The notes beneath the pieces were generated by a model that saw nothing but the letters and a program-made list of their open reading frames with translations, was not told the DNA's origin and searched no databases. Shown here in pieces: positions 1-64,000 of a DNA stretch of 64,000 nt. A program made the position numbers and the translations under genes. The stretch covers positions 898,293 through 962,292 of the forward strand of contig JACIVX010000001.1 of NCBI GenBank assembly GCA_014361295.1, given 5' to 3'. Origin of the DNA: Methanomassiliicoccales archaeon (lineage in GTDB: Archaea > Thermoplasmatota > Thermoplasmata > Methanomassiliicoccales > JACIVX01). Within the stretch, counting starts at the first letter, position 1, and every line of letters begins with the position of its first letter.

Positions 1-14
1 ATGATAGTTAACCC

Positions 15-914
15 ATGGCGATGCAGGTGAAGATTTGGTTGAAAGAGATCAGGGCTTCATTTCTCATACTTCCGATCATCATGTCGAGTCTGGGAAGCAG
101 CTTGGCATTTCTTGAGGGATACTTTGATTCTATAAAATTCCTAATTTTCACTTCAGCACTCATCCTGATGCATATCACCGTCAACACGCTCAATGAACTT
201 GATGACTATAGGACGGGAATTGACTGGCACACAAGGAAGACTCCGTTTAGCGGTGGTAGCGGAATATTACAGGCCGGATTACTTACACCAGAAGAAGTCA
301 GGAAGGCAACATTAGTCTGTTTTCTTGTAGGACTTGCGCTCTGCATATATCTTTTGATCGATATCGGTCTTATCCTTTTGCCTATAATCATCCCCGGCAT
401 TGTATTCACATTACTGTACACCCGAGTTTTCGCGAGATCTTTCATGGGAGAAGTGACTGCAGGCCTGGGCCTCGGTTTTCTTCCGGTCCTCGGCGCATAT
501 GTTGTTCAGACCTCGAGAATAACTGAGGCATCGTTATATCTCTCCATCGCTCCAGGTCTCTTTGTCTTCAATCTCCTACTCTTGAACGAATTTCCAGATC
601 TTGAAGCGGATCGCGCTGGAGGAAGAAGGAATTTGGTTATTGCACTCGGACCTAGAAAAGCCGCTTGGCTCTTCTCCTTGCTGACTGTCGTCGCCTTTGC
701 AGTAATTGTTGGCGGGGGGATTGCGGGTATCATCCCACCGTTGTCAATGCTTTGCATGGTGGCCCTGCCCTTTGCGTTGAGAGCGATATCAGGATCTTTC
801 AATAATCCTGGTGATTTGGAAACATTCGTAACAGGGATGTTATCAAATGTCCAGATGATTTTGCTAACAGGTATATTTGGGACTATCGGGATTGCCATCT
901 CAGTGATGATTTGA
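15..914 (+). CDS. UbiA-superfamily aromatic prenyltransferase (MenA / DHNA-prenyltransferase-like), polytopic membrane protein
   Basis: 299-aa ORF with about 8 hydrophobic segments. It has an Asp-rich motif NELDDYRTGID and a second motif LNEFPDLEADRAGG, the two Asp-rich motifs typical of UbiA prenyltransferases. Confidence 0.8.
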   Translation: MAMQVKIWLKEIRASFLILPIIMSSLGSSLAFLEGYFDSIKFLIFTSALILMHITVNTLNELDDYRTGIDWHTRKTPFSGGSGILQAGLLTPEEVRKATLVCFLVGLALCIYLLIDIGLILLPIIIPGIVFTLLYTRVFARSFMGEVTAGLGLGFLPVLGAYVVQTSRITEASLYLSIAPGLFVFNLLLLNEFPDLEADRAGGRRNLVIALGPRKAAWLFSLLTVVAFAVIVGGGIAGIIPPLSMLCMVALPFALRAISGSFNNPGDLETFVTGMLSNVQMILLTGIFGTIGIAISVMI

Positions 915-1073
915 GATTGTAAGGAGTTTCAATTAATTCTTCCCATTGAGAGGATTGTCGATGCAAAGAGACCTTAAAAAAGACCTCTAAAAGAAAAAAT
1001 TATCATCAAAGTGATGCACTCGTTTGCGTGAGGGTGCTTAGTGAGATCTGCACTAATTGCAACCAACTTACGT

Positions 1074-1091
1074 ATTTATGATATTTATGAT
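1074..1091. repeat. Perfect 9-bp tandem duplication (ATTTATGAT x2)
   Basis: Read directly: 1074-1082 is identical to 1083-1091. Lies inside the ORF-free gap 915-2060. Confidence 0.9.
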
Positions 1092-1243
1092 ATGCAACCT
1101 GCAGCTACATGTCATCGATCTCGAACAATTCAATAAACAAGTGGTTGAACAAATGGTTGTAGAAGATTTCAAAAACCAAATAAAACATCTGGAATACACC
1201 GGAATTTAGGATTTCTGGAACAAGTGAGTCAGATCCATCTAGA

Positions 1244-1269
1244 TGTATGATCAAAGTGTATGATCAAAG
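1244..1269. repeat. Perfect 13-bp tandem duplication (TGTATGATCAAAG x2)
   Basis: Read directly: 1244-1256 is identical to 1257-1269. Lies inside the ORF-free gap 915-2060. Confidence 0.9.
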
Positions 1270-2060
1270 TAAAATCACAATAGAGAAATGAGGACCGTTG
1301 AATAGAGGATCTCACTCGAACTTCAAGAAATCATTGTAGTTTCAAACTGACACATCCAGCTTGACCTAATGCATTGTGTCATCGGCTGAGCCCCTTATGA
1401 ATGGTGCATCCGACCTCCACAATTCGACATTTTTGTTCCGGCTAAGCCCATAAAATTGTCGAAAACGATAATCCCAACAGACCCTGAATCCCTAACTCGC
1501 AATTCCAACCCAGCTCCACTCCTTTCGCCTTCTCAGTATGGGGATTTTGAGCAGGTGCTCATGAAAGATCAAAGCGTCGACGGGCTGTAATAGACGAAGG
1601 AGAAGGATAAGGAATCAAGAGTGCATTCGTAAGCATTGGTCTCAAATCAACGGAATCAAACAGTTAACAGGAGTCCGGGACAAGAAGCGAGAAAGCTATA
1701 GAACTCATAATCGGTAACCCAGAAGAAAAGTGAAGGCCGGAAACGGATAATTTGCGCCTGTAGACCTTTAGAATTGATAATCCGTTTGCCAGTCGATCTT
1801 CCGTCAAAAATTCTCACAAATCAGAGAAGTAATGTCCTTGGTGCTGGTTTTATCGCTTCTGCTAACCTAGGACTCAACCAGATGGAATCATGCTTACGAG
1901 ACTTCTTCCAGCATCTCACGAAGGGGAAACGCCATCACTGACTGGAACCCATTTATTTGATACCCTTTGTTGCTCTCTGATACCCGTGCAGGAGAACGCT
2001 CGTGATGATCTCCAATACTGTCGTCGTCCTGTATGAATGGTTGATCACTTTTCCGACGGG

Positions 2061-4916
2061 TCAACTAGCGGCCTTCAATGAAATCAATCCTTTCTTATTC
2101 CGATGGCGAGAGATAAGATGCTTGAGTGATTCCATTGAGAGAAGAACGATTACCGCTCCGCCGATCACCCACACGATGTCTTCATAAGATGGAAATACTA
2201 GATGGAGTGCTTCCCTCGTCGTAGGGATCTGGAGCAATATGACGATTAGCATAACTTCCCATAATATGGTGAGCAGAAGCAGTTTGTGAGGTCTCACTTT
2301 GTTGATGGGGAATGTCAATGACCTACAACTCAGTGCCACAACTAGCTCGACGGCAATAAACATCAAAAACATTCTACTTCTAGCACTCTCAACTCCTAGT
2401 GGCAAAGCCGCCACGAAGCCCAGCAGGAGGATGGGCGTTTCGATGACGAGTGCGCGAAGCAGGAAAAGCTTAACATCTTTGGTGAAAACCGGTTCATTCT
2501 TAGGTCGAGGTGGCAGTCTCATCAAGTCCGGATCACCAGGAGAGAAACTCAACGCCAATGCTGGTAAGCCATCCGTTGCGAGATTGATGTACAGAATATG
2601 AACAGCAAGGAGAGGAAACGCACCTTCTCCTGAGAACCCAAATAGTGGTAAGACTACAAGCGCGCCGAGGGTGATAACGGCGATTTCGACCAAGTTGGCT
2701 TGAAGCAAAAATGTCAAATACTTCTTGATGTTGCCATAGATCAACCGGCCGTATTCCACTGCTTTTATTATAGTTGCGAAATTGTCATCTCCAAGGATCA
2801 TGTGCGATGCTTCTTTGGCGACATCGGTACCCGTGATACCCATTGCAATTCCAATGTCCGCGCGTTTCAAAGCGGGGGCGTCATTCACGCCATCTCCCGT
2901 CATCGCGACGACATAATCCCGCTTCTTCCATGCCTCCACTATTCTCAATTTGTGCAACGGAGAGACTCGCGCATAGACAGTGACTTTGTCAACGATTTTC
3001 TCGTACTCCTCATCTGACAACTGCTCAAGTTCATTTCCCGTCAAAACCATATCTCCGTCCGCATAGATCCCCAGCTCTCTTGCGACGGCAACAGCAGTCA
3101 GCTTGTGATCCCCCGTAATCATGATTGTCCTAATTCCTATTCTTTTTGCCACATTTATGGCATCTATCGCGTCTTTGCGCGGAGGATCCATCATACCAAC
3201 GAGACCAAGAAAGACAAAGTCCCTTTCAACATCTTTTTCACTTGCGACGTCGATGCTAGGCGACAGAGTTCTTTCTGCAACAGCCAGAACTCTCATGCCG
3301 TTTGATGCCATCTCTTCGGCGATCGACAAGATGCGATCTCTCTCATTTTCTGGAAGTGGCTCAATCGATTCAGATTTCACGTGTTGAGAACAATGGGCCA
3401 ATATGATCTCAGGGGCACCCTTCGCAATTGCGATTCGACCAGTGTCTGAGAAGTCGTGGACTGTCGTCATCATCTTCCTTTCCGAACTGAAAGGGATTTC
3501 ACTGAAACGCCTGTAAACACTGCGAAGTTGGGCAAGTGACGAGTCGACTTTTTCTGCGAACACCAGGAGCGACCCTTCAGTCGTATCTCCCCTCACGACT
3601 CTCCTTCCACTCTCATCATATTCGAGTCTAGCATCGTTGCAGAGAACAACCGCCCTAGCTAGTCTGGTGAGTAGTTTCCTCTCCTCCATAGATATCGGCT
3701 CTCCTCCGAGGAGTATCTCACCAGAGGGTTCGTAGCCGACCCCTGTCACTTCGTATCGTTTGCCCGCAAAGTATACTTGTCTTACAGTCATTTCTCCCTT
3801 AGTCAATGTCCCTGTCTTGTCTGTGCAGATTATTTGAGTGCTACCAAGGGTCTCAATCGCGTGCATTTTTCGAATAAGAGCATTCTTTTCAGCCATCTTG
3901 CGCATACCTATAGCGAGATTTGCGGCGACGATCGCTGGCAACGCCTCGGGAACTGCAGCGACAGCCAACGCCACCGCAAATAAGAGGACTCTGAAAAAGA
4001 ACTCGAAACTCAATGCTCCATGGAGATAGAAACTCATGATTGTCTCATAGCCCAATATTAGAATCACGAGAAATAAAGCGATGAAGCCTAGCTTTTTTCC
4101 AATCTCATCCATCCGCCTCTCAAGCGGAGTCTTCTCCTCCTCGACTTGACTCAAAGCCTCTGCGATCTTACCGAACTCGGTTCTCATTCCAGTTGCCGTG
4201 ACAACGCCCTTCCCCTTTCCATAAATCACAGTTGTCCCGAAAAAAAGCATGTTGATCCTTTCCGATCGAGCCACATTCCTCGGCAACGGTTTTACCGTTT
4301 TTGAGACCGGCAAAGACTCACCAGTGAGAGGAGCTTCATCCACTTGGAGATTTGTCGCCTCAATAAGGCGCATGTCCGCTGGCACTTTGTCACCAGCCGC
4401 CAAGACCACAATATCTCCGGGAACCAACTCCTTAACTGGAACCTGGATTTCTGCGCCATCGCGCCTCACGGTGCACGTGGGGGTCAGGATCCTTTTGAGG
4501 GCTTCAAGGGCTCTCTCAGCCCTGTATTCTTGTGCGAAACCCAGAACAACAACAAATACGACAATTACCATAATCACTATCGCATCAATCAATTCTCCCA
4601 TAAAAGCCGAGATAAATGTGGCAATTAACAGCAAAATAAGGAGCAAGTTCTTGAATTGCTTAATCAGGATGTGGATTGGCGAGACTCTTTTACGACCTAC
4701 CAGTTCATTCGAACCATAGACACTCAATCGTGAACGAGCCTCTTCAGTGGACAGACCGTTCTCCCCATTAGTCTTCAATAAAGACAACACGACGTCAGTT
4801 TCAAGGGACTCCCAGGCATCTTCAATGACCGTTCCAACCGTCGATTGATTCTCCACACTTCGCCGTAAGCGGATGATATCTAGTTTAAGATTTCGACAGT
4901 TGAGTAGTAGGTGCAT
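2061..4916 (-). CDS. P-type (P2, Ca2+/cation-transporting) ATPase
   Basis: 951-aa ORF. Motifs: phosphorylation site ICTDKTGTLT, TGES actuator motif (PLTGESLPV), hinge MTGDGVNDAPALKRADIGIAMG, N-terminal cation-ATPase-N-like segment (GLSTEEARSRLSVYGSNEL), about 10 TM helices. Confidence 0.95.
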   Translation of the reverse strand: MHLLLNCRNLKLDIIRLRRSVENQSTVGTVIEDAWESLETDVVLSLLKTNGENGLSTEEARSRLSVYGSNELVGRKRVSPIHILIKQFKNLLLILLLIATFISAFMGELIDAIVIMVIVVFVVVLGFAQEYRAERALEALKRILTPTCTVRRDGAEIQVPVKELVPGDIVVLAAGDKVPADMRLIEATNLQVDEAPLTGESLPVSKTVKPLPRNVARSERINMLFFGTTVIYGKGKGVVTATGMRTEFGKIAEALSQVEEEKTPLERRMDEIGKKLGFIALFLVILILGYETIMSFYLHGALSFEFFFRVLLFAVALAVAAVPEALPAIVAANLAIGMRKMAEKNALIRKMHAIETLGSTQIICTDKTGTLTKGEMTVRQVYFAGKRYEVTGVGYEPSGEILLGGEPISMEERKLLTRLARAVVLCNDARLEYDESGRRVVRGDTTEGSLLVFAEKVDSSLAQLRSVYRRFSEIPFSSERKMMTTVHDFSDTGRIAIAKGAPEIILAHCSQHVKSESIEPLPENERDRILSIAEEMASNGMRVLAVAERTLSPSIDVASEKDVERDFVFLGLVGMMDPPRKDAIDAINVAKRIGIRTIMITGDHKLTAVAVARELGIYADGDMVLTGNELEQLSDEEYEKIVDKVTVYARVSPLHKLRIVEAWKKRDYVVAMTGDGVNDAPALKRADIGIAMGITGTDVAKEASHMILGDDNFATIIKAVEYGRLIYGNIKKYLTFLLQANLVEIAVITLGALVVLPLFGFSGEGAFPLLAVHILYINLATDGLPALALSFSPGDPDLMRLPPRPKNEPVFTKDVKLFLLRALVIETPILLLGFVAALPLGVESARSRMFLMFIAVELVVALSCRSLTFPINKVRPHKLLLLTILWEVMLIVILLQIPTTREALHLVFPSYEDIVWVIGGAVIVLLSMESLKHLISRHRNKKGLISLKAAS

Positions 4917-5456
4917 CAGCTGCCTAAGATCTGAATATCTGTTACGGATTCACCTTCTTTCTCTCTCAGAGTAATTGAAAACTGAGCGGTTTGTTGCCAA
5001 CTATTTCCAGAAAATCGTGAACCTCCAGCCATGCTGATGAATTACCCGGAGTAGTCATGATATCAATCGAACACGGCTCGGTTGCAAGAAGCAACCTGAT
5101 ATCTTGGCTGAATAATCATTCCTGCTACTGACACCGAATCGATACGCTCATTCGAACTCCGAGCAGGCCAACGTCCTGGTGCTGTGTTCGACAATCTTGC
5201 TTCACACCTCATTTTCTCCACCATTTCGGTTCGGCATCGAGGCGATGACAGAGCCGATAACCGATCATGCTGAACCGCGTATCAGAATGATTCCTATTCG
5301 GTATAGCTCGGCAGTAGGATTGGTGGCCTGCAGAAAGTCGGGAAGGAGATAGAAGGGAAGAAATCAGCCAAAATCTCCGTTCCGATGCTTCGGACATCCA
5401 GATAAAAAGATATTTATTTCAATTTGTTTATTAAAATCCAATCCAATCAAGAAAAG

Positions 5457-5627
5457 TGGGGGCGCTGGGATTTGAACCCAGATCAGCGGGTTTCCACCAC
5501 GCGGGGAGCGACCCCACGCGAATTAACGGGTCATCGCTCCAGTTATTCATCACTGGTCAGCCTACCCGTTGACAATCACGCCCAATTAACTGGAGCCCGC
5601 GAGGATGCCGTGTTACCCCACACCCCC
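5457..5627 (-). tRNA. tRNA-Trp (anticodon CCA) with a 98-nt intron at the canonical 37/38 position
   Basis: Acceptor GGGGGTG pairs with CGCCCCC (one G-U pair), discriminator A. T arm CTGGG-TTCAAAT-CCCAG. Anticodon stem GCGGG/CCCGC with loop CU-CCA-G|intron|A. Exons are 5590-5627 and 5457-5491. No encoded CCA. The D-arm register is slightly ambiguous (2 nt at position 26, or a shifted D stem). Confidence 0.8.
5492..5589 (-). ncRNA. Box C/D guide sRNA embedded in the tRNA-Trp intron, predicted to guide 2'-O-methylation of C34 and position 39 of the same tRNA
   Basis: The minus strand reads cGTGATTG(C)-tcaacgggtagg-CTGA(D')-cca-GTGATGA(C')-ataactggagcg-ATGA(D variant). Both spacers are exactly 12 nt. 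Spacer 2 is complementary to GCTCCAGTTA (anticodon loop plus intron start) and places C34 at the fifth nt upstream of the box. Spacer 1 is complementary to ACCCG-TGA (positions 38-46, one mismatch) and places C39 at the fifth nt upstream. Confidence 0.7.
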
Positions 5628-5806
5628 ATACGATCCTTAAGCCTTCCTCATCTTCTGCTGTCGCTTTCGGCGTCGCATTTTCTTCTTTCGCCATTTCCAA
5701 CGCATCTTGCCTCGCTTCTTCCATGCGCGTGAACTTCTCTTCATCCATATTCCTCGTTTATCCGTGCCGTGATTGTATAGATACTTATCAACCTTTTGAT
5801 ACAGAA

Positions 5807-5930
5807 TGGCGGGCCCGTCGGGAATTTCGCCCCCTGAAGAAGGGATTCGAACCCGAGACATCTGGCTTGCATCCACGATGCAATCTCGTGATAGAAGGCC
5901 AGCGCTATATCCAGGCTAAGCCACGAGCCC
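5807..5930 (-). tRNA. tRNA-Arg (anticodon UCU) with two introns (37/38, 24 nt, 5868-5891; 59/60 in the T-loop, 22 nt, 5824-5845) and an encoded CCA
   Basis: Acceptor GGGCTCG/CGGGCCC, U8, D arm GCTT-AGCCTGGATA-TAGC, anticodon stem CTGGC/GCCAG with loop CU-UCU-A|..|A, variable loop ATGTC, T arm TCGGG-TTCGAA|..|T-CCCGA, discriminator G, CCA. Both inserts fold into helix-bulge-helix-bulge-helix motifs (details in findings). The mature length is 75 nt plus CCA. Confidence 0.75.
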
Positions 5931-5955
5931 GCAGAAACTCGATATAAGTTCTCCA

Positions 5956-5963
5956 ATTTAAAA
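5956..5963 (-). promoter_or_regulatory. TATA-box-like element (TTTTAAAT) upstream of tRNA-Arg
   Basis: AT-rich octamer ending 25 nt upstream of the mature tRNA 5' end, which is the expected archaeal TATA spacing. Confidence 0.4.
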
Positions 5964-5981
5964 CTTTAGAGATTTTCAACA

Positions 5982-6587
5982 TCAATCAAGGGTCAAGAAC
6001 GATTGGATTGGATGACCGAACAAGAGCATCACCGATTCGGCAATTGCCAACAAGCCAAGAAAGAAAAGAATTGGACGGAAGCTGATAACGCCTCCAAAGA
6101 AGTCAATGACTCCTTCAAGAACCCTAAGTACAATGTATACTAAAAACATGACAACAAAGATGATAATCAAAATGGTAATCGGTGTTAGCACGACAATCGC
6201 AAATGATTTTGAGATACCATGAAGTGCAATGCCCAAAACGACGCCCGCAATAAGGCTTATCAGAGACGCCCATCGGATTCTCCTGACAACGCGGAAGAAG
6301 AGCCCTAGGCCAAGCGCGATAAAAATAAGCAAAGTGGACGACTGTTCCCATCCGCTTTTCTTATAAATTGAGACGCCTACAAAAATCATGAATGCACCAA
6401 TAAAGAAACCGATGCCCGCAAGAATTTCATCGAGGTAACTCCTTTGATTCTTGCCGATTAGCGCGATCGCAATCGCGACTAATCCGCCAATGAAGAGGAC
6501 AAGGGCAGGAATAGGTTCAGAGAGATATCCGTCGATCAACTTATTTGATATTGATTTCTTGTTTACTAATCTTTTGATCGACTGCAA
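5982..6587 (-). CDS. Integral membrane protein of unknown function (about 6 TM segments); start uncertain
   Basis: The ORF is open to 6785, but its first ~65 codons are non-hydrophobic, low-complexity and antisense to the nitroreductase N-terminus. The hydrophobic body starts near PIPALVLFIGGLVAIAIALIG. A TTG at 6587 is one possible start. Confidence 0.5.
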   Translation of the reverse strand: MQSIKRLVNKKSISNKLIDGYLSEPIPALVLFIGGLVAIAIALIGKNQRSYLDEILAGIGFFIGAFMIFVGVSIYKKSGWEQSSTLLIFIALGLGLFFRVVRRIRWASLISLIAGVVLGIALHGISKSFAIVVLTPITILIIIFVVMFLVYIVLRVLEGVIDFFGGVISFRPILFFLGLLAIAESVMLLFGHPIQSFLTLD

Positions 6588-6661
6588 ATCAAGTCGCTCT
6601 TGAATGATAACTGGAAAAACGCAATGATTATGAGCGATGCGCCCCAATAGATGACTTAGGG

Positions 6662-7245
6662 ATGAATCATATGGAAGTGCAGGAGGCGATTGAAAAGAGA
6701 AGGGCGAGGAGAATCCTCGAGACGAGATCGATCGAAAGAGAGATTGTGAAGGAACTCGTAGATGCGATAAGACTCGCGCCTTCATGTTTTAACAATCAAC
6801 CTAACCTTGGCGCATCGTGATTGTCCATGATGATGAAACGCTGCAAAAGGTCAAAAGCGCACTCTCAAAGGGAAATACATGGGCCACGCGATCTCCCCTG
6901 ATTTTCGTCGTCGCGTCGAGGGCTGAGGACGATTGCCGCCTCAGCGATCGCAGAGATTACCATCTCTTCAGCTGTGGTCTAGCGATAGGACAAATGCTTT
7001 TGCGCGCGACCGATCTCGGATTGATAGCCCATCCCATAGCAGGTTACGATCCCGTCGAAATTAAAAAGGTCCTGGGAATTCCAGATGAATACATTGTTAT
7101 TACGCTCGTGGTATGCGGATACCTAGGCACTGATTCATCGCTTCTCTCAGCTAAACAACTCGAAGCCGAAAAGACAAGGCCAGATCGAAAACCGATCGGT
7201 GAAAATTTCTTCGCGAATAGCTGGGGAAATCCATTCACAATCTAG
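6662..7245 (+). pseudogene. Nitroreductase-family gene disrupted by a +5 frameshift (tandem AACCT duplication at 6798-6807)
   Basis: The N-terminal frame gives ...RRARRILETRSIEREIVKELVDAIRLAPSCFNNQP and then NLGAS-stop at 6818-6820. The +1-shifted frame continues WRIVIVHDDETLQKV... to 7245. Deleting one AACCT copy restores the canonical nitroreductase motif APSxxNxQPWR. Confidence 0.75.
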
Positions 7246-7276
7246 TTTATCACTTGAGTAAGAGTCACAGCACATA

Positions 7277-8161
7277 CTAGATCAGAGAGGCAAAGGTCTT
7301 ACCGAGCACTCTTTCCTTGATTTCTTCGCTTGCCCAACCCTTTTCAATGACGAATCGAACCCATTGAGAATACGGATAACTCATGTCAAAGAGTGGCCAG
7401 TCTGAGCCAAAGATTAGACGATCTGGCATGATAGATGCTGCCTCCTTCAGACGTGAAATCGCGACTTCTGATTGGGAGGGGAGCCAACCCTGAAGAGCTG
7501 AGCAGTCTGCATACACATTCTTGAATTCCTTGGCCATTTCATAGGTCTCGAATCGCCACTTTCCGCCAAGATGCGCGATGATGATTTTAATTGATGGAAA
7601 CCGCTCAAGAACATTCCAGAAATAGATTGGATGATTGAAATTTTCATCAAGCGGCCCCCAGCTAGCTCCAGCATGAGAGACGACAACGAGATTTAGACCA
7701 TCAATAAGCTGCCAGAATTCTCTGACTGAGTCATCATCAGGACGAAAACCAGTCCCTGGGTAAATCTTCACCCCTTTTGCATCGAATTTCTTGACCATTT
7801 TTTCAACAATATCCAGTGCTCTTTCCCCCCTCATTGGATCGATACCGATAAAAGGGATAAGCCTGTCTTCGTAAGTGAGGCAGGATTCAAAGACCCATTC
7901 ATTATACATTTCAATGCCTACCCGCGGTTCCTCAATTCTTCCAAAGTCAAGCGGCAAGATCACACTTTTGTCGACGCCAGCGACATCCATGGAAGATATG
8001 AGCATCTCCGCATCAACTTCAGACATTGGCCAGTCCTGTTCCCTATCGACGCTCATATCGATGAGACCGTCTAGCTCGAGTAAAGGCTCAAGATACGCCC
8101 TTAGTATCGAATTTGGTAGCATCGTCCGTTTCCAAATGTGCACGTGGGAATCAATAATCAT
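7277..8161 (-). CDS. Amidohydrolase-2 / metal-dependent TIM-barrel hydrolase family protein
   Basis: MIIDSHVHIW metal-binding HxH motif at the N-terminus, a later AHLGG motif and DWP near the C-terminus. The ORF is open to 8233, but Met25 (8161) directly precedes the HxH motif. Confidence 0.8.
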   Translation of the reverse strand: MIIDSHVHIWKRTMLPNSILRAYLEPLLELDGLIDMSVDREQDWPMSEVDAEMLISSMDVAGVDKSVILPLDFGRIEEPRVGIEMYNEWVFESCLTYEDRLIPFIGIDPMRGERALDIVEKMVKKFDAKGVKIYPGTGFRPDDDSVREFWQLIDGLNLVVVSHAGASWGPLDENFNHPIYFWNVLERFPSIKIIIAHLGGKWRFETYEMAKEFKNVYADCSALQGWLPSQSEVAISRLKEAASIMPDRLIFGSDWPLFDMSYPYSQWVRFVIEKGWASEEIKERVLGKTFASLI

Positions 8162-8357
8162 GCTCTTGTCGCGAAGACGATCGTGTATATTTATTGATTG
8201 CTGGCTAGGATTGTTATGAAAGCGCGAAAACAATGATTTTTAATTTTAGAAGGAAACATTTGAATCAACAACCATTTTGTATGGGTCCTACGGTTCTCTG
8301 AAATAACACCCATTATTAAGGATGCAACAAACCATATGAAGAAAGGTAATTGAAATC

Positions 8358-9371
8358 TCATTCGATTCTGAGCACCGCCGCACCTTCAATTTCCGATTTC
8401 TTCATCAATTCGAGTGCCACATTCGCATCTTCAAGTTTGAATAAACGAACTTCTGTCCTGATAGGAATCCGTCCGGCAATTTTGAGAAATTGTTCTGCGT
8501 CTTCCCTCGTCACGTTCGCAACGCTCACAATTTTCCGCTCATGCCATAATAAATCATACGGAAGCTCGGGTATCGGAGACATATGTATCGCATTTATCAC
8601 CAAAACCCCTGCACGATCGAGCGATTTGAGTGCTTCTCTGACGATCCATCCAGCAGGCGCAAATATGATAGCACTATCGAGTTTCTCTGGACAAATGTCC
8701 CGTGCATCCCCAACCCATTTGGCTCCAAGTTTTCTTGCATGTTCTCTATGTTTTTCACTCCTTGTAAACACGTAAACATCACATCCTAGGATGTTTGCGA
8801 TCTGAATAACAATATGGGCTGACGCACCGAAACCGAAGAGTCCCAATTTTTGACCTGGCTTTATATTAGAAAGACGGAACGATCTATATCCGATAATACC
8901 AGCGCAAAGCAATGGTGCCGCATTCTCATCTGAAAAAATATCTGGGATAGGATACGCATAATCTTCCCTTACGACCATGTATTCTTCGTATCCCCCATTT
9001 GCATGGAGACCCGTGAATTTTGCATTCTCACACAAATTCTCGAGCCCCATCTTGCAGAATTTACAAAGACCGCATGAGGAATAAAGCCATGCGACACCGA
9101 CCCGCTCTCCCTTCTTGTAACGGCGACATTCTTCTCCGAGTTCATCAACAATACCAACTATCTCATGACCTGGGACGATAGGCATTTTTGGAAGGGAGAG
9201 TTCACCTTCAACCGTATGGAGATCCGTATGGCAAACGCCGCAGGCCTTGATTTTGATTCTTATTTCATTCCGAGCTGGTACTGGTTTTGGAACATCGAGA
9301 AGTTTGAGAGGCTTTTCCTCGACGGATTTGCATTCTTCGAGCACCATTGCCCTCAGAGAATCACCTCTCAA
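8358..9371 (-). CDS. Zinc-dependent alcohol dehydrogenase (medium-chain dehydrogenase/reductase)
   Basis: Motifs: GVCHTDLH catalytic-zinc motif, GHEIVG, structural zinc Cys cluster CGLCKFCKMGLENLC, Rossmann GFGASAH. The start may be Met9 (9347). Confidence 0.9.
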   Translation of the reverse strand: MRGDSLRAMVLEECKSVEEKPLKLLDVPKPVPARNEIRIKIKACGVCHTDLHTVEGELSLPKMPIVPGHEIVGIVDELGEECRRYKKGERVGVAWLYSSCGLCKFCKMGLENLCENAKFTGLHANGGYEEYMVVREDYAYPIPDIFSDENAAPLLCAGIIGYRSFRLSNIKPGQKLGLFGFGASAHIVIQIANILGCDVYVFTRSEKHREHARKLGAKWVGDARDICPEKLDSAIIFAPAGWIVREALKSLDRAGVLVINAIHMSPIPELPYDLLWHERKIVSVANVTREDAEQFLKIAGRIPIRTEVRLFKLEDANVALELMKKSEIEGAAVLRIE

Positions 9372-9616
9372 TTGATTCGAATTGTCTGATTGTATTGATT
9401 TGAGGGGTTATTGATTTAATGGCATTTCGAGGTAAGGTAACATTCTGAGCATGCGGTAGGATGATAGAAACCCTTTATTTGATCAAGTTTTTTGAGTCAA
9501 TGAATGATGCAGCAAGCGATTTTTCATATCTGTTAAAATAAATCACAAATTACTGCCCTTTTCAATTTATCATACTTATAATCGATTTGAATTCTAAAAG
9601 AAAATAGATGATTATC

Positions 9617-9634
9617 AAAAAAAAGAAAAAAAAG
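9617..9634 (-). terminator. Oligo-T tract (T8-C-T8 on the minus strand) downstream of the DapA-family gene
   Basis: The plus strand reads AAAAAAAAG AAAAAAAAG, about 18 nt past the stop at 9652. Archaeal terminators are oligo-T runs. Confidence 0.45.
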
Positions 9635-9651
9635 CTACTTGAAAGATTCAT

Positions 9652-10587
9652 TCAATTCTTCAGAACCCCAAGATTAACCAGAGCTTCCTTCAGCTGTTCT
9701 CGCTCTTCATTAGACAATGCCGGAAGCGGAGGTCTCACATGGCCGGCCGGTAAACCCATGAGTTTCAAGGCTTCTTTGCATGGCGCTACATATCCTGGAT
9801 CGTACTCAAAGAATCGATTGATCGTCTGTAATTTCATATGGATTTCGAGTGCTTTTCTGACATCGCCTCGCATGAACGTTTCGTACAATTCGACCATCTG
9901 CTTCGGGATAACGCAGGCTGCCGTTGAGAAGATTCCCTTTGCTCCGATGCAGAGCGCTGGGAAGAGTTGGCTGTCAATGCCAGTCATGATCGAAACCTGA
10001 TCACCCATCGTCCGAATGATCTCGATTGTCTGACTGATATCATATTCGCTCTGCTTGAGGCCAATCACATTCCTAATGTTCAAAATCCTAGTCATTAGCT
10101 TCGGCGGAATCGGATTTTTTGTATACCCTGGATTGTTGTAGACAACAATCGGTATTTCGGTGCTATTCGCAATCGCTTCATAATACCGGAAGATCTGTTC
10201 CGGTGGGAGCTTGAAATAATAAGGCTGAACGATGATGGCCGCATCCGCACCCGTATTTTCCGCATGTTTGGTGTAAATAATCGTCTCCTTAACACTGCAA
10301 CCGGTGGTACAAGCAATAACGGGAATTCGACTTCGGACAGCGTCAACAACGTGCTCTAACACCATCTTTCTTTCCTCAGGAAGAAGATGCGGAAATTCTC
10401 CGTTTCCTCCAGTCGTCATTATGCCATGAATCCCATTTTTCACATAGAAATCCACGAGCTTTCTAAGGCCTTCGATGTCAACTTCGTCTTCCCGCGTAAA
10501 CGGGGTGACGATGGCAACGACAATCCCTTTTAAATCTGCAGCGGTAAGCATAACAAATACCCCCGACCTTTCTAGATATCCTCTCAA
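9652..10587 (-). CDS. DapA/NAL-family class I aldolase (dihydrodipicolinate synthase or KDG-aldolase-like)
   Basis: GIVVAIVTPF, GIMTTGGNGEFPHL (GTTGE-like motif), YNNPG, and a Schiff-base Lys context IGLKQSE. The specific substrate cannot be assigned from sequence alone. Met13 is a possible true start. Confidence 0.85.
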   Translation of the reverse strand: MRGYLERSGVFVMLTAADLKGIVVAIVTPFTREDEVDIEGLRKLVDFYVKNGIHGIMTTGGNGEFPHLLPEERKMVLEHVVDAVRSRIPVIACTTGCSVKETIIYTKHAENTGADAAIIVQPYYFKLPPEQIFRYYEAIANSTEIPIVVYNNPGYTKNPIPPKLMTRILNIRNVIGLKQSEYDISQTIEIIRTMGDQVSIMTGIDSQLFPALCIGAKGIFSTAACVIPKQMVELYETFMRGDVRKALEIHMKLQTINRFFEYDPGYVAPCKEALKLMGLPAGHVRPPLPALSNEEREQLKEALVNLGVLKN

Positions 10588-11714
10588 GGTTTTTTAATAT
10601 TGCCACACTAATCCAGCACAAGAAAACCTGTTTATTGATCGGTGTGAATGAATGCTTGTTACAAATTTCCGTTATATCTCAAAAAAGCGCAACAAATCAC
10701 GTCAAAAGAGGGGAATAAAGAAGGAGGCAAGTGCAATGCTAGGAACCTTAGATCAAATTCGCTGAGACTCATGAGAATTCTAAATTGCCTGATAAATTTG
10801 ATGGTCTTCCTTGGAGTTTCCTACTTCAATCCTCTGATTTTCGGGCGAAGTCCTCCACTTCTGACGAATGGGCGAATCTGCCTTCGGTGTTCGCTTATCT
10901 CAATGATTTCACGACAATTGAAGATATGCTTTTATTACCTGCTTGTATGAATTCCGACAATCATTTGACAAATGATGAGACCAAAGCAATTAACATTGAA
11001 AAATTGAGCAATAAATTCTTTATCGATCAGAGAGACAACATACCGATCAGAATCACATTGACCGCGAATGAAGTAGCCACGCCGATCCAGATCATTATGA
11101 GAAAATGAACAGATGCGCCGGCAGGATGTCCTCCTTTCAGAACGACAAGCATGATTGAAAACTGCCCGGGCTTAAAGAAGTTCTGTTGAGAATGATGAAG
11201 GAATTGGGAAGATAAATTCACTCTGGAAATGCAAATTACTCTTCGAGATTTCTTGAATGAACCGCGTAATTAGGAAAGCATACGGTCTGTTTTCAGAGAA
11301 ATTTCGTTTGGTACCATGAAGGATGTTAGAAAACTTTATGTTTCAGTATTTAGCGGACTTTTTATTGACGCTGTTTGCGGTTAGAAATTATGAATGTTTT
11401 CTACCATTCGCTCATGCATATACGGAAGTCGCTCAAGAATTAGGTTCGTAGCCACAGATAGATCACAGATAGAGATAATTGACTAAGGCACCGCTCGATG
11501 CTCAGCAGAACGGGTTGAAATCGGCCTAACCCCCATCATGGCTAATAGGAACTTCTCGCGCGTTCCCAAAAGTCCATGCAACCGACCACAATTGAAAAAT
11601 CGAAATCGCACAAAAATACAACGCGAACATCGAGCGTGAGTAGGCCAGCAATTGATAGACGCTAAAAAAAAGAGAAGAGAATTAAATCATCGTACATGGA
11701 AAACTATTGTTATC

Positions 11715-11724
11715 AAAAAAAAAA
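11715..11724 (-). terminator. T10 tract about 25 nt downstream of the tRNA-Ala 3' end
   Basis: The plus-strand A10 run gives T10 on the transcribed strand. Confidence 0.45.
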
Positions 11725-11749
11725 TCGACATGACAGGTTATGTGAAAAG

Positions 11750-11822
11750 TGGACCGGGCGAGATTTGAACTCGCGACCTCTACCATGCCAAGATAGCGAT
11801 CTTCCAGCTGATCTACCGGCCC
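11750..11822 (-). tRNA. tRNA-Ala (anticodon GGC)
   Basis: GGGCCGGTAGATCAGCTGGAAGATCGCTATCTTGGCATGGTAGAGGTCGCGAGTTCAAATCTCGCCCGGTCCA. It has the G3-U70 Ala identity pair, anticodon loop TT-GGC-AT and a canonical T loop. No intron. Confidence 0.92.
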
Positions 11823-11849
11823 ACGCATCTGCTCTCAAGGGAATTTTTG

Positions 11850-11857
11850 TAATTAAA
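11850..11857 (-). promoter_or_regulatory. TATA-box-like element (TTTAATTA) upstream of tRNA-Ala
   Basis: Lies 27 nt upstream of the mature 5' end. Confidence 0.4.
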
Positions 11858-11965
11858 TCTTACCATTCATAGCGATGCGGAAACTTGAAGCAATAATTCC
11901 AAAAACGCATAACCGAGATTAGACAATCATTCATATATCAGTGAATTGATTAACAATCCATCCAT

Positions 11966-13369
11966 TTACAATTCAACCTCAAGTTTCTGCTGGAATCGCA
12001 TCTTTTCTCCAGGCACATTCGTCGGATATTCAGCGGTCAGACATCCAAGACACAGATCGCTTTCAGGAATCTCGAGAGCTTCAACTAAACCCTTAATGCT
12101 GATATATCCGATGCTATCGGCCGTAATCATCTTCGAGATCTCTTCAAACGAACGGTTGACCGCGATGAACTGTTCGCGCGTCTTCATATCAATGCCGTAG
12201 TAACATGGTGCCCTGATCGGGGGACAACCGACACGAACATGAACTTCCTTCGCCCCAGCCCTCCGTACCATTTGCACAATCTTGCGCATCGTCGTTCCGC
12301 GAACAATGCTATCGTCAACGATTACAACCCGCTTCCCGCTGACCGTCGATCTGATAGGATTCAACTTGAGTAAAACACCTTCATCCCTCTGATTCTGCTC
12401 AGGTAAAATGAAAGTCCGCTCGATGTAGCGGTTCTTCATGAAGCCTTCCTCGTATTTAATCCCAGAATACTCGGCGAATCCAAGGGCATGGCCCCTTCCT
12501 GAGTCGGGCACCGCGACAACGACATCCGCATCGACTGGTTGCTCCTCTGCGAGCTTTCTACCAATTCTTTTCCTGACGCTGTAAACCTCCCGTCCGTCAA
12601 TAATGGAATCAGGTCTCGCAAAATAGACCCATTCAAACATGCAGTGAGCGGTGTGAGCAGAGCCTGGAAGCTTCGTTGATGAAAAGCGATCTGGCGTCAG
12701 CTCAATAATTTCCCCCGGCTCGACATCCCTGATGAATTCTCCGTGAAGAACATCAAAGACCGCGCTCTCCGATGCTATCGCGAAGCCGTTCGGAAGCTTG
12801 CCGACGCAAAGGGGTCTGAAACCAAGTGGATCCCTGACACCGAAGACACGCCCCCCGATCATAAGTGCGAGCGAGTAAGCACCATCGAGTACCCTCATCG
12901 TGTTCTTGATCGCCCTAATAGGATCTCCATATTGTGTGAGTTCATTCGCTAGGATTCTAATGATGATCTCCGAATCAGTGCTCGTTAGGAAAGCCCATCC
13001 TTCTGACTGGAGTTTTTTGCGGACCTTTTCCGCATTAACAATGTCACCGTTATGTCCTATTGCCAGTTCACCCGCTGACGTTGAAACAACAAGTGGCTGG
13101 CAGTTTTCAAAGCTCGAAGCACCAGTCGTTGAGTAACGAACATGCCCGATGCCAACATTTCCCCTCAGGGATTCAAAGTCCCTGCCGGTCAGAACCTCAT
13201 GGACAAGCCCCATCCCTCTAAGGTATCTAATACCTTTATCAAAAACAGCAATGCCAGCGCTCTCCTGCCCCCGGTGCTGAATTGCCCGAAGCGCCTTCTT
13301 CAGCGTCGGGGCCGCGTTGCAGTTCAAAGCCGCTGCCACGACCCCGCAGCTGTGCTCGGGCTTGTCCAT
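11966..13369 (-). CDS. purF: Amidophosphoribosyltransferase
   Basis: N-terminal nucleophile context M..HSCGVVAA, glutamine amidotransferase class-II core, PRTase motif VVIVDDSIVRGTT, C-terminal Cys cluster. Confidence 0.95.
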   Translation of the reverse strand: MDKPEHSCGVVAAALNCNAAPTLKKALRAIQHRGQESAGIAVFDKGIRYLRGMGLVHEVLTGRDFESLRGNVGIGHVRYSTTGASSFENCQPLVVSTSAGELAIGHNGDIVNAEKVRKKLQSEGWAFLTSTDSEIIIRILANELTQYGDPIRAIKNTMRVLDGAYSLALMIGGRVFGVRDPLGFRPLCVGKLPNGFAIASESAVFDVLHGEFIRDVEPGEIIELTPDRFSSTKLPGSAHTAHCMFEWVYFARPDSIIDGREVYSVRKRIGRKLAEEQPVDADVVVAVPDSGRGHALGFAEYSGIKYEEGFMKNRYIERTFILPEQNQRDEGVLLKLNPIRSTVSGKRVVIVDDSIVRGTTMRKIVQMVRRAGAKEVHVRVGCPPIRAPCYYGIDMKTREQFIAVNRSFEEISKMITADSIGYISIKGLVEALEIPESDLCLGCLTAEYPTNVPGEKMRFQQKLEVEL

Positions 13370-13388
13370 TAGGACATCACCTCATCAA

Positions 13389-13556
13389 TCAATGCATCTT
13401 AGCCCAACTATATGATCTCAACTTAGTGGTTCTTCCGTATCCGCACGAAGCGCAATATTTTTCCCTAATGTTATAGGATTTTTTACCGCACCTGCGGCAG
13501 GGGATGTGTGTTTTACGATTTGCATGCTTTCCTTTTGAAGGTGTACCTTTGACCAT
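13389..13556 (-). CDS. rpl37e: 50S ribosomal protein L37e (eL37)
   Basis: 55-aa ORF below the track cut-off: MVKGTPSKGKHANRKTHIPCRRCGKKSYNIREKYCASCGYGRTTKLRSYSWAKMH. It has the C4 zinc ribbon and basic N-terminus typical of eL37 and lies directly downstream of the Sm gene, as in many archaea. Confidence 0.9.
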   Translation of the reverse strand: MVKGTPSKGKHANRKTHIPCRRCGKKSYNIREKYCASCGYGRTTKLRSYSWAKMH

Positions 13557-13592
13557 TCTTCTTCTCTCCTTACGCTTTCATTTTCACTACCA

Positions 13593-13808
13593 TCAAGGTG
13601 AAATGTAGATGACGTTATCGCCTCTCACAATAGCGATGTCGAGTTTCCTGACAACTTCTTTGTTGACGAGCTCTTCGACATTCTTGAGCACGAGATTCAT
13701 ATGAGGATCGTATCCGTCCAAAATTCCCCTATACTCCCTGTTCGCTTTGAGCTCAACGATGACATGGCGGTTAATGGCCTGATTGAGAACCGTGAGAGGT
13801 TTTTGCAT
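13593..13808 (-). CDS. Sm-like (LSm/SmAP) RNA-binding protein
   Basis: 71 aa with Sm1/Sm2 motifs: [26 protein letters not shown] ... [12 protein letters not shown]. Confidence 0.9.
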
Positions 13809-13875
13809 ACTCAGTCACCAGTTGCCCGATAACGCCCAGACTATTTGAATCTTTGCGTTTATTGATTGGTTGAAA

Positions 13876-15012
13876 TTATACGAAGGCCCCGATCGTCGGT
13901 GCATCCAGTAAATCCATATCAAAAAAAATAATTGCTTCCTTAACTCCGGTTTCATCGAGTTTCCTTCCCTGCAGAAATGCCAATAATGAACCCCTCCAAA
14001 GCAAGTCGAGAATCGAACTGCCAATGATACCAAAGTAAACGTTTGAAAGAAAATCCTCGTATTGGTAAGAATCAACGAGATAGCACGCGTATCCGAAAAC
14101 GCTGTCCCGTTCATTTAACATCATCAGATATCTCAAGAGCAATCTCCTTCCGTTCTGATCAGGTACCAACAATTCCACAGACTTCGGATCGATAGTCTCG
14201 ATATGTTCAACGCTGCCATCGTCAAGTATCCTAGACCAATCGATCTTGCTTCCCTTTGTCATGAAAACGTTCCAGTAACCCTCGTCATCGCAGTATACTG
14301 GCGCGTCGACGATTTTGGAAACAGATATCGAGTCGAGGGTTGCTTTCATTGCGACCCTTGCGATATCAACAGATTCGATTTTCAATGACTTTTCATCTTT
14401 TATTTCACTTAAATTTAACTCATCGTCCTCGACAGATAATTCGAGCATTCGAGCAAGGAATCTCAAATCCAGAAATTTCTCAAGTGCTTGATTGACCTGC
14501 ATTCTCAAATCTCCAGGATCTCTCCACAATCCCGCATCTCGACACTCCGAAATGAATTCTGAGTAGAGCTTTCTTGATTCCTTCAGAGTTCTAGCGAAAG
14601 TTTCAGTTTTGTCATAAATTAGTTGCGATGCGATGCCCTCGAGATCATCTCCCTGATCATTCCATATTCCTCTGCATGAAAGGTCAAGCTCCGCTTGGAT
14701 TCGATCTAAGACATGAAAATGGATAGGGAATTGACAGCAGAAATGAGGTCTGGAATTGTAAACCATACATTTTCTGTCGACAAGGAAAACACAGGGACCT
14801 TGATTTTGCTTCGACTTGATTGCATAATGCTGGTGCGGTCTTTTCTTGAAACAAACGGCGTCTCTGTAATGCTTGAGAAAATATCCCACTTCCCCCTGCA
14901 AAAGCTCTGGCTGACAAAGACAGCAGAGCTGGCACCGTTCAAGACATTTGAATCTGAATCCCCGAAGTTGAGAGAGGTCAATGCTGAGATTTTTCTCTTC
15001 GAACAACAACAT
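13876..15012 (-). CDS. YkgJ/UPF0153-type Cys-cluster protein with a ~250-aa C-terminal region of unknown function
   Basis: N-terminal CLERCQLCCLCQP ... GPCVFL..RKCMVYNSRPHFCCQFP (CxxCxxCC plus distal Cys pattern). I recognise no motif in the remainder. It overlaps the pyrC stop by 35 nt. Confidence 0.6.
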   Translation of the reverse strand: MLLFEEKNLSIDLSQLRGFRFKCLERCQLCCLCQPELLQGEVGYFLKHYRDAVCFKKRPHQHYAIKSKQNQGPCVFLVDRKCMVYNSRPHFCCQFPIHFHVLDRIQAELDLSCRGIWNDQGDDLEGIASQLIYDKTETFARTLKESRKLYSEFISECRDAGLWRDPGDLRMQVNQALEKFLDLRFLARMLELSVEDDELNLSEIKDEKSLKIESVDIARVAMKATLDSISVSKIVDAPVYCDDEGYWNVFMTKGSKIDWSRILDDGSVEHIETIDPKSVELLVPDQNGRRLLLRYLMMLNERDSVFGYACYLVDSYQYEDFLSNVYFGIIGSSILDLLWRGSLLAFLQGRKLDETGVKEAIIFFDMDLLDAPTIGAFV

Positions 15013-16252
15013 TCCTCCCGGCCCGTTCGCCGACGATTGAACGATCCTCCATCACAAGCATCCCCCTGAGGAAAAGTGCGTGCGGAAAGATTGCCTCGTA
15101 ATTTTCAAAAGCGGTCCAGTCGCACTTACTGTGCAGATTCTCCGCCTTAATTCTTTCGATCTTCTTGTGATCGACGACAATGAGATCGCCGTCGAAACCG
15201 ACTTCAATCCTCCCCTTGCGTAAGCCGAAAATTTCAGCGGGCCTTTCGCAGGCGCATTTCGTAAATGTCTTGAGATCGATAAGATCACGCTTCACAAGAT
15301 TAAGCATGAGCGGAACTGTTGTTTCAACACCAGGCATTCCACACGGAGCGACGTCGAAATCGTCTTCTTTCTCCTCGATCGTATGGGGCGCATGGTCCGA
15401 AGCGATGATATCGAATTTCCCCTGAATGAATGCCTCGAACAAAAGCTCCCGTTCGTTTCTATTCCTCAATGGTGGGTTGACTTTCCCGAACGCTCCAAGC
15501 TCGCACGAATTGTCAAGAAGGAGATGATGCGGTGTCACCTCGGTCGTGAATTTCGTGTCTCTAATCGAGTTGAAGCTCCGTGCCGAAGAGATATGACAAA
15601 TATGAACTCTATTTCCTGAAAAATTCGAAACGAGTTTTTCTATGGCACTGATCTCTGCCTCAATCGGTCTATTGCGATCGTGGTCCAGAAGATTTATTTC
15701 AGGAAGCTTCCGAATCATCCTTTCATCTTCCGCATGAACGCTGATCACTTTTCCGGTCTTAGAAACCGATGTCATTATTTTTATCATTGATTGATCATCT
15801 GGAACAAGGAGCTCTCCCGTTATTGAGCTCATGAACAATTTATAGCCAATAACCATATCCGCAATCGATTCAGGTTTAAATGAAGAAACACAGCCCCCAA
15901 AGAGACCGAAGTCGATCCATGCCTTCTTTGCGACCGACTCCATCTTTTCTTTGATCGTCTCGCTCGAGATTGCTGGGGGCAACGTATTAGGCATATCGAA
16001 AATACACGATACGCCTCCAAACGCGGCTGCTATTGTACCTGTCTGGAAGTCCTCTTTGTACGTTAGGCCGGGATCTCTAAAATGCACATGTGCATCGATA
16101 GCAGCTGGAAGAATGAGCTTATTAGAATAATTGTAATGCTTTTCTCCCTTCAAGACCTTTTTGATCGAAACAATCTTTCCTCCTTCGATACCGATACAGC
16201 ATTCGACAAGATTTCCTTGATAATACGCTCGTCCTTCGACAACGGTCTCCAT
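14978..16252 (-). CDS. pyrC: Dihydroorotase
   Basis: AIDAHVHFRDPG metal-binding motif, ...HAED..., and ASDHAPH near the C-terminal third. 424 aa. Confidence 0.9.
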   Translation of the reverse strand: METVVEGRAYYQGNLVECCIGIEGGKIVSIKKVLKGEKHYNYSNKLILPAAIDAHVHFRDPGLTYKEDFQTGTIAAAFGGVSCIFDMPNTLPPAISSETIKEKMESVAKKAWIDFGLFGGCVSSFKPESIADMVIGYKLFMSSITGELLVPDDQSMIKIMTSVSKTGKVISVHAEDERMIRKLPEINLLDHDRNRPIEAEISAIEKLVSNFSGNRVHICHISSARSFNSIRDTKFTTEVTPHHLLLDNSCELGAFGKVNPPLRNRNERELLFEAFIQGKFDIIASDHAPHTIEEKEDDFDVAPCGMPGVETTVPLMLNLVKRDLIDLKTFTKCACERPAEIFGLRKGRIEVGFDGDLIVVDHKKIERIKAENLHSKCDWTAFENYEAIFPHALFLRGMLVMEDRSIVGERAGRNVVVRREKSQH

Positions 16253-16256
16253 TGAA

Positions 16257-16850
16257 TCACTTCAGCGTTTTTCTTGCAACAGGTCCATACGGTTTCTCTT
16301 CAGCGAAAATTTCCGCCTGGAATTTAAAAAATCTTGCCCGCTTATCCAACCAGCAATCAGGTGTTAAACCAGCCTTCATGCAGGTGTGAGAGAGAAACTC
16401 CTCCACGTCCCAACCATATTCAACTGGGACCTGCGGTAAAAGAAGACCGCGAAAAGGACCCATTTCGACGATGAGACCATCTTCCCCAACGATGACCTGT
16501 TCCGGCAATTTCTTTGGATCGGAGACTTTGATCATCTGGGGCGGTGTTAATATGCTGACTTCGACCACGATCCCCTTTAATTCGTGTTCCCTCAGAGGAG
16601 GAAATCTCGGATCGTGGCATGCTGACTGCGCCGCCATAACCAGGGCTTTCTCGAGAGAAAATACAGGTTCTGGATAGCCGATGCAACCGCGCAAATCGTG
16701 GTCTGGGTAAGTTGAAAGAGTGACGAAAACTCCCCGTTTCTCGCTGAAACTCTCAGGAAGATCGACATCTTTGACTTTCTCGCGTCGTGCCTCCGCATCG
16801 ACAACCTTTCGCGCCATTCTCACTGCCACTTCGCCTTCTGTGTCGTTCAT
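16257..16850 (-). CDS. AMMECR1-domain protein
   Basis: RGVFVTL....LRGCIGYPEP ... HDPRFPPL motifs characteristic of AMMECR1. Confidence 0.85.
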   Translation of the reverse strand: MNDTEGEVAVRMARKVVDAEARREKVKDVDLPESFSEKRGVFVTLSTYPDHDLRGCIGYPEPVFSLEKALVMAAQSACHDPRFPPLREHELKGIVVEVSILTPPQMIKVSDPKKLPEQVIVGEDGLIVEMGPFRGLLLPQVPVEYGWDVEEFLSHTCMKAGLTPDCWLDKRARFFKFQAEIFAEEKPYGPVARKTLK

Positions 16851-17145
16851 AATGTTCCCGTCTCCTCAAATGCCATTTCTTTGGTCAGATTTATCTCTTG
16901 TGCAATGGAGACTTGCGATTTTCAAGCGGAAAAACACCGACGCGAAAATCATTCAATCCTGCCAATAGGATCTTAGAAATGACTAGAAAGAGTAAGTTCA
17001 ATTTGATCTCCGTTTGATCTTTTTGTCGATGTCTGCGAAAATGAAATGAGATGTCAACTGTTTTTATGCATCGTTCTATGTAGAGGTTATTGAACCATGA
17101 GTTCTTTCAAAAAGAATTTCTACTTTCATCAACAATCATATTATC

Positions 17146-17706
17146 ATGAGCAGCAGGGCAGACGACATCCTTGTCGAGGAAATCATGACGAAAACGCCGA
17201 TCATTGGCGATCCGGAGATGACGGTTCAAGAAGCGGCAAAATTGATGAGGGCGGAAAGAGTGGGAAGTATTGTCATCGCTCAAGATGGTGAAGCTATTGG
17301 CATTATCACAGAAAGAGATCTTGTCAACAAAGTCGTCGCGGAGAACAAGGTACCATCGAAGGTCAAAGTAAAAGAGATCATGTCTTCGCCGTTGATCACC
17401 GTCGGTCCGAAGGAAAGCGTCTCCTCTGCGGCCAAGAAAATGTCAACGTTAAAGGTCAGACGATTGCCCGTCGTAAAGCAGGGAAAGCTCATTGGCATTT
17501 TGACGGAAAATGACATCTTGAAGTTATCTCCTTCACTTATCGAGATTACGAGGGAGTGGGCGCGGATCAGGGGCCGAGCATCGGTGAATGCGTCAACTGC
17601 TAGACTCGCTGAGGGATACTGCGACAGTTGCGGTTCCTATTCCAACGAGCTGCGGATGCATGAAGGACAACTCCTCTGTTCATCGTGTTACGACCAGCTC
17701 TTATAA
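17146..17706 (+). CDS. CBS-pair domain protein with C-terminal zinc ribbon
   Basis: Two CBS repeats (IMTKTPIIG...; IMSSPLITV...RRLPVV..GKLIGILTENDI) and a C-terminal CDSCGSY...CSSC. Confidence 0.85.
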   Translation: MSSRADDILVEEIMTKTPIIGDPEMTVQEAAKLMRAERVGSIVIAQDGEAIGIITERDLVNKVVAENKVPSKVKVKEIMSSPLITVGPKESVSSAAKKMSTLKVRRLPVVKQGKLIGILTENDILKLSPSLIEITREWARIRGRASVNASTARLAEGYCDSCGSYSNELRMHEGQLLCSSCYDQLL

Positions 17707-17729
17707 TCGTTCTGGTTTTGGAAATCAAA

Positions 17730-19559
17730 TCACCCCAATCCGAGCTGTGCTAATTTTTCTTTTGTTGGGAAACCGTTTTCATCCCAGCCACGCGCGGTGA
17801 AGTAATCGCTGAGCATCCTCTCCGCTTCCTCGACCGTTAAGACTGCCCCTTTCGAAACACCTGCGGGAATCGGCTCATGAGTGATCCTTTTCGGTAAGCG
17901 ATAGCTTTCCCTTCCGATTCCCGCACCTAGGTTGAACAGTTGCTTTAGGTTGTTGATTCTTTCGCCAATAAGAAGGAGATCCTCCTCCGTAAACGATTTT
18001 CCGATCGCCGCATCCAGCAGCTCGATGAAGCCCTCGATCTTAAAGAATCCCCTGGAAAACTTACAGACACCGAGGCAATCGTAGACCATCATGAAGTCCT
18101 CCATCAATTTAACCGCTTCTCCCTTGCCAATCGGTGACAGTCGATCAACGCCACTGAAACGCCAGAATTTTCCGGTAAGGTCGAGAGCATAGAATCCGGA
18201 TCTGAGATGACAGGCGCCCCTTGATGATGTCATGAAACCAAGGCCCATTCCCTTCATACCCCTTACGTCATATGCTGGAGGTTCCATTCCTTTTACATGC
18301 ATGGCAAAATCCTCGCATCCGCGGCCAATGGTTTTGGAGATCCTGAGAACACCTTCTCCAAAGAGAGCGCCGAGGCCATCTCTCTGACCAATGAGTTCGA
18401 CCATCTTCGGTACAGCATCAGCAATTCCGAAACGACAATCGAAGCCCAGCTCTTCCTCACTGATCAATCCTTTCTCAACAAGCTCCATAACAAATCCAAT
18501 GACGACACCCGTTGAAATCGTATCAATGCCGTATTGATCGCAAAGTTCATTCGCCCTGGCAAGGGCTTCGATATCGGGGTTTCCGCACTGACTGCCAAGT
18601 GCATAAAGCGTCTCGTACTCAATTCCGTCGAGGACGGTGCCTGCATAGGGGCCATCGCGAACGACAAAAAGTTTACCACATGATTTAGTGCATGCAAAGC
18701 ACGCCTTGTTTTTTATCGCATATCTTGGCGCCCAGTAATAAGGATCAATCTTTTTCCTTTCGTTGAAAACCCCTTCCTTCCAGTTCCTTGTCGGAAAAAC
18801 ACCACGCTCCGCATTAACCCACTCAAGGAACTCTCCGCTACCGTATTTTGTATCCTCGATGAACGCGTTGCTTTTTTCTATCGTTTCCTGCCACCTGAGT
18901 GCAAGGGAGATTAGTCGATCTGGATCGTGAACGGTAATGTCTTTGCTCCCCCTGATCGCGATCGCCTTGAGATTTTTTGATCCGAAAACTGCACCGAGCC
19001 CAGCCCGTCCCGCCTGTCGATCCTCGCACTCGATGCATGCATATCGAACAAGCGATTCCCCGGCGGGACCTATCGTCGCAACAACGAAATCTCCGTAATC
19101 CTCTTTGATTGCTTTCGCGGCATCACGCGTAAACATTCCCCAATAATGGGATGCGTTCTCGAATCTAACAAGATCATCGTCGATCAACAATAACGCAGGA
19201 TGCTTGCTCTTGCCAGTAATTGCGATTGCATCGAGACCGGCCGCTTTCATCTGCGCACCAATCCCACCGCCCATGATCGATTCCGCGATCGTTCCAGTCA
19301 AAGGAGACTTCGAGACAAACGCTGTCTTACTAGCCGTCGGCGCCGGGAGACCTGTGAGGAGACCTGGTGCCATCACGATTGCGTTCTTCTGATCGAATGG
19401 ATCAATTTTTGGATTTACGTGATCGGTGAAGATCTTGACCGCGACGCCCTCCCCTCCCAGGTATTTAGAACTGAACTTGTTCGTCATTCCCAGCTTCTTG
19501 AAACTCCCGTCCGTGAGATTGATGTAAAGTATACTGCCTCCGTAACCCTCCACAATCAA
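17730..19559 (-). CDS. Aldehyde:ferredoxin oxidoreductase family (tungstopterin) enzyme
   Basis: 609 aa. AOR N-terminal domain (ILYINLTDGS...YLGGEGVAVK), Fe-S/pterin ligand region CFACTKSCG, GLGFMTSSRGACHL. Confidence 0.93.
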   Translation of the reverse strand: MIVEGYGGSILYINLTDGSFKKLGMTNKFSSKYLGGEGVAVKIFTDHVNPKIDPFDQKNAIVMAPGLLTGLPAPTASKTAFVSKSPLTGTIAESIMGGGIGAQMKAAGLDAIAITGKSKHPALLLIDDDLVRFENASHYWGMFTRDAAKAIKEDYGDFVVATIGPAGESLVRYACIECEDRQAGRAGLGAVFGSKNLKAIAIRGSKDITVHDPDRLISLALRWQETIEKSNAFIEDTKYGSGEFLEWVNAERGVFPTRNWKEGVFNERKKIDPYYWAPRYAIKNKACFACTKSCGKLFVVRDGPYAGTVLDGIEYETLYALGSQCGNPDIEALARANELCDQYGIDTISTGVVIGFVMELVEKGLISEEELGFDCRFGIADAVPKMVELIGQRDGLGALFGEGVLRISKTIGRGCEDFAMHVKGMEPPAYDVRGMKGMGLGFMTSSRGACHLRSGFYALDLTGKFWRFSGVDRLSPIGKGEAVKLMEDFMMVYDCLGVCKFSRGFFKIEGFIELLDAAIGKSFTEEDLLLIGERINNLKQLFNLGAGIGRESYRLPKRITHEPIPAGVSKGAVLTVEEAERMLSDYFTARGWDENGFPTKEKLAQLGLG

Positions 19560-20011
19560 CCCTCCAGCAACGAAAGAACTTTCTGGAAATTCTCTTTCTT
19601 CATCTCCTCGTACCTAATTGCACCAAACGGGCAAAATTTGACGCAAAGAGGATCACCCCCGCACAAATCGCACTTCTGGGCGATGCCCTCGACTCTTATG
19701 ACTCCGTACGCGCATGCATCCTCGCAAAGACCACAGCCCGTGCACTTCTCCTCGTCAACAACAAGCGCTGTACCGTCAAATGAAATCGCTTTTTCAGGGC
19801 AGACATTGGCGCAGCATTCTTCTTCTTGATTGGTACACTGGGCGCAGACCACAGGAATATCGTTGATAATGTCCTTGCGAACAATTCTCAATCGTGCTTT
19901 TTTCAGGTTGACAACTTTGTCATGAGAAAGGGAACATACGAGTTCGCAGAAGCGGCAACCCGTGCAGTTTTCGGGATATGGTACAAGACATAAAGACATC
20001 CGAGACCCCAT
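19556..20011 (-). CDS. Poly-[4Fe-4S] ferredoxin-domain protein, likely AOR electron-transfer partner
   Basis: Several CxxCxxCxxxC(P)-type motifs (CTGCRFCELVC, CAQC...CANVCP, CTGCGLCEDAC, CDLCGGDPLCVKFCP). Its stop overlaps the AOR start by 4 nt. Confidence 0.85.
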   Translation of the reverse strand: MGSRMSLCLVPYPENCTGCRFCELVCSLSHDKVVNLKKARLRIVRKDIINDIPVVCAQCTNQEEECCANVCPEKAISFDGTALVVDEEKCTGCGLCEDACAYGVIRVEGIAQKCDLCGGDPLCVKFCPFGAIRYEEMKKENFQKVLSLLEG

Positions 20012-20153
20012 TGGGAGATTACCATGAATTGATAAAATGATTGCCTGACTTCGCGAGCGTTCTAATAATAAGATTGATTATACATTACGATTGACGAAGA
20101 ATTGATAATGATATCCAAATTCTCGACACGCGAGCGATATTGGAATATAAAAC

Positions 20154-20447
20154 TCACTGAACATCAATCTTCTTGATCGAGCGCTCTCTCTTCTGAATGT
20201 TGTCGATAACCTGGAGATTTGCATCGATGACACTTTTGATCATAAGAAGAAACTCACGTTTTGCGGCGAGATAATGTCTTCGTGCCTCAGGTGGAAATTT
20301 TGACTCCGGGATCATTGAATCAAGAGCGAGCAGAATCTCCGTTCCTGCTCTCACGAGATGATCACGTGCTTCCCTTGAAAAGATCGATTCACTGATTTTC
20401 TTTACACTTTCGTCCATCCCTTCTGTCTCCTTCTTCTCCTCCGTCAT
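20154..20447 (-). CDS. Small predicted all-helical protein of unknown function; start uncertain (20447 or 20417)
   Basis: The ORF is open to 20474 and overlaps the 3' end of the ArsA-like gene in another frame. Amino-acid composition is balanced. I recognise no motif. Confidence 0.4.
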   Translation of the reverse strand: MTEEKKETEGMDESVKKISESIFSREARDHLVRAGTEILLALDSMIPESKFPPEARRHYLAAKREFLLMIKSVIDANLQVIDNIQKRERSIKKIDVQ

Positions 20448-21615
20448 TCTGCACAGGCCTCCTAAACCTGACAAGAAGCCGGCCGTCTCTGAATTCCGCC
20501 CTATCCGCCTCCCTGTTGATCAGTGAGTACGGTAGGGTGATCGATCGTCGATAGGCGCCGACTTGAATGATTAATGAATCTTCGGCCTTATATAATTCTA
20601 CCTGCTCCTTCGTTGAAAATGGTAGTTTTAAGGAAAGAGTTTCAGTGCCGTTCTCTTCGAAGATTTCCATGGGCTTCTCCCGCGAATAAATGACAGTTGG
20701 ATCTTCGTCGCCAAACAGCATGTCACCCAGCGCTTCGAGCGCTTTGATCCCGACAAGCTCTGTGGGCATCTGCACCGCCCTGAGGATCTTCAAAGGGCTA
20801 AAGGCTTCGTTGATCAGATCCATGTAACATCGCTGCTCTTCCAGCTTTTGCCTAAAATACACCTCGTTACATTCTGGCAAAATTTTATTGACGACAAGGC
20901 ATTCGACGGTCAGATCATAAAGGCAAAGATAGGTGAAGGCACGTTTTGTCTCATTGATCACCATTTTCTCAGGGTTCACAACAAGCCGAACCGAGGTGAT
21001 ATCAGGATTCGTGAGAATTTCTTTCACGACCTTCATTCTTTCTTTGAGTTCGTCAATGTCGCTGAGTACCGCCTCAGAGGGCAAAGGCGTTTTCATCACT
21101 TTGCCGACCGTCACCCTGGCAATTTTCAATAAGTTTCGAAATGCGCGATACAGCTTGTCGAAATACCAGTTGGAAATTTCGGGAAAACTCAGTAACCTTA
21201 GTGTGTCTGCCGTCGGTGCGGTATCGATGATGATAACATCATATGCATTCGACCTCTGAAAATCCCAAAGATAAAAGAGCGCAGACATCAGATCCATACC
21301 AGGCCATATTGCCATTTCTTTTGCCGCAACTCCCTCGACGCCGACTGCGGCAAGAAAATCGGAAAGATACTTCTGAATCTCCTTCCACCTATGTTCGAGT
21401 TCGTAAAGCACGTCAACCTCGATACCATCGAGATTCTCTTCGATTCGTTTGATTCTTCCAGAAAGCTGAATCTCGAACGAATCTGAAAGGGAATGAGCTG
21501 AATCAGTGCTCATCACGATTGTCCTGTAGCCGCGTCTCGCAGACCGCAGTGCGGTCGCTGCAGCCACTGATGTCTTGCCGACGCCTCCTTTTCCAGTATA
21601 GATGATGACCCTCAA
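20389..21615 (-). CDS. ArsA/Get3-family P-loop ATPase with C-terminal HSP20/alpha-crystallin-like extension
   Basis: Deviant Walker A YTGKGGVGKTS, DTAPTADTLRLL switch region, and a C-terminal ~90 aa (LSLKLPFSTKEQVELYKAEDSLIIQVGAYRRSITLP...GRLLVRF) resembling the ArsA_HSP20 beta-sandwich. Confidence 0.85.
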   Translation of the reverse strand: MRVIIYTGKGGVGKTSVAAATALRSARRGYRTIVMSTDSAHSLSDSFEIQLSGRIKRIEENLDGIEVDVLYELEHRWKEIQKYLSDFLAAVGVEGVAAKEMAIWPGMDLMSALFYLWDFQRSNAYDVIIIDTAPTADTLRLLSFPEISNWYFDKLYRAFRNLLKIARVTVGKVMKTPLPSEAVLSDIDELKERMKVVKEILTNPDITSVRLVVNPEKMVINETKRAFTYLCLYDLTVECLVVNKILPECNEVYFRQKLEEQRCYMDLINEAFSPLKILRAVQMPTELVGIKALEALGDMLFGDEDPTVIYSREKPMEIFEENGTETLSLKLPFSTKEQVELYKAEDSLIIQVGAYRRSITLPYSLINREADRAEFRDGRLLVRFRRPVQNDGGEEGDRRDGRKCKENQ

Positions 21616-22008
21616 AGATTCTCAACCCCAAGACAATTTCAATGTTTGGTGATCGTTTTCCTACTCTTTGCTTTTTTCATGGTAAAATCGGGCTTTAAGT
21701 AGGGATGATTGATCATCGCCATTTTTTTCATATGTCTTTGTGCGTAAATCTTCTTTTAAATCTGGCGCTTTCCCTTACAAGATTTTATAAAGCCATTCTG
21801 CTCAATAACCGAGCAGTTTGGCATTTCTGCGATCATATTTATGTATCGTATTGAAATCGCCAGAATTGAAAATCGCAAACGATAAAGTATCTCTACCGAC
21901 GATCACCACAAACGCATATGACAGATGCACTTAGACCCTAAAAACGATCAGAACCTCTGCAAATTCGAAAATAAAGAAATGACTATGTACTATTAATCAA
22001 TCCAGTGA

Positions 22009-22116
22009 TGCCGGGGACGGGGTTCGAACCCGTGACCTTCGGATATCCCTGGTGGGTTATCATTAACCAACAAAGCCCTATGAGTCCGACGCTCCACCAG
22101 GCTGAGCCACCCCGGC
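22009..22116 (-). tRNA. tRNA with CAU anticodon (elongator Met, or Ile2 if C34 is modified) carrying a 34-nt intron at 37/38 (22045-22078)
   Basis: GCCGGGGTGGCTCAGCCTGGTGGAGCGTCGGACTCATA|intron|ATCCGAAGGTCACGGGTTCGAACCCCGTCCCCGGCA. Acceptor, D, anticodon (TCGGA/TCCGA) and T arms are all canonical. It is not an initiator (no A1-U72). Confidence 0.85.
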
Positions 22117-22869
22117 TTGAGTTTCCTGGTGATCACCGGCGACGTCGTCGCCGATTTTCTCTTCCATAGGAGTTGCGGAAGTCTTTTGGGGTTCTCCAGA
22201 TCTCTCTCCTTCACCTCCTGGGTTGGTACTCTCGACCGCCGAAGATGCCGTAACTGCACCCTCTGGTAGAGGCGTTCCCATTTCGAGAACTTCCGTTCTC
22301 CGGATTTCCATCCGTTTTATCGGCACGACGACTTTGCTCGCTTTTGCCAGTTCTTTTGCGAGGTCGCCAGAAATGATCGCTTTGACAAGATCCGTCATCG
22401 TCATGTCTGCTGCAAGCTTTTGAATCGTTTCCGTCATTATTGCGCGTATTGCTGTTTCCTGTGATGATTGGATGCGTTTCTCAGTCACACTCATCGGCTT
22501 GATGCGAACGAGATATCCGTCCTTCGTTCTCGCGTCGACGACGTGATCCGTTTTCGTTCTTCGTCGCCTGGTCAGTCGTCTCACATAGTCGCTCGTCAGA
22601 TCCTGTCCCACGAAAATCGTCCTTGCGTCGAAACCATTAACCTCATTGATCTTGAATTTCAGTTTGATATGCATCTTGGAGAAATCACCAGTGAGGTCGT
22701 GCACTGTCACTTCTGTTGTCCTACCGATGAGTGAGCTGGGATCGGCAGAAGGCGTTTCGCCGATCTGCATCTCATTGAACATTTTAGGGGCGTAAATCTT
22801 GTACCACTCCTTCGCCTTCCATCGATCTTTGACTTTTCTGGTCGCTGCTTTAGCCTTTTTCGTGACCAT
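22078..22869 (-). CDS. rps3ae: 30S ribosomal protein S3Ae (eS1) with a ~65-aa acidic/Pro-Gly-rich C-terminal tail that reads into tRNA-CAU
   Basis: N-terminal KDRWKAKEWYKIYAPKMF... is typical of S3Ae. The frame has no stop until TAG at 22078-22080, inside the tRNA anticodon loop and intron boundary. Confidence 0.85.
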   Translation of the reverse strand: MVTKKAKAATRKVKDRWKAKEWYKIYAPKMFNEMQIGETPSADPSSLIGRTTEVTVHDLTGDFSKMHIKLKFKINEVNGFDARTIFVGQDLTSDYVRRLTRRRRTKTDHVVDARTKDGYLVRIKPMSVTEKRIQSSQETAIRAIMTETIQKLAADMTMTDLVKAIISGDLAKELAKASKVVVPIKRMEIRRTEVLEMGTPLPEGAVTASSAVESTNPGGEGERSGEPQKTSATPMEEKIGDDVAGDHQETQAGVAQPGGASDS

Positions 22870-23355
22870 TAATATCCTCCGTTTTCAGACAAGTTCGGAA
22901 ATGAGTCTCTATATTAATAAGTTTCCCAATCCCCTCCCGACTGGTCAGCCCGCGCTTGGAAATTTTGAAATGCTGGATCTGGGATTTGCCTCTTGGATCC
23001 TACAGCCTGAATGTCTGGAAGAAGATTCGATTGATCGTTTCTAGAGTTGATTAGCTAGCGTTGAGATATCAACGTAAAATGAAACAACTGAAGCAACACA
23101 ATCAATAATAGACACATTCGTTATCCATTTGCGTCTCTTGATGTATGCTGCCTTTCCCAACGATCTGCAACTTAAGAGGCATTGATCAAGATAGGCTCAA
23201 TGGGAAAATCCTCATTTGCTGGTTTTGTCTCCTTGGATGAGAAACTCCAGTCCTATTTCGAATTTCCTTACAATGATCGATCGGAAGGGGCAATGTGACC
23301 GCCTGCTTGAGATAAACCATTATTAGTAGATTCATGATTTATTCCTGATCGAGCT

Positions 23356-24606
23356 ATGAAAATAACAGTCCCATACGGAAAAGATGGAAAGCAGCATCTC
23401 GAGATCCCAGACGAAAATTTCGCGGGTGTGCTATATCCGAATGAGGTCGTCATCGGCGATGAGAGGAAAATCATTCAAGAAGCGATAGAGAATCCTCTTC
23501 AATCATCATCACTGGCTGAGTTTCTAAGGGGAGCAAACAATATTGTTTTCATCGTCAATGATGCGACACGCCCAACTCCGACTCACAGAGTTCTGGATAT
23601 CCTCGATGAGCTGATGGATCTTGAAAGCGCGAGATACCTTATCGCAACTGGAAGTCATCGCGCGCCGACAGAGGAGGAATATCGATTCATCTTCGGTAAA
23701 CATCTCGAAAAAATCAGAGCGAAAATTCATGCACATGATTCACAAAAAGACGAGATGGTGTGCCTTGGTCGTTCGAAAAATGGAACGGAGATGTGGGTGA
23801 ACAAAATAGCTGTTGAAGCAGACCGCCTCATCGTGATCACGAGTGTTGAGCCGCACTATTTTGCCGGTTATACGGGTGGGAGAAAATCGTTTTTCCCGGG
23901 AGTTGCGTCATATGAAACTATCGAGCAGAACCACAAGCTCGCAATGCGACCCGAGGCCCAGATCCTCGTCCTTTCCGGAAATCCAGTCCATGAAGACATG
24001 ATGGATGCATTATCGGCAATCGATCGCAGCAGGATTTTCTCGATTCAACTCGTTCTCGACAGACATCAAAGGATTTATCGGGCTGCAGCGGGCGACATCA
24101 ATGCAGCGTTTGAAAAGGCCGTTGAATGGGCAAATGAGGTATTCGTTGTTCCGATCAAAATGAAGGTTGATATCATTGTGACCGTCGCTCCATTCCCTAT
24201 GGACGTCGATCTTTATCAATCTCAAAAGGCGCTCGATAATGCCAAGTGGGCTTTGAAGGAGGGGGGGATTATTGTCCTGGTCTCGCAGTGCCGGCATGGT
24301 ATCGGGCATGATACATTCTACAAGCAACTTTCATTCTCATCCGATCCGCAGAAAATTCTTGAGAACCTTTCAAGAGAATACAAACTTGGATATCACAAGA
24401 CCGCGAAAATCGCCGAGATTCTATTGAAATCTAAAATCTTCGCTGTCACCGATTTGGATCCTGAGATGCTCAGAAAGGCTAATATAACGCCTTTTAATAG
24501 CCTACAATCCGCTGTCAACGCTGCACTCCGAGAGAAAAAGGATGCAAAGATCCTCATCCTGATGGATGGTAGCGTCACCGTACCAAGGGTTGATAAACAT
24601 GGCTGA
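23356..24606 (+). CDS. LarA-family (nickel-pincer-dependent lactate racemase-like, DUF2088) protein
   Basis: N-terminal MKITVPYGK...LEIPDENF, TGSHRAP, and EPHYFAGYTGGRKS containing the cofactor-tethering Lys context of LarA. Confidence 0.8.
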   Translation: MKITVPYGKDGKQHLEIPDENFAGVLYPNEVVIGDERKIIQEAIENPLQSSSLAEFLRGANNIVFIVNDATRPTPTHRVLDILDELMDLESARYLIATGSHRAPTEEEYRFIFGKHLEKIRAKIHAHDSQKDEMVCLGRSKNGTEMWVNKIAVEADRLIVITSVEPHYFAGYTGGRKSFFPGVASYETIEQNHKLAMRPEAQILVLSGNPVHEDMMDALSAIDRSRIFSIQLVLDRHQRIYRAAAGDINAAFEKAVEWANEVFVVPIKMKVDIIVTVAPFPMDVDLYQSQKALDNAKWALKEGGIIVLVSQCRHGIGHDTFYKQLSFSSDPQKILENLSREYKLGYHKTAKIAEILLKSKIFAVTDLDPEMLRKANITPFNSLQSAVNAALREKKDAKILILMDGSVTVPRVDKHG

Positions 24607-25708
24607 GATGATCGAGGCACAATACCTGAAAAATGAGCTCAAGACGCTTATGACTTGCACCTATTGTGGCTTTTGCAAAAGCGTTTGCCCTGTCTTTGAA
24701 GGAATAGGCTGGGACCCTAGTGTCGCAAGAGGGAGAATGATTCTTTCGTACGGCCTTCTGCAAAAGGAGATCCCCGCCGATCAATCCGTCGTCGAAAGTC
24801 TTTTCCAATGTACGACCTGCAAGGATTGTGAGAGGAGATGTCCCTCAAGCATTGAAGTTGTCGAAGTTGTTGAAAGCGCGAGAAAGGATCTCGTGGCGAA
24901 TGGATTCATACTTCCACAGCACAGTAAGATAATCAACAACATCATTTCATTCGGTAATCCGTACGGGGAAAAGGATCGGGTGATCGATCGCTTTGGCATG
25001 AGACCCAGGAATGCAGAAATAGGCTATTTTATCGGTTGCACCTCGGCTTATAGAAATGTGAAGAGCGCCAATGCGACGCTATCGATTCTAAGAAAACTTG
25101 GCGAGGATTTCACCCTCCTCGATGAGGTTTGCTGTGGCAGCGTCATGCAGAGAGTTGGTTGGAAGGAAGGGGATCTTATTTCACTCATGGAAAAAAATGT
25201 GAAAGCTATCGAGAGTGTTGGCGTGGACGAGGTCGTGTTTTCGTGTGCAGGCTGCTATCGGATGTTTAAAGAGGAATATCCAAAGTTTGTCGACATTGAT
25301 TTCAAAGTCAAGCATATCTCCGAATTCCTTGCCGACAAGGATCTCAACCTCAAACCATTGAAAAAGAAGGTCACCTATCATGACCCATGTCATCTAGGAA
25401 GGCACTGTGGTGTTTATGATCCTCCAAGAAAAGTTCTCTCAATGATCCCCGATCTCATATACAAAGAAATGCCAAGAAATAGAGACATAGCGAGGTGTTG
25501 CGGCGGTGGCGGTGGTGTCAGGTCAGCATTCCCTGATCTTTCAACTAAGATCGCTGCGCGAAGAGTCGATGAGGCGGAATTTGCTGATTTCCTCGTTACA
25601 GCGTGCCCATTCTGCGTGAACAATCTCAGGCTTGGTAAAGAATCGAATGGCGCAAAGGTCGAAGTCGTCGATCTTGTCGAATTCATCGATCCGTTGCTTA
25701 CTGGTTGA
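24599..25708 (+). CDS. Fe-S oxidoreductase with 2x[4Fe-4S] ferredoxin motifs and two CCG (HdrD / GlcF / LutA-like) cysteine-rich domains
   Basis: CTYCGFCKSVCP and CTTCKDCERRCP, then two CCG-type patterns (...CCGS..., ...CCGGGGG..., CPFC). ATG at 24599 overlaps the LarA-like stop by 8 nt (ATGGCTGA). Confidence 0.85.
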   Translation: MAEMIEAQYLKNELKTLMTCTYCGFCKSVCPVFEGIGWDPSVARGRMILSYGLLQKEIPADQSVVESLFQCTTCKDCERRCPSSIEVVEVVESARKDLVANGFILPQHSKIINNIISFGNPYGEKDRVIDRFGMRPRNAEIGYFIGCTSAYRNVKSANATLSILRKLGEDFTLLDEVCCGSVMQRVGWKEGDLISLMEKNVKAIESVGVDEVVFSCAGCYRMFKEEYPKFVDIDFKVKHISEFLADKDLNLKPLKKKVTYHDPCHLGRHCGVYDPPRKVLSMIPDLIYKEMPRNRDIARCCGGGGGVRSAFPDLSTKIAARRVDEAEFADFLVTACPFCVNNLRLGKESNGAKVEVVDLVEFIDPLLTG

Positions 25709-26898
25709 TTATGATCGCTCGTATTCGTTCTTTTGTCTCGTATAAAGAAGCGCTCGACGAATGGTCACGTTTGAGAATCGATTCTCCTTTCCTTTCTGAG
25801 AAGGAGATTGAAGACTTCATATTCACATATCTCGAGTCTGAAAAGGAAATCGAAAGAGTACAAAATCTATCGAAATTGATTGAAGATGCTGGCGGCGACA
25901 TCAGGAAGAGCACCACCTCGAAATGGACAAGATATCTTGTCTTTGGCGACGCATCTTTTTACAAGAATCTTTCGAATTATCAGGATTATCCTGTGGTCGA
26001 AATGATCCTCGCTGCACTGAGGAATTATCGGTCGTCATCAACGAAGCCGATCAAGCTTTCCAATCAATCGCTTAATTTCGAAAAAACACTCGTCATGGGT
26101 ATTCTCAACGTTACACCTGATTCGTTCTTTGACGGCGGTGTGTATCTCAGCAAGGAATCGGCAGTCAAAAGGGTATTCCAAATGGTCGACGAAGGGGCAG
26201 ATATTATTGATATTGGCGGTGAATCCACACGCCCTTTTTCAACACCAGTTCCAGAGACCGTGGAAAGAGAAAGAGTGATTCCAATTCTTGAAGAAGTGAT
26301 TCCTTCTATTGACATTCCTATATCAATAGATACACGAAAACCCTCAATCGCAAGAGAAGCCGTCGAGATCGGTGCGCAGATTGTCAACGATGTTTCAGGC
26401 CTTAGAGATCGGGAAATGATGAGAACAGTAAGCGAACTGGACGTTCCTGTTATCATTATGCACATGCTTGGAGACCCACAGACGATGCAACTGAACATCG
26501 CTTATGAAGATGTTGTCGGCGACATCTTGATGTTTCTAGCAGGACGGATCCGAGAAGCAGAGGAGAACGGGATCGATAGGGATAAGATTATAATCGATCC
26601 AGGAATCGGTTTCGGGAAAGAAGTTCATCACAACCTCGACATTCTCAGAAGACTGAGAGAATTCCGCTGCCTTGGGCGCCCGCTCCTCGTAGGCACTTCG
26701 AGAAAAACCTTCATAGGAAAGGTCCTTGATCTGCCCAAGGAGGAGCGACTCGAGGGATCATTAGCATCAGCTGCTGTCTCTGTGATCAATGGAGCGGACA
26801 TCGTCAGGGTACATGATGTGAAAGAGACCGTTCGTGTTTGCAAACTTATCGATGCAATTTACGGAATAAGAAAGAATCTTGGATTTTCTGTGAGGTGA
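25705..26898 (+). CDS. folP: Dihydropteroate synthase domain protein with ~125-aa N-terminal extension
   Basis: The DHPS core starts at LVMGILNVTPDSFFDGG, followed by DIGGESTRP, INDVSG, DPGIGFGK, GTSRKTFIG. Residues 1-125 have no motif I recognise. The start is TTG 25705 or ATG 25711, and the TTG start overlaps the upstream stop by 4 nt. Confidence 0.85.
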   Translation: MIMIARIRSFVSYKEALDEWSRLRIDSPFLSEKEIEDFIFTYLESEKEIERVQNLSKLIEDAGGDIRKSTTSKWTRYLVFGDASFYKNLSNYQDYPVVEMILAALRNYRSSSTKPIKLSNQSLNFEKTLVMGILNVTPDSFFDGGVYLSKESAVKRVFQMVDEGADIIDIGGESTRPFSTPVPETVERERVIPILEEVIPSIDIPISIDTRKPSIAREAVEIGAQIVNDVSGLRDREMMRTVSELDVPVIIMHMLGDPQTMQLNIAYEDVVGDILMFLAGRIREAEENGIDRDKIIIDPGIGFGKEVHHNLDILRRLREFRCLGRPLLVGTSRKTFIGKVLDLPKEERLEGSLASAAVSVINGADIVRVHDVKETVRVCKLIDAIYGIRKNLGFSVR

Positions 26899-26921
26899 AT
26901 TTGACGAATAACATCTTGCGA

Positions 26922-27119
26922 TCACGCAATCGAACTGATGAGGCCAATGCCTATGATCGCGACGATTGCAACGATGTAAAAGTACATCATTCGCCTTCTT
27001 TCCTTCTTTATTCTTTCCTGATAAGAGTCTTTGCACTTTTCCGAGCAGAAATCTTGATCTTCTGGAATCGGGTCGTCGCAATTGAGGCAGTGGGTGTGCG
27101 GCGGTAATGGTTGCGGCAT
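26922..27119 (-). CDS. Small zinc-ribbon plus single-TM protein (DUF2116-like)
   Basis: 65 aa: HCLNCDDPIPEDQDFCSEKC followed by a basic stretch and a C-terminal TM helix. Confidence 0.6.
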   Translation of the reverse strand: MPQPLPPHTHCLNCDDPIPEDQDFCSEKCKDSYQERIKKERRRMMYFYIVAIVAIIGIGLISSIA

Positions 27120-27150
27120 GATTATCGAGTGATGAAAAAGCTTGATCTAT

Positions 27151-27178
27151 ACTTAAGATTGTTGACTTAAGATTGTTG
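27151..27178. repeat. Perfect 14-bp tandem duplication (ACTTAAGATTGTTG x2)
   Basis: 27151-27164 is identical to 27165-27178. Lies between the M20 peptidase stop and the DUF2116-like gene start. Confidence 0.9.
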
Positions 27179-27203
27179 AAAGCTAAATTTGCGACGAGAG
27201 GAA

Positions 27204-28343
27204 TCAAGAAAGGAAAATCCTGATCGCTCTCTCGAGCACCTCACTGCATTTGACAACGCTGTCGAGCTCTACATACTCATCCGATTCATGCCCTTTGCAT
27301 CCACTCGGACCAAAGACAACCGAGGGAATACCGGAAAGATTGAGCACGCCCGCCTCAGGCCATGCAGACATGCCAGAGACTGAACAATCAATACCAGCGT
27401 CTGAAGCCGCTTTTAGCAAAGACTGCACGATTACTTCGTTTGGCGAGATCTCCGTTGCGACGCGGAAAAAGTGCATTTTCGTCTCGACGTCAATTCCCTC
27501 TTCAAGAAGGCGATCTGCGATCGCGAGAAATTCTTTTTCGACCTTCTGCTTTGTTTCGCCAGGTAATGTTCTCCTTTCGACAGTCAAAACACACTGAGCA
27601 GGATAGGTCGACCACCCTTCGCCGCCGTGAATTTGCGATGCGTGCAAGGATGCGGGACCGAGAAGGGGATGCGCGTGTTTCATCAACTCATCATTCATTT
27701 TAATCAGCTCCACAAGAAGTCTCTGAGTCCTGAAGATCGCATCGATGCCGTTGGCGAAATCACTTCCATGCGCCGCCCTTCCCATGACCCTAAACTCTTG
27801 CCACGCGAATCCCTTATGGGCGACCACAACCTTAAGACCGACTGGCTCAATGACAATAGCCCCGTCGGCTTCAATTTCCCACACGAGTTTTTCGATCCCT
27901 TTCGCTTCATTCTCCTCGTCAACTGTACCTGCGAAGATCACTTCTCCCTTGAAGTTGCAATCGAGGGAAATCGATCTTAGAGCTTCGATTGCGGCCGCCA
28001 TTCCACCCTTGTTATCGGCCGAGCCTCTTCCATAGAGTCTGTTACCAGCGATCACTGGCTTGAATGGGGGGATGATCATTGAATCTACACCGACTGTATC
28101 CAGATGCGCAACAACGAGCAATTTTCTGCCTCTTTCGCTCCCGCGAATTACGCCGATCACGTTCTTCCTACCGTCAACAACCTCTTGTGTTCTTACATCT
28201 GCACCGATCAATCTCAGGTGTTCCGCAACAAAATCGGCAATTTCACCTTCGCCTCTATGTTTTGGCGAAAGACATGGATTAACACTGTCGATCGAAACCA
28301 ATTTTTTCAGGAGATCTATCACCATTTCCATGCGATTGATCAT
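27204..28343 (-). CDS. M20-family metallopeptidase (ArgE/DapE/acetylornithine deacetylase-like)
   Basis: VVAHLDTV, GRGSADNKGG, VDEENEAKG (metal ligands) and a dimerisation-domain insert. 379 aa. Confidence 0.9.
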   Translation of the reverse strand: MINRMEMVIDLLKKLVSIDSVNPCLSPKHRGEGEIADFVAEHLRLIGADVRTQEVVDGRKNVIGVIRGSERGRKLLVVAHLDTVGVDSMIIPPFKPVIAGNRLYGRGSADNKGGMAAAIEALRSISLDCNFKGEVIFAGTVDEENEAKGIEKLVWEIEADGAIVIEPVGLKVVVAHKGFAWQEFRVMGRAAHGSDFANGIDAIFRTQRLLVELIKMNDELMKHAHPLLGPASLHASQIHGGEGWSTYPAQCVLTVERRTLPGETKQKVEKEFLAIADRLLEEGIDVETKMHFFRVATEISPNEVIVQSLLKAASDAGIDCSVSGMSAWPEAGVLNLSGIPSVVFGPSGCKGHESDEYVELDSVVKCSEVLERAIRIFLS

Positions 28344-28346
28344 CGT

Positions 28347-29282
28347 TCACACGTCCTTGAAGAGATCAGTTGAAAAATAACGCATTCCTGTGTCAGGGAT
28401 GATTGTCACCACGTTCTTACCTCTCCCGAGCTCCTGGGCGATTCTGAGCGCAGCCGTAACGTTTGCCCCCGCGGATATCCCGCAGAGAATCCCTTCCTCC
28501 TTCGCCAACCTCCTTGCCATTTCGATCGCCTCCCTGTCGCTAACGAGCTCAACTCTCGTGATCAAGTTCGTGTCGACGATCTCCGGAATAAATCCATCGC
28601 CGATTCCCTCAATCCTGTGTGGTCCCTTTTTACCCTTCTTGATTACAGAACATTCCTCAGGCTCCACCGCGACGATTTCAGCGTTGATCCCCTCTTTTCT
28701 GAAATACCTTGCGACGCCCATCAATGTCCCACCAGATCCTATGCCAGCGACGAAGGCATTGATATCACGTCCGACCTGTTCAACGCATTCAGGTCCGGTC
28801 GTTTTTTCATGCGCCAAAACGTTATCCATCGATGTGAATTGACCTGGAACCCAGACCCGCGAGTCCGATTTTTGGATCTCCCTGACTTTTTTGATGCATT
28901 TATCGACGTCTGTTTCCGAACCAGGCGTATAAATAATTTCGGCGCCGAGCGCTCGAAGAATTTTTTTTCTTTCCTCGCTCATACCTTCGGGCATGACGAT
29001 GGTCACGCGATATCCTTTCATTGCACCAGCTAGCGCAAAAGCAATTCCAGTATTACCAGTTGTCGCCTCAACAATTCGGTAACCTGGCTTGAGCTCACCA
29101 CGTTTTTCGGCTTCCTCTATCATATACGCGGCAATCCGATCTTTGACGCTACCAGTTGGATTAAAATATTCGAGTTTTGCATAGATAGTTGCAAAACCGG
29201 GTGACACAATTCTATTCAGTTTTATCATCGGCGTATTGCCCCGTAATTCGAGAATGTTACTGACGACTTTCATCACTACCAC
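28347..29282 (-). CDS. cysK: Cysteine synthase / O-acetylserine sulfhydrylase family PLP enzyme
   Basis: PLP-Lys context FNPTGSVKDR, TTGNTGIAFA, GIGSGGTLMG. 311 aa. Confidence 0.88.
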   Translation of the reverse strand: MVVMKVVSNILELRGNTPMIKLNRIVSPGFATIYAKLEYFNPTGSVKDRIAAYMIEEAEKRGELKPGYRIVEATTGNTGIAFALAGAMKGYRVTIVMPEGMSEERKKILRALGAEIIYTPGSETDVDKCIKKVREIQKSDSRVWVPGQFTSMDNVLAHEKTTGPECVEQVGRDINAFVAGIGSGGTLMGVARYFRKEGINAEIVAVEPEECSVIKKGKKGPHRIEGIGDGFIPEIVDTNLITRVELVSDREAIEMARRLAKEEGILCGISAGANVTAALRIAQELGRGKNVVTIIPDTGMRYFSTDLFKDV

Positions 29283-29536
29283 GATTCCCTTACAGACCCG
29301 AATGCTATTTCCTCTTGAATAACGTCCGGTATATTACTAAATGCCATGAAGACCATTACCGAAAAATAACTCATAATCTAATTTTTCACGATTCGAATTT
29401 CGATCAAAGATTGCGAAATTTGTATACGACGGCGATATTTCGTCGCGAAAGTGTTAAAGACAACAATATTAATTAACCTTGCCAAAATTCCTGACTCAGG
29501 AAGGCAGATTCCGCTCGCAGAAGGAGGTATCTCTGC

Positions 29537-30082
29537 TTGAAAAAGAAGATTATCGTGAAGCTCGATAAATGCATTGGGTGCAGGTCCTGCGAAATTGCGT
29601 GCGCGCGTGAACATTCTCCTTCGAAGAGTGGTGAACGGATCACTGCAGATACCAGGAAAGCGCTCTCGCGAATTTCGATAAGAACTGGATTGACCAACCC
29701 GACCGATGCCCCTGAAATGAGACCGAGAAAAGGGAAATCGAAAACGGCAATCACAACAGGAAAAGCATATCCAATCAGATGCAGGCACTGCGATGATCCA
29801 AAATGCGTCGAAGCGTGCATGTCTGGTGCTTTGATTAAGAATGAAGAGGGCGCTGTGATTCACGATCCTGACAAGTGTGTGGGATGCTGGATGTGCATCA
29901 TGGCGTGCCCCTACGGAGCTATCAAAAGGGATTTGGAGAATAAAATCATCGTGAAATGCGATCTTTGCCTCCACAGAGACACGCCAGCATGCGTCGAGGC
30001 GTGCAAGACGGGCGCGATCGTTTGTATTGTCGGCGAGAAATCAGAGCGGCAGAATGAAAGTATCGCAGAGGGGTCTGGTTGA
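29537..30082 (+). CDS. 4Fe-4S dicluster (DmsB/NrfC-like) iron-sulfur protein
   Basis: CIGCRSCEIAC, CRHCDDPKCVEAC, CVGCWMCIMACP, CDLC...CVEAC. It has a TTG start and is followed 1 nt later by the flavoprotein gene. Confidence 0.75.
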   Translation: MKKKIIVKLDKCIGCRSCEIACAREHSPSKSGERITADTRKALSRISIRTGLTNPTDAPEMRPRKGKSKTAITTGKAYPIRCRHCDDPKCVEACMSGALIKNEEGAVIHDPDKCVGCWMCIMACPYGAIKRDLENKIIVKCDLCLHRDTPACVEACKTGAIVCIVGEKSERQNESIAEGSG

Positions 30083-30083
30083 A

Positions 30084-31373
30084 ATGAATCTAGACGCTCA
30101 ATACAAATATGTGATCATAGGGAACAGTGCAGCGGGTATCGGATGCGTGGAAGGAATCAGAAAGGTCGACAAAGAGGGAAGCATCGCAGTCATCTCCGAG
30201 GAAAAGATGCATACGTATTCTCGCTGCCTAACATCGTACTACATTGCTGGCGTCGTCGATGATGAAAAGATTCTGTTCCGCCCGAAAGATTACTACGCGA
30301 AGAAAAACGTCACACCGATACTCGGAAAGAAGGTTGTGAAGATTCTTCCCGAAGACAACCACATTGTACTCGATGATGGAACAAGAATTGGTTACTCGTC
30401 GCTTATGATCGCCACTGGCGCCTCGCCCGTCATCTACGATATCCCAGGCAACAACAAACCCGGCGTTTTTGTTTTGAGAACTTACGAAGACGCGAGACGC
30501 ATCTCTGAAGCAGCTGCACCTGGCAAAAGAGCGGTCGTGATGGGTGGTGGTCTCGTAGGTCTCAAGGCGGCAGATGCGCTCCATGCAAAGGGGGTTGAAG
30601 TTTGGGTTATTGTGACATCACCTCAGATCATGTCGCAGACGATGGACAGAGATGGTGCGGAAATACTGAGAAAACAGCTAGAAGAAAACGGTATCAAGGT
30701 CATGACAGAGACCAATGTCGAGGAAATTATCGGCAACAAGAAGGTTGAGGCGGTTCGGCTTTCGACGGGACAGACATTAACATGCGATATCGTCATATTC
30801 GCAAAAGGCGTTCGTCCGAACATCGGTCTAGCTAAGGATGCGGGCATCGACACTGATTATGGCATTCTCGTCGATACCCACATGAGGACGAGTGTCCCGA
30901 ATATCTACGCGGCTGGCGATGTTGCTGAGGCAAAAGACTTTATCACCGGGGAAAGATACATTCATGCGATCTGGCCTAATGCCGTTGAGCAGGGATGCAT
31001 CGCCGGTCAAAACATGGCGGGTCGTGATGTTGAATACGCTGGTGGCATCGCGATGAACTCGGTTGATCTGTTCGGCCTTGCGTCGATCGCCGTTGGCTTT
31101 ACAAGACCCCGTGGGAAGGATCATGGCTATGAAATTATCAGCCGTTCGATTCCCGAGAAAAAGTTCTACAGGAAGATCGTCTTGAAAGACGGTGTGATCG
31201 TCGGTGCGATTTGCATTGGCGAGGTAGAGGCGGCTGGGGTCTTTGCTGGGCTTATCAAGAGGAGAGCGAACGTATCGAAGATTAAGGAGCTTCTGTTGAG
31301 GGAAGACTTCGATTACGCCAAGGTGCTCGGAGAGGGCTTGATAAAAGACACAAGCTATTTCGCCACCGCCTGA
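30084..31373 (+). CDS. FAD/NAD(P)-dependent pyridine-nucleotide-disulfide-family oxidoreductase (ferredoxin/rubredoxin reductase or NirB-like)
   Basis: YVIIGNSAAGIG (FAD GxGxxG), YSRCLTS, VVMGGGLVGLKAA (NAD GxGxxG), YAAGDVAE. ATG at 30084 lies 1 nt after the upstream stop. Confidence 0.85.
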   Translation: MNLDAQYKYVIIGNSAAGIGCVEGIRKVDKEGSIAVISEEKMHTYSRCLTSYYIAGVVDDEKILFRPKDYYAKKNVTPILGKKVVKILPEDNHIVLDDGTRIGYSSLMIATGASPVIYDIPGNNKPGVFVLRTYEDARRISEAAAPGKRAVVMGGGLVGLKAADALHAKGVEVWVIVTSPQIMSQTMDRDGAEILRKQLEENGIKVMTETNVEEIIGNKKVEAVRLSTGQTLTCDIVIFAKGVRPNIGLAKDAGIDTDYGILVDTHMRTSVPNIYAAGDVAEAKDFITGERYIHAIWPNAVEQGCIAGQNMAGRDVEYAGGIAMNSVDLFGLASIAVGFTRPRGKDHGYEIISRSIPEKKFYRKIVLKDGVIVGAICIGEVEAAGVFAGLIKRRANVSKIKELLLREDFDYAKVLGEGLIKDTSYFATA

Positions 31374-31391
31374 AAGAAACAAGAAAGTTGG

Positions 31392-31838
31392 TTGACATTG
31401 AGACCAGATGGCATTTGCTCAACAGATTTATTTATTCCCAGAGCATCCGCGATAAACATGTGGAAAGTGCTCGGCGTTGAGACTACCGTCGTGAGATCCG
31501 GGGATGTTTGGAAAAAGAGAATGATCGAATTATCGAAGAGAAGAAAGAATAAGGAGAGGTTTATCGAATTGCTCGAATCCGCCGAGGTCAATTACTGGTT
31601 CGATGCAGCGAAAGAGGTCCACGCATTCTACATTAAATTCCCAGAAAGTATCGGTCCTGACGACCTGCAATTTTTCAAGGAGTTCATTGAAAAAGTCCGG
31701 TCGAGTCTGAAAGTCCCCGTTATTGAGGTCGACGGCATCCCACAAGAATATCGCATTGTTCTAACTTCCGAAGAGGAAGAAGACGTTTATCGGAGAAGAT
31801 TTTCTGATCAGGAACGAGAAGTGCAATCAACTCGGTAA
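31392..31838 (+). CDS. Hypothetical protein (start uncertain)
   Basis: 148-aa ORF with protein-like composition (charged helical N-half, FYIKFPESIGPDDLQFFKEFIEKV). No motif recognised. Confidence 0.4.
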   Translation: MTLRPDGICSTDLFIPRASAINMWKVLGVETTVVRSGDVWKKRMIELSKRRKNKERFIELLESAEVNYWFDAAKEVHAFYIKFPESIGPDDLQFFKEFIEKVRSSLKVPVIEVDGIPQEYRIVLTSEEEEDVYRRRFSDQEREVQSTR

Positions 31839-32378
31839 CGTTGTATCATCAGAATTTTAGCGGTTAATTTTAGAAAGAATTTGCGGATTGGAATTCCAAC
31901 AAAAAATGCACACTATTGATGATGTCAATTTCGAACAGACCTAATCAGACGTAGTTGTAATTCTCTCGCCGCCTTTTTCTCATCTCTATGCTATTCAAAC
32001 AATGTGCCTTATTTGATAAGGTTTAATCAAGAAGCGATGAGGAAAAGTTTTTCTGTTTTGAATCATCAAACCTTCATTTTTTCTTGCGATCAATTTTTTA
32101 AATAAAACTCTGCATTTTTTGAAATTATAACATTTCAAAACCCCGACACAATTTGTTTGCAAATTGCTGAAAGTGGTTACATGCAAAAATTCAGAAAATC
32201 CTAATTTCTTTAGAATGCCCAGATATGCTGGCAAATTCAGACATCCCTCCGATCTCAACCAAAAATTAGCGGGGCTCCGAGATTCATAAATACGAAAAAT
32301 TCCATCAGGTGTAAAAACCGCAGAGCATAATTTCATGCAACTTTCATGTGCGATCAGGAGTTGAATTGGGGGTATTGA

Positions 32379-34355
32379 ATGAGCGAAGCTAAGATCATCG
32401 AAAGTGTGATGGAGGAGCGGAGGCGGTTCCCGCCACCAAAAGAATTTTCTCAAAAAGCGCATATCGGCAGCATTGAAATATACAACCAGATGTACAAGGA
32501 GTCGATTGAAAACCCCGAAGCTTTCTGGGAAAAATGGGCAAAAGAAATCGACTGGATATCGCCATGGACAAAAGTTTTTGAATGGGATGCCGAGAACATC
32601 AAGATCGAATGGTTCAAAGGCGCGAAACTCAACGCTTCGTATAATTGTCTTGATCGGCATGTCAAAACCTGGAGAAAAAACAAGGCTGCAATCATCTGGC
32701 AGGGAGAGCCGGAAAATGATGTCAGGGGTTTCACGTACCAGCAATTATTAACAGAAGTCTGTAAGTTCGCGAATGTTCTCAAGGCGAGGGGGATCAAAAA
32801 AGGGGATCGCGTCGCGATTTATCTGCCGATGATTCCTGAATTGCCAATCGCAATGCTTGCATGTGCCAGGATCGGTGCTGTGCACAGCGTGATTTTTGGG
32901 GGGTTCAGTTCCGAATCGCTCAAGGATCGAATTCGAGACAGCCGATGCAAAATGTTGATCACGGCTGATGGCACATACAGAGGCGGAAAGCTCGTTGCGC
33001 TGAAGGCTAACGGGGATCTCGCGATAGCAAAAGAGGATTATGTAAAGAGTGTCATCGTCGTCAAAAGATCAGGAATTCCGGTGGAAATGAAAGAGGGTCG
33101 TGATTTCTGGTGGCACGAGGTCATGGAAAACGCATCTGCAGATTGCCCATTAGAGATAATGGATGCGGAGGATCCTCTCTTTATTCTCTACACAAGCGGA
33201 TCGACTGGAAAACCGAAGGGCGTTCTTCATACAACGGGCGGTTACCTTCTGTACGTCCTCTTGACATTCAAATGGATCTTTGATTACCACGAAGAAGACA
33301 CCTACTGGTGCACTGCGGATATCGGATGGATCACGGGACATAGCTACATCGTTTACGGACCCCTTGCAGCAGGTGCAACGACGGTTATGTTTGAGGGCAT
33401 TCCCACATATCCGCAGGTTGATCGCTACTGGCGAATTATCGAAAAATTCCGTGTAAACATTTTTTACACGGCGCCGACCGCTATCAGGGCTTTGATGAGG
33501 GAGGGCGATCACTGGCCGAAATCGAGAGATTTATCGAGCCTGCGGTTGTTGGGGTCTGTTGGCGAGGCGATCAACCCCGAAGCTTGGATGTGGTACTACA
33601 ACGTGATTGGTGGCGGGCGATGTCCAATCGTCGACACCTGGTGGCAGACCGAAACGGGAGGAATTCTCATTACGCCACTTCCTGGCGCTACAATACTGAA
33701 ACCCGGATGTGCGACGAAACCCTTCTTCGGAATTGAACCAGCGATCCTACGCGAAGATGGAACGGAGGCCGATGTCAACGAGGGTGGATATCTTGTGATC
33801 AAAAAACCATGGCCAGGGATCATGCGGACGGTCTATGGACAACATGAACGTTTCAAGGAAATCTATTGGTCGCGCTTTCCTGGTGTGTATCTCACCGGCG
33901 ACGGTGCAAGAAGGGATGAGGATGGCGACATCTGGATCGTTGGAAGGGTCGATGATGTTATCAAGGTGTCTGGTCACAGAATAGGAGCGGCAGAAGTTGA
34001 GAGCGCCCTCGTCAGCCACAAGGATGTTGCAGAAGCGGCTGTGGTACCGATTCCGCATCCAATCAAAGGTGAGGCGATCTTCGCGTTCGTCACGCTTAAA
34101 GCAGGTGTGAGGGAGTCGGAAGAGTTGAAAAAGGAGTTGATTTTACACGTGAGGCAACAGGTTGGCCCGATTGCGGCACCAGAGATCATTCAGTTCGCCT
34201 CGGCTCTTCCGAAAACTCGCAGCGGAAAGATCATGAGACGAATCCTGAGGAAAATTGCCGCGGGAACCGTTGAAGATCTCGGTGATACGACGACGCTTGC
34301 TGATCCTTCTGTGGTTGAAAAATTGATCGCGGCGAGAAAGGAGTTGATAAAATGA
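32379..34355 (+). CDS. acs: Acetyl-CoA synthetase (AMP-forming)
   Basis: 658 aa. [11 protein letters not shown] (A3), [21 protein letters not shown], and [11 protein letters not shown] containing the acylation-regulated catalytic Lys context. Confidence 0.95.
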
Positions 34356-35047
34356 TCGTTTTAATAAGATTGTTTCCGAAGGATAAAAATGACGCGGAAA
34401 GAATTTGGAAATTCATCGAGGAAAAAATGTCTAGCCACCCTAAAAAGAAAATCAAGCCTCTTTTTATGTCAATGCAAACGAGAGCGAGATTTATTTCCCT
34501 TTTTGTCCAAGCTGATGAACCTGAAAATATCGGTGATCTACTTGTCGAGGATATAGGCTCATGCGAGCAAATTGTAGATACGAGGACATTTCCGTTGCTT
34601 AAATTGGCTTTCTTGCCGACACCGAAGACAAAGGTGAAAAGAGCGAAGCGATACAGTATCATGTTAAGAACGAAACCGAAAGATTATTATGCGGTGTACA
34701 AAAAAGTGCTTGAGACGCAACCCGCCCCGAACACTTTCATCGCATTTGTGGCTTTCCTCCTCGGAGATTTTGATGTACTCGCCTCCGTCGTCTCTGAGTC
34801 GCAAAAGAGTGTGAAAGAATTTATGATTAAAAATTTCGCAGGAATCGAAGGCGTTGAGGAAGTGAAGATCTTCCCAATCAAACGATCCAAACTTCTCATA
34901 TCGTCCGAGGAGTGGCAGATGTTCCAAAGGGCCCTTCTTTATGCACCTTCCTGGATGACGGATGAGATCAAAGATACCTACGCGTTTGGTTCTTACCTCA
35001 CTGATGAAGACATTCATCTCAGCGGGGCGATGAGAAGCGAAAGCTAG
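34352..35047 (+). CDS. Hypothetical protein, possibly two tandem Lrp/AsnC-type RAM (ligand-binding) domains without an HTH
   Basis: There are two ~80-aa units with the pattern (hydrophobic strand)-(helix)-..GDFDVL..-(helix)-..I.GV..V..FP. The second unit (YSIMLRTKP...[12 protein letters not shown]...[15 protein letters not shown]) matches the AsnC C-terminal pattern best. ATGA start/stop overlap with acs. Confidence 0.45.
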
Positions 35048-35333
35048 GTCTTGCGATTAGCGAGAACAATAAAAGAGCCAAGCAAGTAGCGGAATATAAG
35101 AGGATCGTCGACGCCATCATCAAGCTAGGAAATTTTAGACGATCGTTCATGATCTTAGGAGCCGATCTATTAATGAATGAGCTATATCACCCCATCTGGT
35201 GAAAACCTCCTGACTTTGATTCAAATCTTGACTGTTGCTGTTCACCAAATCGCTTACGGTGGAATGAAAAAACCACGAATAGAAATAAGATCTCTTTCTT
35301 TGATAGTTATTGCGAAGAGGATAAGGAAACTGA

Positions 35334-35570
35334 TCATTCCTCCTCTTCATCTTCGTCCTCTTCGTCTTCTTCCTCGTACTCCTCTTCCTCGATTTCTTCG
35401 TAACCGAGCAATTCTTCGAGGGCATCTCTTGCTTCAGCAAGAATACTCAGCGCTCGCTTGCTTCTGCCCTCTTCAATCAGATCGATTGCCTTCTCGATGC
35501 TTTCAAGGATCTCATCTAGATCTTCGCTTATCTCATCAAAATAATCACCGAGGCTTTTCACCCTTATCAC
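35334..35570 (-). CDS. Small highly acidic protein with poly-Glu/Asp tail (hypothetical)
   Basis: 78-aa ORF with a GTG start preceded by AGGT, a helical acidic body, and a C-terminal EEEEYEEEDEEDEDEEEE tail. Confidence 0.35.
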   Translation of the reverse strand: MIRVKSLGDYFDEISEDLDEILESIEKAIDLIEEGRSKRALSILAEARDALEELLGYEEIEEEEYEEEDEEDEDEEEE

Positions 35571-36920
35571 CTACCTGTGATCTTGTCATTACAACATCAC
35601 ATATAAATGATCTTGCCTGACCTCGGAATAGTGCCAGGCAGTGCAACTGGACTTCTTATAAAAATCAATGTGCTAAAAGAGAGGAACGTACTTGCGGAAC
35701 CTGATTAGCGATGATTCGGTGATGATCATTATGTGGATGATTGAAGCGTTTACCATTTGCACATCGCGTGCAGTGTATCATTTTTGTCCATACTCTCATC
35801 AGAATTGTCTCATCGAACGGCCCTATTCCCGCTCAAGAATCGATTTGTCATCGCTGTAACGACACCGCGGTGCATTTGATTTGCCAACTCAAAAGCGATT
35901 TCTGAAGGATTTCGGCTTTGCAGAGTTTTTAATCGTTTTCTCGCTCGCGGGTGTTCGCACTCTCACCTTGATTGCCTCTTATTACTCTACAAACAATTCT
36001 TATCGGCATAGCATTTACTTTGCGATCGATCCTCCGATAGCAGTTTCAAATCCTTTCATTTATTATTCAGCCCTTTCATTGCCAAGAATACCAGGATTTA
36101 TCACTACTATAAGTCGCAATTTGTTCACCCTTTGTCTAGCATCTTTTCTTGCTGCTTGGAGACCATCCCAATAATCAGATGAGAATACGATAAGAAATGA
36201 TGCTGGGTTCTACCCTCAAATTAATTGCGATCAGGGTTTATATTCAATGGAAGGACGCAGAATATCAAGCGGTAAAAGCTACCAGTTGCCTACAGGATTG
36301 TCATCGAAAGTCGAAGAATAAAATAACTCTTGGCTTTGGATGATGACCTGTATCAGGAAAAAAGGAAATAACAAATGATGAAGTTAGTATTTGGATAGTG
36401 TGATTCAAGCAGGAATTTACATTTAGGTGTCAATCCATCCTTTATTATTAGGCAATGTTTCTTGATGGGATGGGAATATGTTCGCGGAGTCGTTAGCCGA
36501 ATCCCACTTCGATTTGTTGTTCTCTCTCCAGCAATTCAATGCATATGACGGCTTTACAAACAAAGATAACAAGACTGGCAGTATGCCAGATCATGATCAG
36601 TTACAATGGGAGCGGACAATGCACGAGAATAAAGAATCGACCCCCAGAGTCCATAATCGACACATAATAGACGCTTTTCAATGCATATCATCCTCCATAT
36701 CATGGCAATTGCTGTTGGCCAATTTGGATAAGTATATTCAAACCCCATTACCGAGGTCGAAAAAATGATACCTTTCTCACAAAGGCATCTGTGGTCCTGA
36801 GATCGCCCTAGATGACTGATCAGGTCAACGGAATTGGATTGCAACTAAATATAACACAAAATGCATGGACACAAATTGGCTCGAAAAATCTAATTATTCT
36901 GACATTTATAATAATAATCA

Positions 36921-37856
36921 ATGCCCGCGAAAAGAAAGGTGGTTGTCGCTTTCTTAATCTTATTACTCATTTCATCAATCGTTTTTTCATTACTGTTCTT
37001 CCCCCAAATTATTGTTTCTGGAGTAGTCAGGGATGAGGATGGGTATCCAATTAAAGCCGCGAAAGTGATCTCCAAGGGTGTGGTTCATCCCTCCTCGACG
37101 CTGACTGACGACTCTGGTCGTTACTCGATTGCAGTTAGAGGATACGGACGCCATACAATCATGGCTATGGCCGAGGGTTACTGGATCCATCTAAGAAATC
37201 TCACTGTAATTTATCCAGGTACCTCTTTACGCGAATTCGATTTTGAGTTGACCAAGAATCAACAAATCTATGTGACGATTGTGGGCATCTTCGCTACCGT
37301 CGATCTAAACCATACATCGATGCTTACCAAATTTGAGTTTTCGCCTTCGCCAAAAGGGGAAGTCCTCATCCACGACTACGCCCACAAAGGCAGGGACCTC
37401 AGGTTCCAGTACCCTTTTGGAGGGACTTATGCCACGAATTACCAATTGCTTTATCGGGTGCTAGTAGAGTTTAGTGGCGAGTATTATGATACACCAGGAA
37501 AACCTTGGAACTGCTATGCTACGCAAGTTATTACCTCATGGTGCGGGCCTGGTCTCGCGGATTTCTTAAGTCCTGAAGAGGTTCCTTGCAACATACGTTT
37601 CGTTCATTCGGAAAACGTCTTAAATGTAACGAGTTTTCCTACAAGTCAGGCAATTTTACCCGAGAAACTCAGGCCAGTGCTTTCCTTGGACATCCTCGGG
37701 AATTCTTTTACCTTTGTTCCGATTGTTGAGCTTATTTACCCTTCCAGTAAAGGACCTGTCCTTGCGCTCCATTTAGAAAACACTGATACCGCGCTTCATG
37801 TATATGCAATACATATCGATAGTGCTGGATTTCCCCATGTGTGGGAGATAAGCTGA
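36921..37856 (+). CDS. Secreted or membrane-anchored protein with N-terminal signal-anchor and carboxypeptidase-regulatory-like beta-sandwich
   Basis: MPAKRKVVVAFLILLLISSIVFSLLFF signal-anchor, then SGVVRDEDGYPIKAAKV...TDDSGRYSIAV (CarboxypepD_reg-like). The rest is unknown. Confidence 0.6.
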   Translation: MPAKRKVVVAFLILLLISSIVFSLLFFPQIIVSGVVRDEDGYPIKAAKVISKGVVHPSSTLTDDSGRYSIAVRGYGRHTIMAMAEGYWIHLRNLTVIYPGTSLREFDFELTKNQQIYVTIVGIFATVDLNHTSMLTKFEFSPSPKGEVLIHDYAHKGRDLRFQYPFGGTYATNYQLLYRVLVEFSGEYYDTPGKPWNCYATQVITSWCGPGLADFLSPEEVPCNIRFVHSENVLNVTSFPTSQAILPEKLRPVLSLDILGNSFTFVPIVELIYPSSKGPVLALHLENTDTALHVYAIHIDSAGFPHVWEIS

Positions 37857-38593
37857 TGCGAGTTGAGCCGTGAATTCTTCAACACTGGGATTCCATTAGG
37901 AATGCCTATACAGGTTTTCGTGAACAGTTCAGTTTGCATCATGCGTACTTAATCTCCCACGTCTATCCGATCGACTGCTCTAAGTAACCACTACTCGATC
38001 GACAAGATCGGAGCAGTTCTCAAAATTCGGTTCTCTCATCTTTCATTTCGCTCCACCATTCGGCGAAATCGCGGGTTATTTGGTTCCTATCAAATGGAAG
38101 TAATGTTCCAAAGGAAGTAGTTGAGGTGTCTGGATTTTTTCACTGATCGTCTGCATCGGCACTTGAGTGAACATATACTTTCTCATCATGATATGTATTT
38201 ATTCCCGCTCCATTCTCACAAAATTGTTAAATGAATTCCACCGAGAAGAGCGGTTCGTAAAATATCAGATGGGCGAATTCTGATAATCCATCCACATCCA
38301 TTGAACACAAGAGCACTAAGAATGGCCCCTGAAATTTGATTAGATATACCGTGATAATACTAGGGAAAACACTTCTTGTCTTTTCTATCTGCGTCATCTG
38401 TTATCAGATTTAGTGTCATTATCTTGGATTTTAACAAAGTTCGGATCGAAGTGCAATTAATTCGCTGCATCGTACGTATCGAGCGTGGTCGCGTGGGTTA
38501 GCAGCTGACGGAGGCGCGGAGAGACACTCCAATCTGGATGGACGAAAAACACGTTATCGGAATCAGAGACGAGTTCACTGGATATGTTTAAAA

Positions 38594-38666
38594 TGGGTCC
38601 GTCCAGATTTGAACTGGAGTCACCAGCACCCCAAGCTGGGAGGATTCCAAGCTACCCCACGGACCC
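38594..38666 (-). tRNA. tRNA-Pro (anticodon GGG)
   Basis: GGGTCCGTGGGGTAGCTTGGAATCCTCCCAGCTTGGGGTGCTGGTGACTCCAGTTCAAATCTGGACGGACCCA. Anticodon stem CCAGC/GCTGG with loop TT-GGG-GT. It starts 20 nt after the rpoN stop. Confidence 0.92.
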
Positions 38667-38686
38667 ATCGGAAAAATGAAAGAGTT

Positions 38687-38878
38687 TCATCCGAGCGGGA
38701 TAATTTCGTCGATCAGTTCCGCGTGCGAAATGATCATCCGCCGGCAGCAGTAGCGCTTCACACCGAGATCGTCAAGCACCTGCTTCGGATCCTCGCCCAG
38801 CTGGACTCTCCTCACAAATGTCTGATAAAGGCTGCCAATCACCTTTCCACAAGTAAAACATCTTACTGGTATGATCAT
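38687..38878 (-). CDS. rpoN: DNA-directed RNA polymerase subunit N (Rpo10)
   Basis: 63 aa: [15 protein letters not shown]...KRYCCRRM (zinc-binding CxxC...CC). The track ORF (148 aa) extends upstream through the S9 gene in another frame. Confidence 0.9.
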
Positions 38879-38885
38879 ATTTTCT

Positions 38886-39287
38886 TCACCTATACGATTT
38901 TTGCCGCTTCTTTCTTGCGCCGCGTCCGAGCGGTTTCTTCGGTAGTTTCCTTCGAGGATCGCTGATGAGCAGAGCGCGATCGTACTGCTTAAACATCTTC
39001 GCAAGCTCCTCATCCTCAAAAAACTGGACAAGAGCTTTCGCGATCGCTGTCCTTGACGCCTCGGCCTGTCCCATGACACCACCGCCTTGAACGTTGACGT
39101 CGATATCAACTGTCGACGCTCTCTCTCCAGCAAGCACCAAGGGTTCCATGATCTTCAATCGGGCCATCTCTGGCGAATAGATGCTGAGAGGTATACTGTT
39201 GATCCTTACATTACCTGAGCCCTTTCTAATGACGGCTCGTGCAATTGCGGATTTCCTTTTACCAGTTGTATTGACGATATCGGCCAT
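38886..39287 (-). CDS. rps9: 30S ribosomal protein S9 (uS9)
   Basis: [11 protein letters not shown]..., [11 protein letters not shown]-terminal [10 protein letters not shown]. Confidence 0.95.
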
Positions 39288-39291
39288 CGAT

Positions 39292-39711
39292 TCACCTCAC
39301 CTTCGAACCGAGAAATGCAGAGACGTCGGAAAGGGTTACATACTTACCTGAAATCGGCTTGATCGCCTCTTCCACCTTTTCCATCTCCGCCGATGAGAAT
39401 TCCTTTGGAACACCAACATAAACCTTCAACCTGCGGTACGCTTCTCTTCCGCTCGGCCTATCAAATGGGATCATACCGCGAACCGTTCTTTTTAAAATGA
39501 GATCTGCCCTCCTAGGATAATATGGCCCTCGAAGGTTCTTTCCCCTTTCCCTCTTTTGCTTATACTCAGCGAATATCATTTCCTTTTTCCCTAGGATCAA
39601 TGCTTTTTCAGCGTTGACGACGACGATCTCTTCTCCTTTCAGGATTCTCTCTGCAATGTTGCTGCAGAGTCTCCCGAGGACATGTCCCTCAGCGTTGATA
39701 ACGGCCATCAT
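39292..39711 (-). CDS. rpl13: 50S ribosomal protein L13 (uL13)
   Basis: AVINAEGHVLGRLCSNIAERILKGEEIVVVNAEK... The start is taken at Met9/10, just after the L18e stop. Confidence 0.9.
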   Translation of the reverse strand: MMAVINAEGHVLGRLCSNIAERILKGEEIVVVNAEKALILGKKEMIFAEYKQKRERGKNLRGPYYPRRADLILKRTVRGMIPFDRPSGREAYRRLKVYVGVPKEFSSAEMEKVEEAIKPISGKYVTLSDVSAFLGSKVR

Positions 39712-39712
39712 C

Positions 39713-40075
39713 TCACCCCATAATCCTAATGCCACTGCCGTCAGGCATTTCCTTGACGAGCTGCTCGATCGTCATGCTCTTTCCACCCGCATCTTCAATC
39801 TTCTTCCGCGCCGATGATGAGAACTTGAAAGCCGCGACTGTCAGTTTCTTGCTCAGATTACCAGCACCGAGAACTTTGCCAGGAACGACAACGACAGCGC
39901 CATCCTCCGAATACCGCTCCAATCTGCTGAGGTTGACCTCTGCCCAATTTCTCCTCGGCTTCTCAAGCCGCCTAGCAATGTCTCGCCAGATTTCCACACC
40001 CCGCTCCCGAGATTCCCTTTTCAGGGATTCGATCAGGAGGACAAGGTTTGGATTCGTCTTTTCATTCTTTTTCAT
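39713..40075 (-). CDS. rpl18e: 50S ribosomal protein L18e (eL18)
   Basis: NPNLVLLIESLKRESRERGVEIWRDIARRLEKPRR...VVVPGKVLGAG. It sits at the head of the L18e-L13-S9-RpoN cluster, as in most archaea. Confidence 0.9.
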   Translation of the reverse strand: MKKNEKTNPNLVLLIESLKRESRERGVEIWRDIARRLEKPRRNWAEVNLSRLERYSEDGAVVVVPGKVLGAGNLSKKLTVAAFKFSSSARKKIEDAGGKSMTIEQLVKEMPDGSGIRIMG

Positions 40076-40353
40076 TTCTCTGACTCTCCCGACATTGGGT
40101 AAAAGGCTCTAATAGGGACTCCTTTAATAAACTTTTGCTCGGATAAATGTGTGTGAATTGAATGCCAGACGAGAAAACAATTATTTCAACAAGAGAAAAC
40201 ACTTTTTTTTCTTGGAGAAAGTACTGATCACTCGAATAAAAGCATTCCAGGCACTCTTCGTCTTCATTCCATTTTAATCCAGAGAATTGCTAACTATTTT
40301 GATAGAATTATATATGACCTCTATCATAATCATCCGACACCCGGGGGCGCACG

Positions 40354-41394
40354 ATGATCAGGTTCGGTCCAGCTGGGATTCCTCTTTCTTGTAAAGGCAG
40401 AACGCTAAAAGATGGGATTGAAGACGTCCATAATTTGGGTCTCAATGCAATGGAAATCCAGATGGTCAGAGTTAACATCGTTGATCGTCCGCCAGAAGAC
40501 GAGGAAGTAGGACTAACCCCAATGGAAGTCGAGAACGATCTCGTCGTTGGGATTTTGAGAAAAAAGGGAAAGAAGGAAATCCAGATCATTGATCCATATG
40601 AGAAAATCAAAGCCGACGATACCCTGGTGACTCTTGCATCCGGTCTCGCACAGAATTTCCAAGAACTTACGGTTCTGGGGAGAATGGGTGAAGAGCTCGA
40701 TGTCCAGCTCTCCATGCACACTCCGTATTATATGGATCTTGTGAGCAACACTGAGATGACCGAGAAGAGTATTAACAGCATCAAATGGGCTGCCACGATG
40801 ACAAATGTGATGAATGGCTCGATTGTCGTGACACATACTGGATTATATGGCGAAGTGGGCAAGAAAAAGGCGAAGGAGAACATCGCGGCAAATCTCGGCC
40901 AAGTAATGGATTGGTGGAAAAATCACGAGGTTCGACCAATTCTGGGCTTGGAAACGAGCGGACGACAGGAGGTCTTCGGAAGTCTTGACGAAATTCTCGA
41001 TCTTTGTGATGAAATTGATGGTATCGTGCCTGTCGTCAACTTTGCACATCTTCACGCACGGGAAAATGGTATTTTGAGGGAGCCGCAGGACTTTGCAGAA
41101 GTATTCGATCGCACGAATCAATACGTCGATGGCTGCCACTATGTGCATTTCGCGGGGGTCGAGCACGAGGGTGGCAATGAGAAGAGGATCACACCGATTA
41201 AGAAGGGCGATTTGCGATTCGAACCGCTCGCGGAATTTCTCGTGGAGAATATGCCGAACGTCACGATTATCTCGAGCTCACCGCTCCTCGAACACGACGC
41301 GATGTACATGAAGGTGATTTTTGAACGAGCCTTGATGAAGAAAGTTACAAAGGGTTCCAAAGTGAAGAAAAACGATCGAGAGGAGAAAGATTGA
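40354..41394 (+). CDS. Xylose-isomerase-like TIM-barrel protein (AP-endonuclease family 2 / EndoIV-like)
   Basis: MIRFGPAGIP...LNAMEIQ, LSMHTPYY, IVVTHTG, LGLETSG, NFAHLHA, HFAG: a pattern of metal-binding His/Glu residues at strand ends. There is a ~70-aa insert after the first strand. Confidence 0.6.
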   Translation: MIRFGPAGIPLSCKGRTLKDGIEDVHNLGLNAMEIQMVRVNIVDRPPEDEEVGLTPMEVENDLVVGILRKKGKKEIQIIDPYEKIKADDTLVTLASGLAQNFQELTVLGRMGEELDVQLSMHTPYYMDLVSNTEMTEKSINSIKWAATMTNVMNGSIVVTHTGLYGEVGKKKAKENIAANLGQVMDWWKNHEVRPILGLETSGRQEVFGSLDEILDLCDEIDGIVPVVNFAHLHARENGILREPQDFAEVFDRTNQYVDGCHYVHFAGVEHEGGNEKRITPIKKGDLRFEPLAEFLVENMPNVTIISSSPLLEHDAMYMKVIFERALMKKVTKGSKVKKNDREEKD

Positions 41395-41395
41395 C

Positions 41396-41941
41396 GTGGA
41401 AATCAAGGAAGTGATTTGCTATATCACTAAGGAAGTCCAGGAAACTTTACAAAGGGTAGATCAAAAAGTCGTCGATGAGGTCATCGATTCAATCATCGGT
41501 GCGAAGAAGATCTTTCTCTACGGCGTAGGCCGATCTGGACTCGTCGGCCAAGCATTCGCGGTTAGACTTGTGCAGATGGGGTTGGATGTTCATTTCATCG
41601 GTGAGATGACAACACCGATTGTCGAAGAAAAAGATCTAGTCATCATAGTATCTAACACTGGTGAAACAATGTCCGCTATTCAGACGGCGAACATTGTGAG
41701 GAGGGTTGGCGCGAAAGTCATCGCCGTCACCTCGAACGTCCACTCGAAGTTAAGCCAGGCAGCAAACATCACCGTCGAAATTGCCCCGAAAAAAGATGAC
41801 CAGAGGAAGAAATACGCACCGCTTGGGACACTTTTTGAGGATTCGACATTCGTGTTTTTTGACTGCATTGTCCCGATCATCATGGCAAGACTGGGGCAGA
41901 ACGAGACATCACTGCGTAGACGCCACGCGATCTGGGTCTGA
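41396..41941 (+). CDS. 6-phospho-3-hexuloisomerase-like SIS-domain protein
   Basis: IFLYGVGRSGLVGQAFAVRLVQMGLDVHFIGE...VIIVSNTGET...GAKVIAVTS. GTG start 1 nt after the upstream stop. Confidence 0.75.
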   Translation: MEIKEVICYITKEVQETLQRVDQKVVDEVIDSIIGAKKIFLYGVGRSGLVGQAFAVRLVQMGLDVHFIGEMTTPIVEEKDLVIIVSNTGETMSAIQTANIVRRVGAKVIAVTSNVHSKLSQAANITVEIAPKKDDQRKKYAPLGTLFEDSTFVFFDCIVPIIMARLGQNETSLRRRHAIWV

Positions 41942-42571
41942 ACGTAACTCCCTCTTTTTCACGCGCGTTCCGTAGTAAGGATTTTCATATTCATCCCAGT
42001 AAATCGCAAATTCCCTCGTCCTGATCGCTTTTCCGTCGAGATAGAACGCTTTTATTTCCTTATTTACAGGATCAATGACGATCGCTGTATGACGACTACT
42101 CCTGAATAGAGACCTTTGCGTATATACGTCAGTCGATGACATAAAGCACCCGTGGCCAGGATGCGAATGATACCATCCGACAACGAGGTAATTGAATCCA
42201 GCCTCTTCGAGAGAGGCAAATAATTTTTCGAACGCGTCTCTGTCGAATCGAACATGAACGGAGGAGGACTCGAGGTCGGTCGTTACGACATCCTTGACGA
42301 TCGTGTATTCTTTCCCACCGTTCCTATAAATCCAGCCTAGGAGAAGCCCCATCGCTTCCTTCTGCATCTCGGCGAAACGGATAGAATGATTCCTCATTTT
42401 CTCCTCGGCGATCTTGGAAACATACAACTCGTAGCCGTCCCCTTCCATGCGCTTGTACTCCTCCAAGTCTTTCGCGCTCAACCATTTATGCGGCTTTGTC
42501 CTTTCAAATGGAGGTGGCGGGCGCTCCTCGATTTTTATTTCTTCCGCCCCGAGGATGCGGAGCTGTTTCAA
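41909..42571 (-). CDS. JAMM/MPN+ metalloisopeptidase (Rpn11/deubiquitinase-like), last gene of the ubiquitin-like cassette
   Basis: Conserved Glu (QKEAMGLLLG) and GWYHSHPGHGCFMSSTD, matching ExnHxHx7SxxD. The TTG start overlaps the E2 stop. An ATG at 42448 is an alternative start. Confidence 0.85.
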   Translation of the reverse strand: MKQLRILGAEEIKIEERPPPPFERTKPHKWLSAKDLEEYKRMEGDGYELYVSKIAEEKMRNHSIRFAEMQKEAMGLLLGWIYRNGGKEYTIVKDVVTTDLESSSVHVRFDRDAFEKLFASLEEAGFNYLVVGWYHSHPGHGCFMSSTDVYTQRSLFRSSRHTAIVIDPVNKEIKAFYLDGKAIRTREFAIYWDEYENPYYGTRVKKRELRSDPDRVASTQ

Positions 42572-43077
42572 TCAGATCTCACCACCTTGGGCGTCGGAGA
42601 ATAGACAATTGGAGGAGTCTTGATTTTTGCCCGATTGAAATAGGACGCAGCGGATGTACAGCTCTCCGTTCCGAACGGACTCGAAGGATTGGGGGCGAGG
42701 AGGAGGGCTTCAATCCCCTTGATGAATGATAGCAAAGTTGAATTAAATCCCCACTCATCGAGGAGTTTTGTACATAGATGTCCACCGTCTTCTGGCATCA
42801 TGATATTTGGATGGAATATGGGCGTTCTCCAAATGACCAGCGGCTTTTCGAACGGATAATCCCTCCCGATCAAAATCGAAAATCGGTGTTCATATCGTTT
42901 TTCAATTTTTCCATCTTCACACACAAAACCTGGAACTCCCTTCAGCTCAATCTCGATATTGATCGGAAAGCTACGCAAATTTTCATTAGAGAGATCGATT
43001 GGATGTCTTAGATAACGAGTGCATATCGCGAGCTCGTTCCTGAGTCGAGAAATAAGAATGTCAAGAGGGAGGGACAT
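42568..43077 (-). CDS. Ubiquitin-conjugating enzyme (E2/UBC-fold)-like protein
   Basis: YPFEKPLVIWRTPIFHPNIMMPEDGGHLCTKLLDEWGFNSTL contains the HPN triad and the catalytic Cys in the G-x-[IL]-C-x-x-L..W context of eukaryotic E2s. ATG immediately follows the Ubl stop (TGAATG). Confidence 0.8.
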   Translation of the reverse strand: MSLPLDILISRLRNELAICTRYLRHPIDLSNENLRSFPINIEIELKGVPGFVCEDGKIEKRYEHRFSILIGRDYPFEKPLVIWRTPIFHPNIMMPEDGGHLCTKLLDEWGFNSTLLSFIKGIEALLLAPNPSSPFGTESCTSAASYFNRAKIKTPPIVYSPTPKVVRSD

Positions 43078-43317
43078 TCATCCGCCCTCGGGATCTGGAA
43101 TCAGCTCGAGTTCATCGTTACTAAGAATCCCAGCCTCAGCGACGGTCTGCTGACCTCGCAAAAGCCGCCTGCCTCGTCTGAGAACATAAGCCCCAGCATC
43201 CTTCTCCCAATACCCTGCTGCACCTTCGATAATGTCATCGATCGTGTTTTCTCCTTCTAATTCCATTTCAACGGTCGCTCCTGATTCAGCATTCCTCACT
43301 TTGACTCTGAGCGGCAT
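43078..43317 (-). CDS. Ubiquitin-like beta-grasp protein ending in Gly-Gly
   Basis: 79 aa from ATG 43317: MPLRVKVRNAESGATVEMELEGENTIDDIIEGAAGYWEKDAGAYVLRRGRRLLRGQQTVAEAGILSNDELELIPDPEGG-stop. The strand-strand-helix-strand pattern and length fit the ubiquitin fold. The ORF is also open to a GTG at 43368. Confidence 0.75.
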   Translation of the reverse strand: MPLRVKVRNAESGATVEMELEGENTIDDIIEGAAGYWEKDAGAYVLRRGRRLLRGQQTVAEAGILSNDELELIPDPEGG

Positions 43318-43386
43318 AAAACCACAGAAAGCCAAACAGGCGGAATGCTCATTAAAGCTTTTGATCACAGTTAATTAATTCGATTC

Positions 43387-44211
43387 TCACGAATGAGAAT
43401 ACGGATGAATAGAATTAGATAGATTTGAAAGATGAACCGGACACATCGGATCTAATGAAACTTCAAATGAGTCAAAGGTATTAAGCAATCCGTTGTAATA
43501 GCAAACATGCCTGATACAATTTTCCTTCTTTCCGCTGATAATCTTGAGTCCTTCTCTCACCTGGATTGCTGCAATAATGCTCGTCGTCGTGATTTCTGCG
43601 GGGATTTTAGGCTCGTAAATTGAAATATCTGCACCGGTACAACTGAATCGTTTCTCGAGAATTTTCGCGTGCGTTTTGTTTGTTGCGCATTGCAGGCAAG
43701 GAGTATCAGGAGGCAGTACAACCTGGATTTTTCCAGTTGTGCCATCGGTTCCTCCGTCAATATACGGAACACCATAATAGTACGCGTGAGCATTCAAATG
43801 CAGTCGAGCGCCGATGTTGTCAAAACAACCGAAAACAACATCGTAATTCTTCAAACATCTCAAATCGATTTCCTCGATTCTTGAATTGATCGGCGTGATG
43901 TTTATCTCTGGATTAAGTTCTTTGGCCCGCTTTGCGATGATTTCGGCCTTCATCGATTTTCTTAATGCGTCCTCTTCCCTGAAAAGGACACACCGATTGA
44001 GATTTGAACGCACGACATAATCCATGTCGACAAGCACAATCGATCTTACGCCAGAAAGTACTAGATTTTTGATGACTTCGTTTCCAAGGGCGCCAGCCCC
44101 AGCCACGAAACACCTCGCCGACTCGATTCTTTCCATGTCGAGCCATCTGATCCTTCTTGATCGATCGAACCTATCTTCGTCAATTGCACCTATCCTGATC
44201 AAGGCACTCAT
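43387..44211 (-). CDS. E1-like (ThiF/MoeB/UBA-family) adenylating enzyme
   Basis: FVAGAGALGNEVIKNLVLSGV (GxGxxG), LVDMDYVVRSNLNRCVLF (DxDxVxxSNLxR motif), CLQC zinc/crossover region, candidate catalytic Cys in RFSCTGA. The start is taken at Met15; the ORF is open to 44253. Confidence 0.85.
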   Translation of the reverse strand: MSALIRIGAIDEDRFDRSRRIRWLDMERIESARCFVAGAGALGNEVIKNLVLSGVRSIVLVDMDYVVRSNLNRCVLFREEDALRKSMKAEIIAKRAKELNPEINITPINSRIEEIDLRCLKNYDVVFGCFDNIGARLHLNAHAYYYGVPYIDGGTDGTTGKIQVVLPPDTPCLQCATNKTHAKILEKRFSCTGADISIYEPKIPAEITTTSIIAAIQVREGLKIISGKKENCIRHVCYYNGLLNTFDSFEVSLDPMCPVHLSNLSNSIHPYSHS

Positions 44212-44575
44212 CCTTTGGTGGAATATGACGGCGATAAATAAAACGAACTTCAATATTCGAGTCTGTGAGAATCATGCCCTATCAACGAAGAAAGACCCAG
44301 TCTCCTTTTTCGAAACAAGAAAATGGCATTTTCATAGAGCACGATTCGGCCAAAAAATGCGTTTTCCAAAGTACAAAAATTGAATTCTGATACAGAGGGT
44401 ATCATCAAGCCCCCAATTTTCGTGCAAATTGTATGGTAGATTCCTGCATCGAATTATAATTAATCAAGCTACTCCCATATATCCATTGACAAGACCATCC
44501 TGATCTTATTAAAAATGCCAGGTTCTTGGAAAAATTCATTACACGGCAAGCTCTTTTCCAGCCTGCGGTGCACTA

Positions 44576-45694
44576 ATGAACAATGAGTTTACTGTAACAC
44601 CTTGGGAAGTCACTGGTGAAATCGATTACGACCTATTGCTAGAGAGATTCGGAACGAAAAGGATCGACGACGAGATGCTTGAAAGACTCTCAAAATATGG
44701 CGATCTGCACCCCATGCTACGCCGGGGTATTACATACTCGCACCGAGATCTTGACTGGATCTTGGACAAATACGATGCTGGTGAAAAATTCGTTCTCTAC
44801 ACCGGTCGTGGCCCTTCTGGAAATACTCATATCGGACATCTTGTCACGTGGATGTTTACCAAGTACCTCCAAGACGTTTTCGGGGCTAAGCTCTATTTTC
44901 AAATGACCGACGACGAAAAATTCCTTTTTAACGATAATCTAACGCTTGAAGATACGAGGAAAAACGCCTACGAGAACGCCCTCGATGTCATCGCTTTAGG
45001 ATTCGATCCAGCGAAGACGAAGATTTTCCTCGACACCGAATACATTCGAACTCTTTATCCAATCGCGCTCAAAGTCGCGAAAAAGGTCACATTTTCGACG
45101 GCACGGGCGGTTTTTGGATTTGACCACAGTAACAACATAGGGTCGATTTTCTACACGAGCATCCAGGCGGCACCAGCTTTCTTAGAGTCCGAATTGCAGG
45201 GAAAGAATGTACCTTGTTTGATTCCCTGCGGAATTGATCAAGACGCGCATTTCAGGGTCGCGAGGGATGCCGCTCCGCTGCTCGGATATTACAAGCCCGC
45301 ACTCATTCACAACAAGATGTTCCCGAGCCTCATGGGCGGGAATAAAATGTCATCATCCCAGCCAGAAACCACGATCTTCACGACTGACGATGCGCAGGCT
45401 GTAAAGAAGAAAATTGCGAACGCATTTACGGGCGGCGCCGTTTCTGCCGCGGAACAGAGGAAACACGGAGGAAAACCAGACGTTTGTTCTGTGTTCAAAT
45501 ATGAATACTTTCTTTTCGAACCTGATGATGAGAAGCTGAATCACCTCTACGACGCGTGTAAGAAGGGCGAAATCCTTTGCGGCGAATGCAAGAAACGGTT
45601 GACAGAGAGAATTGTCAAATTCCTCGAAGCACACCAAAAGAAACGGGAGCAGGCGCGAGAGAAACTCGAGGCGTTCATATTAAGGGATGGATGA
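44576..45694 (+). CDS. trpS: Tryptophanyl-tRNA synthetase (archaeal/eukaryotic type)
   Basis: Class I HIGH (GPSGNTHIGHL) and KMSKS (KMSSS) motifs. 372 aa, with an N-terminus typical of archaeal TrpRS. Confidence 0.88.
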   Translation: MNNEFTVTPWEVTGEIDYDLLLERFGTKRIDDEMLERLSKYGDLHPMLRRGITYSHRDLDWILDKYDAGEKFVLYTGRGPSGNTHIGHLVTWMFTKYLQDVFGAKLYFQMTDDEKFLFNDNLTLEDTRKNAYENALDVIALGFDPAKTKIFLDTEYIRTLYPIALKVAKKVTFSTARAVFGFDHSNNIGSIFYTSIQAAPAFLESELQGKNVPCLIPCGIDQDAHFRVARDAAPLLGYYKPALIHNKMFPSLMGGNKMSSSQPETTIFTTDDAQAVKKKIANAFTGGAVSAAEQRKHGGKPDVCSVFKYEYFLFEPDDEKLNHLYDACKKGEILCGECKKRLTERIVKFLEAHQKKREQAREKLEAFILRDG

Positions 45695-46077
45695 TGGAAA
45701 TCAAACCAATTGGCTACGTGAAAAATGATGCAGAGAAGGACGTTGATTTCGATGAGCTGATTTCAAGAGTTGAAGTCCTTCCGGACTATGTAGATGGACT
45801 TTACAGGATTGAAGAATGCGATGAACTTGAGATCATCTTTTATTTTCACAAATCCAACTCGTATAAATTAAGGGTGCACCCCCACCACGACCCGACACAG
45901 CCTGAGGTGGGTGTCTTTTCATCGAGGAGCCCAAACAGGCCAAATTTTCTTGGTCTCACGAGGGTCAAATTATTGAGGCGTGATGGGAACGTTCTATTCG
46001 TTAAGGGGCTGGATGCGTTTAATGGAACACCAGTCATCGATATCAAACCAGTCACAAGGCGAGATCAGAGAAAGTAG
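45691..46077 (+). CDS. TrmO/TsaA-family tRNA methyltransferase (UPF0066)
   Basis: MMEIKPIGYVKN..., GVFSSRSPNRPNFLGLTRVKLL, GTPVIDIKP. ATGA overlap with the trpS stop. Confidence 0.85.
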   Translation: MMEIKPIGYVKNDAEKDVDFDELISRVEVLPDYVDGLYRIEECDELEIIFYFHKSNSYKLRVHPHHDPTQPEVGVFSSRSPNRPNFLGLTRVKLLRRDGNVLFVKGLDAFNGTPVIDIKPVTRRDQRK

Positions 46078-46311
46078 GTGAGGGTATCTCGAAGCCTGGG
46101 CTCTGCAGATTTGATAACTCAAAACAAAGACCTTTATTTGCAAAAATGGACCGCCCTAAAGAACCCTAAATTTGCTTATTGCGGGAATCGGAAAAACATA
46201 CAGGTAGCCATCCATCACCCAGCAACAATCGTTCTCACATGTATCCAGAAGCAAAAAAACGAATAACGATCATAGATCTTAGAATAAAAAGCCAGATGGC
46301 AGGAAGGCAAA

Positions 46312-47868
46312 ATGACAAATAGTCCTCTGATTTTTATCCCTTTTTGCATGGAGATTCCAGAGATCATCGAAAGCCTCAGCCCCAACGAAAAACGAGTTCT
46401 CATCGCACTGAAGGATCTCGGTGGAATTGGGACTCCTGAGGATGTAATGAAAAGGGGAAATTTCAGGCAGCTTGTCGAGGTCATGAATGCTGCTTCCTGG
46501 CTTCAGTCAAAAGAGCTCGTACGCATCGAAGAGAGCGCAAAGAAGGTTTATTCATTAAAGGACCAAAAGATTATTGAAGAGGGATTGCCTGAACGGAGGG
46601 CACTCAATGCAATTCATTCTCGTGGCGGGATGATCGACGCCCATGATCTCGAAGGAGTTCTTAATAAAGAAGAAATTCCCATTGCTATAGGATGGCTCAA
46701 GAGAAAAGGGCTTGTGGATATCAAGAAAGACAGTTCAAGAACGTTACTGGAGCTTACGAACCAGGGTAGAAAGGTAGTATCCTCAGAGATGGAAGACGAA
46801 AAAATTCTCAAGCTGCTTGGGGAAAGAGAGGTCCTTGAGGGCGAAGCGGATAAGAAGATTATTGAACGATTGAAGTCTCGCCAGAACTTGATCAACGAGA
46901 GACTCGTGGTAAGGAGAAAGCTGATTTTGACGGAACTAGGATCGAAAATTGCTTCACAGAAGCTCGAGGCGAGAGAGGAAGTCGGTCAGATTACACCAGA
47001 TCTTATACAAACCGGACGGTGGCGGGACGTCACACTGAGGAAGTACGACATCAGAACTTATGCACCCTCCGCGTATCCAGGAAAGAAGCATCCCATTACG
47101 AGAATGGCTTCGGAGGTGCGGAGAATCTTTGTTCAGATGGGATTTAAGGAAATCGATGATGAGTACGTTCAGGCGGCGTTCTGGAACATGGATGCGCTTT
47201 TCACACCACAGGATCACCCAGCGAGAGATCTTCAGGACACTTTCTATCTGAAAAATCCTGCGAAGATTCCGCTAGAGGACGAGGAACTCGTTAAAAAAGT
47301 CAAAGAAATGCATGAAACAGGAGGCTGGACTGGTTCGACTGGTTGGCGATATAGGTGGAGAAGAGAGGAGGCAGAAAAGGCGCTGCTACGAACGCATACA
47401 ACAGTTGCGACAATCCGTTATCTTGCAAAGAATCCTAACCCGCCAATCAAAGTTTTCTCGATCTCAAGGATTTTTCGTAATGAGGCGATCGACGCAACGC
47501 ACTTGCCAGAGTTCATGCAAATCGAGGGCATTGTCGTTGAAGAGGGGGCAAACTTCGACATGCTCTGTGGCATTTTAAAAGAATTTTACCGACAGATGGG
47601 GTTCAAAAAACTAAGATTCCGACCAGGTTATTTCCCATACACTGAGCCATCGCTCGAAGTCGAGGTTTTTCACAATGGAAAATGGATGGAGCTCGGCGGT
47701 GCGGGAATTTTCAGACCCGAAGTGACGGCACCGTTCGGCGTGAAACACAATGTGCTGGCGTGGGGACTTGGTTTCGAAAGAATCGCAATGCTGCGGTGGA
47801 ACCTGACAGATATCAGGGAACTTTATATCAGCGATATCGATCTCCTGAGAAAGAGTCCGATTTTTTAG
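46312..47868 (+). CDS. pheS: Phenylalanyl-tRNA synthetase alpha subunit (archaeal)
   Basis: N-terminal winged-helix repeats. Class II motifs: HPARDLQDTFY, LLRTHTT, FRNEAIDATHLPEFMQIEG, GAGIFRPEV, AWGLGFERIAM. Confidence 0.92.
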   Translation: MTNSPLIFIPFCMEIPEIIESLSPNEKRVLIALKDLGGIGTPEDVMKRGNFRQLVEVMNAASWLQSKELVRIEESAKKVYSLKDQKIIEEGLPERRALNAIHSRGGMIDAHDLEGVLNKEEIPIAIGWLKRKGLVDIKKDSSRTLLELTNQGRKVVSSEMEDEKILKLLGEREVLEGEADKKIIERLKSRQNLINERLVVRRKLILTELGSKIASQKLEAREEVGQITPDLIQTGRWRDVTLRKYDIRTYAPSAYPGKKHPITRMASEVRRIFVQMGFKEIDDEYVQAAFWNMDALFTPQDHPARDLQDTFYLKNPAKIPLEDEELVKKVKEMHETGGWTGSTGWRYRWRREEAEKALLRTHTTVATIRYLAKNPNPPIKVFSISRIFRNEAIDATHLPEFMQIEGIVVEEGANFDMLCGILKEFYRQMGFKKLRFRPGYFPYTEPSLEVEVFHNGKWMELGGAGIFRPEVTAPFGVKHNVLAWGLGFERIAMLRWNLTDIRELYISDIDLLRKSPIF

Positions 47869-49180
47869 TAGCCGCTAGTTTCGCGCTGATTTCCATCGAT
47901 TTATCCTTCATGCCGAGGAGCAAATATGCTTCGGCAAGAGCCTTGATCACCTTCGAACCATCCTGATTTTTAAGCAGTCCGAGACTTTTGCTAAAACATT
48001 TGACTGCTTCCTGCCCGTTTCCCAAACTCATATGTACCAGGCCGAGCTGGTAGTAAAGCCTGTCGAGAAATTCTGGATCTCGCTTTTTCAACTGCATCGG
48101 CAGAATTGATTCTAAAATGCTCCTTGCTTCGTCATAACGCTTGAGGCCGATGAGTGCGTCAACAATCTCGCATTCGAGCCTCACATTACTACTGTCATCG
48201 CCAAATAATTTTTTCCCCTCGGTGAAGTATACAAGTGCTTCTTCAAAGTTGTTCTTGCCCCGCGCGACGAGGCCTTTGATCATTTTCCCTTCCGCCTGTT
48301 CCCTCGTCGTTGAGAATCCCTCAAGTTTGCTCGCCAATTTGCTTGCAAAGTCATTATGACCAGTTTTTAGCGCGACCTCGGCGGCGAAAATGAAGACCTT
48401 GCCAGCATACCTTTCGGAGGGATTTGTCATGAGTGATGCGATCGAAAAGAGATCCTCATCAGCATCCGCAATCAGATGCTGCCGTCTGTTCGCAATCAAT
48501 ATCTCCGCCTCGCGCATCCTACCAGCCTCGATAAGATGATACAATCGCTCCCTGTAATCGCCTTCCTGCAGCCAGTAATCCGCCGCAAAACTATGATATC
48601 GCTTCAAGTCAGAAGGCTCAACGAGTTGCACGATCGCTTTTCTCAAATCTTCCGGGATCTCGACTATCCCGTCTGGATTCGTTGGCAGTAAAGCGATGCT
48701 CGTCTCCGGCAAAGCCGATCTTCTGAAAGGTTTCCTGAATACGCAAGCCTGCGCGAGAATTGGTCGGAATTTGCCATCGATCGAATTCCACAGCTCTTCG
48801 CCTTTACACTTTCTCAAATCTAACAACGGTGTAATGGCGATTCCTTCCTTCTCGGCGAACTCGCGAATCTTCTGTGCTCGCCCTTCTCCCTTTGGCGTCA
48901 AAAAATAGACCTTTCGTTTCGTTTTCCCTTTCTTGACATGTGCAAGACGTTCGATGACCTCCGAAGTTTCTTTGAGCTTCTTGAGCTCGATAGCCGCATG
49001 CGCTCTTGAAATCCTTATCGCCGAAGCGATTCCGTCTTGGCTGACTTCCATCGGCACATCGTATTCATCCTGAAATCGTGAATACTGGGAAAGATGGAGA
49101 ACGATTCTCTCGGCAACAGTAAGTGAAGCGGGCATGTGGGGTTTATCGGATATCCAGATATATAGATATACGGAAAACAT
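47828..49180 (-). CDS. Winged-HTH plus TPR-repeat protein (putative regulator)
   Basis: N-terminal wHTH-like segment (LTVAERIVLHL...SQDGIASAIRISRAHAAIELKKL...KVYFLTPKG) and C-terminal TPR-like repeats. It overlaps the convergent pheS 3' end by 41 nt. Confidence 0.7.
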   Translation of the reverse strand: MFSVYLYIWISDKPHMPASLTVAERIVLHLSQYSRFQDEYDVPMEVSQDGIASAIRISRAHAAIELKKLKETSEVIERLAHVKKGKTKRKVYFLTPKGEGRAQKIREFAEKEGIAITPLLDLRKCKGEELWNSIDGKFRPILAQACVFRKPFRRSALPETSIALLPTNPDGIVEIPEDLRKAIVQLVEPSDLKRYHSFAADYWLQEGDYRERLYHLIEAGRMREAEILIANRRQHLIADADEDLFSIASLMTNPSERYAGKVFIFAAEVALKTGHNDFASKLASKLEGFSTTREQAEGKMIKGLVARGKNNFEEALVYFTEGKKLFGDDSSNVRLECEIVDALIGLKRYDEARSILESILPMQLKKRDPEFLDRLYYQLGLVHMSLGNGQEAVKCFSKSLGLLKNQDGSKVIKALAEAYLLLGMKDKSMEISAKLAATKKSDSFSGDRYR

Positions 49181-49257
49181 TACCCATCCTGATTATCATA
49201 CCTGATTACGAAATATTTCCCTGTAGGGGCTTCGCTAGCACTGAGATTCTATGACGT

Positions 49258-49291
49258 TTAAATGGAATAAAAAGTTAAATGGAATAAAAAG
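49258..49291. repeat. Perfect 17-bp tandem duplication (TTAAATGGAATAAAAAG x2) in a divergent promoter region
   Basis: 49258-49274 is identical to 49275-49291. Lies between the wHTH-TPR gene (start 49180, minus) and dtdA (start about 49634, plus). Each copy carries TATA-like TTAAAT/ATAAAAA. Confidence 0.9.
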
Positions 49292-49633
49292 AGCCTTCTC
49301 GAAGAAGGATTTAGTAAGAGCGCTCTATAGGTTGACCCGAGACGAGATTTCAATGAGATGGGAATTATTTCATTCTCGGTTATGGGTTTTGGAACTTAAT
49401 CTCTTCACGAATCGAATAGATAAGAATTATTCCAATCATACAAAATCGCTTGGACAGAGGATGCCGTGCCAAAAGACGCTTGCTTATCATCGTTTGGCCG
49501 ATGAAGGGTATTGTTTTAAATCGCCAGTACTCTCATCAGATTTTCTTACTGTCGACAACAGCAACAACATACGCTCGAAAAGATTCAATTGAAGTGAAGT
49601 CATCTGTGGGTGAAAACATTAAGTGTTGATACC

Positions 49634-50467
49634 ATGAGAATACTTATCTGCAGCTCGCCAGATAAAGCCAGTGTTAATATTAGGGACACCCTCTTGTCCT
49701 TATTTGAATGGTCAGAAATCGACGATTTCGAAGGACATCCAATTTTTGTTCGCGGCGACAACATACTTGTCACGATAAATCAGCTTCATCTTTATGCCAA
49801 TCGTATCGATCAAAAAATTGCTGAAGCAGTTGATTCTGAAATTACCGAAATTATTTTCTTGTCAAGGCATAAAGCAGCCTCGGGAATACACACGTTAACA
49901 GTCCATCCGATCGGGAATTTCGGTGTTGCTGAGTACGGCGGATTTGATAAGGCGCTTGTCCCTTCTGCACATCACTCGATGACTGAGATCCTGAGACAGC
50001 TGAAGAGATCAGCGAAAGATCTTCCGTTTGAGGTCTCCTTTGAAGTAACCCACCACGGCCCTTACCTCGATAAGCCAACATTGTTCGTTGAGATCGGAAG
50101 CGATGAATCGATGTGGGAAGACAAGAAAGCGGCAATCGCAATCGCGAAAAGTATCATGCAGTTGCAGATTTCTGTCAATCCAGTCTTGATAGGTATTGGT
50201 GGAGGGCATTACGCACCTCGGTTCACGGAAGTTGCCCTGACGAAGAGGGTTTCTTTCGGGCATATGATACCAAACTACGCAATAGAAAATGCAAACGAAG
50301 ATGAAATGATGGAAATCATTAAAATGGCGTACGAGAGAACTCCTGGTGCTGAGTTTGCATATCTCCACAAGAAATCGATGAAACGCTCAATTGTCACAAA
50401 ACTGAAACATCTTCTTAACAGGCTTAATATCGAAGCAATTGAAAGCAAATCGCTTCAGGACCTCTAG
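49634..50467 (+). CDS. dtdA: D-aminoacyl-tRNA deacylase, archaeal DTD2 type
   Basis: MRILICSSPDKASVNIRD..., HPIGN, THHGP, GGGHYAPRF: the pattern of archaeal DtdA. The ORF is open from 49610. Confidence 0.82.
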   Translation: MRILICSSPDKASVNIRDTLLSLFEWSEIDDFEGHPIFVRGDNILVTINQLHLYANRIDQKIAEAVDSEITEIIFLSRHKAASGIHTLTVHPIGNFGVAEYGGFDKALVPSAHHSMTEILRQLKRSAKDLPFEVSFEVTHHGPYLDKPTLFVEIGSDESMWEDKKAAIAIAKSIMQLQISVNPVLIGIGGGHYAPRFTEVALTKRVSFGHMIPNYAIENANEDEMMEIIKMAYERTPGAEFAYLHKKSMKRSIVTKLKHLLNRLNIEAIESKSLQDL

Positions 50468-50469
50468 TC

Positions 50470-51186
50470 CTATTTCTGTCTTCTACCACAGATAGGGCAA
50501 ACAATCCAGCTTTCATCAAGTGGCGATCCACAATTCACGCAGGTCTTTCCGCGAACTGAATCTTCCATCGGCGTCCGCTTTGCATCAAAAGATGCGGTAT
50601 GACGTTTCGTTGAAAATTCTGGTCGGGGTGAATACCATGTGGAAGTGGCGTGTCGGTGACCGACGTGACCAAGAAGAAGCACGAGTGATCCTGCAAAAAC
50701 GAGGACACTGCCAAAAACGGCTACAAAGGCAGCAGCCCCATATTTCACTCCTGGTATAATCCCTATCGAAAAGTCATCGGTTATCCACAAGATGGAGATC
50801 GCGATAATGATTATGCAAATCATCGATGAGAGAAATGATGCTGCTGACCAGATGGCAGTATGGGGGCGAGTGCTAAGTTTCGAAACGATCTCAGCGATCG
50901 TGAGAATGATCACTGCGATAGAAATGGCAATGAGAAGATACATGATCAAATAATTCTCACTGCGACCAACAAGGTCGCCAACTGTGAGTGAGTTCGAGAC
51001 CATATGAGGACGGGAGATTTCAACCCAGGGTAAAAGAAATGTGATGAGAATCAATATGATTCCGATTGAATTGAAAAAAACACCGAGCATGAGCGCAGGG
51101 TGCAACCCACCCTTCGAACTCGGTGATCGAATCGTCCTCCGAGATTTTTTCATCCAGTCAGCCCCTTCACCCTCGAGATTTTCCAT
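50470..51186 (-). CDS. Membrane protein (about 5 TM) with C-terminal zinc ribbon
   Basis: Hydrophobic core plus a C-terminal CVNCGSPLDESWIVCPICG. Confidence 0.6.
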   Translation of the reverse strand: MENLEGEGADWMKKSRRTIRSPSSKGGLHPALMLGVFFNSIGIILILITFLLPWVEISRPHMVSNSLTVGDLVGRSENYLIMYLLIAISIAVIILTIAEIVSKLSTRPHTAIWSAASFLSSMICIIIIAISILWITDDFSIGIIPGVKYGAAAFVAVFGSVLVFAGSLVLLLGHVGHRHATSTWYSPRPEFSTKRHTASFDAKRTPMEDSVRGKTCVNCGSPLDESWIVCPICGRRQK

Positions 51187-51190
51187 TTAG

Positions 51191-51212
51191 TCTATTGTAT
51201 CTCTATTGTATC
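51191..51212. repeat. Perfect 11-bp tandem duplication (TCTATTGTATC x2)
   Basis: 51191-51201 is identical to 51202-51212, beginning 5 nt upstream of the 50470-51186 gene start. Confidence 0.9.
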
Positions 51213-51342
51213 TGATCGACATCGACCATTATAAAACCTAACACAATCACCTTATTGAAACGAAATTATTTCAATCAAATTGGAGGACCTAATCGATCTA
51301 TTGAGTATTTCGAAGAAGCAAGATAATCGCTGTGCCACATTG

Positions 51343-52026
51343 TCAATCAAAAATGACGGTCCCATTTATACTTCTCCCACGAACCGCGTTTTCAAGTTCC
51401 TCGAGATTCCTCCCGTTGACGATATAAATCGGGATTCTCGCTTTCATTGCGATCTGAGCGCCAAGCTTATCGAAAACGTCAGAAGATCCTGCCTCATGTC
51501 CGCCCTTGTCCACGAGACCAAGTAATTCCCTGAAACTCAGCTTTGCAAACCTTTTAGCATTCGAAACTTTTTTCGGATCCGCGGAGTACGCAGCGTCAAC
51601 AGATGTGGCGTTAATGATCCTGCTTGCAGAAGCCTCCTTCGCGACAAGTGCTGAGACTGCATCCGTTGTATGACCTGGTACCGTGCCGCCCATGATCACA
51701 ACATTATAGCTCGACATCAACCTCGCCGCATCCTCTGTAGTTTCAGGAATCCGAGGAGCGGCAATGTCGCGCAGCGAGAAATGGAGGAGTCTCGCGTTGA
51801 GTCTTGTCACCATAATACCCAATTCATCGAGCTCATCCTTGCTCAATCCCATTTCTTTTCCGATCGAGATATAATAACGGGCGATCTTTCCCCCGCCGCA
51901 GACGATGCATATACGATAATCTTTGGACAATTCCTTGATCAGATTCAGGAACTTCATGATGAACACCGCGTCGTTGTCCCCGGGAACGAGGACTGAACCA
52001 CCCATAGAGATTACTACACGTTCCAT
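51343..52026 (-). CDS. pyrH: UMP kinase (archaeal type)
   Basis: VVISMGGSVL, IVCGGG, GHTTDAVSALVA. 227 aa. Confidence 0.9.
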   Translation of the reverse strand: MERVVISMGGSVLVPGDNDAVFIMKFLNLIKELSKDYRICIVCGGGKIARYYISIGKEMGLSKDELDELGIMVTRLNARLLHFSLRDIAAPRIPETTEDAARLMSSYNVVIMGGTVPGHTTDAVSALVAKEASASRIINATSVDAAYSADPKKVSNAKRFAKLSFRELLGLVDKGGHEAGSSDVFDKLGAQIAMKARIPIYIVNGRNLEELENAVRGRSINGTVIFD

Positions 52027-52094
52027 ATGGACACCAACAGGTTTAGATACTGTAATTTCTTTTGGCGTACAAAAAAGAGTAGGTTGTAGGTGAA

Positions 52095-53345
52095 ATGGAA
52101 TCGACGGCTGTTGCCGGTGAAAAACTCACGGACAAACAAAAGTATGATTTTAAAAGGGCAATAGAAGAGATTAGGCAACTCCATGGCCGCGGCACCGAGC
52201 TCATCTCTCTTTATATCCCTCCAGATAAACAGATTTACGATGTCGCGGCGTACCTGAGAAATGAATATTCTCAATCGTCGAACATTAAGTCGCAGAGCAC
52301 GAGGAAGAATGTCCAGGGCGCGATACAATCAATCTTATCCCGCCTTAAAGCGTACAAAAAGCCACCACCGAACGGTTTGGTGATTTTTGTCGGGGAAGTT
52401 GCGGTCGGGGGAGATCAGACACGAATGACTCAGTTCGTTCTCGAACCACCCGAGCCGATCACCACGTTCCTCTACAGGTGCGACTCGGAGTTCTACCTAG
52501 ACCCACTTCTTGACATGTTGACGGAAAAGAAAGCTTACGGCATGATTGTCATTGATCGCAGTGAAGCAACGATCGGAGTTCTTAGAGGTAAGAGAGTCCA
52601 GGTGATTAAGAATATCCAGTCACTCGTTCCCAGCAAGCACAGAATGGGAGGGCAGTCAGCACTAAGATTCGAACGACTCATCGAGATCGCAGCCCATGAG
52701 TTTTTTACAAAGGTTGCCGAGACAGCCAACGAAGTGTTCCTGAACATGAAAGATCTCCAAGGTATCCTCATCGGTGGACCTGGTCCCACAAAGGACTATT
52801 TTTATGAGTCAGGTTACCTCCATCACGAACTTCAGAAGAAGGTCATCGATACCTTTGATACTGGCTACACCGACGAATACGGGTTGAGAGAGCTGATGGA
52901 GAAGGCAAAGGAGAGACTTGAAGATCTCGATCTCATGAGAGAGAAGCGACTCATGCAACGATTACTAGAAGAGATCAGAAAGAGCGACGGGGGACTTGCA
53001 GCTTATGGAGAGGAAGAGGTGAGGAGAAACCTCTTAATCGGCGCCGTCGACACGTTGCTCGTATCCGAAGGTTTAAGAAAGCGAAGAATCGGCCTGGAAT
53101 GCAGCAATTGCGGTTATAAGCAAGTGAGCACAATAGAAAAAACACCAGAAAATCTCCAGTGCCCTCTCTGCGGATCACAAACATCGATTACGACTGATGT
53201 CGATCTCATCGATGAATTCTATGAGCTTGCAGAAAAGGTTGGAACAAAAGTCGAACTCATTTCGAATGACTCGGAAGAGGGCGAGATGCTTTTAAAGGCC
53301 TTTGGAGGAGTCGCCGCAATACTTCGCTTCAGAACGGGGGGATAG
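52095..53345 (+). CDS. prf1: Peptide chain release factor aRF1
   Basis: NIKS stop-codon recognition motif (SSNIKSQSTR), GGQS catalytic motif (HRMGGQSALRF), C-terminal zinc ribbon. Confidence 0.95.
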   Translation: MESTAVAGEKLTDKQKYDFKRAIEEIRQLHGRGTELISLYIPPDKQIYDVAAYLRNEYSQSSNIKSQSTRKNVQGAIQSILSRLKAYKKPPPNGLVIFVGEVAVGGDQTRMTQFVLEPPEPITTFLYRCDSEFYLDPLLDMLTEKKAYGMIVIDRSEATIGVLRGKRVQVIKNIQSLVPSKHRMGGQSALRFERLIEIAAHEFFTKVAETANEVFLNMKDLQGILIGGPGPTKDYFYESGYLHHELQKKVIDTFDTGYTDEYGLRELMEKAKERLEDLDLMREKRLMQRLLEEIRKSDGGLAAYGEEEVRRNLLIGAVDTLLVSEGLRKRRIGLECSNCGYKQVSTIEKTPENLQCPLCGSQTSITTDVDLIDEFYELAEKVGTKVELISNDSEEGEMLLKAFGGVAAILRFRTGG

Positions 53346-55065
53346 ACTTTTGGATCCGATTGAACCTTTCAGAAAGGAGGTAGAATCCTCAATCACAAGA
53401 GCTCTCGAAGAGCTCCGTCTTGTCAGCTCTTGGAATTTGGAAATTCCACCAGCTGAAATCGCCGATTTCGCGTTGCCATGTTTTCAATTTGCGAAGGAAA
53501 TGAAAAAATCCCCAGCTATGATCGCTTCGGAATTGCTTGCGAGATTACCTACAATGAATCTCGTGTCGAGGACATGGACAGACGGCGGGTATATCAATTT
53601 CAAGATCGATGATGAAAAGCTCACATCTATCACGCTCGAGACGATCTTGAAAGAGAAGGAGAATTATGGGAGAGCAGATCGAAAAGGGGTTGAGGTTCTC
53701 CTCGAGCACACATCGGTTAACCCGACGGGGCCGATACACGTTGGGAGGGCAAGAAATCCGCTCATAGGCGATACGCTGGCGCGATGCATGAGAATGGCGG
53801 GCTACGATGTCGTGACGGAGTATTATGTGAACGATGTCGGGAAACAAGTCATCCTTCTCACATGGGGCGTTGAAAATATACCCCCTGAAAGTGTACCAAA
53901 AAGCGAGAGGGATAAGGCGGATCACAGACTCGTCGGCTTCTATCAAAAAGCGAATGAAATGATGGAGAATGATCCCAAAATCACAGATGAGATTGCAGAG
54001 ATGCTCAGACGCTTCGAATCTGGCGATGAGGCGATCATTAATAAGGTTCGTAGTACAGCTCAGGCGATCCTCGACGGAATCAATCAAAGCTTGATCGACA
54101 TCAACGTTAGAATTGATCGATTTGTCTGGGAATCACAATTCATCCTCGATGGAAGTGCGAAGGAAGTCGTCGAGCGCCTAAAGAAAACTAAGTATTGTCA
54201 CGAGGAGGCTGGCGCTTATTACCTTGATCTCGAAGAATTCGGAATCAAGGGTCGCGACACTAAGTTTTTCTTTACCCGAAGCGACGGGACAACGCTTTAC
54301 ACGACGAGGGATCTCGCATACCATCTTGATAAATTCAAGCGGGCGGATCATGTGATCAACGTACTTGGAGAAGATCAGAAGCTTGGTATGACCCATCTCG
54401 AAGCCGCTCTCAAGATATTGGGTATTGAACAAGCGCCTGAAAACGTTTTCTATTCCTTTGTCTCTTTACCAGAAGGACGAATGTCGACGAGGAGAGGGAG
54501 AGTTGTCACGCTCGACGATCTGATCGAAGAGGCTGAGGAAAGAGCACTAGAAGAAGTGAAACAACGGAGGACCGATCTGCCCGAGGAGAAAATGAAAGCG
54601 ATCGCGCGATTAATCGGAAGAGGGGCGATCAGGTACAACATTATACGCATCCAGGCGGAGAAGCCTATCGTCTTCAAATGGAAGGAGGCGCTCAATTTCG
54701 AGGGCAACAGTGCTCCTTTCGTTCAGTATGCACATGCGAGGGCGTGTAGTATCCTCAGGAAAGCTGGAAAATATGAAAGAATTGTCGATCCTTCCTTGCT
54801 CCAGGACGATTATGAAAAAAGACTTATTCGAATCCTCGCAAGATTTCCAGGTGTCATTAAGGAAGCTGGAGAAAAAAGAAGGATTCACATTATCCCCGCT
54901 TACGGTCATGAACTAGCTTCAGCCTTCAATCAATTCTATACATATGTTCCGGTCCTTAAAGGGGGGGATAAAATGAATGCGAGGCTGACGCTCGTTGAAT
55001 CCTCGATGTGGACCCTGAAGAATTGTCTCGAAGTCATGGGACTCGGAGCACCGGAGGAGATGTGA
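53302..55065 (+). CDS. argS: Arginyl-tRNA synthetase
   Basis: Class I HIGH variant (SVNPTGPIHVGRARN), a C-terminal anticodon-binding (DALR) domain, and terminal ...GLGAPEEM. The start is uncertain (ATG 53302 overlaps prf1 by 44 nt; TTG near 53349 is an alternative). Confidence 0.9.
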   Translation: MEESPQYFASERGDRLLDPIEPFRKEVESSITRALEELRLVSSWNLEIPPAEIADFALPCFQFAKEMKKSPAMIASELLARLPTMNLVSRTWTDGGYINFKIDDEKLTSITLETILKEKENYGRADRKGVEVLLEHTSVNPTGPIHVGRARNPLIGDTLARCMRMAGYDVVTEYYVNDVGKQVILLTWGVENIPPESVPKSERDKADHRLVGFYQKANEMMENDPKITDEIAEMLRRFESGDEAIINKVRSTAQAILDGINQSLIDINVRIDRFVWESQFILDGSAKEVVERLKKTKYCHEEAGAYYLDLEEFGIKGRDTKFFFTRSDGTTLYTTRDLAYHLDKFKRADHVINVLGEDQKLGMTHLEAALKILGIEQAPENVFYSFVSLPEGRMSTRRGRVVTLDDLIEEAEERALEEVKQRRTDLPEEKMKAIARLIGRGAIRYNIIRIQAEKPIVFKWKEALNFEGNSAPFVQYAHARACSILRKAGKYERIVDPSLLQDDYEKRLIRILARFPGVIKEAGEKRRIHIIPAYGHELASAFNQFYTYVPVLKGGDKMNARLTLVESSMWTLKNCLEVMGLGAPEEM

Positions 55066-55556
55066 TGTTAGAAATCGAGCCGATGAAAGAGGAAGATCGC
55101 GGGCCTGTCAGAGCGCTCGAACTTTTTTGCATAAGGGAGACACTTGAACCCTCGCTCACGAAGAAGTGGAGCGACCTGTCGCAGGATTTGATCGACCAGC
55201 TCGGTGCGTCATCGAAGTATTCGTTTGAACATTATGTTCGAGCTGGCCTCAGTTATGTTGCAAAAGAGAATTCAATCCTCGTCGGGTTTATTTTCGCACA
55301 GATATTACCGCACATCCTGAGCGTGCCGAAAATCGTATGGGTTGAGAATCTCGGCGTACATCCAGAGTACAGAAGAAAGGGCATAGCTTACAGATTGTTG
55401 AGAACTGTTGCGATCGAAGGCAAAAAACGCGGTGCAAAGGCGGTGCACAGCACGATCATGCCTGATAATATCAAGTCAATCATGCTACATAAGAAAGTGG
55501 GATTCTTTGTTGACAGCAGAAAGATCGCGTTGCTTGACCTCGATCGGTTCGAGTGA
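55065..55556 (+). CDS. GNAT-family N-acetyltransferase
   Basis: Acetyl-CoA motif A: VENLGVHPEYRRKGIAYRLL. ATG overlaps the argS stop (GTGATG). Confidence 0.8.
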   Translation: MLEIEPMKEEDRGPVRALELFCIRETLEPSLTKKWSDLSQDLIDQLGASSKYSFEHYVRAGLSYVAKENSILVGFIFAQILPHILSVPKIVWVENLGVHPEYRRKGIAYRLLRTVAIEGKKRGAKAVHSTIMPDNIKSIMLHKKVGFFVDSRKIALLDLDRFE

Positions 55557-56294
55557 TCACCTGAGGAGCGCGTATTCATCCTTTCCGTATTTTTCTTCAG
55601 TGAGTTGCCTGATCGTCTTTTCTTCAAAATGTGTCAAGACGCCTTTGACGATTTCAACTTGGAATTCTTCGGCAAACGCGCGAATGAGCGCTTTCTTCAC
55701 CTCATCCACAGAAGGTTTTCTGCCGAGCTCGATCGCCAGTGATGTCATTTCCTCTGGTGTTCTGATTTTCTTCTTTTTTGTTTTCAAAATTCGGAACATG
55801 AGATCAAAATCTGCATCGATGATCAATGTTCCATGCTGGAGGACAATATTCCACTTTCTAACTTGAGCGCTTCCCGAGATCTTCTTCCCGTTGACAACGA
55901 CATCATTGATCGGCTTAAAATCCGCAGCAACACCAAGAAGACCGAGAGCCCTAATTATCGCGCCACAAATAATTCTGTAGGTGTCATTTGGGTTTTCTGG
56001 CACAACCTCGTTATCAACAACCACAGAATAGATAATCTGATCCTGATCTGTGTAAATCGCGCTCCCTCCGCTGACTCTTCTGACGATATGTGCCCCGATT
56101 CGCTTCGCGAGTTCGAGATTAACGTTTTCCTCAATCTTCTCGAAATAACCGAGTGAAATCGTCGGGCGATCTCTGCGATAAAGATGAAGTGTATTCGGAA
56201 CGAGATTTTTGTGTCTCGCGATCATGATCGCCTCATCGGCAGCTGATGTGTAAGGGGGACTGGCGAGATCGGTATCCAGCAGGCGCCAAATCAT
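55557..56294 (-). CDS. lplA: Lipoate-protein ligase A catalytic (N-terminal) subunit / BPL-LplA-LipB family
   Basis: TLHLYRRDRPTISLGYF, RRVSGGSAIY, GKKISGSAQ (lipoyl-AMP Lys). 245 aa with no C-terminal accessory domain, as in the bipartite archaeal LplA. Confidence 0.82.
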   Translation of the reverse strand: MIWRLLDTDLASPPYTSAADEAIMIARHKNLVPNTLHLYRRDRPTISLGYFEKIEENVNLELAKRIGAHIVRRVSGGSAIYTDQDQIIYSVVVDNEVVPENPNDTYRIICGAIIRALGLLGVAADFKPINDVVVNGKKISGSAQVRKWNIVLQHGTLIIDADFDLMFRILKTKKKKIRTPEEMTSLAIELGRKPSVDEVKKALIRAFAEEFQVEIVKGVLTHFEEKTIRQLTEEKYGKDEYALLR

Positions 56295-56357
56295 GATAAT
56301 GCAAGAATTAGAGAAAATAAAAAGATTTAGATGGAAAGGATTTGAGAGTGGTCGAAC

Positions 56358-59288
56358 TCACTTCTTCTCTTTACCGCCCTTTTCTGGCTTCGTTTCTCCT
56401 TTTGTCTTGCCGCCGACCTTCGGCAAGCGCTTCCTCATGTAGACGAGAATGATCACGACGATGATGACGGCAAAAATCCCACCGTAAATCGCTGCAGCCT
56501 TCCAGCCCGCTTCCTTCACCGTCAGAGAAGTTGTGTAGCTGTTATCGTTCTTACTGATTTCTCCACTCGCGGTCACTTCAACATAGATCGTGTAATTCCC
56601 TTTGGTATCAGCCCTCCACTGGAATGTGATGATCCCGTAATGACCAGGCAGAAGCTGTCCACCTACAGTGCCGTTCAGGATGCTCGATGTTCCGAGAGGC
56701 TGCTTTTGGCCCGTGAGCGTCATCTTGTAGAATGTCGCCACAATGTTCGTCGCATTTGCATTTCCCACATTAGTCACATTGAGCTTCATCGTACCAATTT
56801 CGCCCTCTGTGAAGATCGCTGGGTCGAAGACCAAGGAAGTGACTCTGAGATCGGGCCTCGGAGACGATGTGATCACAATTTGCTTCGTGAGATTTGCTGA
56901 GTTTCCTGATTTGTCAGTCACTGTCAACTTGATTGTGAAAGTCTTTATCGCCGCGAAGCTATGCGTTACATTGACGCCTGTCGCATTGGTCCCATCACTG
57001 AAATCCCATCTGAAGGTGAGATTCTGTAGGCTGTCGACATTGTCGGTTGTGGCACTCGCATCGAAATAAAGAGTCGTGTTTTCCATCGCCGTCGTGACCG
57101 ACGCGAACTTTTCGTCCTTGATGACAAAAGAGACGATCGGGCCCGTTGTGTCCTTCACGACGACCATTATCTGCGCGACAGAGTAGTGACCGACAACATC
57201 CGTCACGTTTAGCTTTACAACATAGTTTCCTGCCCTAGGATATGCATGAGAAACATTCTGATTCTCGCCCCTCATGATCGTGGTTTGATTGCCATCGCCG
57301 AAGTCCCATTTCCAAGAATAGATTAAACCCTTCTGCGCATCGGATGATGAGTTCGTATAGTCGTAAGATGAAGCACCGTTGAAGACCAGTGCTTCCGACT
57401 GGTTAGCGTAGATCTTGTTGTTCTGTATCTGCTTGTTGAGTACCTGGATCACTGGGGTAGGATTAACAGAGTCGATTCTAACGGAGAATGACGCGGAATC
57501 TTTCAAGCCAGCAACATCAACAACTGTAAGTGAAACCGTCAATTCGTAAATTGCCAGAGTGTAATTGTGCTTCGTTGTAACGGTCGTCACTTCCGCTACG
57601 TTCCCGTCACCGAAGTCCCATACGTATTTCAGTGGGTTCCCATTCGGATCGTACGAACCAGCTGCACTGAACGACACCTCAGTATCGAATGCGACAATAT
57701 AGTAGAGAAGCGTTGAGTTTGCGTCTCTGACATCGTAAACATTGGTGCCAGTGACAAGGCTTGCAACGGCTTTTGGCGCAACGGATTTCTGGAATGTCAT
57801 CGTCACAGAGGCAAGCGATGTTGACGCGTAGAGCTGTGGCTGGATGGTCAAATCGAGGTAACCATAGACCTTGACATAGGAGCTGCTCGTTGTGTTCGCC
57901 GTCAACTCATAACCGTCTGGAAGGGAGATATGATACACATAATCGAGTGTTTGAGTGTCGTAACTTGCATAAAGTTGACCAGTATATGATTGAGTCCCCA
58001 AAGAAATCGCCGATACGGAATCATAGCGCGTTTTCAGCAAAGCCGAGTACTGCTGCGTCGAATTTGTAGGTCCGAGGAGGCCGAAATACTCGAGTGAAGA
58101 GAATCCCTCGATTTGAGAGACGAACTTCGTCCCATTGACTTTCATCAGCCACTCGCTTGTTACATTCTGTGGACCGAATGAAGTGATCTTCTGCAAGAAT
58201 GCTTGAAGCTCTGTGGTGTTTATTTCGCCATCACCATCTCCTAGCGCAAAATCAATCTGCATGCGGAGGCTCTTCAGATAACTATACGGCAGACTTGGAA
58301 TCGTTGCATCGAAGTCCATTGTTAAATTAGTAGTCAAGTTGAAGTGATTCCAATCATTCTCGTAAAATTCCAACGAAAGGCTTGTCGTCTGGACAGACTG
58401 TGATGTGAGGTTGACCATCATCGTTTTTGTCGCCGACAAGACGACCTTCGTCATATTCGCCTTCGCGTTCGCCGCATCGACAATCAGATAAAATTCTCCG
58501 GTGTAGGCATCGAACTCAAAATAGTTCGTTCCGAGGGTCTTGGGCCTTACAATTCTTTTTTCAATGTCCAGCGATGTCGATGTTGAGATAAGGCAGGCGG
58601 TCAGACCTTGTGTAACGGGCATACCGTTGAGGTACGCGTATCCTCTAAAGATAGTAGAAGTATCCATGTAAATCGTCATCGTCTCATTTCCCGTGATCTC
58701 AACGAGCGTCACATTCGTCGCATATCCGGAGCAGGAGACGATGAGCTTGTAGGTCGAAGGATATACTGGCACGACGAACGAACCATCTGCTGATGTCGAG
58801 TTGTATATCTCCTGCATATTATTCTCGATATCAAGCACTTTGAGTCTGACGCCATTGACGGCGATTGCTGTTCCGTTTTTGAAAACGCTGACTGTCAGGG
58901 TATAGTCCTTTGACGGCAATTCTTCAAGGGCGACTAAATTCAGAGCAAGCGGAGACATGCCATCAAATCTAATGATCTGGGGATATACATAATCGAAATA
59001 CCCTGATTTGACTATTGTGAGTTCATAATATCCTGGCAAAGGATTAAAAGTGACAAGACCGCTTGAGTCGCTCACATTGGTATATTTCTTAAGCGTGTGA
59101 ACCTCCCTCAGGGTCGCTTGAACTCCAACGACAGGTTTTCCATCTCCGTCAACTACGTTGAACGATATCTGATTCGATGTGCTGGTTGCAACTGCATTAG
59201 GTCCTGGCAAGAAAGCCAGAGACGAAAGCAGAATTAACAGAGCCAGCAATCCAGTTATGACCTTTGCTCCATTGTTCTTATGCACCAT
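56358..59288 (-). CDS. Large cell-surface (S-layer-like) glycoprotein: signal peptide, CarboxypepD_reg-like repeats, three PKD domains, CARDB-like domain, C-terminal TM anchor and Lys-rich tail
   Basis: 976 aa with an N-terminal signal/TM. Repeated ..GKPV.G..V......G.Y.L.. beta-sandwich units. PKD signatures YVWDFGDGN, WKWDFGDGN, FRWDFSDGT. C-terminal AAIYGGIFAVIIVVIILVYMRKRLPK... About 30 N-x-S/T sequons by manual count. Confidence 0.85.
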   Translation of the reverse strand: MVHKNNGAKVITGLLALLILLSSLAFLPGPNAVATSTSNQISFNVVDGDGKPVVGVQATLREVHTLKKYTNVSDSSGLVTFNPLPGYYELTIVKSGYFDYVYPQIIRFDGMSPLALNLVALEELPSKDYTLTVSVFKNGTAIAVNGVRLKVLDIENNMQEIYNSTSADGSFVVPVYPSTYKLIVSCSGYATNVTLVEITGNETMTIYMDTSTIFRGYAYLNGMPVTQGLTACLISTSTSLDIEKRIVRPKTLGTNYFEFDAYTGEFYLIVDAANAKANMTKVVLSATKTMMVNLTSQSVQTTSLSLEFYENDWNHFNLTTNLTMDFDATIPSLPYSYLKSLRMQIDFALGDGDGEINTTELQAFLQKITSFGPQNVTSEWLMKVNGTKFVSQIEGFSSLEYFGLLGPTNSTQQYSALLKTRYDSVSAISLGTQSYTGQLYASYDTQTLDYVYHISLPDGYELTANTTSSSYVKVYGYLDLTIQPQLYASTSLASVTMTFQKSVAPKAVASLVTGTNVYDVRDANSTLLYYIVAFDTEVSFSAAGSYDPNGNPLKYVWDFGDGNVAEVTTVTTKHNYTLAIYELTVSLTVVDVAGLKDSASFSVRIDSVNPTPVIQVLNKQIQNNKIYANQSEALVFNGASSYDYTNSSSDAQKGLIYSWKWDFGDGNQTTIMRGENQNVSHAYPRAGNYVVKLNVTDVVGHYSVAQIMVVVKDTTGPIVSFVIKDEKFASVTTAMENTTLYFDASATTDNVDSLQNLTFRWDFSDGTNATGVNVTHSFAAIKTFTIKLTVTDKSGNSANLTKQIVITSSPRPDLRVTSLVFDPAIFTEGEIGTMKLNVTNVGNANATNIVATFYKMTLTGQKQPLGTSSILNGTVGGQLLPGHYGIITFQWRADTKGNYTIYVEVTASGEISKNDNSYTTSLTVKEAGWKAAAIYGGIFAVIIVVIILVYMRKRLPKVGGKTKGETKPEKGGKEKK

Positions 59289-59523
59289 TTTCCCTCCTCA
59301 TGGCCCAAGCACAAAAACGTGCCCCTGAGACTAGGGTATTGGTGCGGAATGGATTAGCCCTTTATAAAGGTTATTGTAATGATAATAACAGCTGGCATTT
59401 CGAGATAAACTCATTCAGACCATTTTGTCAGGCCATCGTTTCAAAAGGATTCTCAATTCACTCGATTCCCGCGTTCACCATCACTGCTGCTGACATTTTT
59501 AAATCGTTTTCTCTCTGGTGATT

Positions 59524-60681
59524 TCACGTAATAAGTTCTTTGAGCTTGCCCTCCTCGATTGCTCTTCTGACCTCCATGGCAAGTCTTCGCCCTGTGCTCA
59601 TGTTCTTTCTCCATAACGTGTTTCCGTAAGGATGACCGACGGACATGTGTATATTCGTGCCTCCTCCAATTCGCGGTGCAACATCATAAATGAAGAATTT
59701 AAGATCCTTATCAACACAAGTCTGCAAACAAAAAGGCCCTATTATTCCAGGCGGAAAATACTCCTGCGTTGCTTTGACATATTTTTCAGCGAGTTTGAAG
59801 GCATCTTCGAGCAAAGATTCTCTCAGGGTCGCAGAGTTGTGTCCACAAACGGTGTACTCTGGGAGGATCTGTTCCTTGTCCAGCGAAAGTTGCTGTGCAG
59901 CTGGTAACCTCACATAGCCGTCGAGCGAGCTTTCAAAGCGCCAGTCAATACCAAGAAGTTCGATTTTTTCACCTGCCGTTTCGATGGGAGAGTAAAAGAA
60001 ATCAAGATTGAAGACTGGACCGATGATGTATTCTTCCATCCTCGCTCGCGAAAGATCGTTCGCATCGATCACCCCTTGCTCAATCAGCTGTTCTGCCTTC
60101 TTCTTATACTCACTTGGAGAGGATGCGGTGAAAAAACCCCTCTCTAGTTTTTTCTTTGCATGATGCAATTTAACAATCGTAAGCGAATTGATGTCATTTG
60201 GATCGTCAATCCTTCTCGGAAACGGCAAACCAGCTTTTTCAAGAAGCCAGTAATAATCCCTCTCGCCTCCCCTTTCCTCCGTTCGCAAAAGATTTCTGCT
60301 GCCAACAATAGGGATCATGAATTCATTCTCGATCGCATCGACCCCACAATATGATGTAAACGAGCGATTCGGTACAAAAAGAACGTTCTCATTTACCAGC
60401 AATTTTTGAACTTTCGAATCGATGATGTCTTTGAATTTCTTGAGCAAAATGACTTTATCGACGATTCCACGGCGAATTGTACCGTCGGGGTTTCGAAGTG
60501 CTCTGAAATATTTTGAATATGTCTGTTCTCTTCCCTCCTGGCAAACAACAACTGTTTCAAATCCCTCCTCCACCGCACCGTCACAAACATCAAGGGCTGA
60601 ATGAGATCCCAGCGTTCCAATCTTGATTTTCTCAACATTGTAGGCATCAATCATGGCGAATATCGCTTCCCTGTTGATCAT
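59524..60681 (-). CDS. purP: 5-formaminoimidazole-4-carboxamide ribonucleotide (FAICAR) synthetase, archaeal ATP-grasp type
   Basis: IGTLGSHSALDV N-terminal motif, an ATP-grasp core, and C-terminal GGTN...GHPYG. 385 aa. Confidence 0.88.
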   Translation of the reverse strand: MINREAIFAMIDAYNVEKIKIGTLGSHSALDVCDGAVEEGFETVVVCQEGREQTYSKYFRALRNPDGTIRRGIVDKVILLKKFKDIIDSKVQKLLVNENVLFVPNRSFTSYCGVDAIENEFMIPIVGSRNLLRTEERGGERDYYWLLEKAGLPFPRRIDDPNDINSLTIVKLHHAKKKLERGFFTASSPSEYKKKAEQLIEQGVIDANDLSRARMEEYIIGPVFNLDFFYSPIETAGEKIELLGIDWRFESSLDGYVRLPAAQQLSLDKEQILPEYTVCGHNSATLRESLLEDAFKLAEKYVKATQEYFPPGIIGPFCLQTCVDKDLKFFIYDVAPRIGGGTNIHMSVGHPYGNTLWRKNMSTGRRLAMEVRRAIEEGKLKELIT

Positions 60682-60746
60682 TAAAATCCTCCTTCGAAGA
60701 GGGAATCTTCAACAACCAATATATGTTATCCTCTTTCTCCTGAGAT

Positions 60747-61970
60747 TCAAACAACACCAATCAGGAATAACGCTTCCATAAGGAATATCGCCCCAACAAA
60801 ATCGATCGCAGAGGATGTGAGCGGAATGCTGTGGTTATCTGGATCAAGCGAGAAATGAAATGTTAGAGTCGCGATATAGTAGGAAATGACTGTGAGCACG
60901 GCGACAGTTAGAAAACCTGCTACGAGGGAGATTAGTATCATAACCCAAATTCCTGGTGAACTCAATCCCAGCAACAACGCGACAAGATGCGAAGAGATGC
61001 CAACGAGCGTGAAAACCCATAATGAGAGTATTAAAATAATCGCGAAATTCTCGATTTCGAGACCACTAGGGATTTTCCTCGGTTTGATCAAACCGACGTG
61101 AAGCATCGATGCCAGTCTGGAAGTAAGTATGCCCCCGAGTGCATTTGCATCTTCGAGAAATGGGGGGATCATAACAAGGAGGGCTGGAAATGTGACAAGC
61201 TCCTCCAACCTGTGCTCGATCGTCATGCCCGCACCGATGTCGAGGATGGCACAAAGAGAAAGTACCGGGATACTTTCGATCAAGATCCTTCTTGCCAATT
61301 CCTCTTTACTCCTGGCTGCGAAAATCAACGTAATAAAAGTTGCGATGATAAAGAGCACGGAGAACAAAGTAATGATAACTTCTGGAAAGCTGAGAACGAT
61401 GATTGCTGACAAGAAAAGCATCGGTAATGTGACGATGTCTCCCGCCGCAGTGATAATGGGCGCTGAGAAGTTGTCTATATCCCACCCTTTCTTGAAGCCG
61501 ATGTAGGCAACAAAAATATTAACGAAAATGAGGACAAAACCTGCGAGCACCCCGCCGAGAACGGATATGAAAATAAATGTCCAGATGGAGATACTCGGAA
61601 AGCCCATCAGATCGGTGATGAGCTTCGCAAATACACCCATCAAGAGAGATATGATCATTGTAAGGAAGATCGACGCTTCGAGATTCTGCCTGAGAACACT
61701 GCCTTTCTTGACAGTCATTTCGAATGTACCAATATGCATCGCAGTCCCGAGTCTGCTTCCGAGGGCACCAAAAATGTTCCCTCTCATACCAATAGCTGGT
61801 GGAATAAGAACCATTAAACCTGGAAGCAGGGCAAGAGTATTGGTCATGAATCCAAGTGTTGCACCAGCGAGGAGGTCTCCAATAGAAGAAATCATATTTG
61901 CGACTAAGCCGTGAGCGAAGACTTCTCTGTTCCTCGTTATGAACGCCCTTATGATGACCCTTGCCCCCAT
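60747..61970 (-). CDS. Divalent-cation (MgtE/SLC41-like) transporter membrane protein with two tandem MgtE-type TM domains
   Basis: Two repeats of the PGLMVLIPPAIGMRGNIFGALGSRL / PALLVMIPPFLEDANALGGILTSRL pattern. About 10 TM. No cytosolic CBS or MgtE-N domain. Confidence 0.78.
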   Translation of the reverse strand: MGARVIIRAFITRNREVFAHGLVANMISSIGDLLAGATLGFMTNTLALLPGLMVLIPPAIGMRGNIFGALGSRLGTAMHIGTFEMTVKKGSVLRQNLEASIFLTMIISLLMGVFAKLITDLMGFPSISIWTFIFISVLGGVLAGFVLIFVNIFVAYIGFKKGWDIDNFSAPIITAAGDIVTLPMLFLSAIIVLSFPEVIITLFSVLFIIATFITLIFAARSKEELARRILIESIPVLSLCAILDIGAGMTIEHRLEELVTFPALLVMIPPFLEDANALGGILTSRLASMLHVGLIKPRKIPSGLEIENFAIILILSLWVFTLVGISSHLVALLLGLSSPGIWVMILISLVAGFLTVAVLTVISYYIATLTFHFSLDPDNHSIPLTSSAIDFVGAIFLMEALFLIGVV

Positions 61971-62318
61971 GAGGATTAATAGATACGATACGAAATTGAA
62001 AATATAATAAAATAGTTGCCATTCTGGAATTAAGATTTTCTAAAGATACAATTGTGCCCAACCCTTTAATTCATCATCTGATTTTTGTCTCTCATAATGG
62101 ATAAATACTCCTGAGTTCAATATGAAAAAGGTAATCGCGGAGAATAGAGAAATGCGCGTCGCATCATCGGATCGCAGACCTGTTAAAAGGTTTGATAAGC
62201 AAAAAAATGATATCAATAAAGATCGACATGAGTTATGGCAATGTGAAGATCGGTCTTTTAAATGACTTGCCATAAAGATCGATCGCTGTTCAAATAATCA
62301 AGATTTGGAGCTCATGAG

Positions 62319-62972
62319 GTGAGATCTGAGGTGAAGGAACATACACCGGAAAAAATCGAAGGAGTTTCTAAGACAGTAAGAGAGTTACTTACCAGGATGA
62401 AGGATACATCTGAGGTCATCGTGGATTTGGCATATGCAGCCCTGATGTTCGACAGCAAAGAGATCGCCGAAGAAGTGAAGAAATTAGAGGCGGAAATGGA
62501 TACGCTGAGATACGAAATCAGAATCAGGGCGATGCTCGCAGCAAGAACAAAGAATGATGCTATACAACTTTCTGGCCTTCTTCAAATTGCATCTGCGGCA
62601 GCTTCGATTTCTCACGCCGCAGCTGATATGGTCAAGTTGCTCGATCTCGATATCGAAAAGCGCCCTTTCTTATCATTTGTTTTGCGTGATGCAGAGGAGA
62701 AGATCAGATTGATCAATCTTTCCGAGCGATCGGATATGGTAAACAGGACGATTGACGAACTTGGCATCGAATGTAGAACTGGAATGAGGATCATTGCAAT
62801 CAAAAGAGGTAAGAGATGGATTTACGACCCTGAAGATCACGTTCGATTGAAAGCTGGCGATGTTCTCATCGTCAGAGGGACGGAGGATGGTTACGAGATT
62901 CTCAACAAATATGCCACTGGCGAAAGAAAATGGCCAGAGGATTCCGACGAAGAATATCGCGAGGGGGAATGA
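62319..62972 (+). CDS. PhoU-like helical domain plus TrkA-C (RCK_C) domain regulatory protein, paralog 1
   Basis: MKDTSEVIVDLAYAALMFDSKEIAEEV... (PhoU-like) and C-terminal LGIECRTGMRIIAIKRGKRWIYDPEDHVRLKAGDVLIVRG (TrkA-C). The start is GTG 62319 or GTG 62331; the latter lies 8 nt after the Shine-Dalgarno-like GAGGTGA. Confidence 0.78.
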   Translation: MRSEVKEHTPEKIEGVSKTVRELLTRMKDTSEVIVDLAYAALMFDSKEIAEEVKKLEAEMDTLRYEIRIRAMLAARTKNDAIQLSGLLQIASAAASISHAAADMVKLLDLDIEKRPFLSFVLRDAEEKIRLINLSERSDMVNRTIDELGIECRTGMRIIAIKRGKRWIYDPEDHVRLKAGDVLIVRGTEDGYEILNKYATGERKWPEDSDEEYREGE

Positions 62973-62973
62973 T

Positions 62974-63543
62974 ATGCAGGACCTGGAAAAAATGTTCCTC
63001 GAAATAAAAGATACCTCAGAGCTAATGATCGACCTCGCGTATTCCTCTTTAATTTACAACAACAAAGACATTGCAGAGGAAGTTTTCATCATGGAAGAAA
63101 TGATCGATGAATTGACGAGCCAGCTACAGGAAGAAGCGATCAAACGAGCGATCGAAGACAAGAACGTTCACAAGGCGCTTGCTGTGATCAGATTGGCTAC
63201 GTCAATTGAAGAAATTTCTGATGCCGCAATGCAGATCGCCGATGTTGTGCTTCGAGACGTTCAACCACATCCAGTCATTCAGCTCAGCTTGAGGGAATCT
63301 GATGTGATTATCACAACGGCTAGGGTCAGCGAAAATTCGGAACTGGCGAATAAATCGCTTGGCGATATAAAACTTCCATCAAGATGTGGCATGTGGCTCG
63401 TCGCCATCAAAAGGGGTAAAAAGTACATTTACGGGCCAGACAAGCGTACCGTTGTCCAGCCTCAGGACATTCTCATAGCGAGAGGACCTCCGGACGGTGA
63501 GGAATATTTCAAGTGTCTGGCTGCTGGAACGAACGAAGATTGA
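62974..63543 (+). CDS. PhoU-like plus TrkA-C domain regulatory protein, paralog 2
   Basis: Same architecture as the upstream gene (IKDTSELMIDLAYSSLIYNNKDIAEEV...; GMWLVAIKRGKKYIYGPDKRTVVQPQDILIARG). ATG lies 1 nt after the upstream stop. Confidence 0.78.
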   Translation: MQDLEKMFLEIKDTSELMIDLAYSSLIYNNKDIAEEVFIMEEMIDELTSQLQEEAIKRAIEDKNVHKALAVIRLATSIEEISDAAMQIADVVLRDVQPHPVIQLSLRESDVIITTARVSENSELANKSLGDIKLPSRCGMWLVAIKRGKKYIYGPDKRTVVQPQDILIARGPPDGEEYFKCLAAGTNED

Positions 63544-63631
63544 AGACAAATCGGAAATACACCGTCATTCTGGAACAAAGATCATAGCAATAGATGAAAA
63601 TTGCTTTCTGGCGTTATTAAAGGATACAAGG

Positions 63632-63704
63632 TAGCCCCGGGCAGATTCGAACTGCCGTCGCAGGATCCAGAGTCCCGCATGATTGACCGCTACACCACGG
63701 GGCT
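63632..63704 (-). tRNA. tRNA-Gln (anticodon CUG)
   Basis: AGCCCCGTGGTGTAGCGGTCAATCATGCGGGACTCTGGATCCTGCGACGGCAGTTCGAATCTGCCCGGGGCTA. It has the A1-U72 pair typical of archaeal tRNA-Gln and anticodon stem CGGGA/TCCTG with loop CT-CTG-GA. Confidence 0.9.
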
Positions 63705-63730
63705 ATGCATCCTCTCGAAAAGTTTGCTTG

Positions 63731-63738
63731 AATTTAAT
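63731..63738 (-). promoter_or_regulatory. TATA-box-like element (AATTAAAT) upstream of tRNA-Gln
   Basis: Lies 26 nt upstream of the mature 5' end (63704), preceded by an A-rich BRE-like run. Confidence 0.4.
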
Positions 63739-63799
63739 TTTTTTGTAGTTTCTCTGGCGATGATTTATAATTAGCATGTCATGATGGGCAAATACACTT

Positions 63800-63837
63800 A
63801 TATATACTTTAAGGAAAATATATACTTTAAGGGAAAA
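63800..63837. repeat. Near-perfect ~18-bp tandem duplication (ATATATACTTTAAGG(G)AAA x2)
   Basis: Copy 1 at 63800-63817 and copy 2 at 63818-63836, differing by one extra G. Lies between the adk 3' end and tRNA-Gln. Confidence 0.85.
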
Positions 63838-63861
63838 ATGCCAAATCGCAACCAATTGCCT

Positions 63862-64000
63862 TCAGATCACGTCTTTTAATTCCTCTCGTATTCTCTCGAA
63901 CACCTCATCGATTGTTCCATCACCATTAATCTCGATGAGCACTCCTTTGTTTCGATAGTACTCAATCAGCGGCAATGTAGCTTCTTTGTAGATACTCAAT
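63862..64000 (-). CDS. adk: Adenylate kinase, C-terminal fragment (gene continues beyond the window end)
   Basis: The minus-strand frame gives ...LSIYKEATLPLIEYYRNKGVLIEINGDGTIDEVFERIREELKDVI-stop, the conserved C-terminal block of bacterial-type Adk (T.PLI.YY...G.L..I.G...IDEVF). Confidence 0.75.
   Translation of the reverse strand, partial: LSIYKEATLPLIEYYRNKGVLIEINGDGTIDEVFERIREELKDVI

Follow-up and report, generated by a model that had tools for sequence, protein, structure and literature searches.

Does a cluster of four minus-strand genes in a Methanomassiliicoccales archaeon (Thermoplasmatota) encode a ubiquitin-type conjugation system, and what kind of system would it be? We examined this cassette, which comprises genes for an E1, a ubiquitin-like modifier (Ubl), an E2 and a JAMM protease, within a 64-kb stretch of chromosomal DNA (hereafter the window). 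The host had been described as euryarchaeal-like, which is correct for Methanomassiliicoccales in the older sense of that term. The cassette is confirmed as a genuine set of E1, Ubl, E2 and JAMM genes. We consider it likely, with a probability of about 0.75, that it represents a chromosomal, vertically inherited ubiquitin-type conjugation module of Methanomassiliicoccales and related Thermoplasmata.

The cassette (41909-44253, minus strand) consists of four open reading frames (ORFs) that lie where the original prediction had placed them: E1 (43387..44253, 288 aa from a TTG), Ubl (43078..43368, 96 aa from a GTG), E2 (42568..43077, 169 aa) and JAMM (41909..42571, 220 aa from a TTG). The motifs that it had quoted, GAGALGNEV, DMDYVVRSNLNRCVLF, the ...DPEGG-stop terminus, FHPNIMMPEDGGHLCTKLLDEW and HSHPGHGCFMSSTD, were all found. 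Comparison with relatives places the start of the E1 at the ATG at 44211 (MSALIRIG...), which gives a protein of 274 aa (43387..44211) within the ORF that reaches the TTG at 44253, and that of the Ubl at the ATG at 43317, for a protein of 79 aa (43078..43317). The residue numbers used here for the E1 follow the 288-aa ORF.

All four genes had been thought to be tightly packed into one translationally coupled operon. This holds for Ubl, E2 and JAMM: the TGA of the Ubl gene abuts the ATG of the E2 gene (TGAATG), and the TGA of the latter overlaps the TTG of the JAMM gene by 4 nt (TTGA). The relatives show start/stop junctions of the ATGA, TGATG and GTGA types, and in them the JAMM start codon occupies the same -4 overlap as ATG (13 cases), GTG (8) or TTG (8). 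It does not hold for the E1, whose stop codon is separated from the Ubl ATG by a 69-nt spacer. The spacer contains the BRE/TATA-like motif AAAAGCTTTAAT (43351..43362, minus strand), whose start lies 45 nt upstream of the ATG of the Ubl gene. The pattern [AG]AA[AG]N2-4[AT]T[AT][AT]A begins at -50 to -41 from the Ubl start in 44 of 78 aligned loci, whereas shuffled sequences gave 0.6 on average and never more than 3; the pattern was derived from the same sequences used for the counting. It is found upstream of neither E2 (0/79) nor JAMM (0/78). The motif may thus act as a promoter for Ubl-E2-JAMM and, since this conserved element sets the E1 apart from the rest, the cassette probably comprises two transcription units.

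The 169-aa protein had been proposed to be a UBC-fold E2, and both its profile matches and its structural model identify it as such. It scores above the cut-off of Pfam UQ_con (E=3.4e-12; 46.6 bits, cut-off 27), and its best sequence match in the PDB is Ubc12 (2e-10), with Cys102 (codon 42772..42774) aligned to the Ubc12 catalytic Cys. The H89-P90-N91 triad is encoded at 42805..42813. The HPN triad, C102, W109 and PN..SPFG are invariant among 20 homologues. The AlphaFold model has a pLDDT of 81.8, with values below 50 in the C-terminal tail. This tail is predicted to be disordered and includes a P-K-V-V-R motif (42598..42612) that is conserved. A Foldseek search with this model returned Ube2K, UBE2S, Ubc9 and Rad6 at a probability of 1.00, and the top matches were all eukaryotic E2s. 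The TM score to solved E2s is about 0.6 for this model of moderate quality, and the sequence identity to eukaryotic E2s is 20-28%. Fusions of E2 with JAMM were found among the relatives.

The nature of the 79-aa protein (...ELIPDPEGG-stop) could not be read from sequence searches: it scored 14.4 bits against Pfam ubiquitin, under the 25.4 cut-off, and had no sequence match in the PDB. Its fold therefore had to be shown by modelling. The AlphaFold model (pLDDT 91.5) has the order beta-beta-alpha-beta-beta-(alpha)-beta and matched SUMO1, ISG15, ubiquitin, NEDD8 and Caldiarchaeum ubiquitin (6fj7) with TM scores of 0.83-0.87 at a Foldseek probability of 1.00. The 50 best Foldseek matches listed are SUMO, ISG15, ubiquitin, NEDD8, Hub1 and Caldiarchaeum ubiquitin; MoaD, ThiS and SAMP are absent from them. 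The beta-grasp fold anticipated for this protein is, as modelled, of the ubiquitin type. The terminal IPDPEGG is invariant across 33 aligned homologues. Since the protein ends at GG with no tail, it would be already mature and processing would not be needed. The Ubl terminates at GG in 44 of 78 relatives and extends beyond it by 1-6 residues in the other 34; such variable tails after an invariant GG are the pattern expected of a C-terminally processed modifier. Other relatives have Ubl-E2 fusions with a PDPxGG junction, adjoined by E1 and JAB genes.

The E1 is a predicted Ubl-adenylating enzyme of the ThiF/MoeB fold (Pfam ThiF, E=1.9e-52). It has GxGxxG at residues 52-57 and a zinc site formed by C186/C189 and C270/H273. 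A short crossover loop holds Cys205 (codon 43639..43641), a candidate for the catalytic residue. Across 62 orthologues, there is little or no variation in GAGALG, DMD, SNLNR, CxxC, SCTG and CPxH. The best sequence match in the PDB is UBA1 (7e-31, two stretches summed); SAE2 scored 88 bits, UBA3 80, MoeB 76 and UBA5 51, the match to UBA5 extending across residues 38-272. The crossover loop has 23 residues, compared with about 82 in UBA3, which include the Cys domain. As judged from these alignments, the E1 has a MoeB/UBA5-type architecture: it consists of one domain and has neither a catalytic Cys domain nor a ubiquitin-fold domain (UFD). Canonical E1s load E2s by means of these two domains. 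Their absence counts against the conjugation reading, and the Cys in the crossover loop is no more than a candidate for the thioester-forming residue.

These features raise the possibility that the Ubl is a sulfur carrier of the MoaD/ThiS/SAMP/Urm1 kind, which the E1 would adenylate and then thiocarboxylate for cofactor or tRNA thiolation, with conjugation being secondary or absent. The single-domain MoeB/ThiF architecture with its short crossover loop is consistent with such a role, as are the best NCBIfam matches of the E1, to ThiF (120 bits) and MoeB (100 bits). However, these scores are far under the respective cut-offs of 275 and 266, as is that to UbaA (82 against 450), and Pfam detected no rhodanese domain in the E1. 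The prediction that the E1 would not group with MoeB/ThiF is supported: its scores are below the cut-offs and its adenylation core favours SAE2, UBA3 and UBA1 over MoeB, although its architecture is that of MoeB and UBA5. The Ubl model resembles ubiquitin, SUMO and ISG15, with no sulfur carrier among the 50 best matches listed. An E2 with intact HPN and Cys and an Rpn11-like JAMM are always inherited together with the Ubl, to which they are translationally coupled. Neither the window genes adjoining the cassette nor the flanks read in three relatives include a MoaE-, ThiG- or Ncs6-like gene. We regard a sulfur-carrier function as improbable.

The fourth protein had been called an MPN+/JAMM protease, and its sequence supports an Rpn11-like member of that family. 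It matched Pfam JAB with E=1.3e-13, yeast Rpn11 with 9e-19 (71 bits) and the Caldiarchaeum Rpn11-like protein (6fjv) with 4e-14; the matches to CSN5 (1e-11) and AMSH (about 26 bits) were weaker. Against the NCBIfam desampylase model it scored 29 bits, where the cut-off is 130. Its catalytic set, E72, H135-x-H137, S145 and D148 (H135 to D148 at 42128..42169), is invariant in 62 orthologues.

Relatives of the E2 were found by a pattern scan in 184 genome stretches. The best 80 of these are all from Thermoplasmata, either Methanomassiliicoccales or other members, and the order E1-Ubl-E2-JAMM is kept in almost every one. The window cassette lies between trpS and a pair of genes for a SIS-domain protein and an AP_endonuc_2 TIM barrel, in agreement with the housekeeping setting described previously; most of the best 80 loci that are long enough to show these flanks have kept them. 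The identities of the cassette proteins track those of the flanks, with a Spearman rho of 0.55-0.78 against the TIM-barrel gene. The cassette is also present in the cultured Methanomassiliicoccus luminyensis, and it is conserved across the order Methanomassiliicoccales. Catalytic residues of E1, E2 and JAMM do not vary among 20-62 orthologues that are only 45-60% identical.

As the best matches in both sequence and structure are eukaryotic proteins, we considered whether the cassette is a recent transfer from eukaryotes or Asgard archaea, or an assembly contaminant, that does not function in this lineage. The genes are, however, arranged in a prokaryotic manner, as an operon in which start and stop codons overlap, and their G+C content of 0.459 fits the 0.42-0.50 found elsewhere in the window. 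The same locus occurs in nearly all of the best 80 independent assemblies and in cultured M. luminyensis, the catalytic residues are under purifying selection, and the identity of the E2 to its eukaryotic E2 matches is only 20-28%. Synteny and conservation effectively refute this explanation, which we consider highly improbable.

A further alternative is antiviral defence of the BilABCD type, in which E1 and E2 would, upon infection, place the Ubl on structural proteins of a virus and the JAB protease would process or recycle the Ubl. Bil systems likewise consist of Ubl, E2, JAB and E1 and have no E3 (PMC11354881; 10.1101/2024.10.26.620412). Weak matches to PADLOC models were seen for the E1 (52.6 bits to Cap2 E1-E2 models, 20.7 to BilD) and the JAMM (26 bits to defence JAB models). 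These matches cover generic cores only, however, and E2 and Ubl match no PADLOC model; all four proteins score higher to their eukaryotic or Caldiarchaeum counterparts than to defence models. Defence systems are typically patchy and located in variable islands. Here, the same housekeeping flanks recur in nearly all of the best 80 loci and cassette identities co-vary with them, the Pfam-scanned ORFs of the window (roughly 30-60.7 kb) include no defence or mobile genes, and no relative of the cassette was found on viral contigs. We regard a defence function as improbable.

We propose that the cassette most likely encodes a functional conjugation system in which the Ubl passes from E1 to E2 and on to targets independently of an E3, and in which the JAMM serves for processing and removal. 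The E1, which presumably forms homodimers as MoeB and UBA5 do, would bind ATP-Mg and adenylate Gly79 of the Ubl, and a Ubl thioester could then form on the invariant Cys of its crossover loop (S-C-T-G). The Ubl would be handed to Cys102 of the E2, which, by means of the HPN asparagine, may place it straight onto target lysines without a dedicated RING E3. The proposed absence of a RING gene from the cassette was upheld by a RING-pattern scan in six frames, which found none in the 64-kb window. The Rpn11-like JAMM would take the Ubl off its targets and would also expose the GG where the Ubl of relatives has a short tail or is fused to an E2. Homologous Caldiarchaeum proteins carry out exactly these steps in vitro (PMC5654768). 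Ubl, E2 and JAMM may be made from one coupled message that starts from the putative promoter in the spacer, with the E1 expressed separately or additionally. Its role would most plausibly lie in the regulation of housekeeping processes or in proteasome targeting, and not in defence.

Parts of the cassette have been recognized before: NCBI annotation already names these E2s, a 2015 paper called the M. luminyensis JAMM an Rpn11 orthologue, and Thermoplasmatota E2s are included in the E2 tree of a 2023 preprint. The cassette is therefore a well-supported further example and not a novel class of system. The operon of Ca. Caldiarchaeum subterraneum encodes Ub, an E1-like, an E2-like and a small RING finger protein, with an Rpn11-like JAMM adjacent (Nunoura 2011, PMC3082918; Hennell James 2017, PMC5654768); PDB entries 6fj7, 6fjv and 6fnn are listed as its ubiquitin and Rpn11-homolog. 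Both systems combine a GG-ending ubiquitin-fold modifier, an HPN/Cys UBC E2 and an Rpn11-like MPN+ protease in a cluster on an archaeal chromosome. The window Ubl model superimposes on Caldiarchaeum ubiquitin with a TM score of 0.86, the JAMM matches the Caldiarchaeum Rpn11 homologue (4e-14), and the Ubl tails of many relatives resemble the 9-residue propeptide removed by Caldiarchaeum Rpn11 (PMC5654768). In contrast to Caldiarchaeum, the window cassette lacks a RING (srfp) gene, its 274-aa E1 has no Cys domain or C-terminal ubiquitin-like domain whereas the Caldiarchaeum E1 is modelled with four canonical domains, and its JAMM is co-directional and coupled to the E2 instead of divergently transcribed beside the operon. 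Its Ubl ends at GG and would need no processing, and its host belongs to Thermoplasmatota rather than to TACK or Asgard archaea.

Compared by description, the architecture also matches the archaeal 'Cluster III' (Hennell James 2017, supplementary note 4), which has Ub, E1-like, E2-like and JAB proteins and E1s without the ubiquitin-like domain at the C-terminus. The E2s of that cluster are reported to fall with E2-like proteins of bacteria, whereas the window E2 is above the eukaryotic UQ_con threshold. The terms 'Methano' and 'Euryarchae' are absent from the supplement text of PMC5654768 and 'Euryarchae' from its main text, the species being given in a figure. The bacterial, ISG15-like antiphage system BilABCD shares the Ubl, E2, JAB protease and E1 as well as the absence of an E3. 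It differs in that BilA is built of two ubiquitin-like domains and a Cys domain, with Cys417, is present in BilD (PMC11354881), while the window Ubl is single-domain and the window E1 has no Cys domain; PADLOC Bil models miss the window E2, Ubl and JAMM, BilD gave 20.7 bits to the E1, and the window cassette lies not in a defence island but among housekeeping genes, in a setting that is syntenic and order-wide.

The E2-less sampylation system of Haloferax volcanii (SAMP/UbaA/HvJAMM1) likewise has a single-domain MoeB-like E1, a GG beta-grasp modifier and a JAMM deconjugase, in a lineage that, as the window host, is traditionally classed as euryarchaeal. Unlike it, the window cassette includes an E2, its Ubl resembles ubiquitin and SUMO in fold, and not MoaD or SAMP, and its E1 (82 versus 450 for UbaA) and JAMM (29 versus 130 for desampylase) score low, the JAMM being much nearer to Rpn11 (71 bits). 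UBA5, the minimal E1 of eukaryotes, is a homodimeric single-domain enzyme with its catalytic Cys in the crossover loop. The window E1 has this layout, and no UFM1-like or UFC1-like features were seen in the cassette. Ubc9 and Ubc12 are E3-independent E2s; Ubc12 is the best sequence match of the window E2, and Ubc9 is among its structural matches. At an E2 identity of 20-28%, the likeness of the cassette to UBA5, Ubc9 and Ubc12 is one of mechanism and not of orthology.

The original prediction of four co-directional minus-strand genes at 41909-44253 is borne out by the open reading frame listing and the raw sequence, and all of the motifs quoted with it are present in the window. Judging by comparison with relatives, the E1 gene (43387-44211) likely starts at an ATG at 44211, which gives a protein of 274 aa, and the Ubl gene (43078-43317) at an ATG at 43317, which gives 79 aa; the E2 gene (42568-43077) and the JAMM gene (41909-42571) follow. 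The TGA of the Ubl gene is directly followed by the ATG of the E2 gene (TGAATG), and the TTG start of the JAMM gene overlaps the E2 stop by 4 nt. The proposal of a single coupled operon thus stands for the junctions from Ubl through E2 to JAMM, but not for E1, whose stop is 69 nt before the Ubl ATG. Among relatives, the Ubl-E2 junction varies from -17 to +17 nt and is mostly between -4 and +5, while the E2-JAMM junction is mostly -4 or -8, or else the JAMM alignment starts no more than about 15 nt past the E2 stop. The overlaps are of the classical ATGA, TGATG, GTGA and TTGA types. The E1-Ubl spacer is usually 50-110 nt long and is reduced to 1-19 nt in about ten loci.

The 169-aa protein was examined against Pfam and by structural modelling. 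It scored 46.6 bits to UQ_con (PF00179), over the gathering cut-off of 27, and its AlphaFold model, of moderate quality with a pLDDT of 81.8, matched solved E2s in Foldseek with a probability of 1.00, eukaryotic E2s alone occupying the top of the list. These results agree with the UBC fold that had been read from the sequence. The best sequence match in the PDB is Ubc12 (2e-10), and in that alignment the Cys of the E2 falls on the position of the Ubc12 catalytic Cys. Residues H89-P90-N91, C102 and Trp109 are invariant in 20 homologues. The C-terminal tail is disordered, with pLDDT below 50, and contains the peptide PKVVR at residues 156-160 (42598-42612, minus strand). The P-[KR]-V-V core is conserved in E2 tails and recurs at the C-terminus of distantly related fusions of Ubl and E2 (GPRVV); docking of E1, JAMM or another partner is a possible role for it.

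The fold of the Ubl was established by modelling, since a sequence search of the PDB returned noise alone (best E-value 0.27). The AlphaFold model, built with 33 homologues as input, has a pLDDT of 91.5 and the topology of ubiquitin. Its 50 best Foldseek matches listed are SUMO, ISG15, ubiquitin, NEDD8, Hub1 and Caldiarchaeum ubiquitin at TM 0.83-0.87, and neither MoaD nor ThiS is found among those 50. The suggestion that this protein is a beta-grasp is thus supported by the model. By model fold and by its GG-stop end the Ubl is of the ubiquitin type, although its score of 14.4 bits to the Pfam ubiquitin model falls under the cut-off of 25.4. The sequence IPDPEGG is invariant across the 33 homologues. 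The final Lys or Arg of the window Ubl is 24 residues from its C-terminus, so that a tryptic remnant would be long, while Glu-C, which cuts after Glu77 (PDPE|GG), is expected to yield a standard K-GG remnant. In 44 of 78 loci, the window among them, GG is the very end of the encoded protein, whereas a tail of 1-6 variable residues (NR, A, SR, FSGPPY, YRAPPQ and others) follows GG in the remaining 34. Variable tails are the pattern expected if a protease must expose the GG of the modifier. In Caldiarchaeum, the GG of pro-ubiquitin is exposed by its Rpn11 (PMC5654768).

In canonical E1 enzymes the crossover loop is interrupted by a catalytic cysteine domain, and the E2 is recruited through a ubiquitin-fold domain (UFD) at the C-terminus. 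The E1 of the cassette lacks both and so is not of the canonical eukaryote type represented by UBA1, UBA2, UBA3 and the Caldiarchaeum E1. Its crossover has 23 residues between the CxxC zinc pair and the PKIPAE helix, as against about 82, including the catalytic Cys domain, in UBA3, and its C-terminus shows no UFD-like part, ending 15 residues after the CPxH zinc ligands. Across 62 orthologues there is no variation in GxGxxG, DMD, SNLNR, the zinc ligands or the Cys of the loop sequence S-C-T-G. This Cys is a candidate for the catalytic residue. The short loop, the missing UFD and the invariant loop Cys together make this E1 minimal in the manner of MoeB or UBA5. Against solved structures, its adenylation core scored 88 bits to SAE2, 80 to UBA3 and 76 to the active adenylation domain of UBA1 (the headline value of 7e-31 for UBA1 sums two stretches), compared with 76 to full-length MoeB and 51 to UBA5. 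While it matches Pfam ThiF with E=1.9e-52, its assignment to a named sulfur-carrier family was rejected because no score came near the NCBIfam equivalog cut-off, whether for ThiF (TIGR02356, 120 versus 275), UbaA (NF047750, 82 versus 450) or MoeB (NF004281, 100 versus 266; TIGR02355, 89 versus 377).

For the JAMM protein, the PDB matches were headed by yeast Rpn11 (9e-19, 71 bits), the Caldiarchaeum Rpn11 homologue (4e-14, 56 bits) and CSN5 (1e-11, 48 bits), with far lower scores for AMSH (26 bits) and the Mov34/MPN/PAD-1 family protein 2kcq (21 bits). The metal site, E72, H135, H137, S145 and D148, is invariant in 62 orthologues. By metal site and closest similarity the protein is an MPN+ protease of the Rpn11/CSN5 type and a predicted isopeptidase. 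A desampylase was rejected for the same reason as the E1 families, the NCBIfam model scoring 29 with a cut-off of 130. Indeed, none of the four cassette proteins matched any NCBIfam family above its cut-off. The 3' end of the JAMM gene (minus) overlaps that of the SIS-domain gene (plus) convergently by 33 nt at 41909-41941, and many relatives show a similar overlap, of about 27 nt.

We propose a Ubl conjugation cascade as the best-supported model for these four proteins. The model is built on the domain identities and the conservation just described; the thioesters and isopeptide conjugates it invokes are what family knowledge, the conserved residues and the biochemistry of the reconstituted Caldiarchaeum homologues would predict. 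Gly79 of the Ubl would be adenylated by E1, and the Ubl would be taken as a thioester by the crossover-loop Cys and handed on to Cys102 of the E2. The E2 would then modify lysines with no dedicated E3. Consistent with the earlier statement that no RING accompanies the cassette, a six-frame regular-expression scan of the 64-kb window for a small RING E3 gene returned no C3H2C3 or C3HC4 pattern. JAMM would remove the Ubl and, in relatives, would also carry out its maturation.

Gene fusions link Ubl, E2 and JAMM to one another independently of the operon. An exhaustive profile search returned 3964 E2 relatives, 30 of them below 1e-30. Among them are Ubl-E2 fusions from metagenomic contigs, represented by the loci L081 (1742-2509) and L083 (2133-2909) and by the proteins P0243, P0304, P0308, P0310, P0311 and P0335; a profile search with these fusions as the query returned 5 proteins. 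At their junction an invariant P-x-P-x-G-G (PDPxGG) leads directly into the N-terminal helix of the E2. By analogy with eukaryotic ubiquitin fusion precursors, such a protein would need to be cut after GG. Both fusion genes read in contig context, those of L081 and L083, adjoin a ThiF-type E1, and L083 has a JAB gene two genes upstream of the fusion. E2-JAMM fusions also occur. In one of them, P0235 (682 aa), the E2 Cys is retained, the MPN motif is degenerate (HSAPND) and a zinc ribbon follows at the C-terminus; the other, P0253 (534 aa), has lost the E2 Cys (GGDVHLGY) and has HSHPGYGCYMSSTD intact. A third group of 220-232 aa (P0264, P0270, P0273-P0278, P0280-P0282, P0285, P0288 and P0290) combines an N-terminal Ubl-like domain without GG with a UEV-like E2 in which HPN is kept and the catalytic Cys is absent.

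The spacer between E1 and Ubl contains a BRE/TATA-like motif, AAAAGCTTTAAT, at 43351-43362 on the minus strand. The pattern [AG]AA[AG]N2-4[AT]T[AT][AT]A, starting 41-50 nt upstream of the Ubl start, was present in 44 of 78 loci against a shuffle mean of 0.6, the pattern having been derived from the same sequences on which it was counted. It was absent before the E2 and JAMM starts of this set of loci. From the spacer and the motif before the Ubl start we infer a putative separate promoter for Ubl-E2-JAMM. Next to the BRE/TATA-like element, on its upstream side, 31 of 78 loci have T[AG]A[CTA][TA][GC]T[GAC]A[TC], which in relatives falls at roughly -62 to -51 from the Ubl start; the window copy is TTAACTGTGAT at 43364-43374 (minus strand). 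In another clade this place is taken by CTACAGGTA (18 of 78 loci). These clade-specific motifs, whose patterns were derived after viewing the sequences, may be binding sites for regulators.

The distribution of the cassette was followed through its E2. The best homologues are from metagenome-assembled genomes of Methanomassiliicoccales (95% identity), and one from the cultured Methanomassiliicoccus luminyensis is also among them. A pattern scan covering one genome for each GTDB species returned 184 E2-relative stretches, the best 80 of which all belong to Methanomassiliicoccales or other Thermoplasmata/Thermoplasmatota. The order E1, Ubl, E2, JAMM was recovered by tblastn in almost all of these 80 loci. 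Where the loci were long enough, most shared trpS, trmO and pheS divergently upstream and the SIS and TIM-barrel genes convergently downstream. Across loci, the cassette proteins and the flanking genes co-vary in sequence identity (Spearman rho 0.55-0.78 against the TIM-barrel gene). Their medians are comparable, with 55% for E1, 58% for E2, 53% for JAMM and 70% for Ubl, and 72%, 67% and 61% for the flanking TrpS, TIM and SIS proteins. The G+C content of the window is uniform, a scan of viral contigs found no relatives of the cassette, and the neighbours scanned in the window encode ribosomal proteins, aminoacyl-tRNA synthetases, aRF1 and the like, translation and metabolism genes rather than defence or mobile ones, as originally predicted. 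Taken together, the synteny, the co-varying identities, the uniform G+C, the housekeeping neighbours and the empty viral scan indicate that the cassette is a vertically inherited chromosomal housekeeping locus and not a mobile defence island.

Some relatives depart from this arrangement. In loci L018, L032 and L053, E1 and Ubl are separated by an inserted 2.5-4 kb. In three relatives that were read, variable additional genes occupy either the gap from trpS to E1 or the one from JAMM to the SIS gene. Locus L002 has a 379-aa membrane protein between trpS and E1 (3627-4766) and L008 a polyphosphate kinase upstream of E1 (2653-4779), neither of which is found in the window or in L001. These two and a secreted or membrane protein of L059 were considered as E3 or partner candidates and were rejected because they are not conserved. 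The archaeal locus L051 encodes two tandem E2 paralogues of 170 and 172 aa (5405-5917 and 5992-6510), 53% identical to the window E2, which adjoin a glutamine-synthetase-like gene (identified by eye from the translation) with no E1, Ubl or JAMM nearby. Two genes of the window are conspicuous in surroundings that are mostly devoted to translation. A 450-aa protein with C-terminal TPR repeats (47828-49180) and a 976-aa surface-type protein with PKD, CARDB and CarboxypepD_reg domains (56358-59288), both on the minus strand, show no link to the cassette in relatives. Also on the minus strand, a 108-nt Rfam tRNA at 22009-22116 is absent from the ARAGORN output and probably carries an intron, while the tRNA-Pro (GGG) called by ARAGORN at 38593-38667 is under the Rfam gathering score.

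Discussion of eukaryote-like E1-E2 ubiquitylation in archaea has hitherto centred on Aigarchaeota and the Asgard group, and in the literature searched it has been reconstituted in vitro only from the uncultured Caldiarchaeum subterraneum. The present results add a complete and compact Ubl-E1-E2-Rpn11-like set, conserved on the chromosomes of Methanomassiliicoccales and related Thermoplasmata. Searchable literature on ubiquitin systems of Methanomassiliicoccales, Thermoplasmatota and Euryarchaeota gave no account of the operon in Methanomassiliicoccales. Parts of it had been noticed: Fort et al. 2015 called an MPN protein of M. luminyensis an Rpn11 orthologue, alongside that of Caldiarchaeum; in a 2023 preprint, 'Ca. 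Thermoplasmatota E2' branches deeply in the tree of archaeal E2/UEV proteins; and several of the best E2 homologues are already named 'ubiquitin-conjugating enzyme E2' by NCBI. Grau-Bove et al. reported on Euryarchaeota only through a marine group II genome, which encodes a UCH deubiquitinase as well as RING E3s. With both the E2 and the JAMM recognised earlier, and with systems of this type known, current ideas are not overturned. The interest of the cassette lies chiefly in its cultured host and its minimal E1. Because cultured M. luminyensis belongs to the group, the tagged targets, a link to the proteasome and the loading of E2 by a UFD-less E1 are directly testable in vivo. The minimal E1 and the absent E3 also make the cassette useful for comparison when asking how MoeB-type systems gave rise to an E2 step. 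It is conceivable, if on balance rather unlikely, that E2-dependent, RING-less conjugation is an ancestral, vertically inherited core function of one entire order within the Thermoplasmatota, M. luminyensis included. The cassette would then stand for an E1-E2-Ubl-Rpn11 lineage that branched off before the Asgard, TACK and eukaryote versions, as the deep position of the Thermoplasmatota E2 in that one published tree suggests. In that case, ubiquitylation of the eukaryote-like kind would have a greater age and a broader spread among Archaea than an Asgard-centred view allows, and a single-domain E1 with no UFD and no E3 would show the first addition of an E2 step to MoeB-like activation.

The cassette was compared with the known systems that it resembles in part. 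Bacterial BilABCD, an antiphage system, has the same four-part composition, but its profiles do not match and its genomic behaviour is unlike that of the cassette. In PADLOC, BilD gave 20.7 bits to E1 over the adenylation core alone, BilA, BilB and BilC gave no matches, and the E2 and Ubl matched no model at all. BilABCD-type islands are variable and sporadic, whereas most of the best 80 loci have the cassette in one and the same place, with trpS on one side and the SIS/TIM genes on the other. The Cap2 models of CBASS likewise covered only the E1 core, with up to 52.6 bits. In CBASS, E1 and E2 form one fusion protein whose gene neighbours those of a CD-NTase and an effector; in the cassette the two enzymes are encoded separately, on either side of the Ubl gene, and no CD-NTase-like gene was seen among the neighbours scanned. 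Membership in Bil or CBASS Cap2/Cap3 was rejected because the PADLOC matches are to generic E1/JAB cores only. The cassette is not of the SAMP/UbaA kind either, its UbaA score being far under the cut-off. In protein type it is most like the ubiquitylation clusters of Caldiarchaeum and Asgard archaea, but Caldiarchaeum-type clusters have a RING protein and a multi-domain E1, whereas the cassette has neither, for the RING protein within the window. Hennell James et al. (PMC5654768) describe archaeal 'Cluster III' as having E1s without the C-terminal UBL domain, and, judged by this description, the cassette may correspond to that cluster.

Follow-up and report, generated by a model that had tools for sequence, protein, structure and literature searches.

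A predicted eukaryote-type ubiquitin-like conjugation system in Methanomassiliicoccales, with a candidate RING E3 encoded in trans

Background

Cascades of E1 and E2 of the eukaryote type are commonly regarded as a trait of Asgard archaea and Aigarchaeota. The closest described system is the operon of Ca. Caldiarchaeum subterraneum and Asgard archaea, which comprises ubiquitin, E1, E2, an srfp RING E3 and Rpn11 (PMC5654768). In C. subterraneum, Rpn11 trims pro-ubiquitin, and ubiquitin that ends in Gly-Gly is activated without protease (PMC5654768). BilABCD operons (Type I/II) carry a ubiquitin-like protein (Ubl), an E2, a JAMM protease and an E1; BilC both trims and deconjugates, and the Ubl tails of Type II Bil reach up to nine residues (10.1101/2023.09.26.559546). 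For Type I Bub operons (6E/DUF6527), maturation has been proposed as the main task of the JAMM (10.1101/2024.11.21.623953). Thermoplasmatota are not named in the accessible part of the text and supplement of the C. subterraneum paper (PMC5654768). A literature search returned no description of the cascade in this phylum, with most subscription journals outside its reach and an earlier mention possible.

Here we describe a four-gene operon in a 64,000-nucleotide stretch of a Methanomassiliicoccales genome (the window), in which an earlier note had pointed to a Ubl encoded in mature form. The mature Gly-Gly end matters little alone; the surrounding system, the coupling of the JAMM to the tail of the tag and a candidate E3 encoded in trans matter more.

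Results and discussion

A four-gene operon at a fixed chromosomal place

The features of the locus are the following.

44576..45694, plus strand: TrpRS, fixed upstream neighbour, a locus marker
43387..44211, minus strand: E1, 274 aa from ATG 44211, with GxGxxG, zinc CxxC/CxxH, a catalytic Cys in the crossover loop (FSC) and no C-terminal UFD
43351..43384, minus strand: conserved promoter-like element internal to the operon, of putative function
43078..43317, minus strand: Ubl gene, a ubiquitin-fold modifier of 79 aa, encoded mature
43078..43086, minus strand: Gly-Gly codons and TGA stop of the Ubl gene, immediately followed by the E2 start codon at 43077
42568..43077, minus strand: E2, canonical UBC fold, 169 aa, with HPN motif and invariant catalytic Cys102
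41909..42571, minus strand: Rpn11-like JAMM protease, 220 aa, with a TTG start overlapping the E2 stop and E72/H135/H137/S145/D148 intact
41396..41941, plus strand: SIS-domain housekeeping gene, fixed downstream neighbour, a locus marker outside the system

All four operon proteins have eukaryotic ubiquitin-pathway proteins as their best matches. By sequence score the E1 is nearer to eukaryotic E1 (best PDB match human UBA1, 5.6e-31) than to MoeB (2.4e-20), and its ATP site, zinc site and catalytic Cys are present. Its ThiF match stops 16 residues short of the stop codon, with no C-terminal UFD. A TTG 44253 start for this protein was rejected because homologues begin at ATG 44211. The best PDB matches of the E2 are Ubc12 and other E2s, and the JAMM matches yeast Rpn11 (9e-19) and C. 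subterraneum Rpn11 (4e-14). Across 74-89 loci the catalytic residues of the operon proteins are essentially invariant.

The order E1-Ubl-E2-JAMM between TrpRS and SIS/EndoIV is kept throughout Methanomassiliicoccales, where the operon is single-copy; in genomes from which it has been cleanly deleted, TrpRS directly abuts SIS. Of 301 sampled genomes of the phylum, 84 gave a Ubl and 70 a strong E2 match. Five genomes were searched for E2 with the E2 protein and a profile in place of PF00179, and one genome (G309), in which the contig ends 258 nt after SIS and no JAMM remnant was seen, was not counted as a firm operon loss. Judged by gene order and conservation, the operon is a chromosomally fixed, vertically inherited, eukaryote-type E1-Ubl-E2-Rpn11-like system of Methanomassiliicoccales and other Thermoplasmatota. 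It is not essential, since it has been lost repeatedly within the order. PAN is encoded separately from the operon in this genome.

Like the C. subterraneum and Asgard operon (PMC5654768), the system has a ubiquitin-fold Gly-Gly tag, an E1 with a catalytic Cys, a canonical HPN/Cys E2 and an Rpn11-like JAMM, with tail trimming apparently required in relatives. The tag differs in being about 20% identical to ubiquitin, in its acidic PDPEGG end and in being encoded mature here; unlike those of Clusters I/II, the E1 has no C-terminal UFD. The operon also differs in having no RING E3; the candidate, a C4HC3 RING protein with a membrane anchor and zinc ribbons, is encoded in trans. Because the UFD on the E1 and the RING in the operon are missing, we regard the system as a variant, not a member, of the C. 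subterraneum type.

Several loci have decayed or rearranged. In L159-L166 the E2 is gone and the Ubl-like frame has no Gly-Gly, with an E1 devoid of catalytic residues in L159/L160. Genus g10 retains only this frame. The Ubl without Gly-Gly may have been repurposed. In one genome of family f9 (G083), a Ubl-E2 fusion without Gly-Gly (L173:8722-9504, plus strand) lies divergent from a 1,473-aa RING protein. A contig titled Anaerovoracaceae bacterium (CAVFUJ010000010.1, L036) carries a locus near-identical to those of Methanomethylophilaceae and is probably mis-binned.

A candidate RING E3 is encoded in trans

No RING gene lies inside the operon across the order, and a canonical RING regular expression run over the genome gave no match. 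A Pfam search of the genome found the following gene, about 67 kb from the operon and about 24 kb before the window.

G000:C1 873722-874477 (L063:1066-1821), minus strand: candidate E3 (P0114), 251 aa, single-copy, outside the window, upstream of ftsZ

Its product has a stretch that reads as a hydrophobic N-terminal anchor, then a C4HC3 finger scoring above the Pfam cut-off for Prok-RING_1 (PF14446), then zinc ribbons. Prok-RING_1 is associated with ubiquitin genes. C4HC3 is the described arrangement of prokaryotic RING (PMC11354881). P0114 resembles that family in its C4HC3 finger and its above-threshold score, and differs in the short spacing before the last Cys pair, the trailing zinc ribbons, the lack of linkage and its order-wide presence in Methanomassiliicoccales.

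From its pattern of inheritance we think it fairly likely that P0114 is the E3 of the Ubl cascade. The protein is conserved in the order, and 80 of 81 order genomes are concordant for RING and E2 (both in 65, neither in 15, RING only in 1). In the sole RING-only genome, the RING has lost two Cys and carries a premature TAG. The two genes also split alike within single genera, being present in 6/10 genomes of g3 and 2/5 of g140. E2 loss amounts to 6 changes on the SIS+EndoIV tree, and the two loss groups of family f2 are rejected as one clade (p-AU 2e-28). Because kin are not independent, we count the RING/E2 losses as roughly four to six events.

The alternative is a cascade without an E3. Target selection would then fall to the E2, as it does in Bil, and the RING protein would be a zinc finger of cell division or of the membrane, co-lost for another reason such as genome streamlining. 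It draws on the operon of this order having no RING, on the place of the RING gene before ftsZ in most genomes outside family f2, and on RING without a strong E2 match in 18 of 301 phylum genomes (f6, f8, f21 and a few others). The concordance described above, splits inside genera included, argues against it, as does the physical linkage of the same RING family to the operon, adjacent to or inside it, in six other families (f9, f12, f24, f27, f29 and f36). Streamlining fares poorly too, given that small gut genomes (1.2-1.5 Mb) retain both genes. We therefore consider an E3-less cascade unlikely. Counting against an E3 role, the search found no RING in 6 of the 70 E2-positive phylum genomes.

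Structure prediction is consistent with a RING. The model has a pLDDT of 87, and its top Foldseek matches are RING E3s at E about 0.01, weak as is typical of small domains. The C4HC3 ligand pattern is conserved save for ligand 4 in one clade; against an E3 role, a conserved linchpin Arg is lacking, and C4HC3 is also the PHD/NSE1 pattern. The predicted E2-RING complex gives the E3 role weak support, a weakness that also favours the E3-less alternative: ipSAE is 0.57 against 0.00 for the best control, with runs sharing at least 96% of contacts and partner pLDDT of at least 80. The ipSAE mark is reached by 58/80 solved and 2/110 mismatched pairs, and scores at or below 0.60 include only 7/80 solved pairs and both mismatches. 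RING-E2 complexes have already been solved, and the predictor may be reproducing them.

Other RING proteins were seen in the phylum. Two loci of family f12 (L169:3664-13128 and L170:3574-13167, plus strand) encode, between E1 and Ubl, a protein of 3,100 aa that has no Pfam match and carries a RING at its C-terminus; in L169 an Ig/PKD-repeat protein with a C-terminal RING also lies just upstream of E1. Genomes of family f37 (G066, G071, G100, G112) have 12-20 RING-domain matches each, mostly in very long proteins, and two E2 copies; this expansion looks like an E3 radiation.

Comparison with Bil and Bub, and a possible role in defence

The earlier note had set the tag beside Bil-type Ubls. This comparison proved loose, the system being nearer to the C. 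subterraneum cascade. Like BilABCD (Type I/II; 10.1101/2023.09.26.559546), it has a Ubl, E2, JAMM and E1 gene set, Ubl tails of variable length and a JAMM predicted to trim as well as deconjugate. Unlike BilABCD, it has a single-domain E1 of 274 aa rather than an IAD-AAD-CYS protein, the gene order E1-Ubl-E2-JAMM, a core-genome locus and a co-inherited RING, and it has no CapH/CapP. With Bub (10.1101/2024.11.21.623953) it shares a homodimer-type E1 with a single adenylation domain; Bub E1 and E2 lack the catalytic Cys and come with BubE, whereas both cysteines are conserved here and the operon has no BubE-like gene. On these sequence features, the system is distinct from Bil and Bub.

Could the operon nevertheless be an antiviral module like Bil or CBASS, with virus proteins as the targets of the tag? 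Its four-gene content is that of BilABCD, it has been lost repeatedly, and PADLOC gives weak matches of E1 and JAMM to CBASS E1-E2/JAB and BilD models (only 3e-5 for BilD). PADLOC has no match for the Ubl or the E2, however, and the E1 is not of the IAD-AAD-CYS type. A fixed place among housekeeping genes, a single copy in the order and very low dN/dS also speak against defence, which we judge quite improbable as the main function. A role in defence may exist alongside vertical inheritance.

The Ubl ends at Gly-Gly and starts at ATG 43317

The frame from ATG 43317 encodes 79 aa with the C-terminus PDPEGG, followed by TGA at 43080-43078 and, with no gap, the E2 ATG at 43077. The claim that the reading frame ends in this way on the minus strand (43317-43078) is confirmed, and with it the claim that this copy carries no propeptide to be removed. 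At the same codon, close relatives have TGA (L001), TAA (G280) and TAG (G196). The use of three different stop codons indicates that the stop is real and rules out the read-through or sequencing error that the earlier note had named as possible objections. The terminal Gly-Gly is invariant in an alignment of 64 rows and is thus not due to chance.

The AF2 model of the Ubl has a pLDDT of 93, and its top Foldseek matches (TM 0.8-0.88) are ISG15, SUMO, ubiquitin and C. subterraneum ubiquitin. By sequence, Pfam finds weak ubiquitin/YukD similarity and nothing else, database homologues are annotated hypothetical or YukD-like, and the family profile matches ubiquitin, Rad23 and Hub1 in the PDB. The protein is 97% identical to its counterpart in a Methanomassiliicoccales MAG. 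The dN/dS of the Ubl is 0.00-0.09. Its only lysines are K6 and K39, and K39 is conserved in 86/88 loci. K48-type chains were considered and rejected: position 50, equivalent in the presumed register, is K in only 53/88 loci and R here.

A second start, GTG 43368, would give a 96-aa Ubl, and the earlier note had left the choice between the two starts ambiguous. The choice falls on ATG 43317 and the longer variant is unsupported. A start codon stands exactly at the ATG 43317 position in 132/156 loci, the other 24 being within two codons or unassigned. The 17-residue extension is open in the window; in 2/3 same-genus relatives a shift of one base puts it out of frame, closed by a stop.

Its location inside a promoter-like element explains why the GTG is conserved at the DNA level. 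This conserved element, about 65-69 nt upstream of the Ubl ATG, consists of inverted arms (ATC..N13..GAT) just upstream of a purine-rich BRE-like run and a TATA-like TTTAAT (43356-43351), a box at about -39. A TATA-like word occurs at -46..-29 in 28/62 loci, compared to a mean of 6.8 and a maximum of 15 in shuffled sequences. A position weight matrix built without the rows close to its own genus places the Ubl upstream element first in the genome (25.0 vs 17.6 for the next site), and the scan gave no clear second site that would point to a regulon. We infer that the element is an internal promoter for Ubl-E2-JAMM, in which case GTG 43368 would fall upstream of its transcript. The inverted arms are a possible activator site. 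The element is absent in family f2, where E1 abuts Ubl. In some Methanomassiliicoccaceae (L005, L008) E1 and Ubl are separated by inserts of 2.5-4 kb, consistent with Ubl-E2-JAMM having its own promoter.

C-terminal tails and the JAMM

Tails of 1-15 residues follow the Gly-Gly in 103 of 159 loci. The tail is absent in 56 Ubls, a single residue in 58, two residues long in 15 and six in 21; a few tails reach as many as 15. The tails are not conserved, the first extra residue taking 14 identities, and those of six residues extend into the E2 gene in another frame. On a tree of 94 rows, tail presence changes 6 times, where shuffling gives a minimum of 21, and is clade-inherited yet labile. By this comparison, mature encoding is an ordinary and labile state and no distinguishing feature of this Ubl. 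Such lability fits a protease that cleaves behind Gly-Gly irrespective of the residues beyond it, as do C. subterraneum Rpn11 and BilC.

In a table of 94 loci, a tail is found with a live JAMM in 62, no tail with a live JAMM in 25, no tail with a dead JAMM in 7, and a tail with a dead JAMM in none. The dead JAMMs, all in family f2 (L056, L167, L168, L186-L189), are shortened and have lost both zinc histidines, and their frames are still open beside an E1 and E2 that keep their cysteines. The Ubl ends at Gly-Gly in 7/7 of these loci, while tails are present in 30/31 sister loci whose JAMM is live. A reading of genus g3 of this family as JAMM-less was wrong, its loci carrying the shortened dead JAMM. 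The dead JAMMs fall in two clades on two trees, and AU tests leave a single origin unrejected (p 0.09 and 0.22), so a firm claim of two independent deaths was dropped; the correlation between tail and dead JAMM rests on one or two events. In genomes nested within a dead-JAMM genus the E2 is gone and the E1 catalytic residues and the Ubl Gly-Gly are lost. Dead JAMMs may retain a binding role.

Taken together, these patterns suggest that a tail requires the JAMM and that the cascade can outlast the loss of JAMM catalysis. Catalytic loss is seen solely at tail-less loci, so maturation is a genuine task of the JAMM family. On the same comparison, deconjugation by the JAMM is dispensable in at least one lineage. 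We conclude that the family matures the Ubl and probably also deconjugates.

If maturation were the only job, the JAMM of this genome would be a relic with no part in deconjugation. The tolerance of catalytic loss in tail-less loci with intact E1 and E2 can be read in this way, but 25 tail-less loci in several families, this one included, keep the full metal site, dN/dS in tail-less pairs is 0.06-0.13, similar to E2 and SIS, and even dead JAMMs stay open frames. We see little probability in a maturase-only JAMM. In this genome the tag is mature and the JAMM is intact under purifying selection (dN/dS 0.075 vs two relatives), so that a post-maturation role, in deconjugation or recycling, is the natural reading. 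The earlier note's preference for this role over maturation stands here; it does not carry over to the family, given the tails in most loci and the loss of catalysis only without one.

In five loci (L014, L017, L029, L032, L069) the Ubl ends in Gly-Gly followed by TAG, which could encode a conditional read-through tail in pyrrolysine-decoding organisms.

Proposed mechanism

Operon anatomy, folds, conservation of catalytic residues, tail lability and the co-variation of tail with JAMM and of RING with E2 are observed. The chemical steps proposed from them, like the E3 and housekeeping roles, are put conditionally. We consider it probable that the Ubl serves as the tag in a conjugation cascade of the eukaryote type, passed on by vertical inheritance, with a RING E3 in trans and a JAMM that deconjugates here. 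Translated from ATG 43317, the Ubl would be ready for use. The E1 would adenylate its terminal Gly and then hold it as a thioester on the crossover-loop Cys, from which it would pass to Cys102 of the E2 and onto lysines of cellular proteins, the choice of targets probably being aided by the membrane-anchored RING E3 encoded upstream of ftsZ. The JAMM would cut after Gly-Gly whatever follows. In most relatives it would trim incidental tails, which may result from drift of the stop codon where Ubl and E2 closely adjoin; it would also strip the tag from conjugates, and in this genome only that job would be left. The whole would serve a housekeeping role, perhaps protein quality control near the membrane. 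Counting against this model, an E1 without a C-terminal UFD leaves E2 recruitment unexplained.

A sulfur carrier of the ThiS/MoaD/SAMP type activated by a ThiF-like enzyme, which the terminal Gly-Gly and the ThiF-family E1 might suggest, is very improbable: a canonical E2 with an invariant Cys is present, the Ubl has no match to ThiS (PF02597), four genes of the ThiS family and two further ThiF enzymes are encoded elsewhere in this genome, apart from the operon, the fold matches of the Ubl are eukaryotic Ubls, and its Gly-Gly is lost where the E2 is lost.

If the RING in trans is indeed the E3 of the cascade, the kit would be complete rather than E3-less and would offer a handle on substrates. 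A tail-less Ubl is convenient for reconstitution because no protease is needed, and orthologues with and without tails, with live and dead JAMMs, allow maturation and deconjugation to be separated experimentally. It is conceivable, although we hold this broader view only tentatively and it may well fail, that a core E1-E2-RING E3-JAMM cascade operates in Methanomassiliicoccales and related Thermoplasmatota, in which the membrane RING encoded next to ftsZ tags membrane or division proteins. Such a system would be ERAD-like and outside Asgard/TACK, and would decay in series, the JAMM dying once the tag is tail-less, after which E2, E1, Gly-Gly and RING go.

Other genes of the window

Three further genes on the minus strand of the window drew our attention: a protein of 450 aa that has TPR repeats and, probably, a winged helix at its N-terminus (47828-49180), an ORF of 78 aa whose C-terminal run is very acidic (35334-35570), and a membrane protein of four helices with a C-terminal zinc ribbon (50470-51186).
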